Shown here: positions 1 to 52,665 of the stretch, piece after piece
Layout: each line of letters starts with the position of its first letter
Numbering within the stretch: position 1 is the stretch's first letter
Virus record (IMG/VR): IMGVR_UViG_3300032285_003819
Coordinates: 1 to 52,665 of that record
DNA: 52,665 nucleotides
DNA from: a virus
Taxonomy: Duplodnaviria > Caudoviricetes
Direction: 5' to 3' (one strand)
Notes under the pieces: generated by a model
Databases searched by the model: none
Seen by the model: the letters and a program-made list of their open reading frames with translations, nothing else
What the model was told of the DNA's origin: nothing
Translations under genes and position numbers: made by a program

Positions 1-165
1 GCTAGTTCCCGAAGTTCCGGAAGATCCACTGGTTCCAGAAGATCCACTAGTTCCTGAAGTTCCTGAAGATCCACTTGTTCCTGAAGATCCACTTGTTCCC
101 GCAGATCCACTTGTTCCAGAAGTTCCAGAAGACCCACTGGTTCCACTGCTTCCACTAGTTCCCCC
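1..165. repeat. Coding (GTSGSS)n repeat block running off the window
   Basis: Same periodic units as 604-957. Confidence 0.95.
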
Positions 166-3100
166 ACCTACGATCAATGAAGCTGAAAACCATGTGCCTT
201 GTCCAGCAGTACTTCCATACAACAATGTTTGCGCTATACTACTGTATGCAGTAAAATCAACATAATCTGTCGTTCCATTTAGATAAACAATTTTGGTGTT
301 ACCTTCACTTTGACCTGTACTAGTATTTGTTCTATCTTGAGAAAGTAAAAATGTATTACCATTTTTTCTAGCTTGAGCATTAGTTTGTTGACCGCTTGTT
401 GAACTAGAAGCGACATCCCACCACAAATTAAGAGTTACTAAATAATAACCACCAATAGTTGGTTTGAATTGATGTGTTGTTCCATCCCACCAATTTTGAG
501 GATCAAAATCATCTATAAAATCTATTAAAACGTCACTACCACCAGAAACAGATTGATTAGCGTTCAATTTACCTTGAACAACATAATTACTTGCTGTTAA
601 ACCACCTCCACTACTTCCAGAAGATCCAGAAGATCCAGAAGATCCAGAAGATCCAGATGTTCCATTGCTTCCAGAAGTTCCCGAAGATCCGCTAGTTCCC
701 GAAGTTCCGGAAGATCCACTGGTTCCAGAAGATCCACTAGTTCCTGAAGTTCCAGCAGATCCACTTGTTCCTGAAGTGCCTGAAGATCCACTGGTTCCTG
801 AAGATCCGCTTGTTCCAGAAGATCCACTAGTTCCTGAAGATCCACTAGTTCCTGAAGATCCGCTTGTTCCCGCAGATCCACTGGTTCCTGATGTTCCAGA
901 AGACCCACTTGTTCCAGAAGATCCACTTGTTCCAGAAGACCCACTAGTTCCTGCATCTCCAGTTCTTGAAAAATCCGCAGCAAGTAAAGCTCCGTTTGCT
1001 GGTAAAGACCCAGAGATATAAGAAACAGGGATCTTATAGTAACCAGTAGCAACAGTTACATTTCCCGTAACTTGAAATAGATTAACCGTAGTTCCAACAA
1101 TGTCTCTGCTATAAATAGTTAACACTCCTCTAGCTGAAGTGGTTGTACTATCATCCCAAGTGTTATACCACCCAGTTTGGTTATTACCTAACTGATCTAA
1201 GTTGTCTATGAAAATTACAGTTACCGCAGATATGGTTGCATTATTGTACGCTAAAATTCCACTGCCAGGATCGGTATCTGTAGTCGTTGTGGAGAAATTA
1301 TATCTAACTCCTCCATTTTGACCACTATATCCACTGCTTCCTGAAGTTCCAGAAGATCCACTAGTTCCCGAAGATCCACTTGTTCCAGAAGATCCACTTG
1401 TGCCAGATGTTCCAGAACTACCAGATGTTCCACTACTTCCAGAAGTTCCGGAAGATCCACTTGTGCCAGATGTTCCAGAACTACCAGATGTTCCACTACT
1501 TCCAGAAGTTCCGGAAGATCCACTTGTGCCAGATGTTCCAGAACTACCAGATGTTCCACTGCTTCCAGAAGTTCCAGAAGATCCTGAACCGCTTCCAGCA
1601 ACTACCTGTCTTTTTATTATATTATTTTCGATTACTAACGAATACAATCCTGTAGTAGATGTTATATTTGGTAATTCAGTAAATATCAGATTATTACTAC
1701 CACTATAATATAACGTACCCGTTGTTAAAGTATCTGAATCAGAAAACTTCGGTATATAATTTGCAGATCCAAAACCATCAATTACTTTTTTCCCACTTAA
1801 TTCTGAATAATTTATTATATTGTTTATATATCCTGAAGATATAAAAACTGGATCTGAAAATTCAGAAACAGTTTCATCTGAATTTATACCTCTAACTCTA
1901 ACAAAATAATTTGAATTTTCTGTTACTGGAAAAACAAAAGAAGGATCGATAAGATTATGTACAAAATCAGTTAAACCAGTAATTCTTCTCGCCAAACAAA
2001 TTCCAGTTACACCCGAGCCTAAATCAGTGAATCCCGATAAATTATTTAAAGTATCATTGACGTACCTAGAATTAGAATACGTTCCTGTAAAAATACTTCC
2101 GCTATACTGCCCACCATATGGCAAAAATTTGAAATTATTATTTCCATCATACGCATAAGATAAAAATACTTGTGAGCTTTGTGAGAATCCAGAAGGAATT
2201 CTTATTTCTGATATATAATTTAAATTATTATATGAACTAGAATAAACTCCAGTTGGAAAAGAACCAAAATTATCTACATAAATAGTATGATCAGGCCATT
2301 GAATACCTGAAGATCCATAAGAAGTAAAAATCTCATCTGAACTTTGATACAGCCCAGTTCCAGTTCCATAAGCAATACTATTTATGTTTTCAATAAAGAA
2401 ATTTTGTATATAAAAATCGCGTTTTACATTATTTTTTCCACTTTCTTCTATAGATATATGAAAAGAACAATCTTGACTAGACAATATATTATTCCATGAA
2501 ACAAAAGCCTGTAAATTTAAATCTTTATCTGTATTGTTAAAATCACTGAACACATATCCTGTTAAATTAACAATTTTTGTCGGAAAAGATGAAGCGTCAA
2601 AAGATAAAGGTTTAATACCTGAAGAATTTATGCAATTACCGCTATATAAATAATTATAAGGAACAAGATGAACAAAATAAGGTCTTCTTATATTGTTATC
2701 TGTATTCAGATTTCCCTTTTGTAAAGTATCTAGATCTGGTATCTGAATATTTGTTATATTAGGATAAAAAACATTCGAAGTGTACAAAAATTCTCCGCTT
2801 ATAGAACTAAAATCTTGTTGTGAAGAAACGAAAACCCCAACATTCTTTATAGAATCAAAATCTTCATAATTAACCGTAAGATTAACATTATTATTTACAT
2901 CTATTTTTTGTATAGAAGCGTTTGTACTTCCATAGTTTACTAACGCTGTACCTGTACTTTTTAATCCGCTGTTATCTACTGATACGACATCTATAAAAAA
3001 ACTATTTAAGCTTTTAATGTTATCTATTCCACTTAAATTATAAAAAATATTTAATAAATCACTTGTTTCTACAGAATAAGAGGTTTCAGTGAAAACAGAA

Positions 3101-3402
3101 GGGCTGTTAAAAATAAAATTTCTGTTTACATCATAAAAATTCAATAAAAATCCAGAAAATCCATTATCAGTAACATTTTTAGTTAATATGTTTTTAGTTA
3201 TTGGTCTTGTTACGTCCCACTTTAAAGACAAAGTATCTTCTTTCAAAGATCCACTAACAAATGAAGTATTTGGATCTAAACCAAAAATAGATGGCGAAAT
3301 AGTATTGTCAGAAAAGGATAGGTTATTGTTAAAATCAAAGTTTAAATTTGATATAACAAAAGGCTCTGTATATACTATATTAACATTGTCCAAAAATGCC
3401 AT
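1..3402 (-). CDS. Tail fibre/adhesin-like virion protein, at least 1134 aa and truncated at the window edge: FN3-like N-terminal part, three GTS/GSS triplet-repeat blocks, C1q-like domain
   Basis: Translated by hand from ATG at 3402 (MAFLDNVNIVYTEPF...); open to position 1. Missing from the ORF track because no stop is reached. FN3-like motif YFVRVRGINSDETVSEFSDP. G-X-X blocks at about 1333-1593, 604-957 and 1-165. C1q-like segment FDPQNWWDGTTHQFKPTIGGYY...ARKNG...DYVDF...WFSASLI at about 175-590. Lies directly downstream of J. Confidence 0.85.
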   Translation of the reverse strand, partial: MAFLDNVNIVYTEPFVISNLNFDFNNNLSFSDNTISPSIFGLDPNTSFVSGSLKEDTLSLKWDVTRPITKNILTKNVTDNGFSGFLLNFYDVNRNFIFNSPSVFTETSYSVETSDLLNIFYNLSGIDNIKSLNSFFIDVVSVDNSGLKSTGTALVNYGSTNASIQKIDVNNNVNLTVNYEDFDSIKNVGVFVSSQQDFSSISGEFLYTSNVFYPNITNIQIPDLDTLQKGNLNTDNNIRRPYFVHLVPYNYLYSGNCINSSGIKPLSFDASSFPTKIVNLTGYVFSDFNNTDKDLNLQAFVSWNNILSSQDCSFHISIEESGKNNVKRDFYIQNFFIENINSIAYGTGTGLYQSSDEIFTSYGSSGIQWPDHTIYVDNFGSFPTGVYSSSYNNLNYISEIRIPSGFSQSSQVFLSYAYDGNNNFKFLPYGGQYSGSIFTGTYSNSRYVNDTLNNLSGFTDLGSGVTGICLARRITGLTDFVHNLIDPSFVFPVTENSNYFVRVRGINSDETVSEFSDPVFISSGYINNIINYSELSGKKVIDGFGSANYIPKFSDSDTLTTGTLYYSGSNNLIFTELPNITSTTGLYSLVIENNIIKRQVVAGSGSGSSGTSGSSGTSGSSGTSGTSGSSGTSGSSGTSGSSGTSGTSGSSGTSGSSGTSGSSGTSGTSGSSGTSGSSGTSGSSGTSGSSGYSGQNGGVRYNFSTTTTDTDPGSGILAYNNATISAVTVIFIDNLDQLGNNQTGWYNTWDDSTTTSARGVLTIYSRDIVGTTVNLFQVTGNVTVATGYYKIPVSYISGSLPANGALLAADFSRTGDAGTSGSSGTSGSSGTSGSSGTSGTSGSAGTSGSSGTSGSSGTSGSSGTSGSSGTSGSSGTSGTSGSAGTSGTSGSSGTSGSSGTSGTSGSSGTSGSNGTSGSSGSSGSSGSSGSSGGGLTASNYVVQGKLNANQSVSGGSDVLIDFIDDFDPQNWWDGTTHQFKPTIGGYYLVTLNLWWDVASSSTSGQQTNAQARKNGNTFLLSQDRTNTSTGQSEGNTKIVYLNGTTDYVDFTAYSSIAQTLLYGSTAGQGTWFSASLIVGGGTSGSSGTSGSSGTSGTSGSAGTSGSSGTSGSSGTSGTSGSSGTSGSSGTSGTS
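604..957. repeat. Coding 9/18-bp periodic repeat block (GTSGSS)n
   Basis: Repeated gaagatccac(t/a)(a/t/g)gttcc units; 691-753 is identical to 1-63. Confidence 0.95.
1388..1576. repeat. Three tandem near-identical 63-bp repeats within a GTS/GSS block
   Basis: Unit gaagatccacttgtgccagatgttccagaactaccagatgttccactacttccagaagttccg starts at 1388, 1451 and 1514 (the third copy has two substitutions). Confidence 0.95.
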
Positions 3403-3410
3403 ATATTACT

Positions 3411-3416
3411 TTACAC
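3411..3416 (-). promoter_or_regulatory. GTGTAA late-promoter-like box
   Basis: 8 nt before ATG 3402; doubles as the Val-stop codons of J. Confidence 0.55.
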
Positions 3417-6400
3417 GTTTATTAATTTATAATTTGAGTCAAATGCATAAAAATCAAGATTAGTTTTTGAAGTGATATCTCCAACTGGAGTTTCCCCTAA
3501 GAAAATATTCACTTTAGTTGCGCCATCTCTCAGTATATTAAAATTGAGAGTTTTACCATTTCTTTTTATAATACACATTAAACCAAAAACATTAGTAGAA
3601 CCTATATTTTGTAAATAAGAAAATAAAAAATTGAAATCAATAGTTAATTCTTCATATGCATTATCATAGTATTGCTTATTCAAAACTTCATTTTCTACAT
3701 AAAAAGAATAATCGTAAACATGATTTATAGAACTAACATAACTAATTGGGGCTATTTTAATAGCTAAAGAAATAATAGTATCATCAAAAGCTTCATTTAT
3801 TTCATTATCAGTTGAAAAAACTACCTGTTTTTTGTTGTTTTGTATATTGTCTACATATTCATTTTTCTCAATTATGTTGAATTTTTCTTTGCTATATTTC
3901 ATAGCTGTAACGGCATATTCATTGGAAGACGCTTCATTAATATTTACAATTCTATATAAATCATGATCTGAATCATTTTCATTTAAATACACAGCAAAAT
4001 TAGCATCAGATCTCAAACTAGAAAAAGCTCCATATGATATTTCTGGAAATCTTGAAAAATAAATACTATTTATTTGAGCGTCTGCTTCAAATAAAGCTAC
4101 AACGCCATATAAAGGAGCGCCCTTGGATCTTGCAACAGTTCTTAATAAAGTTTTATTTTGATAATATTTTACGTTTTCTCCATCATACGTTATCTGCAAA
4201 ACATCATCGATTGAAACTGGAGATATATCCGATCCAACTTGAGTTCCATTTTCGTAAATAGACAACAAAGAAGTGTTTTTGCAAACGAAAGAATAATTAA
4301 CATCTGAATAAGAAGCTGGACTTGGCCCAGCATATGTTTCTGAAATTTGCGATATACCACACGAAGCGTATTTAACAATAGAGCTAAACTTAAAAGAAAT
4401 TTGACAATTATCTATATGAGACTGATTAGTAAACGCTTTTTTATTCCAAGATGAACCTGAAGTAGATGAAGCTGTCAAAGTTCTATTAGTATCTGAAACG
4501 ATTATATTAGAAACAACATTCCAAGAAGTAAATGTAGAATTTATTATTTTTAATCTAAGATTGCTATTATCAACTTCAGAAACCGAAAAATTCAATTCTA
4601 AAGGTTTATTATTTATTATTGAAAATATTTTGATTACTTGGCCTAAACAGTTTTCTGGAACTTCTCTATCTATATAGATATATTGATTTTTGAAATCTAA
4701 ACTAGTAACTTTTCCATAAACCACAGAAGCAGTTTTTAAAGAATCAGAAATACGCACAACATTTCCTATTTGCAAAACTGAAGCTTCAAAACCTGTAATG
4801 AAATTTACTATTTCTGATTCTAGCTTTCCTGTTGCCAAATACCATTTTCCTACTCTTTGAGCCTCCGTCTTAGAAGTTATTCCTAATCCCAAAATCTCTT
4901 TTTCAACAATTCCAAACTTTTTTATCATTTGAGAGTCTTCTACATATATTATTTTATCTTTAAAGTTATCTGTTTTATCTGAATAAGTTACTTTTGCAAC
5001 TGTAAAAATATTATTTAAATCGCCTGAAGAATAAGAAAACAAACCATCTTTTACATTAGAGTTTGTAAATATATAAATCGGATCTTGCAAAACATCAGTT
5101 GTAAGATTCAATAGACCATTTTTAAAATAAAATATCCCTCTAAATATTGATGAAAGATCTGTCAAAGCCTTTAACCCTTCATTTTCACTATTCAAAACCA
5201 AATTACAAGAAAAACGATTTTCTAAAAATTCTTTATAATCTGGATGTTTAGCTACACAATAACCGTATTTTATATTCAAAGAATTATCGAATATTGGTTT
5301 TGATGTATAAGAAATACTAACACGTTGATCTTCAGATGAATAAGGTAATGAACCTATTACAGATCCTGAAAAATAACCAGCGATGTAGCTTTTAATTTTA
5401 TCTTCTACGTTCAAAGTAGAATTTTGCACATAATTCAAGATGGCTTTGAATAAATTACCATCCAAATCATTTTCTAAAACTTTTCTAGGACCAAAATCAT
5501 TACATAACTTTAAAGTTGCTGTTCCATTAGAAACTGTAGCTGATAATATAACTTTTTTATAATTTACATTAATCGATTCTGCGGATTCATTTTTTATATC
5601 ATAAAGATACAAAGTATATCCAAACGGATATTTTTCTTGTATTTGAGCTTCTGTTTGTGTAGTTGAGAAAGTTACTGTATTAAAATTATCATCACCGTAT
5701 TTTAAATCATTATTAAAATAAAAAATATCTGGTTCGTATTTTGTTGATACATTAGTAACAATCAATTCATCACAATATTTTGATAAAGTTAATAATTGCC
5801 ATTTATTAAGATCAGATTCATTTAACTGACCTCTAGCCATTCCATACCTACTGTTTGTGCAAAGATCATAAAATATCCATGCAGGATTATTTGTCCACTT
5901 AAGAGTTCTGCCAAAAGATCCAGACCAATCTCCATCATACTCTCTAATCTCTCCATCATAATTGTCAGGAATTTGAATTTTTAACAACTTACAATCATAA
6001 GATCTTACAGGAATTGCATTGAAATGCTTAGAGCTTATTTTATTTTTACACAATACTGAATACGGATAAGAAAATGGATAATCTATTTTTTCAGTTACAG
6101 AATCAACATAAAACGATCTAGTTTTATTTAAACTTTCGGAATCAGATCCTAATCTTGATCTTAAACTATATATATTAATAACTAACTCAGGAAACAAACT
6201 GGATTTTTTATCAATATCTTCTATAGTTATATTAAAAGGCAGAACTACTGTTCCTCCCTTAGCAACAAAACAAGAATTAAACAAGAAATAAAAATCTTCT
6301 CTTTGAGTTAAATTACTGACATTAATGATAAATGTTATTCCTAATGGTAAAGTATTTCCTTTATCATCAACAGAAAATAAGCTATCAACACCAATGTTAA

Positions 6401-6956
6401 CATCTACAGAAGTGCAGTATTTATTTTTTATGTAATGAGAGAATGGTCTACTATAATTTCTATATTTTGCATACCCTTGTTGGGTCGCATTCATAGAAGA
6501 AGAAGCGAAAAAATCATTAGTAATTTTTACATTAGTCTTTTCAGGTGGAATTTCCACTGGCAAAGTTAAATTTTCTTTTGCCGCTAAACGATAAGCACCA
6601 AAAGATATATCATACAACTTCGTTTTATATTCATAAATCGCTTTACATTCAGAAACAGAATTTTTAATTTGATTGCCAACTGTAAAATCTATAGAGCTAG
6701 AAGTAAAATTGTACAAATTTGTTTTTTTATCTCTAACTACTACATCATTATAGTATACTCCATAAGATAACGAATTGATGTCATTAAATCCCAAATCTAT
6801 GTAATTAAGAGTTTGACCATCAGAATTCACTAAACCTTCTATCGGACCTTCTGAAATCAAATCCAAACTATCATAAAACGATTCAGTTTCAAAAGCTTGA
6901 TATGCAGAAGATTCTTTTAAAATTTTTTCGAAATTTTTGGAAAATTGTATTTTCAT
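3411..6956 (-). CDS. Tail tip/central hub protein, lambda gpJ-like
   Basis: gpJ motifs ISEGPIEGL, WTNNPAWIFYDLCTNSRYG, KWQL..LSKYCDEL, RFSCN, IFTNSNVKDGLFSYS, AQRVGKW; follows L-K-I. Confidence 0.9.
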   Translation of the reverse strand: MKIQFSKNFEKILKESSAYQAFETESFYDSLDLISEGPIEGLVNSDGQTLNYIDLGFNDINSLSYGVYYNDVVVRDKKTNLYNFTSSSIDFTVGNQIKNSVSECKAIYEYKTKLYDISFGAYRLAAKENLTLPVEIPPEKTNVKITNDFFASSSMNATQQGYAKYRNYSRPFSHYIKNKYCTSVDVNIGVDSLFSVDDKGNTLPLGITFIINVSNLTQREDFYFLFNSCFVAKGGTVVLPFNITIEDIDKKSSLFPELVINIYSLRSRLGSDSESLNKTRSFYVDSVTEKIDYPFSYPYSVLCKNKISSKHFNAIPVRSYDCKLLKIQIPDNYDGEIREYDGDWSGSFGRTLKWTNNPAWIFYDLCTNSRYGMARGQLNESDLNKWQLLTLSKYCDELIVTNVSTKYEPDIFYFNNDLKYGDDNFNTVTFSTTQTEAQIQEKYPFGYTLYLYDIKNESAESINVNYKKVILSATVSNGTATLKLCNDFGPRKVLENDLDGNLFKAILNYVQNSTLNVEDKIKSYIAGYFSGSVIGSLPYSSEDQRVSISYTSKPIFDNSLNIKYGYCVAKHPDYKEFLENRFSCNLVLNSENEGLKALTDLSSIFRGIFYFKNGLLNLTTDVLQDPIYIFTNSNVKDGLFSYSSGDLNNIFTVAKVTYSDKTDNFKDKIIYVEDSQMIKKFGIVEKEILGLGITSKTEAQRVGKWYLATGKLESEIVNFITGFEASVLQIGNVVRISDSLKTASVVYGKVTSLDFKNQYIYIDREVPENCLGQVIKIFSIINNKPLELNFSVSEVDNSNLRLKIINSTFTSWNVVSNIIVSDTNRTLTASSTSGSSWNKKAFTNQSHIDNCQISFKFSSIVKYASCGISQISETYAGPSPASYSDVNYSFVCKNTSLLSIYENGTQVGSDISPVSIDDVLQITYDGENVKYYQNKTLLRTVARSKGAPLYGVVALFEADAQINSIYFSRFPEISYGAFSSLRSDANFAVYLNENDSDHDLYRIVNINEASSNEYAVTAMKYSKEKFNIIEKNEYVDNIQNNKKQVVFSTDNEINEAFDDTIISLAIKIAPISYVSSINHVYDYSFYVENEVLNKQYYDNAYEELTIDFNFLFSYLQNIGSTNVFGLMCIIKRNGKTLNFNILRDGATKVNIFLGETPVGDITSKTNLDFYAFDSNYKLINV

Positions 6957-6968
6957 TATTAACTGTTT

Positions 6969-7517
6969 TTATTCTACAATAACGTAATTTTTATAAAGAT
7001 CGTATAATTCTGGCGCTAATCCATTAGACGCATAGCTTATAAATTGTATATTATTGGATACAACTACAGATCCTATCTTGTATCTACCATAACCTATTGG
7101 AACTGGAACGTTTCTTAAAGACACGTTTTCATAATTACTAAACAATCTTGAAACTGTTTTTATATCTACAGGAGATTTTGGTGTTAATAATTTAGTTATT
7201 AACATTTGAATTCCTGTTCCTATAAGCATTAAAGCTATTCCTATAGCTAATTCAGCAGAACCTAATATAAGCGGAACCACTTCAACTTTTGAATCTTTTT
7301 TCAAAATTGGTGAATTAATATACTCTGGAGGCACAACTTTTCCATCAACATATATTATAAAATGACTTAAATATTCATCTAAAACCCCTAATGTTGAAAT
7401 CAATTTATTACTATTAGCTTGTATAGCTTCAAAAATTTCCAAAACAGTTGAAACATTTAATTTCCAATCTGTTTTTATAAAATCTTCAAAAACACCATGT
7501 AATTTAACGCTTACCAT
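6969..7517 (-). CDS. Tail assembly protein I (lambda gpI-like)
   Basis: N-terminal ubiquitin-like VKLHG...VEVVPLILG, a hydrophobic stretch, and C-terminal VPVPIGYGRYKIGSVVVS; lies between K and J. Confidence 0.85.
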   Translation of the reverse strand: MVSVKLHGVFEDFIKTDWKLNVSTVLEIFEAIQANSNKLISTLGVLDEYLSHFIIYVDGKVVPPEYINSPILKKDSKVEVVPLILGSAELAIGIALMLIGTGIQMLITKLLTPKSPVDIKTVSRLFSNYENVSLRNVPVPIGYGRYKIGSVVVSNNIQFISYASNGLAPELYDLYKNYVIVE

Positions 7518-7521
7518 ATAG

Positions 7522-7854
7522 TTATTTACACTTCATTTCTTTAAACTCGTCTTTGTCTAAAATATAAAGCAGCATATCAATATTATGATATTTTTGATAA
7601 AAAATATCTAATTCAGAAAAAAATTCATTTTTTAAATGACTATGAAATAAATATTTTATCACATATTTGCTTTTGACCTCTAAGTAATCTTTAGGATCTA
7701 TTATAAAATAATTTATACTATCAGGATGTTTATTGTTAATTGGTAAAAATTCAATTCCAACTTTTGACTCGACAATAAAACCGCAAACTTCTTTGGCGCT
7801 ATTCAAATGACAGTAATCTTTTATTGTATTAAGTAATTCATTTTTTATTGTCAT
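7522..7854 (-). CDS. Tail assembly protein K, JAB/MPN domain only
   Basis: EVCGFI and FHSH...FSELD JAB motif. Start moved from 7914 to Met21 (7854) to avoid a long overlap with L. No NlpC/P60 domain. Confidence 0.85.
   Translation of the reverse strand: MTIKNELLNTIKDYCHLNSAKEVCGFIVESKVGIEFLPINNKHPDSINYFIIDPKDYLEVKSKYVIKYLFHSHLKNEFFSELDIFYQKYHNIDMLLYILDKDEFKEMKCK
7526..7531 (-). promoter_or_regulatory. GTGTAA late-promoter-like box
   Basis: 8 nt before ATG 7517. Confidence 0.55.
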
Positions 7855-8914
7855 ATTGAAAGGTAGCTGGAAAACCACCATAAGGTAATGTTTTATTAGA
7901 TGTAACGTTTCCATCTTTAGACAAATAGTCTTTAAATCTTAGCAAACAACCTCTTAATGTCTTAGAACATTGATCTTGTTTCCATACATTAGTATTTAAG
8001 TTTGGTTGTTTATTTACAACATTATTTTCAAGACAAACATAAAAATTTTTAGGTTTATTTGATAAAGATATATTATAATTATTACTTTCAACCGTAGAAA
8101 CATTAGGCACAAAATCTAAATAAACAAAATCTCCTTGCATATAAATACCAGTAGCTGACCATTTTTCGCGATATTGCATATTTACCAAACCATAAGTATT
8201 ATTAGCTAAATCTGCTTTATAACTTGCGAGAAACGTTTTATCATTTTCGTCCGCAATTGGAATACCTGCATCATAAACATTACCCCATTGACTTTTAGCA
8301 AAGAAAACACTGCTCGGTTGAGAATTTGATTCTAAATATGATATATTTACTATTGGACCACTATAATCTGGAGTGTTTCCATAATTACATCCATAACATC
8401 TATAACCCCAAGAACATGTATCATTAGTAACCTTTCTTGCAGGTATATTTAAATTTTGTAAATCTACTTTTGTAGACAACTCTATTTCAACATGCTCTTT
8501 ATTTTCTAATTTTTTAAGGTTTACAATAAATTTGTCGTAAGCTATATAAGTTTTAAAATTCGAAGTTCCAAATGGATTTATACCATTATCAAAATTTTCT
8601 ATATCTAAATCTTTAGCCAATATTTTTTTTCTATTAAAAGATTTACCAATAAGATCAGAGCGATCTTTTAAAACATGAGATATATAATTATTTATATTAG
8701 CAATTTTTATTGTTGGTTTTGATTGTTTTCCATTAGAAGATGTTTCTATATTAGACAACTCACATGGAATAAAAACATATTGTTGACCCTGAAAAATCAA
8801 ATTATTAGAAAAGTTTTTAGATCCATGAAATCTTAAGTAACCTTCATTGGATTCTAATTGTAGCTCATATAAATCAAGAACTACATAATTATTTAATTTA
8901 AAAAAGGTATTCAT
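7838..8914 (-). CDS. Minor tail protein L (lambda gpL-like, probable Fe-S cysteines)
   Basis: LYELQL, KPTIKIANI, TCSWGYRCYGCNY, DQCSKTLRGCLLRF, LPYGGFP. Confidence 0.9.
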   Translation of the reverse strand: MNTFFKLNNYVVLDLYELQLESNEGYLRFHGSKNFSNNLIFQGQQYVFIPCELSNIETSSNGKQSKPTIKIANINNYISHVLKDRSDLIGKSFNRKKILAKDLDIENFDNGINPFGTSNFKTYIAYDKFIVNLKKLENKEHVEIELSTKVDLQNLNIPARKVTNDTCSWGYRCYGCNYGNTPDYSGPIVNISYLESNSQPSSVFFAKSQWGNVYDAGIPIADENDKTFLASYKADLANNTYGLVNMQYREKWSATGIYMQGDFVYLDFVPNVSTVESNNYNISLSNKPKNFYVCLENNVVNKQPNLNTNVWKQDQCSKTLRGCLLRFKDYLSKDGNVTSNKTLPYGGFPATFQYDNKK

Positions 8915-8915
8915 T

Positions 8916-11675
8916 TTAAGATGATTTTCCTGCTATGTTAAAAATGTTTGGCAATCTATAAGAATAAGATGAAGATTTCAAATCAAGAGACGAAGCTGAA
9001 GCCCCGACAAAAAGAGAAAAATATTGGTCAACTAAATAATTAGTTGTCGATAATCTTTCTGTTTCACTTAATATTCTATTGTAAAATAAAACATCAAAAT
9101 AATTAATAGAAAAAGAGCCTGAATTTATTAATTTGAAAGTCGTAGAATTTAATGATTGAATTAGCTGATTAGTGCTAGTAGATGCTGCGCCAGAACTATC
9201 TAATGCATTTATAGTTTCAACCAAGACTCCATTTAAAAATATATAATAAGTAGAAGATATTCTTCTTACATTTAATATGAACGGTCTATATGTTTTGCTT
9301 GTAACTAACGGTTTTGATATTTTCTTTATATCAAGAGCGCCAAAATCAGAATAAACAGGAAATTCAGTATAATTAGTTGGTTCTGGCATTTCTGTTTTAT
9401 TCGCTTGATCAAACAAAGGCATATTCTTAAAATAAAACACCTTATTATCTTTTGGAGTAAAAGTTGTCCATTGAGTTCCTAATTGATAAACATATATCTG
9501 ATTTGTGACTGTATTATTTGGAGTGTTAGTATATGTCCAATCAAACAACTTCATTGATCTATTAGATTTTGTAAGAGCCGTATTTATATCTGAAAATGCA
9601 CACACAAAATATAAATCAACAGATCTGGAATCTATACCAACCGAACTTGAAAAGTCGTAATGTATTTCTTTATTAGAATTTAAAGATAAATAATTATAAC
9701 CTAAACCTTCAAAATTAGTATTTCTAGTTCCAGCGTTAGAACTGGTCATGGTATAAGCTTCTGGCGAAGCTGAAGATCCGCCTTTCCACTCGGTATTACT
9801 ATTTAATTTACTATTAGGAAATCTAAAAATATAATCTGCTGGTAAATAATTATTATATAAATGAAAACTTGCAGATGCATCAGAATTTATATCAATAATA
9901 TATCCTGGTTGTCTATTATCGGTTTTTGTATTTACTGGATAAAAATCAGCAACAAATGCAGACACACTTGTGAATTCTGTTGTTGGAATTCTAACTATTT
10001 CGGGATTATCTTGTTGTTGAGCAAACCAATATGAATTATAATTTCTAGTTAAATAATAACAATTTGTTGGTCCTAATTCGCCATAACCTGGAAAACTAGA
10101 ATAAGCCGATGAAGTTTTATAATAACTAGGATTTAATGTTCTATAATATATGTCCCAAATAGTGTAGATAGATTTTGGAGAAACACTTCCATTTATTGGA
10201 AAATTCGCTGGATAATAATATTCACTATCTTGAGTATTCTGCTCTTTTCCGTAAAACTCATTAATTTGTAATAGAAAACCAGCATTAAAAACGCCAGCTT
10301 TTCCTCCACCTCCTCCAGCATACAATTGCGAACCAACTTGAGAAAATATATTATATTTTATATCAGTTCTTTGAACTGTTTGCGACGATATTGAAAGATT
10401 TGTTTTTAATTTTAAACCTAATGCTGGTCCACCATTTGTACTATCATAAACATTTGGATCGCTATTGTTACTATATAATTGCTGTGTTTTAGTGATTTTT
10501 TCTTTTATTGTTTTAAAACTTGCAGTATATGAATAAGCTCCATTTTCAGCATTTATAGTTACAGCATCTTTATCAAATTTCATTGTTCCACCGTTACCAG
10601 CTCTACCTAAAATTTTTGTATTCGAAGGTATGTATAAATTAATTACAGTGTCATTAGTAGGCAACGCAGTTGTTTTTCCGGTAAAATTATTATAAATACC
10701 ATCTAATTTAATTGCGGCTTTATTAACGTCAGCAGAAGAAAACGAAGAGTTTTCTGGAAAATAAATATTTATTCCAGAATAAAAAGATAAATCATTACTT
10801 CCACCATTTTTCTCTAAAATTACCGCATCCAAATCAAAAGTTGAAGTATAAGTATTAGGATTTAAATAAATATCAAGAGAAATTTTTTCAATTTTAATAT
10901 CAATTGGAGTTCCAGAATATCCTATAGCAACTTGATTTGAAACATTTTGCGTTACATAATCTATACCACTTGCATAAACACTAACGCCAGTATTTCCTAC
11001 TGAATATGTATATAATCTAGCATAATAACTCGTATCAAAAGCTAAACTAGAAATTTCGTCTTTGCCTACTTTAGCGAAAATATCATCATCTCCAAAACCA
11101 TAACATGTAGAATATTTAGGCGTTTCATTCGTATTTACAGGAACATTTATTTTTTTACTATACAAAGGAGTTGTAAAATTAGAATTATCTGCAAAATCTA
11201 AACCATATCCAGTAATAAAATAGTTATGCAAATTGCTACCAGTTATTCCTGTTGGAGGCTTCCAATAGAAATCATATTCTATGCCATTTTTAGGACTAAA
11301 ATTTTTAATTACCCTAAAAGATCTAGGATTTCCACCAGTCAAATTTATTAAACTGCTTCCTGTTGCTTTTATTGTGATATTACCACTAGGGTCTACAGAT
11401 CCATCTTCAACAGAAACTGAGTTAATTATTAAATCCGTAGATTCTTGTTGTTGCACTGCTGTTCTTGTTGGATAATAAAAAAGATCAAAAGACGCGAAAT
11501 CACTTGGTTCTACAATAAAAGAATCAGAAGTTATGTTAAAATTAGTTTGATTACTGTTGGTAATTGTATATAAAACTTGAGAATTACCACTATTTAACAC
11601 AGTAATTGGAAAATGTATTCCGAAACCAGTTAAACAATTTCCAATATTCACTCCAGTAATATTTGTGTAATTCAT
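8916..11675 (-). CDS. Large tail accessory/receptor-binding protein (Ig-like N-terminus, Gly-rich motifs, LamG-like C-terminus)
   Basis: Lies between M and L; S/T/N-rich and beta-rich; GRAGNGG, NGGPAL, AGGGGGKAG; C-terminal YFDVLFYNRILSETER is a LamG-like end motif. Confidence 0.6.
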   Translation of the reverse strand: MNYTNITGVNIGNCLTGFGIHFPITVLNSGNSQVLYTITNSNQTNFNITSDSFIVEPSDFASFDLFYYPTRTAVQQQESTDLIINSVSVEDGSVDPSGNITIKATGSSLINLTGGNPRSFRVIKNFSPKNGIEYDFYWKPPTGITGSNLHNYFITGYGLDFADNSNFTTPLYSKKINVPVNTNETPKYSTCYGFGDDDIFAKVGKDEISSLAFDTSYYARLYTYSVGNTGVSVYASGIDYVTQNVSNQVAIGYSGTPIDIKIEKISLDIYLNPNTYTSTFDLDAVILEKNGGSNDLSFYSGINIYFPENSSFSSADVNKAAIKLDGIYNNFTGKTTALPTNDTVINLYIPSNTKILGRAGNGGTMKFDKDAVTINAENGAYSYTASFKTIKEKITKTQQLYSNNSDPNVYDSTNGGPALGLKLKTNLSISSQTVQRTDIKYNIFSQVGSQLYAGGGGGKAGVFNAGFLLQINEFYGKEQNTQDSEYYYPANFPINGSVSPKSIYTIWDIYYRTLNPSYYKTSSAYSSFPGYGELGPTNCYYLTRNYNSYWFAQQQDNPEIVRIPTTEFTSVSAFVADFYPVNTKTDNRQPGYIIDINSDASASFHLYNNYLPADYIFRFPNSKLNSNTEWKGGSSASPEAYTMTSSNAGTRNTNFEGLGYNYLSLNSNKEIHYDFSSSVGIDSRSVDLYFVCAFSDINTALTKSNRSMKLFDWTYTNTPNNTVTNQIYVYQLGTQWTTFTPKDNKVFYFKNMPLFDQANKTEMPEPTNYTEFPVYSDFGALDIKKISKPLVTSKTYRPFILNVRRISSTYYIFLNGVLVETINALDSSGAASTSTNQLIQSLNSTTFKLINSGSFSINYFDVLFYNRILSETERLSTTNYLVDQYFSLFVGASASSLDLKSSSYSYRLPNIFNIAGKSS

Positions 11676-13672
11676 AGTTTTAAAAGTGTATTGAAATAAA
11701 CATCAGATTTTGTTAAACCCTTAAATTCTAAAAATTTCACTGAAATATCATGATTATCTTTAAATTTATATGAATGATTCCATTCTGGACAATAAACAGT
11801 TATATTTTTATTATAAGGTTCTGGTAGAACAAATTCAAATAACTTAAAACCGCATTGAGAATCTAAAAATTTTAAAATAGCAATAGCTTCTTTATCTGAA
11901 CGATTATTAAAATTCAAACTTAAATCAAGAACATTTTTATTTATACCATCCTGTTTATAACTTACAGATGTCATTTCATATTCATTTTTCAAAAATCTTG
12001 GTTTCAATGGAATAGAAAAATCTAAGTCAGGTTTAAAATAAAAATTTTTCGTGAATAAACTATTTAATCCAGTTGGACTTTGACTTTCATTAATAAATGA
12101 ACCATTTTGTCCAGTAAACCAGTAATAACCTTGATAAGAAGCTAATGAATTATAATAAACAATGTCGTGAGTATAATACATTTTATTCTGATTGAAAAAC
12201 CTTACTGTTGTTTCATCAGTTATTAAATAACCCTTGTAGTCCAAGCTTGAATCATAAGCAGTGCTACATTGAATAGTTAAGTTATTTATATTCGCTTCTA
12301 CAGATTTAGAATCTAAATTCTCAAAATAAATTTTAGCGTTATTTTTATATGGATAAAATAAATCCATTTCAACATTTTGGTAAGAACTGTTATCAGTCAA
12401 AGGTTGATATTCAAAAGTATTCTGAAAGAATCCCGCCAAAGAATTAGCTTGCTTATCTGTCAAACCATTATAATTTAAAACAAAATTAGTTTTCAAATTA
12501 TTTATGTTTGGGATTACATTTACATAATACCCATCGCCATAATTAGCTCTTATAGCTTTTGTGCTAAAATTAGCGGAGCAACCGTATGTTTTATTAAATA
12601 AACTATCAATATTTTTTGTCAAATATTGAGAACCTAATAAGTTAATCGGTGAATATCTATAATCTGAAGCTGTGAAATTTTGACTGGCAATATAAAGATT
12701 ATCATCATTTGTAAAATGTTTCTTAAATAAATACTTTTCTATTTTAATTAATTCTTCTGCACTAGGTTTCAAAGAATAACCTAGTATTTCATAATAAGAA
12801 ATATTACTAGCATCATAATTATATCCAGCACTAGAAGGTATAGGTCCATGTGCATTTTTAGCAGTTCCTATTCTTAAACTAGCGCATCCACTTGCAAAAT
12901 AATTCGTTGTCGTGTTTAATACTTCATAACCATTATTTCTTATTATTAAATTATTTGTTGCATTATTTTTAATTATAGATACAATATTCTTTTTTAAAAG
13001 ATTGGCTGAAGAAAAAGAATTATTTAACGTTGTTGCATTTGGATATAAATTAGCTGGATCATCTGCGATTATTATAAATTCTTGAGAACCGGCCAAAACA
13101 TTAGGATTTGCAGAATTATCTATATTATTTCCATAAACTCCTAAATAACCAGTAGATGCTGAAGAATTATTATTTTCGTCTGTATTTATTATTGTAGAAT
13201 AGTTTGCATAATAATTGTATTGAGTTTTCAAAGCTCCATTTCTTAAACTATCAAATTCATACACAATAAACCAGCATCTATCTCCACTTAAAAAACCACT
13301 AAAATTTGGAGAATCTGAATTTGTTAACAATTGATTGTAAGTATAAAGATCAGAGTTGGCTTCACAAGTAACACTATTCTTATTTGAATTATAGTAAGGT
13401 CTTGATGCTACAGATCCTGAATTATATAAATTTTCCAATGAATGACCTGGAGCAGAGTTAAACCAAGCGTAAATCTTCCCAGAAGAATCAAACGTCAAAT
13501 TATTTAAATCATCTGTATTAAACCACGCAAACATTCCAGAAACATCAGTTGGATAAACGCTATCTCCAGTATAATACTGATAATCAACCAAGTCATATTT
13601 TATATAAGAAGTTGATATATCAAAATTTTTTATTCCAGTAACTGAAAATTGCGTATCTAAAAATTTACTCAT
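11672..13672 (-). CDS. Distal tail protein (lambda gpM-like) with two gpM domains and a LamG-like insert
   Basis: Domain 1: NYGDGYY...NINN...GLTDKQANSLAGFF. Domain 2: QDGINKNVLDLSLNFNNRSDKEAIAILKFLDSQCGFKLFEF..PEPY...VYCPEW...ISVKFLE. N-terminal AWFNTDD...IYAWFN and YEILGYSLKPS are LamG-like. Confidence 0.75.
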   Translation of the reverse strand: MSKFLDTQFSVTGIKNFDISTSYIKYDLVDYQYYTGDSVYPTDVSGMFAWFNTDDLNNLTFDSSGKIYAWFNSAPGHSLENLYNSGSVASRPYYNSNKNSVTCEANSDLYTYNQLLTNSDSPNFSGFLSGDRCWFIVYEFDSLRNGALKTQYNYYANYSTIINTDENNNSSASTGYLGVYGNNIDNSANPNVLAGSQEFIIIADDPANLYPNATTLNNSFSSANLLKKNIVSIIKNNATNNLIIRNNGYEVLNTTTNYFASGCASLRIGTAKNAHGPIPSSAGYNYDASNISYYEILGYSLKPSAEELIKIEKYLFKKHFTNDDNLYIASQNFTASDYRYSPINLLGSQYLTKNIDSLFNKTYGCSANFSTKAIRANYGDGYYVNVIPNINNLKTNFVLNYNGLTDKQANSLAGFFQNTFEYQPLTDNSSYQNVEMDLFYPYKNNAKIYFENLDSKSVEANINNLTIQCSTAYDSSLDYKGYLITDETTVRFFNQNKMYYTHDIVYYNSLASYQGYYWFTGQNGSFINESQSPTGLNSLFTKNFYFKPDLDFSIPLKPRFLKNEYEMTSVSYKQDGINKNVLDLSLNFNNRSDKEAIAILKFLDSQCGFKLFEFVLPEPYNKNITVYCPEWNHSYKFKDNHDISVKFLEFKGLTKSDVYFNTLLKL

Positions 13673-14475
13673 AGGCTATTTCTTAATGGTGCTAAACGTT
13701 GAGTTATGGACAATGTGCTTTGCAATAATCCATCAGAAGAAGCGTTTAAAGAACGAGATTCAATCACGCCTGAAATATTAAATTTTTTCAATAAATTATT
13801 TTCATAATCTTTTAAATATAAATCGCAATAAGTCGATGTTCCATCTATATTCGCGACATTAGTTTTTTTAAAATAATTTCCTTCTACAGATACTGATTTT
13901 ATTTTATTTGTTTTTGCTACTCTGAACGGAACTATTTCTCCATTAGCGAAAAATGGCAAGCGATCAACTTTTTCAGAATAACTAAAATTAAAAATTTCAG
14001 TAAATCCAAAAACATCACTTACATCCATCAAATAAGTTTGATTAGCATGAGCAGTATTTGATAATGGATTGTTTCTTTTTGCTGATAAAGGCTGTAATCT
14101 ACTTGTACTATTTTCAGCATTTATTTTTCCAAACCAATCAAAATCGGCTTTGATCAAAATAGTAGAAAAATTTGACACTTCAAAACTTAAAGATTTTAAA
14201 TAACAATTATCTATGCTAACTCCTGCAAACGAACAAGGAACTGAAGATTCAGTTGAAGATGTCGGTTCTAAATATGATGGTAAAGTTCCAGTTAAATAAA
14301 ATTCTGTACTTAAAGATCCTATTACAGTATTTTCTGGCGCATATCTCAATAAACTTCCATCTGACAACAGAACTGGAGAAATATTAGAATTTAAAGATAT
14401 TCCAACGGATTTTGAATAAAAAACGTCAGAATTGATCCTGAAATCTATATTTTCATATTTTATGAATTTACTCAT
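13669..14475 (-). CDS. Tail-tube-fold baseplate/tube-initiator protein (paralogue of the major tail protein)
   Basis: Two tube-like halves (DNCYLKSLSFEVS; EIFNFSYS..DRLPFF...GVIESRSLNAS); lies in the tail-tip module. Confidence 0.55.
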   Translation of the reverse strand: MSKFIKYENIDFRINSDVFYSKSVGISLNSNISPVLLSDGSLLRYAPENTVIGSLSTEFYLTGTLPSYLEPTSSTESSVPCSFAGVSIDNCYLKSLSFEVSNFSTILIKADFDWFGKINAENSTSRLQPLSAKRNNPLSNTAHANQTYLMDVSDVFGFTEIFNFSYSEKVDRLPFFANGEIVPFRVAKTNKIKSVSVEGNYFKKTNVANIDGTSTYCDLYLKDYENNLLKKFNISGVIESRSLNASSDGLLQSTLSITQRLAPLRNSL

Positions 14476-16220
14476 TAAACAACAATATATTTTAAGGAAC
14501 TTGTTACTGTAACTGGTATATTCAATGGAGTATAATCTGATTTAAACAATCTATATTGCAACAATTGTCCAGAAGTAAAACTACCAAATGTAGGAAAAAT
14601 TATTTCAGAAACTTGATTTGCATTTAATGCTAATAGACCGCTACATTTAACATTTGTAAAATCACCAGTAGTACCAATATTATTATAACCACTAACACTC
14701 GTAGTAGTTGGAGTTATAGCATAAAACTGAAAAGCAACGTTTGTAGAAACCGTGCTAGATGTAAATAACTTTACTCTTTCTAATTTGCCATTATACATCG
14801 ATACTCCAAAAGGAGCATCATTATTAAAATTACCACTGCTGATAGCCGATGATCCATTAAAACCAAAAGGATCTATATAAAGATTTGATAATCCAGTTAA
14901 TCTTGAGTTGTATACTTCTATAAAATGTCCTTTACAATAAGAACTATTAGTTGTAAAACTTCCATCAATATCTAAACTACCTGCTGTAGTTAATTTTGCT
15001 ACAACATTTGGGCTTGCGCCATAATAACCATTTGCTATAAATACGAAATCATCAGATCCTCCAAAAGTTGGATCAACATATAAATTTCCTATAGACCATT
15101 TATCAACATCAGCAGTGCTATCATATCTTGAAAAAGTTACAAAAGAATTTCTTGGCCCTGTGTCTCCACCGCCTAAAACTTTATTGCTTCCTATTCCTAT
15201 TTCTATTGTTTTGGCTCCAGTAGTTTGAAAATGAGCTAAAGTATTATTAGTTGGTCCAGTTCCTAGAACATCAAGAGTGTATAATGGATTATTGGTTCCA
15301 AGACCAAAAGTACCATCTCCAGCCATATTATAAACCACATTATAATTACTCAATCCTGAGCTTGGACCAAAATAAAATTTATTAGAATTTAATCCTATAA
15401 AAGCATCGTTAACAGAATTTTTAAATCCTTGAAAAACTGTTGTAGAAGAACTTTGTAATTTTGCTACTTTATCAACTCCACTTATATGAAGAGTGGTATC
15501 AGGGGAATAGTGACCTATAGCAACATATGGTGCAGTAGAGTTATTTTTAACAAAAACACCGTTTTTACCTACATTAACATTTCCAAGATTATTATAATTT
15601 AATAATAAAACTTCATCAGTAGCGCTAGTTTTAATTTCTGTATTATATGGATCAAAATATATAGCATTACCTGAATTTTGAAATTGAATTGATGCACCGC
15701 TAACTAAAAATTTATCAGTTAAAGATGACGTAGAATTAGTGATGCCAAAATTACCACTCTGATCGACAACAAATAAATTAGTAAATGTAGAACCAGCATT
15801 AACAGATGATTCTAAATACAACTTAGTATCATTAGCTTTTTTACTAAATTCGTAATAAGTATTTGGATCTCTTAAAGATAAAGCTATTTTTCTACCAGAA
15901 TTGAGAGTTGATATTCTTATCTGTCCTGAACCATTTGAGCTAGTTACATTATCAGCCACATCTAAAGATACATCAGGACTTCTATCATTTATTCCAACAA
16001 ATCCATACGTTCCACTTACAGATAAACCATAACTGCCTCCATTTTCAAATATAGTCAAGCCTTGACCATTCTGGGCATAAAAACCAGTAAATGATTTGCT
16101 AAATTCATCTTGTGTTATCTTATTGTCTTGAGACGAATCTGAATTCGATATTAGAAAAATATCACTTGAGGCAACACTTGAGCCTAATTTAGGTGATAAA
16201 GATGAAAGTGGTATTCCCAT
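14475..16220 (-). CDS. Tail fibre-like protein
   Basis: Repeated fibre-shaft motifs VGINDRSPDVSLDV, GNFGITN, VAIGHYSPDTTLHI, FGLGTNNPLYTLDV. Confidence 0.7.
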   Translation of the reverse strand: MGIPLSSLSPKLGSSVASSDIFLISNSDSSQDNKITQDEFSKSFTGFYAQNGQGLTIFENGGSYGLSVSGTYGFVGINDRSPDVSLDVADNVTSSNGSGQIRISTLNSGRKIALSLRDPNTYYEFSKKANDTKLYLESSVNAGSTFTNLFVVDQSGNFGITNSTSSLTDKFLVSGASIQFQNSGNAIYFDPYNTEIKTSATDEVLLLNYNNLGNVNVGKNGVFVKNNSTAPYVAIGHYSPDTTLHISGVDKVAKLQSSSTTVFQGFKNSVNDAFIGLNSNKFYFGPSSGLSNYNVVYNMAGDGTFGLGTNNPLYTLDVLGTGPTNNTLAHFQTTGAKTIEIGIGSNKVLGGGDTGPRNSFVTFSRYDSTADVDKWSIGNLYVDPTFGGSDDFVFIANGYYGASPNVVAKLTTAGSLDIDGSFTTNSSYCKGHFIEVYNSRLTGLSNLYIDPFGFNGSSAISSGNFNNDAPFGVSMYNGKLERVKLFTSSTVSTNVAFQFYAITPTTTSVSGYNNIGTTGDFTNVKCSGLLALNANQVSEIIFPTFGSFTSGQLLQYRLFKSDYTPLNIPVTVTSSLKYIVV

Positions 16221-16223
16221 AAA

Positions 16224-17168
16224 TTAATTATTTAAATAAGCTCTATAGTTTAATTTTACACTTAAAATATCATCTGCGCTTGAAGTAATTTGTTGCGACA
16301 CTAGTTTTGCATTGTTTAAACTTACATCAAATATGTTAATACCAACTGATTTTCTATACATGTACAAAGTATTTCCGCCACCAACCAATAAATCTTGCCC
16401 ATTAACAGCCAATGTTTCATCTTGAAAAACAGTCCCTTTCACATTTATCGAAAAATTATAATCAATATCATTATTTAATTGATCATAAAGCCTTTTAGTT
16501 TCATAATCATCGACTTCCAAACTAAATGTAGCGTCTACTTCTATAGGCAAATTAGATAACACTTCATATGGAATATAATTAAAACCCGGAATTATTGGTC
16601 CAGTAGTTTCACCATTTAAATAACCACTAGGTCTAAATATATAAACAGGTTTTTTAGGGCAATTAATGCTATAATCAAAACTCGTTATTCTATTAGTCGA
16701 AGATCCACTACAAGTTAGTGTTATATCTTTAACCTGTGGAACACTTATATATGGCGCTGTAAAATTACCAGAAGCTGAATATCCTTTTCCTACGTCTCCA
16801 AAAATATTTATTTTAGATGATGTTTTTGGAATTTCACCAACAGCGCAATTTACATTAAAACTCATCAAATAACCACTTTCAAAACCAATGCTTTTTCCTT
16901 GGTAATTTATACTGCCTCTAAAACTTGTAGCTTGTCTACTTAATGTTTCTCCAGTATAATTTAAAAAAGGTTCGTTGTATACAAGATATCGATTGATTCC
17001 AAACTGACATACCGGCACTTCAGATATAACTTGTTTATTATAACCAACACCTATTGTGTTTATTGGACTATAATTAATAGTATAATCACCATCAACTGAT
17101 GTTATTCCAGAAATAGGAGTATTGTTTAAATAAAACCTATTCTCGTAATTTAAAATTACACCTTTCAT
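16224..17168 (-). CDS. Tail-tube-fold baseplate tube protein (paralogue of the major tail protein)
   Basis: GFESGYLMSFNVNCAVGEIPKTSSKINIF aligns by eye with GIGNGFISEYGFDATVGAIPKANVTIEAF of the 415-aa tube protein; lies immediately after the TMP. Confidence 0.65.
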   Translation of the reverse strand: MKGVILNYENRFYLNNTPISGITSVDGDYTINYSPINTIGVGYNKQVISEVPVCQFGINRYLVYNEPFLNYTGETLSRQATSFRGSINYQGKSIGFESGYLMSFNVNCAVGEIPKTSSKINIFGDVGKGYSASGNFTAPYISVPQVKDITLTCSGSSTNRITSFDYSINCPKKPVYIFRPSGYLNGETTGPIIPGFNYIPYEVLSNLPIEVDATFSLEVDDYETKRLYDQLNNDIDYNFSINVKGTVFQDETLAVNGQDLLVGGGNTLYMYRKSVGINIFDVSLNNAKLVSQQITSSADDILSVKLNYRAYLNN

Positions 17169-17169
17169 T

Positions 17170-20100
17170 TTAGCTTCTTACTCCTGCTAGTGAGCCACCG
17201 AATTGTTTTTCTTTTCTGATTACTTCACTTACAACAGCATAAACTCTTTGATTTAGATTCTTAGATAGTTCTACATCTTGCTGCTCATAGCTTGTTGTAT
17301 TACTACCCATCTTTATAGTACCATCTCTTTCTACTGTTGTATTAAAATTAAATGAATTATTTGCGTTCGTATTATTATTAGTAATAGAACTGCTATTTCC
17401 AGCCGCCATCATTGAAGAGCCACCATTTTGCATACCTGCACCATATCTATTTACTATAGGAGTGTTATATAATCCACCTTCCATATAACCAGGAATTGTA
17501 TCAGAAAGACGAGAACCAATTATTCCACCAGTTTGTCTTCTGAATGGAGAAGATACAAAACTTCCAGCTTTTTGATACCAAGTTTGACCATATGTTGGAG
17601 CAGAAAATAAAGACTTAAATCCTGTCTGAGGAGTTCCACCAAGATAATTAGCAGCATTTAATGGTGTGTCGGCGGTCATCAAACCTTGTTTTACAAATTG
17701 TTTTTGTTGCAAATATTCTGCTTCTGTTCTTATTCCTCCTTGACTATTTATTTTTTCTGTGAAAGCTTTGGCTTTTGCAGCTTGTGCATTTTTCATAACA
17801 TTTGACAAACCCGCTCCTATGGCAATAGTTGCAGCAGCAGCAGCTAATTGACCAATCATTGCGGCTCTTTGTTGTCTTCTTTGTATTTTTTTCTGAAGTT
17901 GTTCTTGTTGATTTTGTCTTTGCGCTTCTAATATATCTTTATACAATGGACTATTTTCTAATCCTTCGCTTGTCATATTAGCTTCCATATTGCCCAAATT
18001 GACAGCATTTGATTGTAATATTCTTTTTTGCTTTAAAGAATAATCGTAAGATCCTTGAGATAAATCTACATTATAAGAACCTCCAGCAGCAAATCTTGGA
18101 GCCATAGAAAAATTCAAAGAATCCAATACTGATGGACCGCCCATAGCAGCTACCGCTCTTCTATTTAAGACATATTCTCCATTCTCCAATAGTGCTGGGT
18201 ATTTATCACCAGTTCCAGTGCCTGATATGTACATACCAGATTGAGCGCGAATTATTCCGCCTTCTTGCTTCATCAACATTTCGCCGAAACCAGCACTTCC
18301 CAAAATTTTATACATACCCGCTCTCATAAATGTTGTGCTGATTTCATCTAAGAATTTAGAAGCAATACCCATTAGCGCATCTCCTAAATTATGAGATTCT
18401 TTAATTGCGGCTTTAACACCATCTACTAAACCATCTGCAAACATACTTGGCAAATTTCTACCAAGTTGATCAACCATTACATCAGCTTGGTTGTTTAAAC
18501 TTTGAAAACCAATAGCCATATTATTTACAAAACCAGCAGATTGCTCAAAATCATTTCTCATTTGTGCTGCTTTAGCTTCAAAAAGAGTTGCATTTGAACC
18601 TATTTGTTTGGACGCTATTTCTAAAGTGGTTATAGTCTCTTGAATAGACGCTTTTGTTTCTTCTGTTAAAGCAGCATCTCTTTTTGTTTTCAATTTATTT
18701 ATCGCATCATTTATTGTCGCATCATCACTAACTCCAAAATTAGATATTTCAGCAAGTTTAACAGATTCTCTAGATTTTTGAAATTGATCTCTATTAATTT
18801 TATTTTTAGCTTTTGCTTCTTGTGCGCCAGTTACAAATCCAGATCCAACTTCTTTCATTCCTGAAAATGGCAAATTAGATAAAATATTTCCTAAATTTTC
18901 AAAGTTTGTAGCGCTAGAATCTATAGAATCAAAAAGAGCTTCTGTATTTTTATTTTGAGCTTCTGTATTAGCGTTTTGAGCAGCTATTTCGATGATAGAT
19001 CTTCTAGCATCTGCGATTGCTTGATTTTCTGCGATAACTTGTTCTTGATCAAAAATAGATTTTAGATCTACTTGTTTAGATTCAAATTCTTGACGCTTAT
19101 TTAACCCTAAATATCTAAACTCTCCACCTGTTTGAATTTTAGTTAATTCAAGTCTTTCGTTTGCGGATATTTTAGCTTTTTCTACAGCATCTCTTAGACC
19201 ATTAGCAGCATTTTTTTGACCTAATGTAATGCTTAATTTTTCTTTTTCTAAATCTATTTGTTTTAAAATTGTTGCTTCGCTTATTTTATTAATAACTTGG
19301 TTATAAGCTAATTCTTGCAATTTATATTTTGTTTGAGATTCAGTTTCTCTTGTAGCATCTTTAAATTGAGTCAAAACTCCTTCTAATTTTGAAGACAATG
19401 CATTGATTTCATCTTCATTTTTTCCAATTATACTTGTAGCAAATTTTTTAATTCCTTCTTTATCAAGACTAGTTCCAGTTGATAGAAAATCACTTATTGC
19501 TTTTTGAGAAGACATTCCTGGTATTAGTTTAGAACCAAGAATAGCTTGAGTTGCTTGATTTTTGAATGTTGCGCTTGTTTGTGCAGTTTTTAAACCTTGT
19601 TCTGTTATAGTTCTTCCTGTTAATCTATTAAATTCTTCAGTTTGAAATCTAGCTGCTGTTCTTGCTTGCGACTGTTTAAAGGAAAATCCACGAACAGAAT
19701 CTAAATTGTTAACAACAGCGTTAAAAACTAAATCATTTATTTCTTTTAATTTTGCAGGAACTAATTGTGCAAAAGAAGTTTTAGATTCGAAAGATTTTAA
19801 AGCTTGAACAGCATTATCTAAATCATCAGATACAGTATCTAATAAAGTTCTTCTGAATTGTGCGAAATTAGACAAAACAGTTTTTTGTTCATCAGATAAA
19901 ACTCCTTTTCCTTGTTCCAAATTTTTTCTATAAGCTTCTCTTGTTTTGTCTAAATTGGTTCTTAATACTCTTCCAGCAGAAGATCCAAGTTCTGTTAAAT
20001 TTTCTCCAATTGCTACTAAATAATCTACAGACTCAGTATCAAGTTGAGAGAAAGTCATCAAAACTTTTCTCAAATTATCTTCATCTACATTACCTGCATA

Positions 20101-23100
20101 ATCCATTGTATTTAACGCATCTTTAAACTGTTTGTATTGGTTTTCGGTTAAATTATTTATATTATCAAAAAAAGCACTATATTCAGTAGCTAATCTTGAA
20201 AAATTAGCTTCATTAGCAGCTATATCAATAGCGTTTCTTGGGCCTGACTTTACAGTTTGATATCCTCTTTTGCCTAAATCTTGTATGCTTAATTGACCTA
20301 AAGCTTTTGATTGCGCTAATGATGATTTTTGAGCTTCTATTTTACCTCTTTTTTCTTCATAACTAGTCAAAGCTGTTGTCAATTTATTAACGTCATTTCC
20401 AGCGGCTTTGAAAGCGTCTTGTAATTTAACATCTTTAATATTTTTAAAATTTAATTCTAAAGATGTGGTAGCCTTCTTAATTACTTCTGGATCGGTAGAT
20501 GTGCCTAAAAGTTTTAAAGTATCGATATAACTTTGACCAGCAGAAATATTTTGCTGAGTAGTAGATTTATATTCTTCAGCAATTTTCGCAAACTCATCAG
20601 CACTTAAAGAAGCCGCGCCTAATGCTTGAGCTAAACCAACCGCTGCACCAGCGGCAGCACCTATTGCAGCTCCCCAAGGTCCAAAGCTTGCTCCAATGCT
20701 TGCCCCCGTAGACAAAGAAGTTAATCCTGAACTTAAAACAGATTGACCAACTCGTTCACCAGCAGTCATTTCTGTTCTTTCTTTTTTTCCATAAACAGCT
20801 TGCTCAATTAAACCGGCAGCTATTGGTCCAGCAAAAGCTAAAGTAGTTGCTGCTGAAGATAATTTTTGATTCAAAGCTTCTTTTTTTCTTTGAGCAACTT
20901 CTTCAATTAATTGTTTTTCTACTTGAGGAAGTATATTATTTAAAATTTTGTTATTACCAGTTAACTTTGAAAGTTCACTAGAATATTGAGATACTTTAGT
21001 TTTGTTTTTGATTAATTCATCAGCTAATTGCGACAAAGCTTTTTCTAGATTTTCTATCGATCTGTCCCAATTTTTTGGCGCATTAGGCAACAGACCTTTT
21101 ACATTAATTTTAGTATCAGCGAAGTTTGGAACAAATCCAGCACTCATTAATCCAGCAGCTTTCTGACCTCTCATTGAATCGCTCAATGCATTACTTAAAC
21201 CACCATGATCAGCAATTGCGGAACTAAATGTTGGCTGACTGCTATTTCTAATGTGTGGGAAAGGTTTAGTATCAAAGATAGCTTTATTGCCGCTCATACT
21301 TTCTTCTAAGCCCATTACTGCTTGTTTATAAGCAAAATTAGGAAGAAATCCTTTGGCGAAACCAGCGAAGCCACCTTTTCTTTCTGAATTTATAAATCTA
21401 TTTAATACTTTTGGATCATTTAGCTTTGATAAATCTGTTTTTGGACTTGATAAAAATCTTAGTTCGCCAGAACTTAAATTACGACCAATAGAAGATTCAA
21501 TATCTTTTATCAACTTCATTAAGTCGCCAGAATAATGAACTGAATTTTTAGTCAAAGTGTCTACATCTATAAAATCAGCAAAATTAGGAATAAAACCATT
21601 TGCAGAAGCCATCGCTAAGAATGCAGGATTTTTTACATAACTATTTAATAAGCTATTTGTTTCTGCGGATAATCCTTTTACAAGATCAGGACTACTTTTA
21701 GCCATTTGAGAATAGCTTGTTCCTGCAAGTTGAGAAAAAGTTTTTCCAAATGCGGAAGGCAATTGATTCTCATGTCCTAATTCATTAAATGTAATTATTG
21801 ATTCTTTTATTTTAGCTGCACCAGCAGGATTAGCTTTAGCAAATCTTTCATATTTGTCGTTTAAATTTCCAGAAATAGAACCAGTTAAATTTGCTTTTGG
21901 AAAACCTTTATATTCAAGAGCTATATCTCCTAAAAACGCATCAAATGCTGATTGTTTTTGATCTGTTCCAGGTTGTAATGCATAACCTCTAATTAACTGA
22001 TCTTTAATTTTTGATTGAGAAACCAATTGCATTGCTTTAAACACAAAATCCTCATACAATGGAGCGAAAATATTATTATCTCCAACCTTGTCTGCACCTT
22101 TAGCACTGCTTCTGAAATTAACTTGTCTAAAAGTATCTACGTCACTTGCTTTAGATATTCCCAAAGTAGGTTGAATAGCATCAAAAGCAGAATTGCCAAA
22201 TTTTTTAAACCAAGGAACTCTTATTGCACTTGTAGGAGGAGCGAAATTAGGTATAAAACCTTTTGAAAAAAAAGGCGATCCAGATGGACTTATTACATCA
22301 TAAGAACCAACATCAATAAAATCATTATTAGTATTACGATAAGATTGATTTGTTGTACTTAAATATTGCGAAATAGCTTTTTGAAAAATATCATTGATAG
22401 AAATTTTTTGTCTAGTTCTTACTTCAGCAAATCTTCCATCTTTTGCGGATAAATCAAAAAATTGATTACCTTTTGCACTTGTATATCCATCTTGTTTTAA
22501 TTCGTCATAAGCTTCAGCTTCCCCAAGCAAGCCTTGAACTTGATTGAGAGCATTACTAAACCCAGCTGTATTTTTAATATTTTTTAAAGCCGTTTCTGTT
22601 TTTGCTAAAGATGAAGGATCAACTTTATTTTTATATTGATCTATAAAAGATTGTAATTGATTTTTATCATTATAAATTTCACCAACTATTGTTCTTGCCA
22701 TATTTTTAAAAAAACCATATGGCAGATCAAATTGTTTTTTTACGATATTTGCAGCAAAAAGATCATCATATTTTGGACCAGTATTAGTTTTTGATGTAAC
22801 AAGATTAGTTTGTTTGGTTTTACTAGCCCATTCTCTACTTCTAACTGTACCTAATGTTTTTAATCCAAAATTAGGTATAAATCCACCATACATATATGGA
22901 TCAACACCTGTTCTATTTATAGCATTTTGTCTATGTGCGCGGCCAGCATCTGAATTTGCTGGAGGATTAATAAAAGGTTGAGCGAAACCGGGAATATATT
23001 TAACACTTTCAGCGGTATTCATTACTCCACCAACTGGAGAATTTACTACTTGACCGGGAGCGTAACCACCAGCTTGTGCGCCAACAACTTCTGCCATTCT

Positions 23101-24762
23101 TGTGGCATTTGGAATATAACCTCCTGCGCGATTTACTTGTAATCCACCAGATCCTTTTACTCTTACTCCTTGCCCAGCTAATTGAGCAGCTAGTTGTTTA
23201 GCAAGAGTTGACTGCATTTGATATTCTGCTGTCTGCTGTCTTGCTATTTGAAGTAATAATTGAGCTTGTGCAGCTTGATTACCCATCAATCCAGAAAGAG
23301 CTTGTGCCGCTGGCCCTTGTTGCTGCATTATTTGCAAAATAGATTGTTCAATATTTTTTCTATTTTGTGTTTCGGTGGTGATACCAGCAATCTGAGGTAA
23401 AGCCTGACTAAGATAAGTAAAAGAATTTTGTATTAACTTGAAAAGAGTAAAGAAAGCAGCAATGGCACCTGGACCAGCTATTACATTACGGATGCCTTTC
23501 AATAAGCCATTTGCAAAAGTAGAACCGGCACCTTCTCCTTCAAGAACTTCATTTATGTTTTCAACGAATGATTTCAACTGCTGTGCGCCATATTTCGCTA
23601 ATGGCTCAAATGTTACTTTACCAATATTATTTGCTAGTTGTTGAGTTGAAGTGGCAGTTTGTTTTAATAATGCATCAAGAGTTAGATTCAATTTAGCAGT
23701 TGCGACTTCAGCTTCATTTGTTGCAGACGCGCCTCTCTGTAAAGCTCCTGCATAAACTCCTTGAGATTTATTTAAATCTCCAACAATTGCTTTTAATATG
23801 TTGACTTGATAAACACCGGCAACTTGTTCTGATAATTGCGCTCTTTGAGCATCAGCCAAACCTTTATAAGCTCCAGCAAAATTTTGTAATATTTGTACAG
23901 CAGGTAATGTATTTCCTTCTACATCTCTAACCGCTATATTAAAAGCTTCTAGTTGATCAAGAGTATCATTACGTTGCAAACGGGTAAAAATTGTTTTCAA
24001 TGCGTTACCAATTACTGCGCCACCTCTTGCAGTGCTTTGTTGAGCAGCAGTAACTAATGCATTTAATTGATCAAGACTAACACCCGCTTCCTGAGCAGCC
24101 TGTCCTGTACGAGATAGAGCTTCAGCCAAATCACCAGCCCCTACTGCATAATCTTGTTCAACTGCCACCAACTTATTTAATATTTGAGTTGTAGTTATTC
24201 CAGTTGAAGCGAAACCGTTTACAGTTGAAGTCAATGCATCAACAGCATTTGCAGTTCCAATTCCAGCCAATCTTGTTAAAGTCAACGCATCTTTAGTTCT
24301 TACCAAAACATCTTCAGCTTTTAAACCTTGGCGAGAAAATTCAAGAGCCGCTTTAGAAGCGTCATCAAATGTAGAAGCGGTTTGTTTACTGACACTAAAT
24401 AAATCTGTACTAAATTTCTGTAATTGATTGGTTGTTAGTCCGAATACACGATTAATATCTGCCAAACTTTTTTCTACTTCAATTGTAACATTAGCTAATT
24501 CTTTGAAACTACGGATAACACCACCTAGAACAGCAGTAGAAGCTCCGAATGCAATAACGCGAGCATTGGAAGCTGCGAGTGCGGCTTCGAAGTCTTTAAC
24601 GTCACCCGTCATTCTTCCAAGAGGTTGGGAGAAAGCGCGTTGATTAACGCTTAAATTAATCTGATTGTTCTGTGCAAACTTTTGATTATATGCTTGAACA
24701 CCAGCTTGAATAGAAGCGGTTAATGCTGCTTGATTGGCGGCGACATTAATTTGAACTGCCAT
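17170..24762 (-). CDS. Tape measure protein (2530 aa) with inserted cassettes
   Basis: N-terminal TP901-type TMP core (EFSRQG...ALTLTRL...DLAEALSRTG...GNALKTIFTRL); Ala/Gln-rich helical regions; hydrophobic GASFGPWGAAIGAAAG; C-terminal GTGDKYPALLENGEYVLN; followed by tail-tip genes. Confidence 0.93.
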   Translation of the reverse strand: MAVQINVAANQAALTASIQAGVQAYNQKFAQNNQINLSVNQRAFSQPLGRMTGDVKDFEAALAASNARVIAFGASTAVLGGVIRSFKELANVTIEVEKSLADINRVFGLTTNQLQKFSTDLFSVSKQTASTFDDASKAALEFSRQGLKAEDVLVRTKDALTLTRLAGIGTANAVDALTSTVNGFASTGITTTQILNKLVAVEQDYAVGAGDLAEALSRTGQAAQEAGVSLDQLNALVTAAQQSTARGGAVIGNALKTIFTRLQRNDTLDQLEAFNIAVRDVEGNTLPAVQILQNFAGAYKGLADAQRAQLSEQVAGVYQVNILKAIVGDLNKSQGVYAGALQRGASATNEAEVATAKLNLTLDALLKQTATSTQQLANNIGKVTFEPLAKYGAQQLKSFVENINEVLEGEGAGSTFANGLLKGIRNVIAGPGAIAAFFTLFKLIQNSFTYLSQALPQIAGITTETQNRKNIEQSILQIMQQQGPAAQALSGLMGNQAAQAQLLLQIARQQTAEYQMQSTLAKQLAAQLAGQGVRVKGSGGLQVNRAGGYIPNATRMAEVVGAQAGGYAPGQVVNSPVGGVMNTAESVKYIPGFAQPFINPPANSDAGRAHRQNAINRTGVDPYMYGGFIPNFGLKTLGTVRSREWASKTKQTNLVTSKTNTGPKYDDLFAANIVKKQFDLPYGFFKNMARTIVGEIYNDKNQLQSFIDQYKNKVDPSSLAKTETALKNIKNTAGFSNALNQVQGLLGEAEAYDELKQDGYTSAKGNQFFDLSAKDGRFAEVRTRQKISINDIFQKAISQYLSTTNQSYRNTNNDFIDVGSYDVISPSGSPFFSKGFIPNFAPPTSAIRVPWFKKFGNSAFDAIQPTLGISKASDVDTFRQVNFRSSAKGADKVGDNNIFAPLYEDFVFKAMQLVSQSKIKDQLIRGYALQPGTDQKQSAFDAFLGDIALEYKGFPKANLTGSISGNLNDKYERFAKANPAGAAKIKESIITFNELGHENQLPSAFGKTFSQLAGTSYSQMAKSSPDLVKGLSAETNSLLNSYVKNPAFLAMASANGFIPNFADFIDVDTLTKNSVHYSGDLMKLIKDIESSIGRNLSSGELRFLSSPKTDLSKLNDPKVLNRFINSERKGGFAGFAKGFLPNFAYKQAVMGLEESMSGNKAIFDTKPFPHIRNSSQPTFSSAIADHGGLSNALSDSMRGQKAAGLMSAGFVPNFADTKINVKGLLPNAPKNWDRSIENLEKALSQLADELIKNKTKVSQYSSELSKLTGNNKILNNILPQVEKQLIEEVAQRKKEALNQKLSSAATTLAFAGPIAAGLIEQAVYGKKERTEMTAGERVGQSVLSSGLTSLSTGASIGASFGPWGAAIGAAAGAAVGLAQALGAASLSADEFAKIAEEYKSTTQQNISAGQSYIDTLKLLGTSTDPEVIKKATTSLELNFKNIKDVKLQDAFKAAGNDVNKLTTALTSYEEKRGKIEAQKSSLAQSKALGQLSIQDLGKRGYQTVKSGPRNAIDIAANEANFSRLATEYSAFFDNINNLTENQYKQFKDALNTMDYAGNVDEDNLRKVLMTFSQLDTESVDYLVAIGENLTELGSSAGRVLRTNLDKTREAYRKNLEQGKGVLSDEQKTVLSNFAQFRRTLLDTVSDDLDNAVQALKSFESKTSFAQLVPAKLKEINDLVFNAVVNNLDSVRGFSFKQSQARTAARFQTEEFNRLTGRTITEQGLKTAQTSATFKNQATQAILGSKLIPGMSSQKAISDFLSTGTSLDKEGIKKFATSIIGKNEDEINALSSKLEGVLTQFKDATRETESQTKYKLQELAYNQVINKISEATILKQIDLEKEKLSITLGQKNAANGLRDAVEKAKISANERLELTKIQTGGEFRYLGLNKRQEFESKQVDLKSIFDQEQVIAENQAIADARRSIIEIAAQNANTEAQNKNTEALFDSIDSSATNFENLGNILSNLPFSGMKEVGSGFVTGAQEAKAKNKINRDQFQKSRESVKLAEISNFGVSDDATINDAINKLKTKRDAALTEETKASIQETITTLEIASKQIGSNATLFEAKAAQMRNDFEQSAGFVNNMAIGFQSLNNQADVMVDQLGRNLPSMFADGLVDGVKAAIKESHNLGDALMGIASKFLDEISTTFMRAGMYKILGSAGFGEMLMKQEGGIIRAQSGMYISGTGTGDKYPALLENGEYVLNRRAVAAMGGPSVLDSLNFSMAPRFAAGGSYNVDLSQGSYDYSLKQKRILQSNAVNLGNMEANMTSEGLENSPLYKDILEAQRQNQQEQLQKKIQRRQQRAAMIGQLAAAAATIAIGAGLSNVMKNAQAAKAKAFTEKINSQGGIRTEAEYLQQKQFVKQGLMTADTPLNAANYLGGTPQTGFKSLFSAPTYGQTWYQKAGSFVSSPFRRQTGGIIGSRLSDTIPGYMEGGLYNTPIVNRYGAGMQNGGSSMMAAGNSSSITNNNTNANNSFNFNTTVERDGTIKMGSNTTSYEQQDVELSKNLNQRVYAVVSEVIRKEKQFGGSLAGVRS
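21121..23121 (-). repeat. Six G[FY][ILV]PN[FA] peptide repeats within the TMP
   Basis: GYIPNA 23104-23121; GFIPNF 22867-22884, 22243-22260 and 21580-21597; GFLPNF 21334-21351; GFVPNF 21121-21138. Confidence 0.92.
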
Positions 24763-24771
24763 ATCTTGTAT

Positions 24772-24777
24772 TTACAC
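24772..24777 (-). promoter_or_regulatory. GTGTAA late-promoter-like box
   Basis: 9 nt before the TMP ATG at 24762. Confidence 0.65.
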
Positions 24778-24790
24778 GTTAAATTATTAA

Positions 24791-25786
24791 TTATCCGAAT
24801 ATTTTCATCATGTCATCCATACTCAAAGATCCGCCTTTCTTCTTAGCTTCATCAGCTAAAGAAAGAGTTTTTTGACCTTTAGCTTTCAATCCGACGTATT
24901 CAAGATCTTCGGCAGTTGCGCCAACTATTGAAGTAGCTTGATTTTCTTTATTGTTTTTTTCTTCTATTGTCTTTTTAGCATTTTCATTAGCATTTACATA
25001 ATCTATAATCTTGTCAGGATCATTTTTGATGTCTTGAGGCATTTTATCATTTTGCTGAAAAACATTTTTAAAAAATCTAGCGTAAATAAGTAATTTTATC
25101 TGATTATAAGTAAGCTCGCAAACTGACTTACCAAAAAATTCAGTAGGATTTTCAGCGAATGGCATGTACAAATTAAAAAAATCTTGCAAAACTAAATACT
25201 GAATCGTGTTGTCATTTATATTTTTATATACTTCTGAGTATTGTTTTATTATGCAAGTTAGTGTTTCTGAATCTATATTATCAAACTCATCTTCTTCAAA
25301 AGCTGGTTTTAATAAAACTTTATCTTTATAAAGACATTTTAAAATATAAAAATCGTTAACTCTTTCTTCAGCATAACTTTCTGCTGTTCTATTAAAAAAA
25401 GAAGCTTTTGTGTTTTTAATGTCATACAATCGTTTTTGCGCTGATTCTATATCAGCGTTTACTCTTTGTATTTCAGATTTTAAATATAATACTTTTTTTT
25501 GTTTATTAAGATTATCAATAAAATCTTCTTCTTGTTTTATTAATGATTCTTGTCGAGTAGACCATTGTTTTTCTTCAATAAGTCGTTTTAAAGTTTCATC
25601 ATTAGTTGGAACACCGCGACTCTTAGCTTCATTAAAATAATGATCGTAGATCTGATCGATATCGACCTGATCTTCCAAAGACAAATGCTTTAAATAAAAA
25701 AGATTCTCTAAAACCTTGATTTCAGAGAATCCGTTTTTAATATCCCGAAAAGCTTTTTTGTACTTATTCTGTTGGGATTGTTCCAT
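24791..25786 (-). CDS. Putative tail assembly chaperone (pre-TMP protein)
   Basis: Directly upstream of the TMP; charged and helical; GGAG upstream of the ATG. Function inferred from position only. Confidence 0.45.
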   Translation of the reverse strand: MEQSQQNKYKKAFRDIKNGFSEIKVLENLFYLKHLSLEDQVDIDQIYDHYFNEAKSRGVPTNDETLKRLIEEKQWSTRQESLIKQEEDFIDNLNKQKKVLYLKSEIQRVNADIESAQKRLYDIKNTKASFFNRTAESYAEERVNDFYILKCLYKDKVLLKPAFEEDEFDNIDSETLTCIIKQYSEVYKNINDNTIQYLVLQDFFNLYMPFAENPTEFFGKSVCELTYNQIKLLIYARFFKNVFQQNDKMPQDIKNDPDKIIDYVNANENAKKTIEEKNNKENQATSIVGATAEDLEYVGLKAKGQKTLSLADEAKKKGGSLSMDDMMKIFG

Positions 25787-26543
25787 CTATTTCTCCAATA
25801 ATTCTGTCGAACTCTTCCTTTTCAGTATTGCTTGTAAAAAACCAATAACTAATTATACTAGCCAACTTACTATAACACTTTTCATAAATTTCATTTTTGT
25901 TTTCTTCGTAATCAAACATTACAGTCTCCTTAGCTTCGAAAGTCTTACCGGGAAATAGCCATTCATATTCAGCATTCTTTTTACTATTATCCTTAAATTG
26001 AGTAAGATTTAGTACATACCAAAGAATTGCTCTATTTTGAGCCTTGATATCTGCTGTATGATTAAACAAAGTCATATAGCTAGTTTCCTTTTCAATCAAA
26101 GTTTTACGACGTTGAAGAATCTCAGAAGTTACAGTTTCTATCTTCTTCTTATAATCTTCATCTCGCTCTGATTCTGGTTTTAGATTTAAAATTGTTAGTC
26201 TGCTCTGGAGATCTCCAATTTCTCCAGCGGCAGAAACCATAATCTTTGCATCACTATCGCTAATCAAACCGCCAGTATCACTATATTTATTTAACAACAT
26301 CGCCTTTGTTAAAATACCGCTTCTGATGCATCTACTCATTTCAATACTGAATTCCATATCAGCATCTTGCATTTGCTTTCTATTTGGCTGAAGAATATTA
26401 ATCTCTACTGGAATTTGCTTCTTTACTTTTTCCTTATAAGTGCGCATTACTTGTTCACCTTGTTCATTAGTTACCGTCTCCGTCTTATCTTCTTCTACCT
26501 CGGCGCTTTTATAAATATTGAAACTATAAAGAGTCTTTGACAT
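25764..26543 (-). CDS. Putative tail assembly chaperone
   Basis: Second gene upstream of the TMP; coiled-coil. Start set at MSKTLYS (26543) rather than 26582. Confidence 0.45.
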   Translation of the reverse strand: MSKTLYSFNIYKSAEVEEDKTETVTNEQGEQVMRTYKEKVKKQIPVEINILQPNRKQMQDADMEFSIEMSRCIRSGILTKAMLLNKYSDTGGLISDSDAKIMVSAAGEIGDLQSRLTILNLKPESERDEDYKKKIETVTSEILQRRKTLIEKETSYMTLFNHTADIKAQNRAILWYVLNLTQFKDNSKKNAEYEWLFPGKTFEAKETVMFDYEENKNEIYEKCYSKLASIISYWFFTSNTEKEEFDRIIGEIDGTIPTE

Positions 26544-26585
26544 AATTTTTAATATAATAAGATAAATTCTATTATTTTTCAACCA

Positions 26586-26591
26586 GTGTAA
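26586..26591 (+). promoter_or_regulatory. GTGTAA late-promoter-like box
   Basis: 8 nt before ATG 26600, at a divergent junction where a promoter is needed. Confidence 0.7.
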
Positions 26592-26599
26592 TCATAAAT

Positions 26600-27055
26600 A
26601 TGGGTACAAGTTTATTATCAACAAGCGAAAAGGAGCAGCTAAATGCTGCTTTTGATGATATACATGAAACGTTTGCTCGCGAAATTACTGTTTATAAAGA
26701 AGCGTCTCAAATAGTTATCATCACAGATCCTAATTTTAATCCATTATATAATACTGCTGGTCAAACTACCTCATATGTAAATACACCAATTTATAGAACA
26801 TTTAAAGCAAGAATATTCTATAACGATGATTTTACAAAAGATTATTGGACAGAATCTAAAGTTGAAGGTCAATTTAAAATGCAAACAGTTACTGGTTCTG
26901 TTAGAATTAAATTACGCGCAATTGATTATGATTTTATCAAAGAGGGTATTCGTTTTGATATCGATGGAAAACGATTTGTATTAATATCTTCTTTGAGACC
27001 ACATGGATTAATAGGAGTTCAATATTACACTATTTACCTCAAGCCAGATCCCTAA
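26600..27055 (+). CDS. Putative head-closure (stopper) neck protein
   Basis: 151 aa, beta-rich (RFDIDGKRFVL...YTIYLK); first gene of the neck/tube block. Confidence 0.55.
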   Translation: MGTSLLSTSEKEQLNAAFDDIHETFAREITVYKEASQIVIITDPNFNPLYNTAGQTTSYVNTPIYRTFKARIFYNDDFTKDYWTESKVEGQFKMQTVTGSVRIKLRAIDYDFIKEGIRFDIDGKRFVLISSLRPHGLIGVQYYTIYLKPDP

Positions 27056-27058
27056 GAT

Positions 27059-27646
27059 ATGAACGCTGACTGGATAAAAATGCTCCAAGATTTGCAAAAA
27101 GATAAAGATTATCAAAAAGCTTTAAAAAGCACAATAGATAAAGAATTTGAAAAAATAAAAAATAAATATCTTTTAGAGTTCGATAATCATCCTATTACTC
27201 AAGAAATAATAGCTGGAATGCAAGATATAAATGCCCCTAATAGTTCTGGAACTTTAGGAGGAATTACTAATTTGTATTCATTTATTGGTTTCGATAAAGG
27301 AACTGACCCCATATCTCCAATAAGAATTTTGTTAGAACAGTCTAGTTATAAAATATTGAATTCAACTTTTGGTGCTGAATCAGTTGTTATTTTTAATACG
27401 CCAACTCCCAAAGATATATTCGATGTTACTCCTATGCCTTGGGCTAGTGGAAGAAGTTGGGCTAGAGGCATAGAAACTGGAATTTCAGGTTTAGGCTATT
27501 ATATTAAAAAATTAAGAAACAGCAGATCAGGACTAGGAGTTCAATCTCAAAAACCAGTAAGATCTGGCGCAAGATTTCAAAATACTAAATATATCTCAGA
27601 TTTAATAAATAGATTTAATAACGATCTAAAAAATTTAGAAAAATAA
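27059..27646 (+). CDS. Putative neck/tail-completion protein
   Basis: Lies between the putative stopper and terminator; basic C-terminus (SWARGIETG...SRSG). Confidence 0.45.
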   Translation: MNADWIKMLQDLQKDKDYQKALKSTIDKEFEKIKNKYLLEFDNHPITQEIIAGMQDINAPNSSGTLGGITNLYSFIGFDKGTDPISPIRILLEQSSYKILNSTFGAESVVIFNTPTPKDIFDVTPMPWASGRSWARGIETGISGLGYYIKKLRNSRSGLGVQSQKPVRSGARFQNTKYISDLINRFNNDLKNLEK

Positions 27647-27647
27647 C

Positions 27648-28508
27648 ATGAAACCATCATTTTCCCATAATGTACTTAATAGTTTTTGTTTGTGGCATGA
27701 TAACTTCGTAATGACAAAAGGCGAAGCATACAAAACTTATACAACAAAATTTTATAACCAAATAGACACAAGAGTTGGTGGTGATAAAGTTATATACGCA
27801 TCGCCATATAAACAATGGGTATACGATAAAAGCATAACTGGCGCAACTATTCCAAGCGGATTAACAATTGATGGATCTTTCTTACCAACTGGCACAAGTG
27901 GTATGAAATTAGATTTTGATAATGGAAGAGTTATTTTTAACAGTGGGGTTTCTAAAAATTTAAATATATCAGGAACGTATTCTGTAAAAGAAATAAATAA
28001 TTATGTTAGCAGCGAACCTGAAGACACGATCATTATTGAAAATAAATACATAAGTAATAGTCGTTTTACAACTATAGAAACTGGAATTGCTCCATATCTA
28101 CCAGTCACTCCTTGTACTTTTTCAATTATAGAATCCACTCAAAATGATCCTTTTTCATTTGGTGGAGAAGACGTTACCACTAATCATTTAAAAATAGTTG
28201 CTATTTGTGAAAATTTATATCAACTAGATGGTTTATTAAGTATTTTTGCTGATTCATTTAATGAAATTTTTAGTATCATACCGATGACAAAACATCCTAT
28301 TGATGAGTTTGGCGGTATTAAAACAGGACTATATCCTACAGGTTACAACTATTTAGATTTAAAAAATCAATATAAAGACACAACTCTATTTATTTCTGAC
28401 GTTCAAACTTCAAAATTAAAAGACGATGTAGTCAAAGAATTAAATCCTATTTTATATTTCGGATTCATAGATTTCGAAATAAAGGCTTTCAGATATCCTA
28501 GATTATAA
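27648..28508 (+). CDS. Putative tail terminator protein
   Basis: Immediately upstream of the major tail protein; PFSFGG...KIVAICENLYQLDGL...FIDFEI pattern. Confidence 0.5.
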   Translation: MKPSFSHNVLNSFCLWHDNFVMTKGEAYKTYTTKFYNQIDTRVGGDKVIYASPYKQWVYDKSITGATIPSGLTIDGSFLPTGTSGMKLDFDNGRVIFNSGVSKNLNISGTYSVKEINNYVSSEPEDTIIIENKYISNSRFTTIETGIAPYLPVTPCTFSIIESTQNDPFSFGGEDVTTNHLKIVAICENLYQLDGLLSIFADSFNEIFSIIPMTKHPIDEFGGIKTGLYPTGYNYLDLKNQYKDTTLFISDVQTSKLKDDVVKELNPILYFGFIDFEIKAFRYPRL

Positions 28509-28511
28509 AAA

Positions 28512-28539
28512 TTTCACAAGATATCTTATATACTGTAAA
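28512..28539 (+). promoter_or_regulatory. Bipartite late promoter TTTCACAAGA-N10-ACTGTAAA
   Basis: Upstream of the tail tube gene; both boxes and their spacing are identical to 33989-34016. Confidence 0.75.
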
Positions 28540-28568
28540 AACTAATAACATTTTAAACAAATAAAAAT

Positions 28569-29816
28569 ATGGCAAGAAATCGTGTAATTTACCAAAGTCA
28601 AGCGCTTTTTATCGCTCCTAGCTCAACTGGATGCCAAGTTTCCGGTCAAGGAAAAACTTCAGCACCTTTTGGACCAACTACTGCTACTGAATTACTAGCT
28701 GGAGGAAGTCTACTCAAGAAGCTAGATCGCGTTCAAAATTGTAATTTCAACTTTACAATTAACCGTCAAGATATCAACGAGTTCGGTAAACTAGCTCGTC
28801 TTGATTCTATCGTTATGGAATCCCCAACAGTTGGTTTGGATTTCAGTTATTATGTTACTGATGGTCTAAATGAAAGACTATTGGGATTCAACATGTATAA
28901 TACAACTGATACAGCTAACACCAACCCATTGGGCCAATCTATTTCTGGTCTTCTAGCAGATGTACAAGGTAACAATTTTTATATTCTTACTGTACAAGAA
29001 GGCGAAGACGTAGTTGGAACAACCAGTTCAACACTTCCAGCTAATACCAATACTGTAGTTGGAATCGGCAATGGATTTATTAGCGAATACGGTTTCGATG
29101 CTACAGTTGGAGCTATTCCAAAAGCCAATGTAACAATTGAAGCTTTCAATATTAAAGCTGACGCGCTTACTGGAGATACAAATGGAGTAATCACTGGTTA
29201 TTCTCCTGCTATCGATATCACACAAAGCCCCGCCATCAAGTTAACTTCATCTGGAGCAGCTTATGGTTTATCTGGAGCTTTTACAACTGGAGTTTCAAAT
29301 GTAACAGCTTTAAGACCTGGCGATATCTTATTGACTCTACCAAGCACTACTGATGGTATGATTGATGTAAATGGTTCTGGTAAAGCTCATATTCAATCAT
29401 TCAAGTTTACAATTCCATTAACTAGAACAATTCTACAACGTCTTGGAAACACCTTCGGTTTCGCAAGAGTTATTAATGTTCCAATTAATATGAATGTAAC
29501 AGTAAGCGCTATTGTTTCTGAATTGAAGACAATGAATCTTTTTGATAAGTTGACTTCAGCTACTAAAAATAACTTTACTATCCAATTAAATGATTCTAAT
29601 GGAAGTGGTAAAGTTAAATACGGTATCTCTGGAGCGCTTTTGACATCAGAAACATATTCTGAAAATCTTGGTGATAATCAAACAGTTGATCTAACATTCG
29701 GAATTCAACTCGGTGGCGCAAACGATACAGCAAATGGCGTATTCATGTCAGGCTCATATCCTGCTGACAATATTGTTACCGACTTCTTCAAGCTCGGTAC
29801 TGGCAAACTAGGTTAA
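28569..29816 (+). CDS. Major tail tube protein with two tandem tube domains
   Basis: MARNRVIYQS start; DRVQNCNFNFTINRQDINEFG and a second half HIQSFKFTIPLTRTILQRLG; G/T/S-rich; high-expression codon style; followed by a strong terminator. Confidence 0.8.
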   Translation: MARNRVIYQSQALFIAPSSTGCQVSGQGKTSAPFGPTTATELLAGGSLLKKLDRVQNCNFNFTINRQDINEFGKLARLDSIVMESPTVGLDFSYYVTDGLNERLLGFNMYNTTDTANTNPLGQSISGLLADVQGNNFYILTVQEGEDVVGTTSSTLPANTNTVVGIGNGFISEYGFDATVGAIPKANVTIEAFNIKADALTGDTNGVITGYSPAIDITQSPAIKLTSSGAAYGLSGAFTTGVSNVTALRPGDILLTLPSTTDGMIDVNGSGKAHIQSFKFTIPLTRTILQRLGNTFGFARVINVPINMNVTVSAIVSELKTMNLFDKLTSATKNNFTIQLNDSNGSGKVKYGISGALLTSETYSENLGDNQTVDLTFGIQLGGANDTANGVFMSGSYPADNIVTDFFKLGTGKLG

Positions 29817-29825
29817 TAAACCTCC

Positions 29826-29866
29826 AAAAATAAAACCCCAGTCGAAAGACTGGGGTTTTTTATTTT
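29826..29866. terminator. Bidirectional rho-independent terminator
   Basis: aaaaccccagtc-GAAA-gactggggtttt (29832-29859) with A and T runs on both sides, between convergent genes. Confidence 0.92.
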
Positions 29867-29876
29867 ACTCTAGTTA

Positions 29877-30395
29877 TTAAACTATATAATTTCCATATCC
29901 ATAAGGATAATAATACCAACCAGAACCTGTAAAAATTGGAGATCCATCTTCACCAGCGACCTGTTTTGGACCAGCCATATAAATATTATAAGCGGCAACC
30001 AACTTCTCCATTTCGGCTTTAGCGTCATTAGCTAAACTACGATAAGTTTTAGCGATTTCATTTTTATTTGTGCGAGTAATCATTGAATCGCCTTCTCTCA
30101 AAGTTATGAAATCAACGCTAGAATCTATTCCACGCAATACTTGACGAGTCTTTTTTGTATAAAACTCATACAAATACATTTGTTTATATATCGCTCTTTC
30201 TTCCTGCTTGAATTCGCCAGTAGGATAAACATAACCATATGAAACGCGATAATTTGTAAAAATCTTAGTATTAAGTAAGCCAATATTATTTTCTATCCAT
30301 CCTGAGATGTAATAAAATTGTGCATAACCGCTATCATAATCAAATTCATTAGCAAAGATTTCATCAGCTATATCATGAACGCTATATTCTACCAT
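29877..30395 (-). CDS. Putative head-tail adaptor (connector) protein
   Basis: Helical, 172 aa, downstream of the MCP; LREGDSMITRTNK resembles the adaptor beta-hairpin. Confidence 0.5.
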   Translation of the reverse strand: MVEYSVHDIADEIFANEFDYDSGYAQFYYISGWIENNIGLLNTKIFTNYRVSYGYVYPTGEFKQEERAIYKQMYLYEFYTKKTRQVLRGIDSSVDFITLREGDSMITRTNKNEIAKTYRSLANDAKAEMEKLVAAYNIYMAGPKQVAGEDGSPIFTGSGWYYYPYGYGNYIV

Positions 30396-30404
30396 ATATT
30401 ATAC

Positions 30405-30431
30405 TTACACTTTTTTATTGATTTTATGAAT
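30405..30431 (-). promoter_or_regulatory. Bipartite late promoter ATTCATAAAA-N11-GTGTAA
   Basis: 9 nt before ATG 30395. Confidence 0.65.
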
Positions 30432-30454
30432 TAATAAACAATGAATTGATTATT

Positions 30455-30784
30455 TTATAATTGCGTTACATCTTGTTGCACATTCAGTCTGAATTCAAAC
30501 AAAGTTCTATCTAAAATGCCTGTAGAGTAAAAATGTAAATCACCATATAAATTAATTGGAGGAAAATTTCTTGTTACACTTGATGGAATACTAAATTGAA
30601 CTACTCCAGTTCCATTCAATCCTGAAATAACTGTTGGCACAAAAGTATATAACAAATATCCATCTGGATGCGGACGAATTTGTCCAGTGCAAGTTATATT
30701 AGTAAAATCTAAAGTTTCAGAAGTTACAGTTACTGTTTCTGTTGGAAAAGTATCACCTCTTATAACTGATAACTGAGTTGCCAT
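30455..30784 (-). CDS. Small Ig-like/BppU-N-like virion protein
   Basis: LSVIRGDTF...DFTNITCTGQIR...GVVQFSIP...YGDL pattern common in phage structural proteins. Confidence 0.55.
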   Translation of the reverse strand: MATQLSVIRGDTFPTETVTVTSETLDFTNITCTGQIRPHPDGYLLYTFVPTVISGLNGTGVVQFSIPSSVTRNFPPINLYGDLHFYSTGILDRTLFEFRLNVQQDVTQL

Positions 30785-30794
30785 TTGTTATCTA

Positions 30795-30800
30795 TTACAC
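30795..30800 (-). promoter_or_regulatory. GTGTAA late-promoter-like box
   Basis: 10 nt before ATG 30784, just downstream of a terminator. Confidence 0.65.
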
Positions 30801-30821
30801 TTTATATCAAAAACAGAGACA

Positions 30822-30850
30822 TTAAAAAACCCACATTTTATTGTGGGTTT
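30822..30850 (-). terminator. Rho-independent terminator
   Basis: Minus strand AAACCCACA-ATAAAA-TGTGGGTTT then TTTAA, just after the stop at 30857. Confidence 0.8.
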
Positions 30851-30856
30851 GTCGTT

Positions 30857-31279
30857 TTAAAGCTCTCCTAATATCTTCAAAGTTTTTTGATGCTTTGGAT
30901 TATTTGGGTCTAAAATTACTGCTGGATTTTGAACTAGCATAGAAATAGTACCCTTGTTAGTAGACTTAAACTCGCGCAACAACTTGTCACGAATATCTTG
31001 TCTTGAACCACTAGCAAAAATACCAATCTTTTCGCACATATGCTGCAAATCAATTAGCGTCATTTCCTTAAGCTTCTCCCTGAACACTTCAAGATTAGAA
31101 GTGCCAAATGGATTGCTCTTTTTAATTCCTAGAATTTCTTCTAGCTTTTTTACCTTTTCAATATCTGGATCAACATTAGTTACCTTTCCATCCGCCAAAG
31201 TTAGATTGTCTAGCTCTGACTTCTTTGGTTGTTCTGGAGCTTGCTTTTTTGAAGTATTCTTTTGCGACTTTTTAGCCAT
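30857..31279 (-). CDS. Hypothetical protein with a SAP/HeH-like motif
   Basis: LKEMTLIDLQHMCEKIGIFASGSRQDIRDKL fits the helix-extension-helix pattern; Lys-rich N-terminus. Confidence 0.55.
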   Translation of the reverse strand: MAKKSQKNTSKKQAPEQPKKSELDNLTLADGKVTNVDPDIEKVKKLEEILGIKKSNPFGTSNLEVFREKLKEMTLIDLQHMCEKIGIFASGSRQDIRDKLLREFKSTNKGTISMLVQNPAVILDPNNPKHQKTLKILGEL

Positions 31280-31311
31280 ATACTATATTAGATAAAATTA
31301 ATAATATTCAA

Positions 31312-31343
31312 TAAAAAAGGCGTTACCCTTTCGGATAACGCCT
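31312..31343 (-). terminator. Rho-independent terminator after the MCP
   Basis: Minus strand AGGCGTTATCC-GAAA-GGGTAACGCCT followed by TTTTTA. Confidence 0.9.
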
Positions 31344-31366
31344 AATTTATGACGAACTATTTTATA

Positions 31367-32542
31367 TTAGACAATCAAGCCAACTAGAGCGCGGTTGTCG
31401 AGAACCATGCGGCCCTCTTCAACTGAACCATAGTAACCGATCTTACCTTGACGGAGAGTATACTGATCATCGGCAGTGAGTGTGAACTCAGAACCAGAAT
31501 CAGCATCAACAGCGACAGCGCGAACGAGAGCATCGCGTGATCTGTCGAGACCAACTACGATCTGTTCAGTAGCTTGGAATGCTTGAGGATTACCACTGTT
31601 AGCATTAATAGCGTAGTTATCAGCATAAGCAGTAGAACCAGCGACAGTATCGAAGATTGTGGTGAACTTCTTGCCGACACCAAATTCGAGAATTTCCATG
31701 ATAGAAACTCCGAAGAATTCAGTTAGACCAGCTTGGCTGAATACTTGATTACGAATCTCATCGGTAGCGGCAAGAGGAGCGGTTGTTGCTGTATTGTTAG
31801 ATCCAGCAGCAGCAGCTAGAGAACCCTTTGTGTTTACTGGGTTATAAGCCATACCGCGAATTTCTTCGACGATTTCTGGAGAAACGATAAGATCAGTTAG
31901 ACCTCTACGAGCGCCAGAAGGAGTACCACCAACGAATGAAGCGTTGATACGCTTAATCTTGGTGAACAACTTGTTCAAGTCGTTTAGAGTGAAACGGCCA
32001 GCAGCGGCTGAACGGAAAGCATGGTAATTATCAGAAGCAGTGCTGGAATTACCAGTTGAAGCGTTAGCTAGAGCAGTCATCAAGAGGTTAGCAGAAGTTC
32101 TTTCTTGCTTGAGCATGACTTCTTGAGCAATACGGGTGAAAGACTTGCTAACTACGTCTAGACGGCTCTTGGCAGCATACTTCTTGTCGAAAGCGATTGC
32201 GCTATCAAGACGATAGGTGGCAATCTTCAATTCGGAAGAAAGAGGCTGAACGATGTTCTGAGGTAGACCACCAGCAACTGATTGGCTGTATACCTTGATA
32301 TAGTCCTCATCGAAGATGTCATAATAGAGATCTAGAGGAATTGAGGGATTATCTTCAGAATTGAACTGAAGGCTTGTGAACAAGTTAGAGATAGTTGGAG
32401 CATTATTAATAACTTCGGCCAAAACTGGACCAATGAATTCAGCCAAAGCTACTTGAGCTTCGTAGGCTACTTCACGGTTTCTAGAAGCCAATGCTTTGAT
32501 TAGCTCTACTTGTTCATCTGTTCTCTTTAAAACGATTTTCAT
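31367..32542 (-). CDS. Major capsid protein (HK97 fold inferred)
   Basis: 391 aa; follows protease-scaffold and decoration genes; biased codons (GCT, TTC, AAC); own terminator; C-terminal KIGYYGSVEEGRMVLDNRALVGL. Confidence 0.85.
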   Translation of the reverse strand: MKIVLKRTDEQVELIKALASRNREVAYEAQVALAEFIGPVLAEVINNAPTISNLFTSLQFNSEDNPSIPLDLYYDIFDEDYIKVYSQSVAGGLPQNIVQPLSSELKIATYRLDSAIAFDKKYAAKSRLDVVSKSFTRIAQEVMLKQERTSANLLMTALANASTGNSSTASDNYHAFRSAAAGRFTLNDLNKLFTKIKRINASFVGGTPSGARRGLTDLIVSPEIVEEIRGMAYNPVNTKGSLAAAAGSNNTATTAPLAATDEIRNQVFSQAGLTEFFGVSIMEILEFGVGKKFTTIFDTVAGSTAYADNYAINANSGNPQAFQATEQIVVGLDRSRDALVRAVAVDADSGSEFTLTADDQYTLRQGKIGYYGSVEEGRMVLDNRALVGLIV

Positions 32543-32560
32543 GTTCTTAAATATTTAAAA

Positions 32561-33235
32561 TTAGATGGTGTAAGATGATGTACAATCAATTTGAACTAGA
32601 GCGAACTTAGCTCCAGCAGTACCAGTACCAGCGAAATAATCGCTCTTACCGTTTTGACTAATTCTTGTACCAGTAGCTAGTACACGACCGATGATGCTGT
32701 ATTGACCAGTGAGTGGTGAAATAGCGCTTGCAGCATAACCAGTAGCCTTACCAGCGTTAGCAGAAATAGCCAAGTGAGAATTTGGAGCCATGTTGGCATC
32801 AACCCAGTCAATAGCTGTATCAGCTAGTGTGAAGATACCACGGGTAGCTACAGGAACAGCTTGTCCAGAAAGAACAGCTTGTAGTTCGGCTCTCTTGATT
32901 GGATTATAGAGCAACTTCTCACCATTTTCATCAGTGAGTAGTGTTTGGTTGAGGGTCAAACCTAGAACTGGAACACCAGCGGTAGCCGCAGTGAAAGTTA
33001 GAGGAACGGAAGGATACTGAGCAGCACCAAGGAATGGATAGTCAGTATTTCCGAGATAAGAATTAGCAGCATAAGTAATAGGATCAAGATCCATATTACC
33101 GGCTGAAACCTTAACGAATACACCAGCTGAACCGTTACCATTTGTAGATGGTACAGAGTCAGCAGTGTCGCTTGCGAATAGATTTACAACATCAAATTCG
33201 CTATATTGTCTGAATGGATATAAACGTAGTGACAT
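32561..33235 (-). CDS. Capsid decoration/cement protein
   Basis: Lies between scaffold and MCP; Ala/Gly-rich beta-tulip-like pattern (VLGLTL...GQAVPVATRG...IGRVL); same codon bias as the MCP. Confidence 0.65.
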   Translation of the reverse strand: MSLRLYPFRQYSEFDVVNLFASDTADSVPSTNGNGSAGVFVKVSAGNMDLDPITYAANSYLGNTDYPFLGAAQYPSVPLTFTAATAGVPVLGLTLNQTLLTDENGEKLLYNPIKRAELQAVLSGQAVPVATRGIFTLADTAIDWVDANMAPNSHLAISANAGKATGYAASAISPLTGQYSIIGRVLATGTRISQNGKSDYFAGTGTAGAKFALVQIDCTSSYTI

Positions 33236-33240
33236 ATATT

Positions 33241-33969
33241 TTAAAATTTAACTGTGATATTTTCTTTACTGAAAGCTTTTTGAAGTCTTTCCTTCCAAGA
33301 AACTTGGCTTTCTGTTGGAGAAATAGTTTCATTAGGTACTGCTGGCTCTTCGCGTTTGGCATTTGCCAAAGCTGTTTCAACCTCAACAACCTTTTCAACT
33401 ACTTCCTTGCTAGTATTAGCTTGAGCTTGGTGTTGAACCTTACCCATTCTCTTTACTAGTTCAGCTTCTAACTTTTCTTGGAAAGCTTTTTCTTGTTCTG
33501 TCTTGAAAGACTTGCTCTTGTGTCTATAGACAACTGCAAGCTTTTCTTTATATGAAGCGAAAGCTTCATCAGTGGTATCTAGAGCGGAAATTTCCTTAGC
33601 TAGATATTGACGATCAATGTCGTCGAAATCGTATTCAGAATCTAGAAGGCTCATTCTAGAACTATAAATTTCTTGAGCGGCCTTAGCAGACATTGTGCTT
33701 TCCAACTCATTCAACTTAGCTACAGTTTCGGAAAGTTTTTTGTTATTCTCTTCTAGATCTTTCTTTAGTTTTTCAGCTTGTGAAATGGCTTCAGCTTTTT
33801 CTGTTTCAGCTTTTTCCATGTCTTGCTTGATTTCTTCGTTCTTGAGTTTAATGTTTTCAGCGATTTTAGCTGAAATAGAAGCTACAGCTTCTTCAGTAAA
33901 CTTGTTTGAGTCTTGCTTTTCAGCGGCAAGAACCGCTTTTAGTGCAGATATAATTTGTTCTAAATCCAT
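33241..33969 (-). CDS. Probable nested scaffolding protein from an internal start (MDLEQIISALK, 242 aa)
   Basis: In-frame ATG (codon 291) where the coiled coil begins, preceded by an A-rich leader and a full bipartite promoter-like motif at 33989-34016. Confidence 0.65.
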   Translation of the reverse strand: MDLEQIISALKAVLAAEKQDSNKFTEEAVASISAKIAENIKLKNEEIKQDMEKAETEKAEAISQAEKLKKDLEENNKKLSETVAKLNELESTMSAKAAQEIYSSRMSLLDSEYDFDDIDRQYLAKEISALDTTDEAFASYKEKLAVVYRHKSKSFKTEQEKAFQEKLEAELVKRMGKVQHQAQANTSKEVVEKVVEVETALANAKREEPAVPNETISPTESQVSWKERLQKAFSKENITVKF

Positions 33970-34839
33970 AATTTTAGTTTTGGTATTATTTACAGTGTTA
34001 ATTTGTTCTTGTGAAAATATTTTGTTATTTAAGTCTAGTAAATCTAGTGAATTTACTTCGATGCATTCATTTTGTTCAGCTTCTGTATCTTGCTTAATTG
34101 ATTCTGACTCACCATCATCAACCACAACTCCTTGAACATCTGCGGCTGGATTACTAGTAAAACCAATGCCTAAAGGATATATTCTTCCAGTAACTAATCT
34201 ATAAACTGGAGTTCCATCATTCATAGTACCAGGACCATCAAATCCTTTTAAATATTTTTTGAATTCGCTTATTTGCTCCTTTTTTGTAATGATTTCCGCT
34301 TTCTTCAAATCCAAACTTCCAACTGCAATATAATATTCATTGAAACCAATTTCCCAACTTGCGCTTATTCTTTCAAATAAATTAGAATCTGGATTGTTTG
34401 ATTCCATGAGAGCATCTGCAAATTCACGATCAACTGTTTTATAAACAACAGCGGCTAGGGCAATATTAAATGGATCTAAACTTCCCTTAACATCTTCATC
34501 TGACAAAATTCTATTATCACCATAAGAAGAAAAAGCGGAATTAACAATGTGACCAACTACTCTTTGCTTTTTATGCTCAATATTTGTTGGCTTATGAATA
34601 AAATATTTCTTAAAAGCAATTGCGGTATTCGTATCGATACCATCACCATTTTTATTAAAACGATTTACAACAGCAGCGTTAAATGCTGCACCAACTAAAT
34701 CAACATTCTTATCCAAATTTACGGTTGATGGAATTAAAGACTTTAGAGGTTCTAGTGAAGCTTGAGATAGCAAAATGTTTCTATCAAAATTGACAGAAGC
34801 AGTAACGATATTCTCAAATGATGTTTTGTAAAGGAACAT
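33241..34839 (-). CDS. Prohead protease fused to a C-terminal scaffold
   Basis: NKNGDG, PTNIEH...VVGHI, SASWE, GIGFTSNPAA are herpes/HK97-like protease motifs; C-terminal K/E coiled coil; follows the portal. Confidence 0.85.
   Translation of the reverse strand: MFLYKTSFENIVTASVNFDRNILLSQASLEPLKSLIPSTVNLDKNVDLVGAAFNAAVVNRFNKNGDGIDTNTAIAFKKYFIHKPTNIEHKKQRVVGHIVNSAFSSYGDNRILSDEDVKGSLDPFNIALAAVVYKTVDREFADALMESNNPDSNLFERISASWEIGFNEYYIAVGSLDLKKAEIITKKEQISEFKKYLKGFDGPGTMNDGTPVYRLVTGRIYPLGIGFTSNPAADVQGVVVDDGESESIKQDTEAEQNECIEVNSLDLLDLNNKIFSQEQINTVNNTKTKIMDLEQIISALKAVLAAEKQDSNKFTEEAVASISAKIAENIKLKNEEIKQDMEKAETEKAEAISQAEKLKKDLEENNKKLSETVAKLNELESTMSAKAAQEIYSSRMSLLDSEYDFDDIDRQYLAKEISALDTTDEAFASYKEKLAVVYRHKSKSFKTEQEKAFQEKLEAELVKRMGKVQHQAQANTSKEVVEKVVEVETALANAKREEPAVPNETISPTESQVSWKERLQKAFSKENITVKF
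33989..34016 (-). promoter_or_regulatory. Bipartite late promoter TTTCACAAGA-N10-ACTGTAAA inside the protease gene
   Basis: Upstream of the internal scaffold ATG at 33969; would drive scaffold-decoration-MCP. Confidence 0.72.
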
Positions 34840-34851
34840 ATTATTAATATT

Positions 34852-34878
34852 TTACACAGAAAGCTTTGTACTGTGATA
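34852..34878 (-). promoter_or_regulatory. Bipartite late promoter TATCACAGTA-N11-GTGTAA
   Basis: 12 nt before ATG 34839; GTG TAA is the end of the portal gene. Confidence 0.65.
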
Positions 34879-36912
34879 TAACAATCCTGCTGCATATGTA
34901 TCCAATTGATGTTCTGAAGCCATTTCTTGAATCTCTGGAAGTATAGAAAGCTTATCAAGAAAAGTTGGATCGTTTACAACAGCTTCAGCTTTTTCTTTCC
35001 ATGAAACACCTTCACATCCAACAATAATAGCCTCTGTAATACCTTCAGCTAATTTTCTTTGATCTGAAGACAAAGTCTTTTTAGAATATTTTTTCTTTAA
35101 AGCTACTTCTACAGCAGCATTCAACACTTTAGTTTGATTTAATACTTTAGCTATAGCATCTTTGGCAAACACGGAAGCCTTAGCTCCCATAGGACGACCT
35201 TTTTCTTTTGGAACATTCTTTTTATTGAATTGATTTGGATTAGTATTTTGCTGAGAAGGTGGTTCACTATTTGAATCACTAGGCACAACTGGAACTCCTC
35301 CAACCATTGGATTATAAAATCCTTTCTTTCTATCTTCTAGGAATTTAGCTTGAGCAGCACCCAACTCTTCTTCAGTAGGATAAATACCACTTTCAATGAC
35401 TTTAAGACCTTGTTCAGGAGGAAGGATGCCCAACTCCATCATTCTTGTGACTACTCTGTTGAATTGAGTTTCATCTTTTATAGAGACTTCTTCGAATTTA
35501 GCTTTAGGACATTTGCCTTTGAATCCTAAATTTTTAAAGATAGCTTCTATCTCTGGTTGCAAAAAGTCATTTATAAATGCATTTCTTGATTCTTTAAGTC
35601 TTTCAAAAAATACTTGCGCTTTTACGGTTGTATTAGCGAACTTTTCAGAACCAATCAATATATTCTGCAACCCTTCTTTGATATCTTCATTAACAATCTT
35701 ATACTTTTCATAACCAAGAACTTTATGCATGTCAGGAATAACAAATTCAGCTTTAGTAGTATAATCAGCAACTAGAACGCGACCAACAGATTGGTTGTTC
35801 AAAAGATTTTGCATTGCTTTGATATTTCTATGGTTAATTCCACCTTTAGCTGGTTCTGTTCCTACAGTAATAAGAAGAATTACATTTTCGATAGTGCGGC
35901 AAATAGCTTGATCAATTTTTTTCATTTCTAACTTGAAGTTAATATCATCAAGCACAGGAAATCCAAACGGAATAGCAAAAGGCTCATAATCTTGCTTTTT
36001 ATAAAAAGAATATACAATATTAGTAGGATCTAATTGTATCTTAAGACCATCACGCGCCCATTGACCATTTTTAATCTTATTTTGAGTTTGTTCATCAAGT
36101 GAATCAAAGATCATTTTATCATGATCATTTTTTGGTGTGCGAAGTCTTTCCAATTCATACTCGGAAAGTATCTTTTGATACAACATTACCTTCCAACTGC
36201 TTGATCTATTAACTGTTAAAAAATAAGGGTTAATTAAAATATACTGAACTGGAATTCTATTCTTAACATCATAAGGAGTTGGATAAGGCAATAAGCTTAC
36301 ATCTGTTGTATATGATTGACCATCATAGTTAGCATATGTTTCTAGAATTTTTTGAAAGTCGTCGATTTCAAATTTAGCGTTTATCTTATAAAAAAATACA
36401 TTTCCACTTCTATAATACTCGCGAAAATATTGATCCTTAACATTCCACATTCTTACAGATTTCATCCATTTTTGGAAAAAATCTCTAGACTTCTGAGTTC
36501 CGCCTTCTAAATAAATTTCTGCATTAGCAAATTCAGACATGATATCAATAGCATTTCTGAAAATAGCAACATTCGCATAAGCTTTCTGACAAAGCTCAAT
36601 AGCATCACGAATATTATATCCATTAATCGAGGTCTCGAAAGGTAAAATACCTTCACGAATATTTGCGTATTTATAAATTTTTGGCCCTACATATGCCAAA
36701 TTTCTTCTTAAAGTCGTTTCGGCGCTACCACCACCACCGTTTCTATCTCCATCTGATGCGCGAGTTTCATGAGTATAAAATGGTTCACCAACAAAATTAG
36801 GTTCAGAATCTTGTTGCGCTTGCATTAAATTTTCCAATGGTTGTGGTCCTTCAGAATTACCTGAAGAAAATTTGTCCCAATATCCTGACTTTTTTGTGTA
36901 TTTGCGACTCAT
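34852..36912 (-). CDS. Portal protein
   Basis: Lies between terL and the protease; AIFRNAIDIMSEF, REYYRSGNVFFY, YKKQDYEPFAIPF, GRVLVADYT. Confidence 0.85.
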   Translation of the reverse strand: MSRKYTKKSGYWDKFSSGNSEGPQPLENLMQAQQDSEPNFVGEPFYTHETRASDGDRNGGGGSAETTLRRNLAYVGPKIYKYANIREGILPFETSINGYNIRDAIELCQKAYANVAIFRNAIDIMSEFANAEIYLEGGTQKSRDFFQKWMKSVRMWNVKDQYFREYYRSGNVFFYKINAKFEIDDFQKILETYANYDGQSYTTDVSLLPYPTPYDVKNRIPVQYILINPYFLTVNRSSSWKVMLYQKILSEYELERLRTPKNDHDKMIFDSLDEQTQNKIKNGQWARDGLKIQLDPTNIVYSFYKKQDYEPFAIPFGFPVLDDINFKLEMKKIDQAICRTIENVILLITVGTEPAKGGINHRNIKAMQNLLNNQSVGRVLVADYTTKAEFVIPDMHKVLGYEKYKIVNEDIKEGLQNILIGSEKFANTTVKAQVFFERLKESRNAFINDFLQPEIEAIFKNLGFKGKCPKAKFEEVSIKDETQFNRVVTRMMELGILPPEQGLKVIESGIYPTEEELGAAQAKFLEDRKKGFYNPMVGGVPVVPSDSNSEPPSQQNTNPNQFNKKNVPKEKGRPMGAKASVFAKDAIAKVLNQTKVLNAAVEVALKKKYSKKTLSSDQRKLAEGITEAIIVGCEGVSWKEKAEAVVNDPTFLDKLSILPEIQEMASEHQLDTYAAGLLYHSTKLSV

Positions 36913-36923
36913 GTTAATAATAG

Positions 36924-36950
36924 TTACACATTGTAACTTTAAAAGTGACT
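36924..36950 (-). promoter_or_regulatory. Bipartite late promoter AGTCACTTTT-N11-GTGTAA
   Basis: 11 nt before the portal ATG at 36912. Confidence 0.65.
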
Positions 36951-36958
36951 TTTTAACT

Positions 36959-38824
36959 TTAAGCTATGAATATCGGTTCGAAAGTATCCATAACGTCATC
37001 AACCTGAGCATTACTCATATCGAAGAATATTTTACAAAGCCAATTACCTAATACTAATGCAGAATAGCTATCTTTTCTAGGTTTATCTGGTCCAGATTTA
37101 CGTTTTAAATTAGCTGGAAGATCAAAATTTTGCATACCTTGTGCCGAAGTTGTTATTTGTATAAGAGCGCACTCTGTTTTTGTAAGCAAAATCATATCTG
37201 ATAAATGTTCAACAAAGTCAATCATCTTAGCTTCTTCATTTTCTTTTTCAGTATCTAAAGCATTAGAAAATTTAAGATCTGTAATACCAATATGCTTCTT
37301 AGTTTGATTTCTAAAATTATCATCTATAGCTCTACTAGCAAAATAAGTTCGACGATGATCAAAATTAGCTTGCAACATTTCATTTGCCACTCTTATCCAA
37401 CCAGAAGTTGGTTTTCTTAAGAAGACGTATTTGAAATCTGATCTGTTATACTCACTTTTTGCAGAATAAAGGTTCTGCGTATATTCTTCAGGTCGTTCGA
37501 ACTCAGTTGTTATTGGCTTGAGATTTATTTTAGCATCTTTAAACAACTCACTCTCGTTACAAGAATTCATAAATTGAACGCCACCGTTATAGTCCATACA
37601 AATGCCAACTACATTAAAGTTTTGTATTAAATATAAAAAGTATTTAATATGATCTTTTAATGAAGATCCAGAAAGAGCATAAGAATGAACTAAAGTATTC
37701 ATTTGTTTTTCTCTATTTATTTTTAATACTTGAATTGCAAAATCGTCAGAAGATTCTGTTTCTGACCATGAAGGATCAACAGCTAATATATATTCATCTT
37801 CTGGATAACCAACAACTTCTACAGAAGGAAGCTCACCATCAGGAACCGTACATAAAGCCATTTTAGATATTTTAAAATATCCTGAACTATCATCACTAAA
37901 TTGTGCGCCAAACTCTCGCAAAAACTGAGACTCGCTCATCGTAGCTTTAGCTTGATTGATTAAGTTTTGATCGTATAGCTGAACTGGAGCGCAATCATAA
38001 GAAAACTGCATAATACAACGTTTTGTTTTTTCATTATTTTTAGGATTGAATATTAAGTTATCATATTGTTCGTATAGCTTATATAAATATTCAAATTTAA
38101 AAGATGCAGATGATAATGCAATTAATTTATTATTAGGCCAGATATATCTGTCATTCTCAGTCATCTCTCCTTTAGCAATCAATTGTGATTCTAGATTATA
38201 TAATTCTTCTCTCTGAGTTGGGTTTTGAACTACAGACAAAAATGGTACAATGACTTCATTATAAATGCGTTCAGGCATCAATAAAAACTCGTCAATAATA
38301 ATACGATGAAAACGAAATCCGCGCAGCTTTTCACCATCACCTAATGGCAAAGCGCGAATACGGCTCTTACCAATCTCCATTACCCATTCATCATTAGATT
38401 TGGATATTTTTGTAATGCATTGTTTTAAAAGATAGGCTTCTGGTTTGGCAGCAATATCTTCTATCTTTTTGAAGATCATTTTTGACTGACGAAATGAGCG
38501 TGACAATATACCAGTCTCAACTCCCTGATTTAATATCGCATCAAGCACAGCATAAATACCAGTAGTATAAGATTTACTCATACCACGCGACCACACTCCT
38601 AGAAAATAGTCACTTTCCAACATGCCTTTAATAGCCATATGTTGAAATGGAAATAATTTAACTCCTGTTATTAGATCCGTAGCAAAAGTTGTATTGTTTC
38701 GAAGAAATTGATAAAACAATAACTTCGCTTCACGCTCTTCTAAATAACCAGGAATCTTAGCTAATTCCTCATTGGAAATGAGCTGCGATTTCCTTGGTAC
38801 TTGGTTGCCTGTTTCCCAACTCAT
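36959..38824 (-). CDS. terL: Terminase large subunit
   Basis: LFPFQ, Walker A-like SRGMSKS, SFRQSK, LRGFR, Walker B IIIDE, FLREFGAQF, nuclease AVDP...SDDFA, KDSYSA. Confidence 0.92.
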   Translation of the reverse strand: MSWETGNQVPRKSQLISNEELAKIPGYLEEREAKLLFYQFLRNNTTFATDLITGVKLFPFQHMAIKGMLESDYFLGVWSRGMSKSYTTGIYAVLDAILNQGVETGILSRSFRQSKMIFKKIEDIAAKPEAYLLKQCITKISKSNDEWVMEIGKSRIRALPLGDGEKLRGFRFHRIIIDEFLLMPERIYNEVIVPFLSVVQNPTQREELYNLESQLIAKGEMTENDRYIWPNNKLIALSSASFKFEYLYKLYEQYDNLIFNPKNNEKTKRCIMQFSYDCAPVQLYDQNLINQAKATMSESQFLREFGAQFSDDSSGYFKISKMALCTVPDGELPSVEVVGYPEDEYILAVDPSWSETESSDDFAIQVLKINREKQMNTLVHSYALSGSSLKDHIKYFLYLIQNFNVVGICMDYNGGVQFMNSCNESELFKDAKINLKPITTEFERPEEYTQNLYSAKSEYNRSDFKYVFLRKPTSGWIRVANEMLQANFDHRRTYFASRAIDDNFRNQTKKHIGITDLKFSNALDTEKENEEAKMIDFVEHLSDMILLTKTECALIQITTSAQGMQNFDLPANLKRKSGPDKPRKDSYSALVLGNWLCKIFFDMSNAQVDDVMDTFEPIFIA

Positions 38825-39728
38825 TGTCTAAAAAGTATTGTATGTCTACCTGCCATAGTGACTTACCATGATATAATAATTTAGGTATAATATCTAAAGA
38901 TTTATTTCTACTGCCTGTAAATATAAACTGTATATGTCTAGGATATTTATGACATAAATTACGCATGTTATGAAAAACATATTCCAGATTTGTTTTTCTA
39001 TTGTATTTCTTTTGATTGAAAAGAATAGTGTTAATACTACTTTCTACAACCACAAATAAATAACAGTTAAGCTCCACAGCCTTGATCAACTCTCTTTCAA
39101 ACCTTTCAACACCAGAAGCCATAGTCCCTAAAAAGTCTGATTCACTTTTTCTATCTACAAAAGTATTAGTAAAATACTTTTTATCAGCTATTAAATAATC
39201 GCCAACAAATATCTTCTCTACTTTAGACTTAGGGAATTCTAAAGGATCTTGCTCTCTCGTATCTACAAGAATTGGCAAATGCGAAACATCTGTACTTTTA
39301 AAAAGTTCTGGCAAATTTTTATTATATAAAGGCTCAATGTTTAATAATTTACAAGCTGATGTATAAGAATTAAAATGTTTCTTATAAATATTTAAACTAG
39401 GCATATCTAAAGTTATCAACTCATTGTGAAATGGCGCAAAATGATAATGTTTTTCATCTATCCTCTTTTTCAATATTTCAATACATTTAGTTTTAACTTT
39501 TTCTTCGTTTTCTGACTTTTCCCATTTCAGAAATTCAGAATAGTCAATAAATTCGGTTTCAAAATATTGTTTTTTATTCTTAAATGGAATTTGCTGTCTG
39601 TAATATAGAGACAACCTAGGATAATGCTTGCAATAATACTCAGCTTGATAAAGATTATGCTTTTTCAAATGAGCATGAAAAGATTTATCATTTGTGAAAG
39701 ACTCGCTACAGATTTTACACTGAATCAT
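38769..39728 (-). CDS. C2H2 zinc finger plus ERCC4 (XPF/Mus81-type) nuclease domain protein
   Basis: CKICSESF...HAHLKKH; ILVDTREQ, VGDY, VDRKSESDF, RFEREL. Confidence 0.85.
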   Translation of the reverse strand: MIQCKICSESFTNDKSFHAHLKKHNLYQAEYYCKHYPRLSLYYRQQIPFKNKKQYFETEFIDYSEFLKWEKSENEEKVKTKCIEILKKRIDEKHYHFAPFHNELITLDMPSLNIYKKHFNSYTSACKLLNIEPLYNKNLPELFKSTDVSHLPILVDTREQDPLEFPKSKVEKIFVGDYLIADKKYFTNTFVDRKSESDFLGTMASGVERFERELIKAVELNCYLFVVVESSINTILFNQKKYNRKTNLEYVFHNMRNLCHKYPRHIQFIFTGSRNKSLDIIPKLLYHGKSLWQVDIQYFLDNELGNRQPSTKEIAAHFQ

Positions 39729-40795
39729 ATAGCATCTTCTTTGGAAATGCCTAAAATTCTAGCTTTCCATGCAGACATATTTTCCAAACGATCAGCTTCT
39801 TCTTTGATTGTGCGTTTTTGCATATCAGCAATTTGAATCATCATTTTACGCTCTTGCTCATCTTGAAAAAGTTCTACAAGATTAAGAATAGAAGCATTCT
39901 TTTGATGAGTTTGTTCTACTCTCTTAGAGCGTTCACCATTTAGTTTTTGAATGCTCTTATCTATTCTACCAGCACATTGATTATACTCTTCTGAAATTGT
40001 TTTAAGAACCTCAGTCAAACGCATTGTAAAATCTTTTTGATCTTGAGTTTCATTAAACATGTCGTTAATTTTATTTTTCTTAATATCTATTTGACGCAAA
40101 TTGATATAATCCATGCACACATTTATGTATAAATTTATTTCATCAACTGTCAGATCAGGTTTATCCCATACAGAACGAACGAACTCAGCTTCAAACAATT
40201 CCTTATCTGTAGAACTATTATAAGAATCGTAATTACCAACAAATCGCGGACTAGACAAATAAGTAAGCAATTTTTCCATACATTTTCTATGTTGCAAAGA
40301 CAACTTTTCTTCTGAAATATTTTGACCAGCCCATTTATTAACTTTATTTATGACCGTCTTTATAGAACGTGGAACAGAATATTTATCTCCAACTCCTGAT
40401 TCGTTATCCACAAGATAATCAGGATACTTTTCTTTTATATATTTTTGAACTGCCCTATATTCAGCAGTTATAAATATATTTATATTTTCTAATCCAACAA
40501 ACTTTTCATGAAATATCAATTCTGTTACTTGACGAGGAGTAATTCCTGTCTTGATATTTTGGTCTATAAACTCACAATTTTCTTTTGATAAGATTTCAAC
40601 TGTTTGTGTTGGCTTTGATTTTTCTTGTTTCTTTGCGAAACCAGTTGTTATTAAAAAGTCTCTTACGGCTTTAGCTTCTTTTGATCTACCTGTTAGATCT
40701 TCTCTATTAAAAACAAGATTAGCCAGCACAACGTAATCTTGCGTTCCTTCGTTTATTTTTCTTAGTATAAACGCTTTATTTTCGTCAGTTAACAT
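39725..40795 (-). CDS. Hypothetical protein, possible terminase small subunit
   Basis: 356 aa, helical/coiled-coil, two genes upstream of terL; position only. Confidence 0.3.
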   Translation of the reverse strand: MLTDENKAFILRKINEGTQDYVVLANLVFNREDLTGRSKEAKAVRDFLITTGFAKKQEKSKPTQTVEILSKENCEFIDQNIKTGITPRQVTELIFHEKFVGLENINIFITAEYRAVQKYIKEKYPDYLVDNESGVGDKYSVPRSIKTVINKVNKWAGQNISEEKLSLQHRKCMEKLLTYLSSPRFVGNYDSYNSSTDKELFEAEFVRSVWDKPDLTVDEINLYINVCMDYINLRQIDIKKNKINDMFNETQDQKDFTMRLTEVLKTISEEYNQCAGRIDKSIQKLNGERSKRVEQTHQKNASILNLVELFQDEQERKMMIQIADMQKRTIKEEADRLENMSAWKARILGISKEDAI

Positions 40796-40796
40796 A

Positions 40797-41513
40797 TTAA
40801 GAAGAGAATATATCGTTTTCTTTCAGTAGCGCTTGAGCTTTTATATACAACATTTTCTTTAAATTTTTTATTTGCTTGTAGCCAGCTTTTCTACCTTTTT
40901 CATTTGTTTTAAATTTTAGAATTTTAGCAACTTGATCATCTGTTAAATTATCTATAAAAAACATTTTATAAACAAAGTAATGTTTATCGCTTAAATGATT
41001 TTTCATCAAGTCGTGTAACTTATTTTCTGCATTTTTATAGTCATAACTAGCGGCAGATTCGCAATTCATAAAATAATTCTTATGATTTTCCAAACTTACA
41101 GTTATCTTAACATCGTAAGCAGACTTTTTTATCTTTTCCCATTTCGCATATAATGGACACTCATTACATTGCTTACTGCTTGGAGTAAAACCACAAGACA
41201 TCTCAGACCCAGAATCGCCTTCTTTATTTTGATTGAATGGACAAGACAAACAAGGACGCGCAAAACTTGTATAATTATTACGAATAATATTTCTGATCTG
41301 ATTCGTGACTATACGGTTCACCCAAGGCTCAATAGCTCGCGATTGATCCCATAGATGCCATTTTTTATAGATATGGAGCTTTATTATTTGCTCTATGTCT
41401 TCAAAATCAAACCAAGTAATCGCTTTTAACTTCCATTTATTTTTACGCTTTTTGATTACTTGGTCGATTGTTTCATACATTTCTTCAAACTTTTTCTTTT
41501 TACGATTCATCAA
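40797..41513 (-). CDS. ECF-like RNA polymerase sigma factor with a Cys-rich insert
   Basis: Region 2-like DFEDIEQIIKLHIYKKWHLWDQSRAIEPWVNRIVTNQIRNIIR; region 4 HTH-like LSDKHYFVYKMFFIDNLTDDQVAKIL; insert CLSC...C...CNEC. Confidence 0.8.
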   Translation of the reverse strand: MMNRKKKKFEEMYETIDQVIKKRKNKWKLKAITWFDFEDIEQIIKLHIYKKWHLWDQSRAIEPWVNRIVTNQIRNIIRNNYTSFARPCLSCPFNQNKEGDSGSEMSCGFTPSSKQCNECPLYAKWEKIKKSAYDVKITVSLENHKNYFMNCESAASYDYKNAENKLHDLMKNHLSDKHYFVYKMFFIDNLTDDQVAKILKFKTNEKGRKAGYKQIKNLKKMLYIKAQALLKENDIFSS

Positions 41514-41904
41514 TATCTTGTAGTTGTCTAGAACTACATTCTTTAAGAGACTGCGCTAAAAGTTCTTCTTTAGTGAGTTTTTTGTAATTACTGCTTAACC
41601 TAGAAATCGATCTTTCGTTTGGATCTATTGGAGCGGAATTAAATAAATCTTTTGCAGAATGTTTGTTTCCTGCTGGCTTTTCAATTTCATAAGATAGTCT
41701 GCTTGGCTTCACAAATGTAGTTGGAATTCCATCTTCATCTACATCTCTAGCTTGTGGACGAGAAATATTTCTAGGTTGAACTGTTTGTTGCAATGCGGGT
41801 TTTGCAATATTGGAAAATCCACCAAGCGAATTTCCACAATTTGTACAAAATTTCGATCCTAAAATATGTTTACTACCACAATTTGAACAGTAAATGTTAC
41901 TCAT
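41500..41904 (-). CDS. Zinc-ribbon protein
   Basis: YCSNCG...KFCTNCG at the N-terminus; low-complexity C-terminus. Confidence 0.75.
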   Translation of the reverse strand: MSNIYCSNCGSKHILGSKFCTNCGNSLGGFSNIAKPALQQTVQPRNISRPQARDVDEDGIPTTFVKPSRLSYEIEKPAGNKHSAKDLFNSAPIDPNERSISRLSSNYKKLTKEELLAQSLKECSSRQLQDIDES

Positions 41905-41916
41905 ACACTTATTATA

Positions 41917-42666
41917 TTAGTGGATGTTTGTTTTATCTAATTTCTTAAATACGCTTACAATATATTTTAGAATTTCACTACGCATAATGTCTTCTTCATC
42001 GAATTGAAAGCAATAAATTCCGCGATCTTCACTTTCTTTATTATTAAAAAGATCATAAACCCTCATGAAACCAGACTTATTGCCAATGTCTGATTGCATC
42101 GCATCTCCGCAAATAAACATTTTTGTATTTTCGCCAATACGAGTAAGAAGAGTAATTAGTTCTTTACTACTGTAATTCTGCGATTCGTCTGCGATAATAA
42201 TCTTATCATTCCAAGTCGCTCCTCTTAAGAAATTAATTGGTAAAGCTTCTATGAATCCATTTGTTTCTAGATATTTAGATTGAGACATTGGAAGAAGCTC
42301 ATCTAATTTATCATACAACGGCATCATGAATGGGTTAAATTTCTCATCTACTGTTCCAGGTAACGAACCTAACGCTCTTTCACCTGATTCAGCGATAGTT
42401 CGTATATATTTCAACTCTGACTTAGGATTCATATTCAAAATATGAAGCGCACAGTATACAGCTAAAAATGTTTTAGAAGAACCAGCAGGGCCATTAATAA
42501 AAATAATCTTTGTATTCTTATCAAAAGCTATTTGAGCGAAACTTTTTTGTTTGTCTGTTAAATTGAAGTTTCTAATATTTAACTTGACTGATCTAAAATG
42601 ATTGTCGGCGATAATTTCATTTAGATCTTCCTTTTCTTTTTGAATTTTCTTTTTTTTGGTTGACAT
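41917..42666 (-). CDS. phoH: PhoH-family ATPase
   Basis: GPAGSSKT, LGSLPG, FLRGAT, IIADESQN, LLTRIGEN, CGDAMQSD, DIMRS. Confidence 0.93.
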   Translation of the reverse strand: MSTKKKKIQKEKEDLNEIIADNHFRSVKLNIRNFNLTDKQKSFAQIAFDKNTKIIFINGPAGSSKTFLAVYCALHILNMNPKSELKYIRTIAESGERALGSLPGTVDEKFNPFMMPLYDKLDELLPMSQSKYLETNGFIEALPINFLRGATWNDKIIIADESQNYSSKELITLLTRIGENTKMFICGDAMQSDIGNKSGFMRVYDLFNNKESEDRGIYCFQFDEEDIMRSEILKYIVSVFKKLDKTNIH

Positions 42667-42679
42667 GTTGTTTAAGAGT

Positions 42680-42685
42680 TTACAC
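42680..42685 (-). promoter_or_regulatory. GTGTAA late-promoter-like box
   Basis: 13 nt before the phoH ATG at 42666, in a divergent intergenic gap. Confidence 0.6.
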
Positions 42686-42693
42686 TATATTAT

Positions 42694-43740
42694 ATGGTAT
42701 TTCACTGTTTAAGTGTTCCTTATTCTCCTACTAAAAAAGATATATCATTATGCGCTTTTGTGCAAAAAGTTTATAAATTTTGCAACGAAATGACTAAACG
42801 CGGCCACATTGTTTACCATTACGGCCATGAAGATTCTATCGTTAATTGCACAGAACATATTAATGTTATTAATAATGATATATTAAAAGAGAGTTATGGC
42901 AACTTAAATGATTGGAAAGAAAAAGGATTTAATCAGAATGTAGACACTAAAGCCGTTAATATATTTAATAATAATTGTATTTTTGAATTAACAAAAAGAA
43001 TAAAATCTAAAAATGAATTTATACTATGCTGGTTTGGATTCGCTCATGAACCATGTGTTAAATATTTTTATAATAAAGCTATAGTTGTGGAGCCTAGTAT
43101 AGGTTATGATAGTATGTTTGCACCAATTAAAATATTTGAAACGCATAGTCAAATGCATAAAATGCATGGCAACTCATGCACAACTATAGGATTAGGATCT
43201 GAATTTGTTGTGCATCCAGGTTTTGATCCTAATGATTTTTTATATAAAAAACAAAAATCAAATATAGCTTTATTTCTCGGTAGAATAACCGAACAAAAAG
43301 GTGCTAAATTAGCTTATGATATTTGCAACCACACTCAACAAGATATTATTTTTGCAGGACCAAACATACTAGGTTTAAAAGATACTAAACATTGCAAATT
43401 TATTGGTTATGTCGATCCAATTAAAAGAATGTATTTACTAAGCGAAGCTAAATTTTTATTTGCACCATCTTTATTTATAGAACCTTGCAATTGGACAGTT
43501 ATTGAATCTCAATTTTCAGGAACACCAACTATAACAACAAATTTCGGAGGATTTACCGAAACTATATTGCAAGGAGAAACTGGATTAAGATGTTCAAGCG
43601 TAAATGATATGATTTACTCTGTTCAAAATATAGATAAATTAATTAACCCTGAAAATTGCTATAAAAACGCAATTTCAAAATTCACATTACAGAAACAATG
43701 CGATTATTATGATTATTTATTTAAATCATTAATGCATTGA
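42694..43740 (+). CDS. GT4-family glycosyltransferase
   Basis: LFLGRITEQKG, FAPSLFIEP, ESQFSGTPTITTNFGGFTETI...GETG. Confidence 0.88.
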   Translation: MVFHCLSVPYSPTKKDISLCAFVQKVYKFCNEMTKRGHIVYHYGHEDSIVNCTEHINVINNDILKESYGNLNDWKEKGFNQNVDTKAVNIFNNNCIFELTKRIKSKNEFILCWFGFAHEPCVKYFYNKAIVVEPSIGYDSMFAPIKIFETHSQMHKMHGNSCTTIGLGSEFVVHPGFDPNDFLYKKQKSNIALFLGRITEQKGAKLAYDICNHTQQDIIFAGPNILGLKDTKHCKFIGYVDPIKRMYLLSEAKFLFAPSLFIEPCNWTVIESQFSGTPTITTNFGGFTETILQGETGLRCSSVNDMIYSVQNIDKLINPENCYKNAISKFTLQKQCDYYDYLFKSLMH

Positions 43741-44564
43741 TCTATTTTTTCTCTAACATTTTCAAAAGATATCGTTTTACTACATTCAAAATCTTTATTT
43801 CTTGGACAATAAATCCAATTGCTTAAAATTCCTTTGACATTATCAACAGCACTATCATTAAGACATCCATGACAAACATTTTTATTTATCACTCTATAAC
43901 AATTATTAGCAAATTCGTTATCCTCATTAGTACATCCAGAAATCAATATAACTTTTTTATTTAAAGCCCATGCTAACCATGATAATCCACTGCTTATTCC
44001 AATAAAAAAACTACAATTTTTTATTTGTTGAACTCTATAATCAATAGGATAATCACCTGTTTCGTTAATAGCGTCTTCTGGGATTTTATTGAATTTTTCT
44101 TTAATTCCAAATTCCTGATATTTATCTATGACATAAACGTCATAATTCAATTTTTTTAAATAACGAACAACTTTTTGCCATCCAACAGGATTATTCCAAT
44201 ACTTCATTTGAGAAGTTGAATGAACACTTATGCAAACATATTTCTTTTTTTTATTAAAACTGTGTCTGCTTGTTGTATTAATTAATGGAATAAGTTCTTG
44301 ATAGTCCAAGCCTAATGCGTCACAAGCTATTTTTTGCATAGGCCCTTCTCTAAATATAAAACACACATCTTTGACTATATCGAAAATATCTTCATAATTA
44401 ACATCGACAAAAAAAACATTTGTATTATCTGAATAAAATAAGAAATGCCACTTTGTCTTCACATAAACTTGTCCTCCATATTTTTTTTGATAAGCGTCGG
44501 CATAAATAGAGAAAGCTATATTATCACCTAAGCTATGAGTTATAAAATTAATTAATGTTTTCAT
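43713..44564 (-). CDS. Aah/TibC-like (autotransporter) O-heptosyltransferase
   Basis: SLGDNIA, YVCISVHSTSQMKYWNNPVGW, FFIGISSGLSWLAWA, VILISG, and iron-finger-like VCHGC...CP...FECSKTI. Confidence 0.85.
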   Translation of the reverse strand: MKTLINFITHSLGDNIAFSIYADAYQKKYGGQVYVKTKWHFLFYSDNTNVFFVDVNYEDIFDIVKDVCFIFREGPMQKIACDALGLDYQELIPLINTTSRHSFNKKKKYVCISVHSTSQMKYWNNPVGWQKVVRYLKKLNYDVYVIDKYQEFGIKEKFNKIPEDAINETGDYPIDYRVQQIKNCSFFIGISSGLSWLAWALNKKVILISGCTNEDNEFANNCYRVINKNVCHGCLNDSAVDNVKGILSNWIYCPRNKDFECSKTISFENVREKIDQCINDLNK

Positions 44565-46551
44565 TTTTTAAATCGCTTATGCAATGATCTATCTTCTCTT
44601 TCACCATTTCAAATGTTATTTCTCTGCTACATTCAAAATTTTTATTTTCAGGACACCAAGACCAATTACTATATTCAAATTTATATTTTTTGTTATTAAA
44701 ACAGCTGTTACAAACATTCATGTTTTGCACACAGTAAGGAGTAAAAAATTCAAAATTTTGAGCTACTGAATTATTTATACGCACAACTTTTTTACCCAAT
44801 CCCCACGCTAACCAAGAAAGACCAGAGCTTAAACCAATAAAAAATTCACAATTATCAATTATGTTAATTATCTCATCAAATGAGTCATTACCAGCAAAAT
44901 AATCAACATTATCTGGACATTTGTTAATATAAGGAGTTCTACCAAAACTATAATATTTATCAACACAAATTACTTTGTAACCTAAATTTTTCAAATAATC
45001 AACTATTGTTGTCCATCCTTCTGCATTATTCCAATATTTAAATTGACCAGTAGTTTGAACAGCTATGCAAACATATTTCTCACAATCAAATTTTTTTTGT
45101 TGATTAAAGTTTTTAATTTTACAAGGCTCCTCTTCATAAGTTAAACCTAAAATCAAGCAAGCTATTTCTTGTAAATTTTTACTTATCCAATCCATATTAT
45201 CGAAACAACCTATTTTAAAATGAATATTTTCATTGCACATCTGTTTCTGAGTGTAATCAAAGAAATTTAATTCAGGATAAGTTTGCTGTAATATATTTTT
45301 ATATGGAGTAAAATAATTAACTTTTATATTTTTTTCTCTAGCATATCTAGCAACAATCGGAGTCCATGCAATAAAATCGCCAAGACTATTTGATTCATTG
45401 GTTATATTAATCGTTTTTTTTTCTGACTTGTTTTTTAAATGATCGATTGCTATTTTTGCAGCTTTTTCCCATGTGAAATTTTTTCTTATAAAATCGCTAT
45501 CTTTTAATGCTTTTTGTTTATAAAATTCATAGCTATTATAAACTTCAAGCATCTTCTTTTTTAAATCATTATAATCTGGATTATAATATCCAAACATAGT
45601 ATCATTTTTATCTAAGATTTCTCCATGAACTTTTACGGCTATTCCTAATCCTTTTGCAAATTCTAATTGACCAGAACAATTTGAATATATTGATGGTATT
45701 CCACAAGCTAAAGATTCAATAAGAGGAAGATTCCAACCTTCTGATCTAGCGCATGATAAAAAAACACTACTACTTTTTATCATTTTTATCAATTCGCATC
45801 TCTCTTGAAAATCAATTATTTTTATATTTTCGCAAGTAATATTCATTTCTTCAAGTCTTTGTTTTGTAGATTTATGACTGTCATCTGGAAAATTATTAGA
45901 ACACGAAAGTAATAATTGGACATTACTATTGTTTCCAAATAATTCAACAAAAGCTTGCACTATTTCTTTTGTGCTTTTTCTTCTTTCCCATTTTCCTAGT
46001 ACTAAAAAAGTAAATTTATCATTATTTTTCAAATCTTCTGGGAAAAGTTCATTTGGATCTATTCCTTCTGGTACGATTCTTATTTTTTCACGCGAGAATC
46101 CTTGCCTTATTAAACAATCATATTGCCAATGAGTAGGAACCCAAACTTGATCAGCAAAATTTAATTTTTCAAAAAAAGAATTGGGGTATGTGGTTTTTTC
46201 CCAAACATTATAAAATATTTTTTTACCAGAATAATTATCATTATAATATTGATGAAAACAATCAACCAAAACTATATCAAATTCATGATCAAAATTATTA
46301 AGACCATTATAAATAGGCACATCGAACTGCCCATTTTCAAAAGAGCATGTTTGTAAAGCTAATATTTTTTTATCCAATTTATCTACAGAATCCCCATGAA
46401 CCTCTTTTGAATTAACCCCTTTCCAGTTTGAATCTACAGAATAATTTCTAATTTTGACATCCGATTCTTTAGATAAAGCTCTAAAAAAATTTCTAGAATG
46501 AATTGCGTATCCAGTCCTACCAATATAACAACAATGACCTAAAATTTTCAT
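44548..46551 (-). CDS. GT4 domain fused to an Aah/TibC-like heptosyltransferase domain
   Basis: N-terminal TGYAIHSR, GKWERRK, RSEGWNLPLIESLACG; C-terminal SLGDFIAW, YVCIAVQTTGQFKYWNN..GW, FIGLSSGLSWLAW, VCNSC...CP...FECSREI. Confidence 0.85.
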   Translation of the reverse strand: MKILGHCCYIGRTGYAIHSRNFFRALSKESDVKIRNYSVDSNWKGVNSKEVHGDSVDKLDKKILALQTCSFENGQFDVPIYNGLNNFDHEFDIVLVDCFHQYYNDNYSGKKIFYNVWEKTTYPNSFFEKLNFADQVWVPTHWQYDCLIRQGFSREKIRIVPEGIDPNELFPEDLKNNDKFTFLVLGKWERRKSTKEIVQAFVELFGNNSNVQLLLSCSNNFPDDSHKSTKQRLEEMNITCENIKIIDFQERCELIKMIKSSSVFLSCARSEGWNLPLIESLACGIPSIYSNCSGQLEFAKGLGIAVKVHGEILDKNDTMFGYYNPDYNDLKKKMLEVYNSYEFYKQKALKDSDFIRKNFTWEKAAKIAIDHLKNKSEKKTINITNESNSLGDFIAWTPIVARYAREKNIKVNYFTPYKNILQQTYPELNFFDYTQKQMCNENIHFKIGCFDNMDWISKNLQEIACLILGLTYEEEPCKIKNFNQQKKFDCEKYVCIAVQTTGQFKYWNNAEGWTTIVDYLKNLGYKVICVDKYYSFGRTPYINKCPDNVDYFAGNDSFDEIINIIDNCEFFIGLSSGLSWLAWGLGKKVVRINNSVAQNFEFFTPYCVQNMNVCNSCFNNKKYKFEYSNWSWCPENKNFECSREITFEMVKEKIDHCISDLKNENIN

Positions 46552-48722
46552 ATAATAATATAATTATGTCTTATATATCTATAAAATCCATACGAGTAAC
46601 TTTTTACTTGGTTCTGTATTTTATTAAAATTTTCTTCTAAAATTTTATCTAATTCATGTTTATTATCAAAATAATTTTCTTCTAAATAATATAAAATAAT
46701 TTTAGCTTTATTATTGTTTGATTTTATTTTATCAACCGTGTCTTTTATAAAATTTGAATTCAAAAAATAATCGCAAATTATCAAATAAAAATCAGAATCG
46801 TAATTACAATCAAAATCTATTTTACAATCAGAATATAAATTTCTGAATTTATTTTTTTGATCCAAACTTAAATTTTGCGAAATAATGGATATAGATTTAT
46901 TATGTAAAATATTTATTCCTAAAATCAACAAACCCGAAGTTTCTTTATAAATATCATTAAAAATATAATAAGGATCATAACAATTATTTTTTAATTTATT
47001 ATATGCTAAATCAAAATTCGCATTGAAATTGGGTTTTGCTGGAGAATGAGAATCAGAATCTTGTCTTAATTTCCAATTGTATAAGCATCTAGGTATATGC
47101 ATCCATTTACCCAAACTATTAAAATACATAACTCTATATGAATCTTCAGAAACAGCGTTAAAATCATTTATTTCGAAATTAATTTCTTTGATATTTTTAA
47201 AACATCTTAAATGGCTAAAAGCATAATAAGAAATATTATTCAAATAATTTATATTTGGATGAAATGATGGTAAATTATCTAAAAGATTTTTGTTATTTTT
47301 TAGCAAAGATATAGAATGAAAATTATTATTTTCTGTTTTTATAAACTCACTGCTTATAAACACAGCTTCTGGATAAGACGATGCGAATTTATTATAAATA
47401 TTTAAAAAGCTTGGATCAAATTCGTCATCACAATCTATCAAAACTATATAGTCAAATGAAGAATCAAAAAATTTATTAGGTTGCCAGAACATTTCTTTTT
47501 TACGAGACTGTTCTACATATTTTACATTTTTAAAATATTTTATTTTTTCAAGAAGCATTGATTTAGTATTATCAGAACTAAAATCATCAGTTATTATCCA
47601 CTCAAAATTATCGTAATCAATTTTAGATATTTGATCAAATATAAAATCTACAAATTTTTCTGCATTATAAAAAGATGTATAAAGACCGAATTTTTGCCTT
47701 TTTAAAGGATAAATATTATTCATTTTAACACTAGAAAGATCGTATTTTGGATACACTATAGATTTATTTATAGATGTAATATCGATCTCTTTAAATTTTT
47801 CTAAAACATCATTATAACTAGGATGACATTTAAAAGTTTTATATTTTTCTAAACAATCTGGTAAATAAGGAGTAGCATTTATAGTTCCCCATTCTTTTAC
47901 TGAATATTTTACATCACTTGTGCAAAAAATTTTGCAATCTCCTCCTATAAATTTATATTTATAATCTCTTGATCTTTTTCTTATTGGATTGACATATCTA
48001 TAATCTGATGCAGTTCCTACTTGTATTATCCATGCATCAGTCGTACCAGCCACATGAAGCGGACCAGAATCCATAGTAATTATACAAATAGAATTATTTA
48101 TCAAATGCCACATATCACTGATAGAAGAACCATCATTAGAGTAATTGATTATATTATTACCTTTTGGCACAAAACATTTTTTTTCAATAATTCCTTCAGA
48201 AGTTGGTTCTAAATAATCTTTTCCAATTACTACTATATTATAACCTAATTCACTTATTTTATCGGCAAGATTCTGCCAATTTTCTTTGCTCCAAGTTCTA
48301 TTCTTCCAATTAGAGGTAGTATGTATACAAACATAGTTATTTAGGCTTTTAATATCATATTTACAATGTTCATCTGCAAAAAAATCTAAAGTTAATTCTT
48401 CATCTAATAAATCAAAACCTAAATCAAAAGCGCAACTTCTTCTTCTATCACAAGTATGTATTTTTCTAAGAGATTTAATTCTAGAATCTTTGAAAAAACT
48501 TTCCATTTCAAAACAAGATAAAACTTCATATTTAGATTCGTCCACTTCTTCTTCTAAAAAAAAATTAGAATCTACATAAGGATTATTTTTAAAAAGACTG
48601 GGGTATTTAGATTTTACACTTATTTTTCTTCCATAAGCTTTTGATAATTTTCTTAAAGCTGGAGTAGCGCAAAGAGTATCGCCCATACCATAACCATGTA
48701 TCTTTAATAACACTTCTTTCAT
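46548..48722 (-). CDS. GT9 (heptosyltransferase-like) plus GT2 fusion glycosyltransferase
   Basis: GMGDTLCATPALRKL, NRTWS..NW, MDSGPLHVAG, four Cys; C-terminal GT2 SFYNAEKF, IITDDFSSDNT, IDCDD, SED. Confidence 0.85.
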   Translation of the reverse strand: MKEVLLKIHGYGMGDTLCATPALRKLSKAYGRKISVKSKYPSLFKNNPYVDSNFFLEEEVDESKYEVLSCFEMESFFKDSRIKSLRKIHTCDRRRSCAFDLGFDLLDEELTLDFFADEHCKYDIKSLNNYVCIHTTSNWKNRTWSKENWQNLADKISELGYNIVVIGKDYLEPTSEGIIEKKCFVPKGNNIINYSNDGSSISDMWHLINNSICIITMDSGPLHVAGTTDAWIIQVGTASDYRYVNPIRKRSRDYKYKFIGGDCKIFCTSDVKYSVKEWGTINATPYLPDCLEKYKTFKCHPSYNDVLEKFKEIDITSINKSIVYPKYDLSSVKMNNIYPLKRQKFGLYTSFYNAEKFVDFIFDQISKIDYDNFEWIITDDFSSDNTKSMLLEKIKYFKNVKYVEQSRKKEMFWQPNKFFDSSFDYIVLIDCDDEFDPSFLNIYNKFASSYPEAVFISSEFIKTENNNFHSISLLKNNKNLLDNLPSFHPNINYLNNISYYAFSHLRCFKNIKEINFEINDFNAVSEDSYRVMYFNSLGKWMHIPRCLYNWKLRQDSDSHSPAKPNFNANFDLAYNKLKNNCYDPYYIFNDIYKETSGLLILGINILHNKSISIISQNLSLDQKNKFRNLYSDCKIDFDCNYDSDFYLIICDYFLNSNFIKDTVDKIKSNNNKAKIILYYLEENYFDNKHELDKILEENFNKIQNQVKSYSYGFYRYIRHNYIII

Positions 48723-49078
48723 GTAAAATGTTTAAATTCTAGAACGCTAGAATTGTAATTTTTATTTATTTCTGATTTTATCTTGAATCGCGCATCGTTA
48801 TTTTTATAGACGCTTCTGGCTAACTCTACGAATTCTGTATCGAATTCATTATTCTTTTCTTTTATTCTTATATCATCTTCGATATACCATAATTTTTGAT
48901 TAACATTTTGCAAATCAGTAAAATACCTCTGTTCAATATTAAAAGGTTTAATAATTTCATTTATTAAATTGATTTCTTCATCAATTTTTATAGAAGCATT
49001 TGGTATATTTTGTTTTTTTATTTTTAATATTGTTATCTTGTCAACTGCTTCGCCGATAGAAACTGGAATTTGTATCAT
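48719..49078 (-). CDS. DUF6165-like protein
   Basis: IPVSIGEAVDKITILKIK...VNQKLWYIEDDIR...FVELARSVY.NND.R..IK..IN. Start set at Met12 (49078). Confidence 0.75.
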   Translation of the reverse strand: MIQIPVSIGEAVDKITILKIKKQNIPNASIKIDEEINLINEIIKPFNIEQRYFTDLQNVNQKLWYIEDDIRIKEKNNEFDTEFVELARSVYKNNDARFKIKSEINKNYNSSVLEFKHFT

Positions 49079-49085
49079 ATATATT

Positions 49086-50060
49086 TTATGCAAGAGAACG
49101 ATTTTTTGCAAAAATAATTCCCAACTTTTCTGATTTTACGATTACCCTATATTCAAAACCATTTTTCTCAAAGAAAGAAGTTAAATTTTGAAAATGACCG
49201 TGATATTCAACAGCTATTTTTCTGATATTATTTTTTATATAGTCAGCATTTTGTTCTGTGAAAATATAATGCTCTCCTCCTTCACAATCGCACTTAAAAT
49301 AGTCAATTTTTTGAATATTATTTTTGTTTATAAAATCTAAAAATGAGTAGCCTTGAATTTTTTGCTGAGGTCTATTTCTATCATACCAATTAATATTTTC
49401 ATTATCTGCTATAAAATTAGCTGGATCTGTATCAGATAACAATACTAAATATTTTTCTTCTGTTTTATTGGATATAGCTACATTATTCAACACAACTTGT
49501 GGAAAATGAGCGAAATAATCTTCGAGAATAGAAAAAGATTTCAATGAAGGTTCGCAGCAATAAATTTTTGAACATTTATTGTTTATTGCTTTTGTTATAA
49601 AAGCTCCAATATTTGAACCAATATCTAAAACAACATCATTCTTTTCTAAGGAAAAGAAATCAGAATCATATTCTTTAAAACAAAAAACTTCCATAAAACT
49701 ACTCATTTCTATTCCATCATTAATATATTTTAAAATTTGTGGAGCTTCTGTCAACGCATCTGACATTTTAAAATTAGAAGAGTAAAAAGATTCTGAAAAT
49801 ATTAACTCCTCATCATCAAAAATTTCTAATCTCAATGAATTAGATATTTTTTCGCCAATTGAATGTCCTATAAAATAAACATAATCTTTTATCAATATCA
49901 TATCATCATAATGATAAATAAAATTAAAAAAACCATCTTTCAGTTTTACTGATAAAATTTTATTTTCATATTTTGAATCATTTAATTTGAAATGAATAAC
50001 TGCTTTTGATGGATTCAAATTAAACTCTATTCCAGTTATTGTAAACAGTTCTTTTTTCAT
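49086..50060 (-). CDS. FkbM-family SAM-dependent methyltransferase
   Basis: VVLDIGSNIGAF, CCEP, NVAIS, IDYFKCDCEGGE, IAVEYH. Confidence 0.9.
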   Translation of the reverse strand: MKKELFTITGIEFNLNPSKAVIHFKLNDSKYENKILSVKLKDGFFNFIYHYDDMILIKDYVYFIGHSIGEKISNSLRLEIFDDEELIFSESFYSSNFKMSDALTEAPQILKYINDGIEMSSFMEVFCFKEYDSDFFSLEKNDVVLDIGSNIGAFITKAINNKCSKIYCCEPSLKSFSILEDYFAHFPQVVLNNVAISNKTEEKYLVLLSDTDPANFIADNENINWYDRNRPQQKIQGYSFLDFINKNNIQKIDYFKCDCEGGEHYIFTEQNADYIKNNIRKIAVEYHGHFQNLTSFFEKNGFEYRVIVKSEKLGIIFAKNRSLA

Positions 50061-50869
50061 TATGTGATGTTATTTAATTTATTAATATTCGCACATGAGT
50101 GTCGCACTTCTTGTTTAGCTTCCTTATATATTATATCGCTACTGAACTGTTTTGCTAGCGTATTTATCGAAATAGAATTGCCGGTGCCAATATTGAAAAT
50201 TTCGTTTTTGATTTGTTTATTTAATAGGTTAGAGATATGATTACATACATCGTTGACGCTTATAAAGTCTCTTGTTTGTTCGCCATCTCCATATATAGTC
50301 AATGGTTCTTTCTTCTGAAAAGCAAGATTGAATGCCGTAATCACTCCAGCATATTGCGGATTCTGTCCTTGACCAAATACATTAAAAAATCTAAATATTA
50401 AATAATCGATGCCCCACAATTGGCAATACATTTGTATATACTTCTCGGATACTAATTTATCTAATCCGTATGGGCTATTAGGCTCTGTAGAATCTGTTTC
50501 GCTAACTGTTCCTTCTTTATTACCATATACTGCTGCACTAGATGAGAATAAAAATTGTTTGATGCCGTGAAGTTTGGCGGCTGACAATATCTTTATAGTC
50601 AAGAATGTATTATTGCCGAAACTATTTACTGGATCTTCAAATGATCGCGGCACACTTACCATTGCTGCGAGATGAATTATGCAATCTACTGCCTTAAATA
50701 TGTTATCGTTAACGTCGATATCTAATATGTCTATGATTTTTTGCTTGTCAGTAGGAAGTGCGGTGCTAATAACTTTATCCAAGTTATAAACGTCATGTCC
50801 ATCGCTAGACAATTTATTTATTAGATGCGTACCGATAAACCCGCTGCCGCCAGTAATCAATATTCTCAT
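50060..50869 (-). CDS. NAD-dependent nucleotide-sugar epimerase/dehydratase
   Basis: ITGGSGFIG, HLAA, SSSAAVYG, YGLDK (YxxxK), RFFNVFG, GDGEQTRDF. Confidence 0.93.
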   Translation of the reverse strand: MRILITGGSGFIGTHLINKLSSDGHDVYNLDKVISTALPTDKQKIIDILDIDVNDNIFKAVDCIIHLAAMVSVPRSFEDPVNSFGNNTFLTIKILSAAKLHGIKQFLFSSSAAVYGNKEGTVSETDSTEPNSPYGLDKLVSEKYIQMYCQLWGIDYLIFRFFNVFGQGQNPQYAGVITAFNLAFQKKEPLTIYGDGEQTRDFISVNDVCNHISNLLNKQIKNEIFNIGTGNSISINTLAKQFSSDIIYKEAKQEVRHSCANINKLNNIT

Positions 50870-51222
50870 ATGTTGTATTCTATGTTATTTTCCGTGTTTA
50901 AGTATTCAATAGCGTTATATAAGATAGAAATGTTATCATCAAATCTACCAATTCCTAAATTACAGCTATTACATATATAGCCGCGAAATGTGTTATCGAA
51001 GTGACAATGATCTAATATCCATGATGTTGTATGTTTTTTGCATATTGGGCAATCGCCGGGAGGAGGTGGGGGGTTTTGAGACCGTAGGTTTCGGCGCAAT
51101 GAACTGAGTTCGTTATTGCATGATTTGCAAGTATTCTTTCTGCCAGCGTCACTTGTGGAAAAGAATGGGAATTCACTTATATCTTTTTCAATTTTACAGC
51201 TGCGGCAGATCTTTGTACACAT
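50866..51222 (-). CDS. Endonuclease VII-family (His-Me) nuclease
   Basis: CPICKK...LDHCH...RGYICNSCNLGIG.F.D; N-terminal CRSC...CKSC. Confidence 0.88.
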   Translation of the reverse strand: MCTKICRSCKIEKDISEFPFFSTSDAGRKNTCKSCNNELSSLRRNLRSQNPPPPPGDCPICKKHTTSWILDHCHFDNTFRGYICNSCNLGIGRFDDNISILYNAIEYLNTENNIEYNI

Positions 51223-51550
51223 TTATAGTATATTGTATATATAAAAGCTTGGGTTTTTATAGTTTTTGTTTTAAAAAATAAGAGGTCGTTTATTTTTTTT
51301 GTTTTTTAATAGGGATTTATGGCTTGTTTTTGTTTTGTTTTTTTAAATGGCCGGGGGGGGTATGGGTTGTGTTGTTATTGAGATAAGAAAGAGGTAGATG
51401 TAATAAATAGATATAAGATATAAGTTAGGTATATTGGAGAATATATAAGATAGAATAAAATGAGTTGAGAGATTGAGAATAGCCTCCCCCTGCCTCAGCT
51501 CCAAAAAGTCAAGAGAAAAAAATTTCAAAAAAACGGTAGGGGTCGGAGGG

Positions 51551-51567
51551 TTGGCACGGTTCCTGCT
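51551..51567 (+). promoter_or_regulatory. sigma54 (-24/-12)-like motif
   Basis: TTGGCACG-GTTC-CTGCT, one mismatch to TGGCACG-N4-TTGCW. Confidence 0.55.
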
Positions 51568-51627
51568 GGCCGCAGACCCCCCTCCCCCAGGCCATCGGAA
51601 AAAAGTGAAAAAAGTTATCTGAAAGTG

Positions 51628-51656
51628 TTGACGGCCACCGAGTTTTCCCCCATAGT
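51628..51656 (+). promoter_or_regulatory. sigma70-type early promoter, leaderless
   Basis: TTGACG-N17-CATAGT with an A-tract UP-like element; ATG at 51663 falls at the expected +1. Confidence 0.7.
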
Positions 51657-51662
51657 GTGTCC

Positions 51663-51902
51663 ATGCAAAACGAGATTGTGATTCTGAAGGTCAGCAAGTT
51701 CAAGACGGTCGCGCTGGTTGGTGTGACGTACCGCAAGGCGGACGGCACGACTGGCGTGTCACACGGTAAGACAGAGGCGGAAGCAATTGCAAACATCAGC
51801 GTGGTGATTCCTGCGAAAACGCTTGACTTCGCCCCGCTTGCAAAGCGCAGCACTAGCGGAAGCTACTTCCGCAACAACAACGGGATGATGGTTGAAGTCT
51901 GA
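51663..51902 (+). CDS. Small early hypothetical protein (79 aa)
   Basis: MQNEIVILKVSK...; GC-richer codons; own promoter. Confidence 0.7.
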   Translation: MQNEIVILKVSKFKTVALVGVTYRKADGTTGVSHGKTEAEAIANISVVIPAKTLDFAPLAKRSTSGSYFRNNNGMMVEV

Positions 51903-51921
51903 AAAAAGTCTGAAAAAAAAG

Positions 51922-51950
51922 TAGACAGGAAAGAGTTTCTACCCTACCTT
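51922..51950 (+). promoter_or_regulatory. sigma70-type early promoter, leaderless
   Basis: TAGACA-N17-TACCTT with an A-tract upstream; ATG at 51957; same geometry as 51628-51656. Confidence 0.62.
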
Positions 51951-51956
51951 AACACC

Positions 51957-52115
51957 ATGACGAATGACTTCGCCAACATCAGCGCCGAGAGCAACCTGAG
52001 TGACATGATCGCCCTGTCCGCAGCCGAGATCATCGAAGCCAACGCATGGTTCGATGAGCGCAACGAAAGCGCAGTGACTCAGATGGACAACGACGAAATA
52101 CCTATGTCATTCTAA
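51957..52115 (+). CDS. Small acidic early protein (52 aa), below the ORF-track cutoff
   Basis: MTNDFANISAESNLSDMIALSAAEIIEANAWFDERNESAVTQMDNDEIPMSF*; own promoter; C/G-ending codon bias. Confidence 0.7.
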   Translation: MTNDFANISAESNLSDMIALSAAEIIEANAWFDERNESAVTQMDNDEIPMSF

Positions 52116-52164
52116 TAACACAAAACAGTAGTAGTAATACTACAAAACCTTTTTTACAAATAAT

Positions 52165-52377
52165 ATGACTCAAACTACTAAAGTTATTAGTTTTACTGAC
52201 AAGAGCGGTATTCGTAAATACGTTCTTACTGTGTTCAAAGGCAAGAACGAAAACAACACGCCTATCGTTTATCCGAAAGGTTTGTCAGTTGGAGACTACA
52301 CTAGGTACTGGCTCGCAATACAAGAACAGTATGGTCAAGTCTGTATTCGTACTGGTTATCGCCTTAACCAACTTTAA
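52165..52377 (+). CDS. Small hypothetical protein (70 aa)
   Basis: ATG after an A-rich leader; same orientation as the other early ORFs. Confidence 0.6.
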   Translation: MTQTTKVISFTDKSGIRKYVLTVFKGKNENNTPIVYPKGLSVGDYTRYWLAIQEQYGQVCIRTGYRLNQL

Positions 52378-52391
52378 TAATAAAACAATAC

Positions 52392-52574
52392 ATGAACAAC
52401 CTCAAAGACATTGACGCTAACGAGATTGCCACTATTCGCATTGCACTGTTAGACAAGATTGATAACATTAAAACTTACATACAAATGTCTAATGATTTGA
52501 AACAACCCATTAGTGCTAAATACTGGGAAGAATCACTAGACAAACATACAACACTGTTAAACAAGCTGTACTAA
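52392..52574 (+). CDS. Small helical hypothetical protein (60 aa)
   Basis: ATG after an A-rich leader; amphipathic helices. Confidence 0.6.
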   Translation: MNNLKDIDANEIATIRIALLDKIDNIKTYIQMSNDLKQPISAKYWEESLDKHTTLLNKLY

Positions 52575-52608
52575 TACAGCCGCCGACCTTGTAGTAGTAC
52601 AGGGTCGC

Positions 52609-52647
52609 AGCAAGAACCGTGCCAACCCCCTTGGCACGATAGTTGCT
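52609..52647. promoter_or_regulatory. Back-to-back pair of perfect sigma54 consensus motifs
   Basis: Minus strand TTGGCACG-GTTC-TTGCT (52609-52625) and plus strand TTGGCACG-ATAG-TTGCT (52631-52647), separated by CCCCC. Confidence 0.65.
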
Positions 52648-52665
52648 CCCCCCCCCCCCCCCCCC

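Follow-up and report, generated by a model that had tools for sequence, protein, structure and literature searches.

The window analysed here is the whole 52,665-nt stretch of IMG/VR record IMGVR_UViG_3300032285_003819, which derives from an uncultured tailed phage (Caudoviricetes) and has an estimated completeness of 36%. It carries a glycosylation island at positions 42694-50869 and a collagen-like fibre gene at positions 1-3402, and all island and fibre open reading frames were confirmed at the coordinates given in Table 1.

Table 1. Features of the glycosylation island and of the fibre region in the window
Feature	Position	Strand	Basis and remarks
Stand-alone GT4 glycosyltransferase, 348 aa	42694..43740	+	Pfam Glycos_transf_1 E 1e-13; strand opposite to other island genes
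Short stand-alone Aah/TibC-type (BAHT) glycosyltransferase, 283 aa	43713..44564	-	GT9-like in Pfam; TIGR04414; 4rap
GT4-BAHT fusion, 667 aa	44548..46551	-	Pfam, TIGR04414, 4rap
GT4 part of 667-aa fusion, N-terminal	~45454-46551	-	Pfam Glycos_transf_1, residues 168-300
BAHT part of 667-aa fusion, C-terminal	~44587-45492	-	Pfam Glyco_transf_9, residues 483-619
GT9-like + GT2 fusion, 724 aa	46548..48722	-	Pfam Glyco_transf_9 E 4e-10; Glycos_transf_2 E 2e-14
GT9-like domain of 724-aa protein	~47970-48503	-	residues 74-251
GT2 domain of 724-aa protein	~47304-47675	-	residues 350-473
DUF6165 protein, 130 aa	48719..49111	-	Pfam DUF6165 E 4e-9
FkbM-family methyltransferase, 324 aa	49086..50060	-	Pfam Methyltransf_21; TIGR01444
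SDR-family nucleotide-sugar epimerase/dehydratase, 269 aa	50060..50869	-	Pfam Epimerase E 4e-56
Collagen-like fibre, at least 1134 aa, proposed acceptor	1..3402	-	Pfam Collagen; open at contig end
Fibre N-terminal part, 606 aa			ahead of repeat blocks
Fibre Pro-free (G-S/T-S/T)n blocks	1306-1584, 601-960, 1-162	-	globular domains between blocks
gpJ-like central tail fibre/tip protein	3411..6956	-	PHROG 31 'central tail fiber J' E 2.5e-102; Pfam Phage-tail_3

Pfam bore out the GT9+GT2 fusion, the two GT4 domains, the FkbM methylase and the sugar epimerase that the first-pass annotation had placed in the island. Several of these genes recur near BAHT genes elsewhere: homologues of the 348-aa GT4 protein lie within 10 kb of a BAHT gene in 28 of 80 related viral loci, a homologue of the GT9-like domain is found between the repeat gene and the BAHT gene in one locus (L470) and close to the BAHT gene in another (L473), and FkbM homologues are present in 42 of 80 BAHT-selected viral loci versus 0 of 80 bacterial BAHT loci, an FkbM domain being joined to GT4-BAHT in L472 and L473. 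The 269-aa SDR protein scores 148 bits with the GalE model and 120 bits with that of ADP-heptose 6-epimerase, both under the cut-off; its homologues stand beside the BAHT gene in 7/80 and 0/25 other loci, so this neighbourhood is not conserved. The island also holds a DUF6165 gene that is absent from its earlier description. DUF6165 homologues occur within 10 kb of a BAHT gene in 5 of 25 repeat-bearing phage stretches at a 1e-5 cut-off and in 4 of 25 under 1e-8 (the stretches with such a homologue include L464, L472, L477 and L479), and none was found in 80 bacterial loci or in 80 arbitrary viral loci.

The G-X-Y blocks of the fibre are 93, 120 and at least 54 residues long, and Pfam Collagen (PF01391) matches the protein in three stretches of uninterrupted Gly-X-Y (E 5.5e-32). 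The fibre had been described from a first reading as Pro-free and about two-thirds Ser/Thr, and this description holds: 62% of block residues are Ser or Thr, 165 of the 178 X and Y positions are Ser or Thr, and Pro is absent. These blocks lack the known collagen stabilisers, namely Pro/Hyp and Lys-Gly-Asp/Glu charge pairs (for the charge-pair rule see PMC11923368). No other open reading frame of the window has a Ser/Thr-rich stretch. The gpJ-like gene directly upstream places the fibre in the tail module, and one inter-collagen domain of the fibre (residues 700-814) is 53% identical to a protein encoded 40 bases downstream of the GT4-BAHT gene in a 166-kb phage (L481).

Two Aah/TibC-type domains

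Enzymes of the BAHT family transfer heptose from ADP-heptose onto Ser and assemble as a dodecameric ring. Membership was judged by the NCBIfam model TIGR04414 (hepto_Aah_TibC; 374 profile positions, curated equivalog cut-off 200 bits). The 667-aa protein scores 227.1 bits over its residues 354-655, with a match that starts at profile position 59, and the 283-aa protein scores 202.7 bits over profile positions 86-373, a small margin over the cut-off. All three GT9-like domains of the island fail the LPS heptosyltransferase equivalogs (WaaC/WaaF/WaaQ; GT9), scoring 17-34 bits against cut-offs of 134-569; for the two BAHT domains the LPS models concerned have cut-offs of 170-467. The first-pass annotation had named this search of TIGR04414 against the LPS GT9 families as a check of its assignment, and both BAHT domains came down on the Aah/TibC side.

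The TibC structure 4rap is matched by the 667-aa protein at E 1e-43 and by the 283-aa protein at E 5e-37. The KYWNN..GW, IG.SSGLSWLAW and CxxC...CP...FEC motifs picked out earlier from the letters are all seen in the 4rap alignments of both domains, the LGD catalytic motif and the four Cys of the 667-aa protein are aligned, the GT-B catalytic domain is shared with E. coli TibC-TibA and Aah-AIDA-I (PDB 4RAP/4RB4; PMC4358343), and the thumb region aligns without gaps. D14, T117, K121, R177 and W196 of the 283-aa protein are invariant across 20 homologues, align with TibC D110/T226/K230/R286/W305 and are kept in both copies; PMC4358343 describes D110 as the catalytic base and the other four as sugar-binding. 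Also invariant in the 20 homologues are C231, C234, C253 and C261, which align with the TibC iron-finger residues C339/342/358/370 (same source). This four-Cys finger, CxxC...CP...FEC, is retained in both copies and is predicted to bind iron. The position that sets heptose stereoselectivity in these enzymes (Pro-300 in TibC, Ser-294 in AAH; PMC4358343) is Ser in the window copies, as in AAH, and this Ser is the sole indirect sign that the transferred sugar would be heptose.

The window enzymes differ from TibC and Aah ahead of the catalytic domain. The short copy lacks the flattened beta-barrel that forms the N-terminus of TibC (residues 1-97), and in the fused copy the GT4 domain replaces it; in TibC this barrel takes part in dimer contacts (PMC4358343), and its loss from the short copy counts against the fibre-glycosylation reading proposed below. 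The GT4+BAHT fusion is also present in 9/9 other phage proteins scanned and in Microcystis phage Mel-JY01, whose fusion has a weak TibC_1st match (E 5e-4). Fusions of this type were found in viral records only and in none of the bacterial ones, and at least 300 residues precede the BAHT domain in 0/90 bacterial ORFs versus 22/25 and 41/105 viral ORFs. In a quick IQ-TREE tree of 78 rows, the bacterial BAHT rows (the best 80 matches to the viral query, thinned at 70% identity) form one clade (19/19, SH-aLRT 100), to which no viral row belongs. A relative is encoded in at least 577 viral stretches. The canonical gene lies directly upstream of an autotransporter gene, a pairing seen on an E. coli plasmid, whereas the window enzymes are phage-encoded with no autotransporter nearby.

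Association with Ser/Thr collagen-like genes across phages

Because 39 kb separates the island from the fibre gene in this window, which counts against the fibre as target, the argument from adjacency comes from other phages. Co-occurrence of Aah-like genes with Ser/Thr repeats had been set as a test beforehand. We picked 72 viral records solely by the DNA pattern (GGNWSNWSN)x8, that is (Gly-Ser/Thr-Ser/Thr)x8, and a BAHT gene (E<=1e-10) was present in 23 of them (21 above the cut-off), versus 1 of 47 arbitrary records 10 kb or longer, taken regardless of habitat or phage lineage (Fisher p 3e-5). The sole BAHT-positive arbitrary record is itself repeat-bearing, and just 2/47 arbitrary records have the repeat. 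When records with any collagen-like repeat, likewise taken regardless of habitat or lineage, are divided by Ser+Thr share, BAHT is found in 0/67 at a share of 0.64 or less and in 2/4 at 0.75 or more. The reverse direction gave the repeat in 9/46 BAHT-selected records versus 2/47 arbitrary ones (p 0.027), and in 2/2 BAHT-selected records that are at least 90% complete. The proposed co-occurrence is thus borne out, but BAHT was not detected in 49/72 repeat-bearing records, including 5/11 that are at least 90% complete, so fibres of this kind do not require the enzyme. The strict repeat pattern has no match in the 636-kb BAHT-bearing phage LR756504.

The two genes are frequently close together. 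Of 25 BAHT-positive records, 18 have a Ser/Thr collagen-like ORF within 10 kb of the BAHT gene, and in 7 of the 25 the distance is no more than 1 kb; among records longer than 100 kb, 7/10 have such an ORF within 10 kb. In the cultured phage Mel-JY01, 1.7 kb separates the GT4-...-BAHT fusion from an open frame of 1016 aa that has 528 G-X-Y residues (Ser+Thr share 0.84). Two relatives of the window phage, with head genes 65-88% identical to its own and with the PhoH-GT4-BAHT order that it has, likewise encode (GSS)n proteins. Against this, only 2/80 of the loci selected by BAHT, the closest relatives of the window enzyme, have the repeat within 10 kb, and most of the adjacency evidence comes from a separate viral BAHT group (19 repeat-selected rows and Mel-JY01), while the window copies belong to two other groups.

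What does the island glycosylate?

The above observations establish the family of the catalytic domains, the retention of their catalytic and sugar-binding residues, the collagen-like nature of the fibre and an association with fibre genes across phages, but what is the acceptor? Judging from sequence, we consider it moderately probable that the target of O-glycosylation by the island is the collagen-like fibre of the same phage. In the mechanism that we propose, the two BAHT domains would place the first sugar, from a nucleotide-sugar, on Ser/Thr hydroxyls of (Gly-Ser/Thr-Ser/Thr)n in the host cytoplasm; the fused GT4, the stand-alone GT4 and the GT9+GT2 protein would then lengthen the glycan, and the FkbM enzyme would add a methyl group to it. 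The donor would most likely be ADP-L,D-heptose, derived from the host or made by genes beyond this fragment. As the first reading had it, no gmhA/hldE is apparent in the window: searches for gmhA and rfaE domains I/II had no match there. This says little about the whole phage because the record is only 36% complete, and a host-supplied donor is suggested by a window of about one third of the genome. gmhA is also absent from 5/5 complete BAHT-positive phages. Lacking both proline and charge pairs, the triple helix would probably gain stability and protection from the sugars, and the coat may serve rigidity, shielding or mimicry.

Known BAHT enzymes point to a different kind of acceptor. TibC and AAH recognise a strand-loop-strand motif of a folded beta-helix and not a collagen triplet (TIGR04414 name; PMC4358343), which counts against the triplets, and they modify loops between short beta-strands in folded proteins (PMC4358343). 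The BAHT domains might accordingly have a different target, such as a Ser/Thr loop of the globular beta-rich domains between the collagen segments, the gpJ-like tip or other virion protein, or a surface protein of the host, for example an autotransporter adhesin. Two Ser/Thr-rich loops of the inter-collagen domain, STxTTDSDPGSG and DDSTST, are nearly invariant, and the predicted model of this domain is confident and all-beta (mean pLDDT 89.7), the DDSTST stretch being loop-like and of lowest confidence (pLDDT 62, residues 51-60). This domain travels with the repeats, so co-occurrence cannot tell it from the triplets. However, the association tracks the Ser/Thr content of the triplets (the 0/67 above), the window proteins scanned with Pfam include no autotransporter domain, and the triplets offer hundreds of acceptor hydroxyls, which fits the hyperglycosylating habit of the family; we therefore regard a target other than the triplets as unlikely and take their Ser/Thr residues as the probable acceptor.

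Glycosyltransferases beside tail-fibre genes of aquatic phages are usually read as modifiers of host LPS or DNA (PMC10202952, PMC7029224, PMC12619734). GT9, GT2 and GT4 are typical polysaccharide and LPS families, and a pelagimyophage study interpreted glycosyltransferases and rfaE in a tail-fibre hypervariable region as O-chain modification (PMC7029224), so the island could remodel a host envelope glycan (LPS core, O-chain or capsule), for instance to block superinfection, and merely be located in a variable tail-fibre region. Yet both key domains pass a protein O-heptosyltransferase equivalog and fall more than 130 bits short of every LPS heptosyltransferase model, Pfam and NCBIfam showed neither a flippase nor a polymerase nor a lipid-carrier transferase in the island, and hitch-hiking in fibre regions leaves the lack of BAHT with other collagen-like repeats unexplained; envelope remodelling is in our view improbable. 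Glycosylation of phage DNA against restriction, a common role of phage glycosyltransferases (PMC12619734, PMC10202952), seems very improbable indeed, given that the family match is to a protein-serine transferase, that the BAHT gene is positionally linked to fibre genes, and that the window proteins scanned include none for the synthesis of hypermodified bases.

Glycosylation of the fibre would have partial parallels. With TibC it would share many modifications on one repeat-rich surface protein, the presumed acceptor being a collagen-like triplet repeat instead of a beta-helix. Closer in acceptor are BclA of Bacillus anthracis and BclA3-SgtA of Clostridioides difficile, where Gly-X-Thr-type surface fibres are O-glycosylated on repeat hydroxyls, as is proposed here. 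C. difficile SgtA is encoded directly upstream of bclA3 and adds GlcNAc to Thr of GPT collagen repeats (PMC7157674), and the BAHT gene likewise lies beside the collagen-like gene in 7/25 phage records. SgtA is, however, a GT-A enzyme with TPR repeats that uses UDP-GlcNAc, whereas the proposed initiator here is a BAHT-type GT-B; the BclA repeats are GPT with proline, whereas the window fibre has none; and BclA and BclA3 are bacterial spore exosporium proteins and not a phage virion protein. In mycobacteriophages, glycosyltransferases encoded by the phage act on its own structural proteins (Freeman et al. 2023, cited in PMC12619734), the glycans being at the C-termini of capsid and tail-tube subunits (PMC12619734) and not, as presumed here, on a collagen-like fibre by BAHT enzymes. 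Finally, (Gly-Pro-Thr)10 forms a triple helix only when its Thr is galactosylated, and in Riftia cuticle collagen, which has glycosylated threonine, as in that peptide, a sugar on a G-X-Y hydroxyl substitutes for hydroxyproline as the stabiliser of the triple helix (discussion of PMC11923368, with references 28 and 103 therein). Riftia collagen is an animal collagen carrying galactose; the window fibre is Pro-free and Ser/Thr-rich, and its stability by such means is presumed.

Our literature search found no paper linking Aah/TibC-type enzymes with Ser/Thr collagen-like phage fibres. To our knowledge, glycosylation of the phage particle by the phage's own enzymes is documented in very few phages. 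The fibre-glycosylation reading is directly testable because Mel-JY01, a carrier of the gene pair, is in culture. If it is true, the pairing of a GT4-TibC fusion with a Gly-Ser/Thr-Ser/Thr fibre would be a signature of glycan-coated fibres in hundreds of uncultured phages at the least, a second class of acceptor would be added to a family otherwise known solely from adhesin glycosylation, the stability of a collagen helix with neither proline nor charge pairs would be explained, and fibre assembly would depend on host nucleotide-sugar. It is a more doubtful, though possible, extension that O-glycosylation by phage BAHT-GT4 enzymes replaces prolyl hydroxylation in many aquatic phages, ranging in size from siphoviruses of 50 kb to huge phages of 700 kb, such that Pro-free, charge-free Ser/Thr fibres could not fold or survive without it. 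Were that so, infectivity too would be tied to the host pool of ADP-heptose, the LPS-core precursor, and these genes would represent a widespread and unrecognised pathway of phage protein glycosylation.

The sugar island and its Aah/TibC-like domains

The first-pass annotation had placed two Aah/TibC-like domains, a GT9-GT2 fusion, two GT4 domains, an FkbM methylase and a sugar epimerase in one island, and a Pfam scan finds every one of these where it put them, together with a DUF6165 gene that it did not list. The positions of these genes, and of the other features discussed below, are collected in the following table.

Features of the window and of loci in other phage records
Feature	Record	Position	Strand	Basis or remark
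Collagen-like fibre gene	window	1-3402	minus	
End of window in fibre triplet repeats	window	1-162		
All-beta fibre domain, residues 700-814	window	961-1305		
gpJ-like tip protein	window	3411-6956	minus	
2530-aa ORF	window	17170-24762	minus	tape-measure position
172-aa ORF	window	29877-30395		
Large terminase	window	36959-38824	minus	
238-aa protein	window	40797-41513		weak sigma-70 region 2 match
GT4	window	42694-43740	plus	Pfam
GT9-like, 283 aa	window	43713-44564	minus	Pfam
GT4 + GT9-like fusion, 667 aa	window	44548-46551	minus	Pfam
GT9 + GT2 fusion, 724 aa	window	46548-48722	minus	Pfam
DUF6165	window	48719-49111	minus	Pfam
FkbM	window	49086-50060	minus	Pfam
SDR epimerase/dehydratase	window	50060-50869	minus	Pfam
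Segment with short ORFs only	window	51223-52665		G+C 0.38 (0.23-0.31 in island)
Poly-C run at end of window	window	52647-52665		
Triplet-repeat frame	Mel-JY01 (L001, PP395634.1)	2-3049	plus	truncated by start of linear record
GT4-BAHT, 1379 residues	G013 (L467)	1175-5311		weak intein match in GT4 part
GT4-BAHT, then short BAHT	G067 (L478)	4610-7764		
(GSS)n collagen-like protein	G004 (L468)	1-1851		directly behind head-gene block
(GSS)n collagen-like protein	G014 (L565)	1-963		directly behind head-gene block

Are the two GT9-like domains of the bacterial autotransporter heptosyltransferase type (BAHT; Aah/TibC), as had been proposed, or are they LPS heptosyltransferases? They belong to the former: by the NCBIfam equivalog model TIGR04414, whose cut-off is 200 bits, the short protein scores 202.7 bits and the 667-aa fusion 227.1 bits over its residues 354-655, with the GT4 domain preceding the match. 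The best LPS heptosyltransferase scores are just 17-34 bits for the three GT9-like domains, against cut-offs of 134-569. Both domains also match the solved TibC structure (E 1e-43 and 5e-37). Passages of a paper on TibC (PMC4358343) describe Asp-110 as its catalytic base, Thr-226, Lys-230, Arg-286 and Trp-305 as sugar-binding residues, and a structural iron bound by Cys-339, 342, 358 and 370. Where the alignment is ungapped, these residues map to D14, T117, K121, R177 and W196 and to C231, C234, C253 and C261 of the short protein, and all of the mapped positions are invariant in 20 homologues (43-80% identity). The short copy is without the flattened N-terminal beta-barrel of TibC (TibC residues 1-97). 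Judged from their sequences, the two copies are family members with a catalytically competent catalytic domain and an altered N-terminus.

Comparison of the GT4 and GT2 domains with solved structures gave weak generic matches only (E 0.002-6e-9) and no hint of an acceptor. DUF6165 homologues lie beside viral BAHT genes in four to five of 25 repeat-bearing stretches; none was found at 80 BAHT loci of bacteria or at 80 arbitrary viral loci.

The preference for D,D- or L,D-heptose is set, according to the same TibC passages (PMC4358343), by TibC's Pro-300 and AAH's Ser-294. The corresponding residue of the short copy is S191, a Ser as in AAH that is invariant in the 20 homologues; together with the conserved heptose-binding residues it argues for ADP-L,D-heptose, which we infer to be the donor. 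The window, with an estimated completeness of 36% (roughly one third of the genome), contains no gmhA or rfaE match, in agreement with the earlier statement that gmhA and hldE are not seen in it. gmhA is found in none of five complete BAHT-positive phages, and rfaE-like genes (domain II-like in three of the five and domain I-like in two, all below cut-offs) are at most suggestive of phage-encoded ADP-heptose synthesis. The SDR enzyme of the island scores 148 bits as GalE and 120 bits as ADP-heptose 6-epimerase, both under cut-offs, and its gene is not conserved beside BAHT genes elsewhere.

The collagen-like fibre and its genome

The only Ser/Thr-rich ORF in the window is the fibre gene, whose product is collagen-like (Pfam Collagen, E 5.5e-32). 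Its visible 1134 residues consist of a 606-residue N-terminal part followed by three G-X-Y blocks (93, 120 and 54 or more residues, the gene running off the contig at position 1) with globular domains separating them; 165 of the 178 X and Y positions are Ser or Thr and none is proline. The globular domain of BclA is C1q-like; comparison of fibre residues 900-1070 with PDB sequences for such a fold returned linker-like noise only. Residues 700-814 form an all-beta domain of about 115 residues (modelled with pLDDT 89.7) for which Foldseek returns nothing at E ≤ 0.001 (best 0.13), and its best VIA-align Z of 6.2 is, by that tool's own note, in the range of common arrangements. This domain recurs between the collagen blocks of several phage fibres at 30-54% identity with nearly invariant DPGSG and DDSTST motifs, and a 166-kb phage (L481) encodes, 40 bases downstream of its GT4-BAHT gene, a protein to which it is 53% identical.

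The window, a single linear viral record, reads as a fragment of a siphovirus-type phage of about 30% G+C, with a minus-strand gene order of endonuclease VII, sugar island, PhoH, zinc-ribbon protein, ERCC4-type nuclease and large terminase, followed by head genes, the 2530-aa ORF, minor tail proteins, the gpJ-like tip protein and, starting eight bases beyond it, the fibre gene. The 2530-aa ORF, if it is the tape measure by position, would imply an unusually long tail. Most of the head and tail proteins have no PHROGs or Pfam match, the nearest relatives of the large terminase are only 26% identical, and the island DNA has no similarity match among 50,697 GenBank phages. No tRNA or Rfam family was found in the window, and promoter and terminator scans of the island do no better than chance (74 promoter-like sites where 69.6 are expected, and 1 terminator-like site where 4.1 are). 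With its weak sigma-70 region 2 match (E 1.6e-4, under the cut-off), the 238-aa protein, encoded upstream of the packaging genes, may be a sigma-like factor of the phage.

Two close relatives of this phage found through the repeat pattern (G004 and G014) have head genes 65-88% identical to those of the window and the same PhoH-GT4-BAHT order. Their (GSS)n proteins, encoded immediately behind the head genes, have an N-terminal part of only about 40-50 residues and may be head fibres or decorations; the window has the unrelated 172-aa ORF at the counterpart of this site. Like the window, five related viral contigs (G126, G136, G122, G154 and G153) terminate in triplet repeats. Assemblies seem to break at triplet-repeat fibre genes, so that linkage between fibre and enzyme is hidden in fragmentary records.

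Association of the enzyme with Ser/Thr-rich triplets in viral records

The pairing of enzyme and repeat put forward in the first-pass annotation is supported across phages: BAHT genes are enriched in viral records with Ser/Thr triplets relative to both arbitrary records and records with other collagen-like repeats. The repeat set consists of IMG/VR contigs with the DNA pattern (GGNWSNWSN)x8, that is, eight Gly-Ser/Thr-type-Ser/Thr-type triplets; of the 80 loci listed among at least 120 pattern-matching stretches, 79 were taken, one duplicate of a contig having been dropped, and 72 records were searched. TIGR04414 matches at E ≤ 1e-10 occur in 23 of the 72 (12/44 + 11/28), 21 of them above cut-off, and in 6 of the 11 records that are at least 90% complete. 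BAHT was not seen in the other 49, five near-complete ones included, and many of the records are fragments. The first control was drawn with a made-up 14-mer (among the 80 loci listed, L226-L305, the 50 of L226-L293 on contigs of at least 10 kb were taken, and 47 were searched) and has BAHT in one record, which is one of the only two that carry the repeat pattern. The second was drawn with a pattern in which GG recurs every nine bases, twelve in all (76 new loci, of which 68 were searched), and classed by the Ser+Thr share at X and Y: BAHT is in 0 of 67 with a share of 0.64 or less and in 2 of 4 with 0.75 or more (including three loci already searched), and the single new match among the 68 is in the record with a share of 0.79. 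With records unmatched for habitat or lineage, Fisher tests give p 3e-5 for 23/72 against 1/47 and p 4e-8 for 23/72 against 0/67. In reverse, the repeat pattern is in 9 of 46 BAHT-selected records but in just 2 of the 47 arbitrary records (p 0.027). Both BAHT-selected records that are at least 90% complete have it. The count of nine is lowered by assembly breaks, since five BAHT-selected contigs end in repeats as the window does. Bacterial BAHT loci have a Ser/Thr triplet run within 10 kb in 1 of 80, only 27 residues long, so in this sample the pairing is unconfirmed in bacteria.

The association is positional as well. In 25 positive records (the 23 of the repeat set and the positives of the two controls), flanks of up to 10 kb on either side of BAHT were scanned, with open frames taken from stop to stop, so gaps between genes are slightly understated. 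A Ser/Thr collagen-like frame lies within 10 kb in 18 of the 25 stretches, and in seven (L458, L460, L461, L462, L464, L473 and L481) its distance to the BAHT frame is under 1 kb; in two (L470 and L472) only FkbM, DUF6165 or GT9 homologues separate them. Among records longer than 100 kb, where proximity is not forced by selection, the repeat is within 10 kb in 7 of 10.

All nine long BAHT frames scanned are GT4-BAHT fusions, some with an extra FkbM, GT32-like or GT25 domain and one with a possible intein (G013; splicing-domain match at E 3.6e-7, under the Pfam cut-off). The BAHT domain has 300 or more residues ahead of it in 22/25 and 41/105 viral frames and in 0/90 bacterial frames, and FkbM homologues lie near BAHT in 42 of the 80 viral loci selected by BAHT but in none of 80 bacterial loci. 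In a distant phage (G067), as in the window, a short BAHT that stands alone (about 294 residues) follows a GT4-BAHT fusion; the pair may work together.

GenBank phages with a BAHT relative are few (4 of 50,697 records). Microcystis phage Mel-JY01 has a fusion of the same GT4-BAHT kind, 1.7 kb from a 1016-residue frame with 528 G-X-Y residues and a Ser+Thr share of 0.84. This frame is absent from the deposited annotation, where its place is taken by a hypothetical opposite-strand CDS (739-2298) and a short CDS (2519-3052). In LR756501 (LR756503 is an equal-length companion) the pattern matches 888 times, and a repeat frame lies about 5 kb away; LR756504 has no pattern match.

A quick IQ-TREE analysis (LG+G4, SH-aLRT only) was made of 78 domain sequences, reduced from 224 at 70% identity, with the bacterial sample being the 80 best matches to the viral query. 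One clade (support 100) unites the 18 bacterial rows with a gene of an E. coli plasmid, itself directly upstream of an autotransporter gene, and all viral rows fall outside this clade. The short copy of the window is in a five-row viral clade (support 99) and the fused copy in a 27-row viral clade (support 95); 19 repeat-selected rows and Mel-JY01 form another group (support 98). For adjacency, the strongest evidence comes from a viral BAHT group other than the window's own.

Candidate acceptors

What would these enzymes glycosylate? The island could remodel host glycans, the reading given for pelagimyophages in a passage of PMC7029224, or its target could be DNA. Against both readings stand the family match and the fact that the association is specific for Ser/Thr-rich triplets. 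The same two observations do not separate the triplets from another part of the fibre: a Ser/Thr loop in the globular domain between collagen blocks could be the acceptor, and this domain co-travels with the triplet repeats. Two precedents support the proposed glycosylation of the fibre: according to parts of the respective papers, SgtA, encoded directly upstream of bclA3, adds GlcNAc to collagen-repeat Thr and in vitro also to Ser (PMC7157674), and (Gly-Pro-Thr)10 forms a triple helix only if galactosylated (PMC11923368).

Virion glycosylation is known in mycobacteriophages, as a citing passage in PMC12619734 states. Full-text searches of the main text of papers outside subscription journals found nothing linking phages to TibC or autotransporter heptosyltransferases, nothing relevant tying a heptosyltransferase to collagen-like proteins and, among the papers listed, nothing relevant on O-glycosylated phage tail fibres.

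In the working model that appears most likely, the BAHT domains would prime Ser and Thr of the fibre triplets in the cytoplasm, the GT4, GT9 and GT2 domains would lengthen the glycan, and FkbM would methylate it. The finished glycan would then stabilise or shield a helix that has neither proline nor the Lys-Gly-Asp/Glu pairs that a passage of PMC11923368 describes as common in viral collagens.
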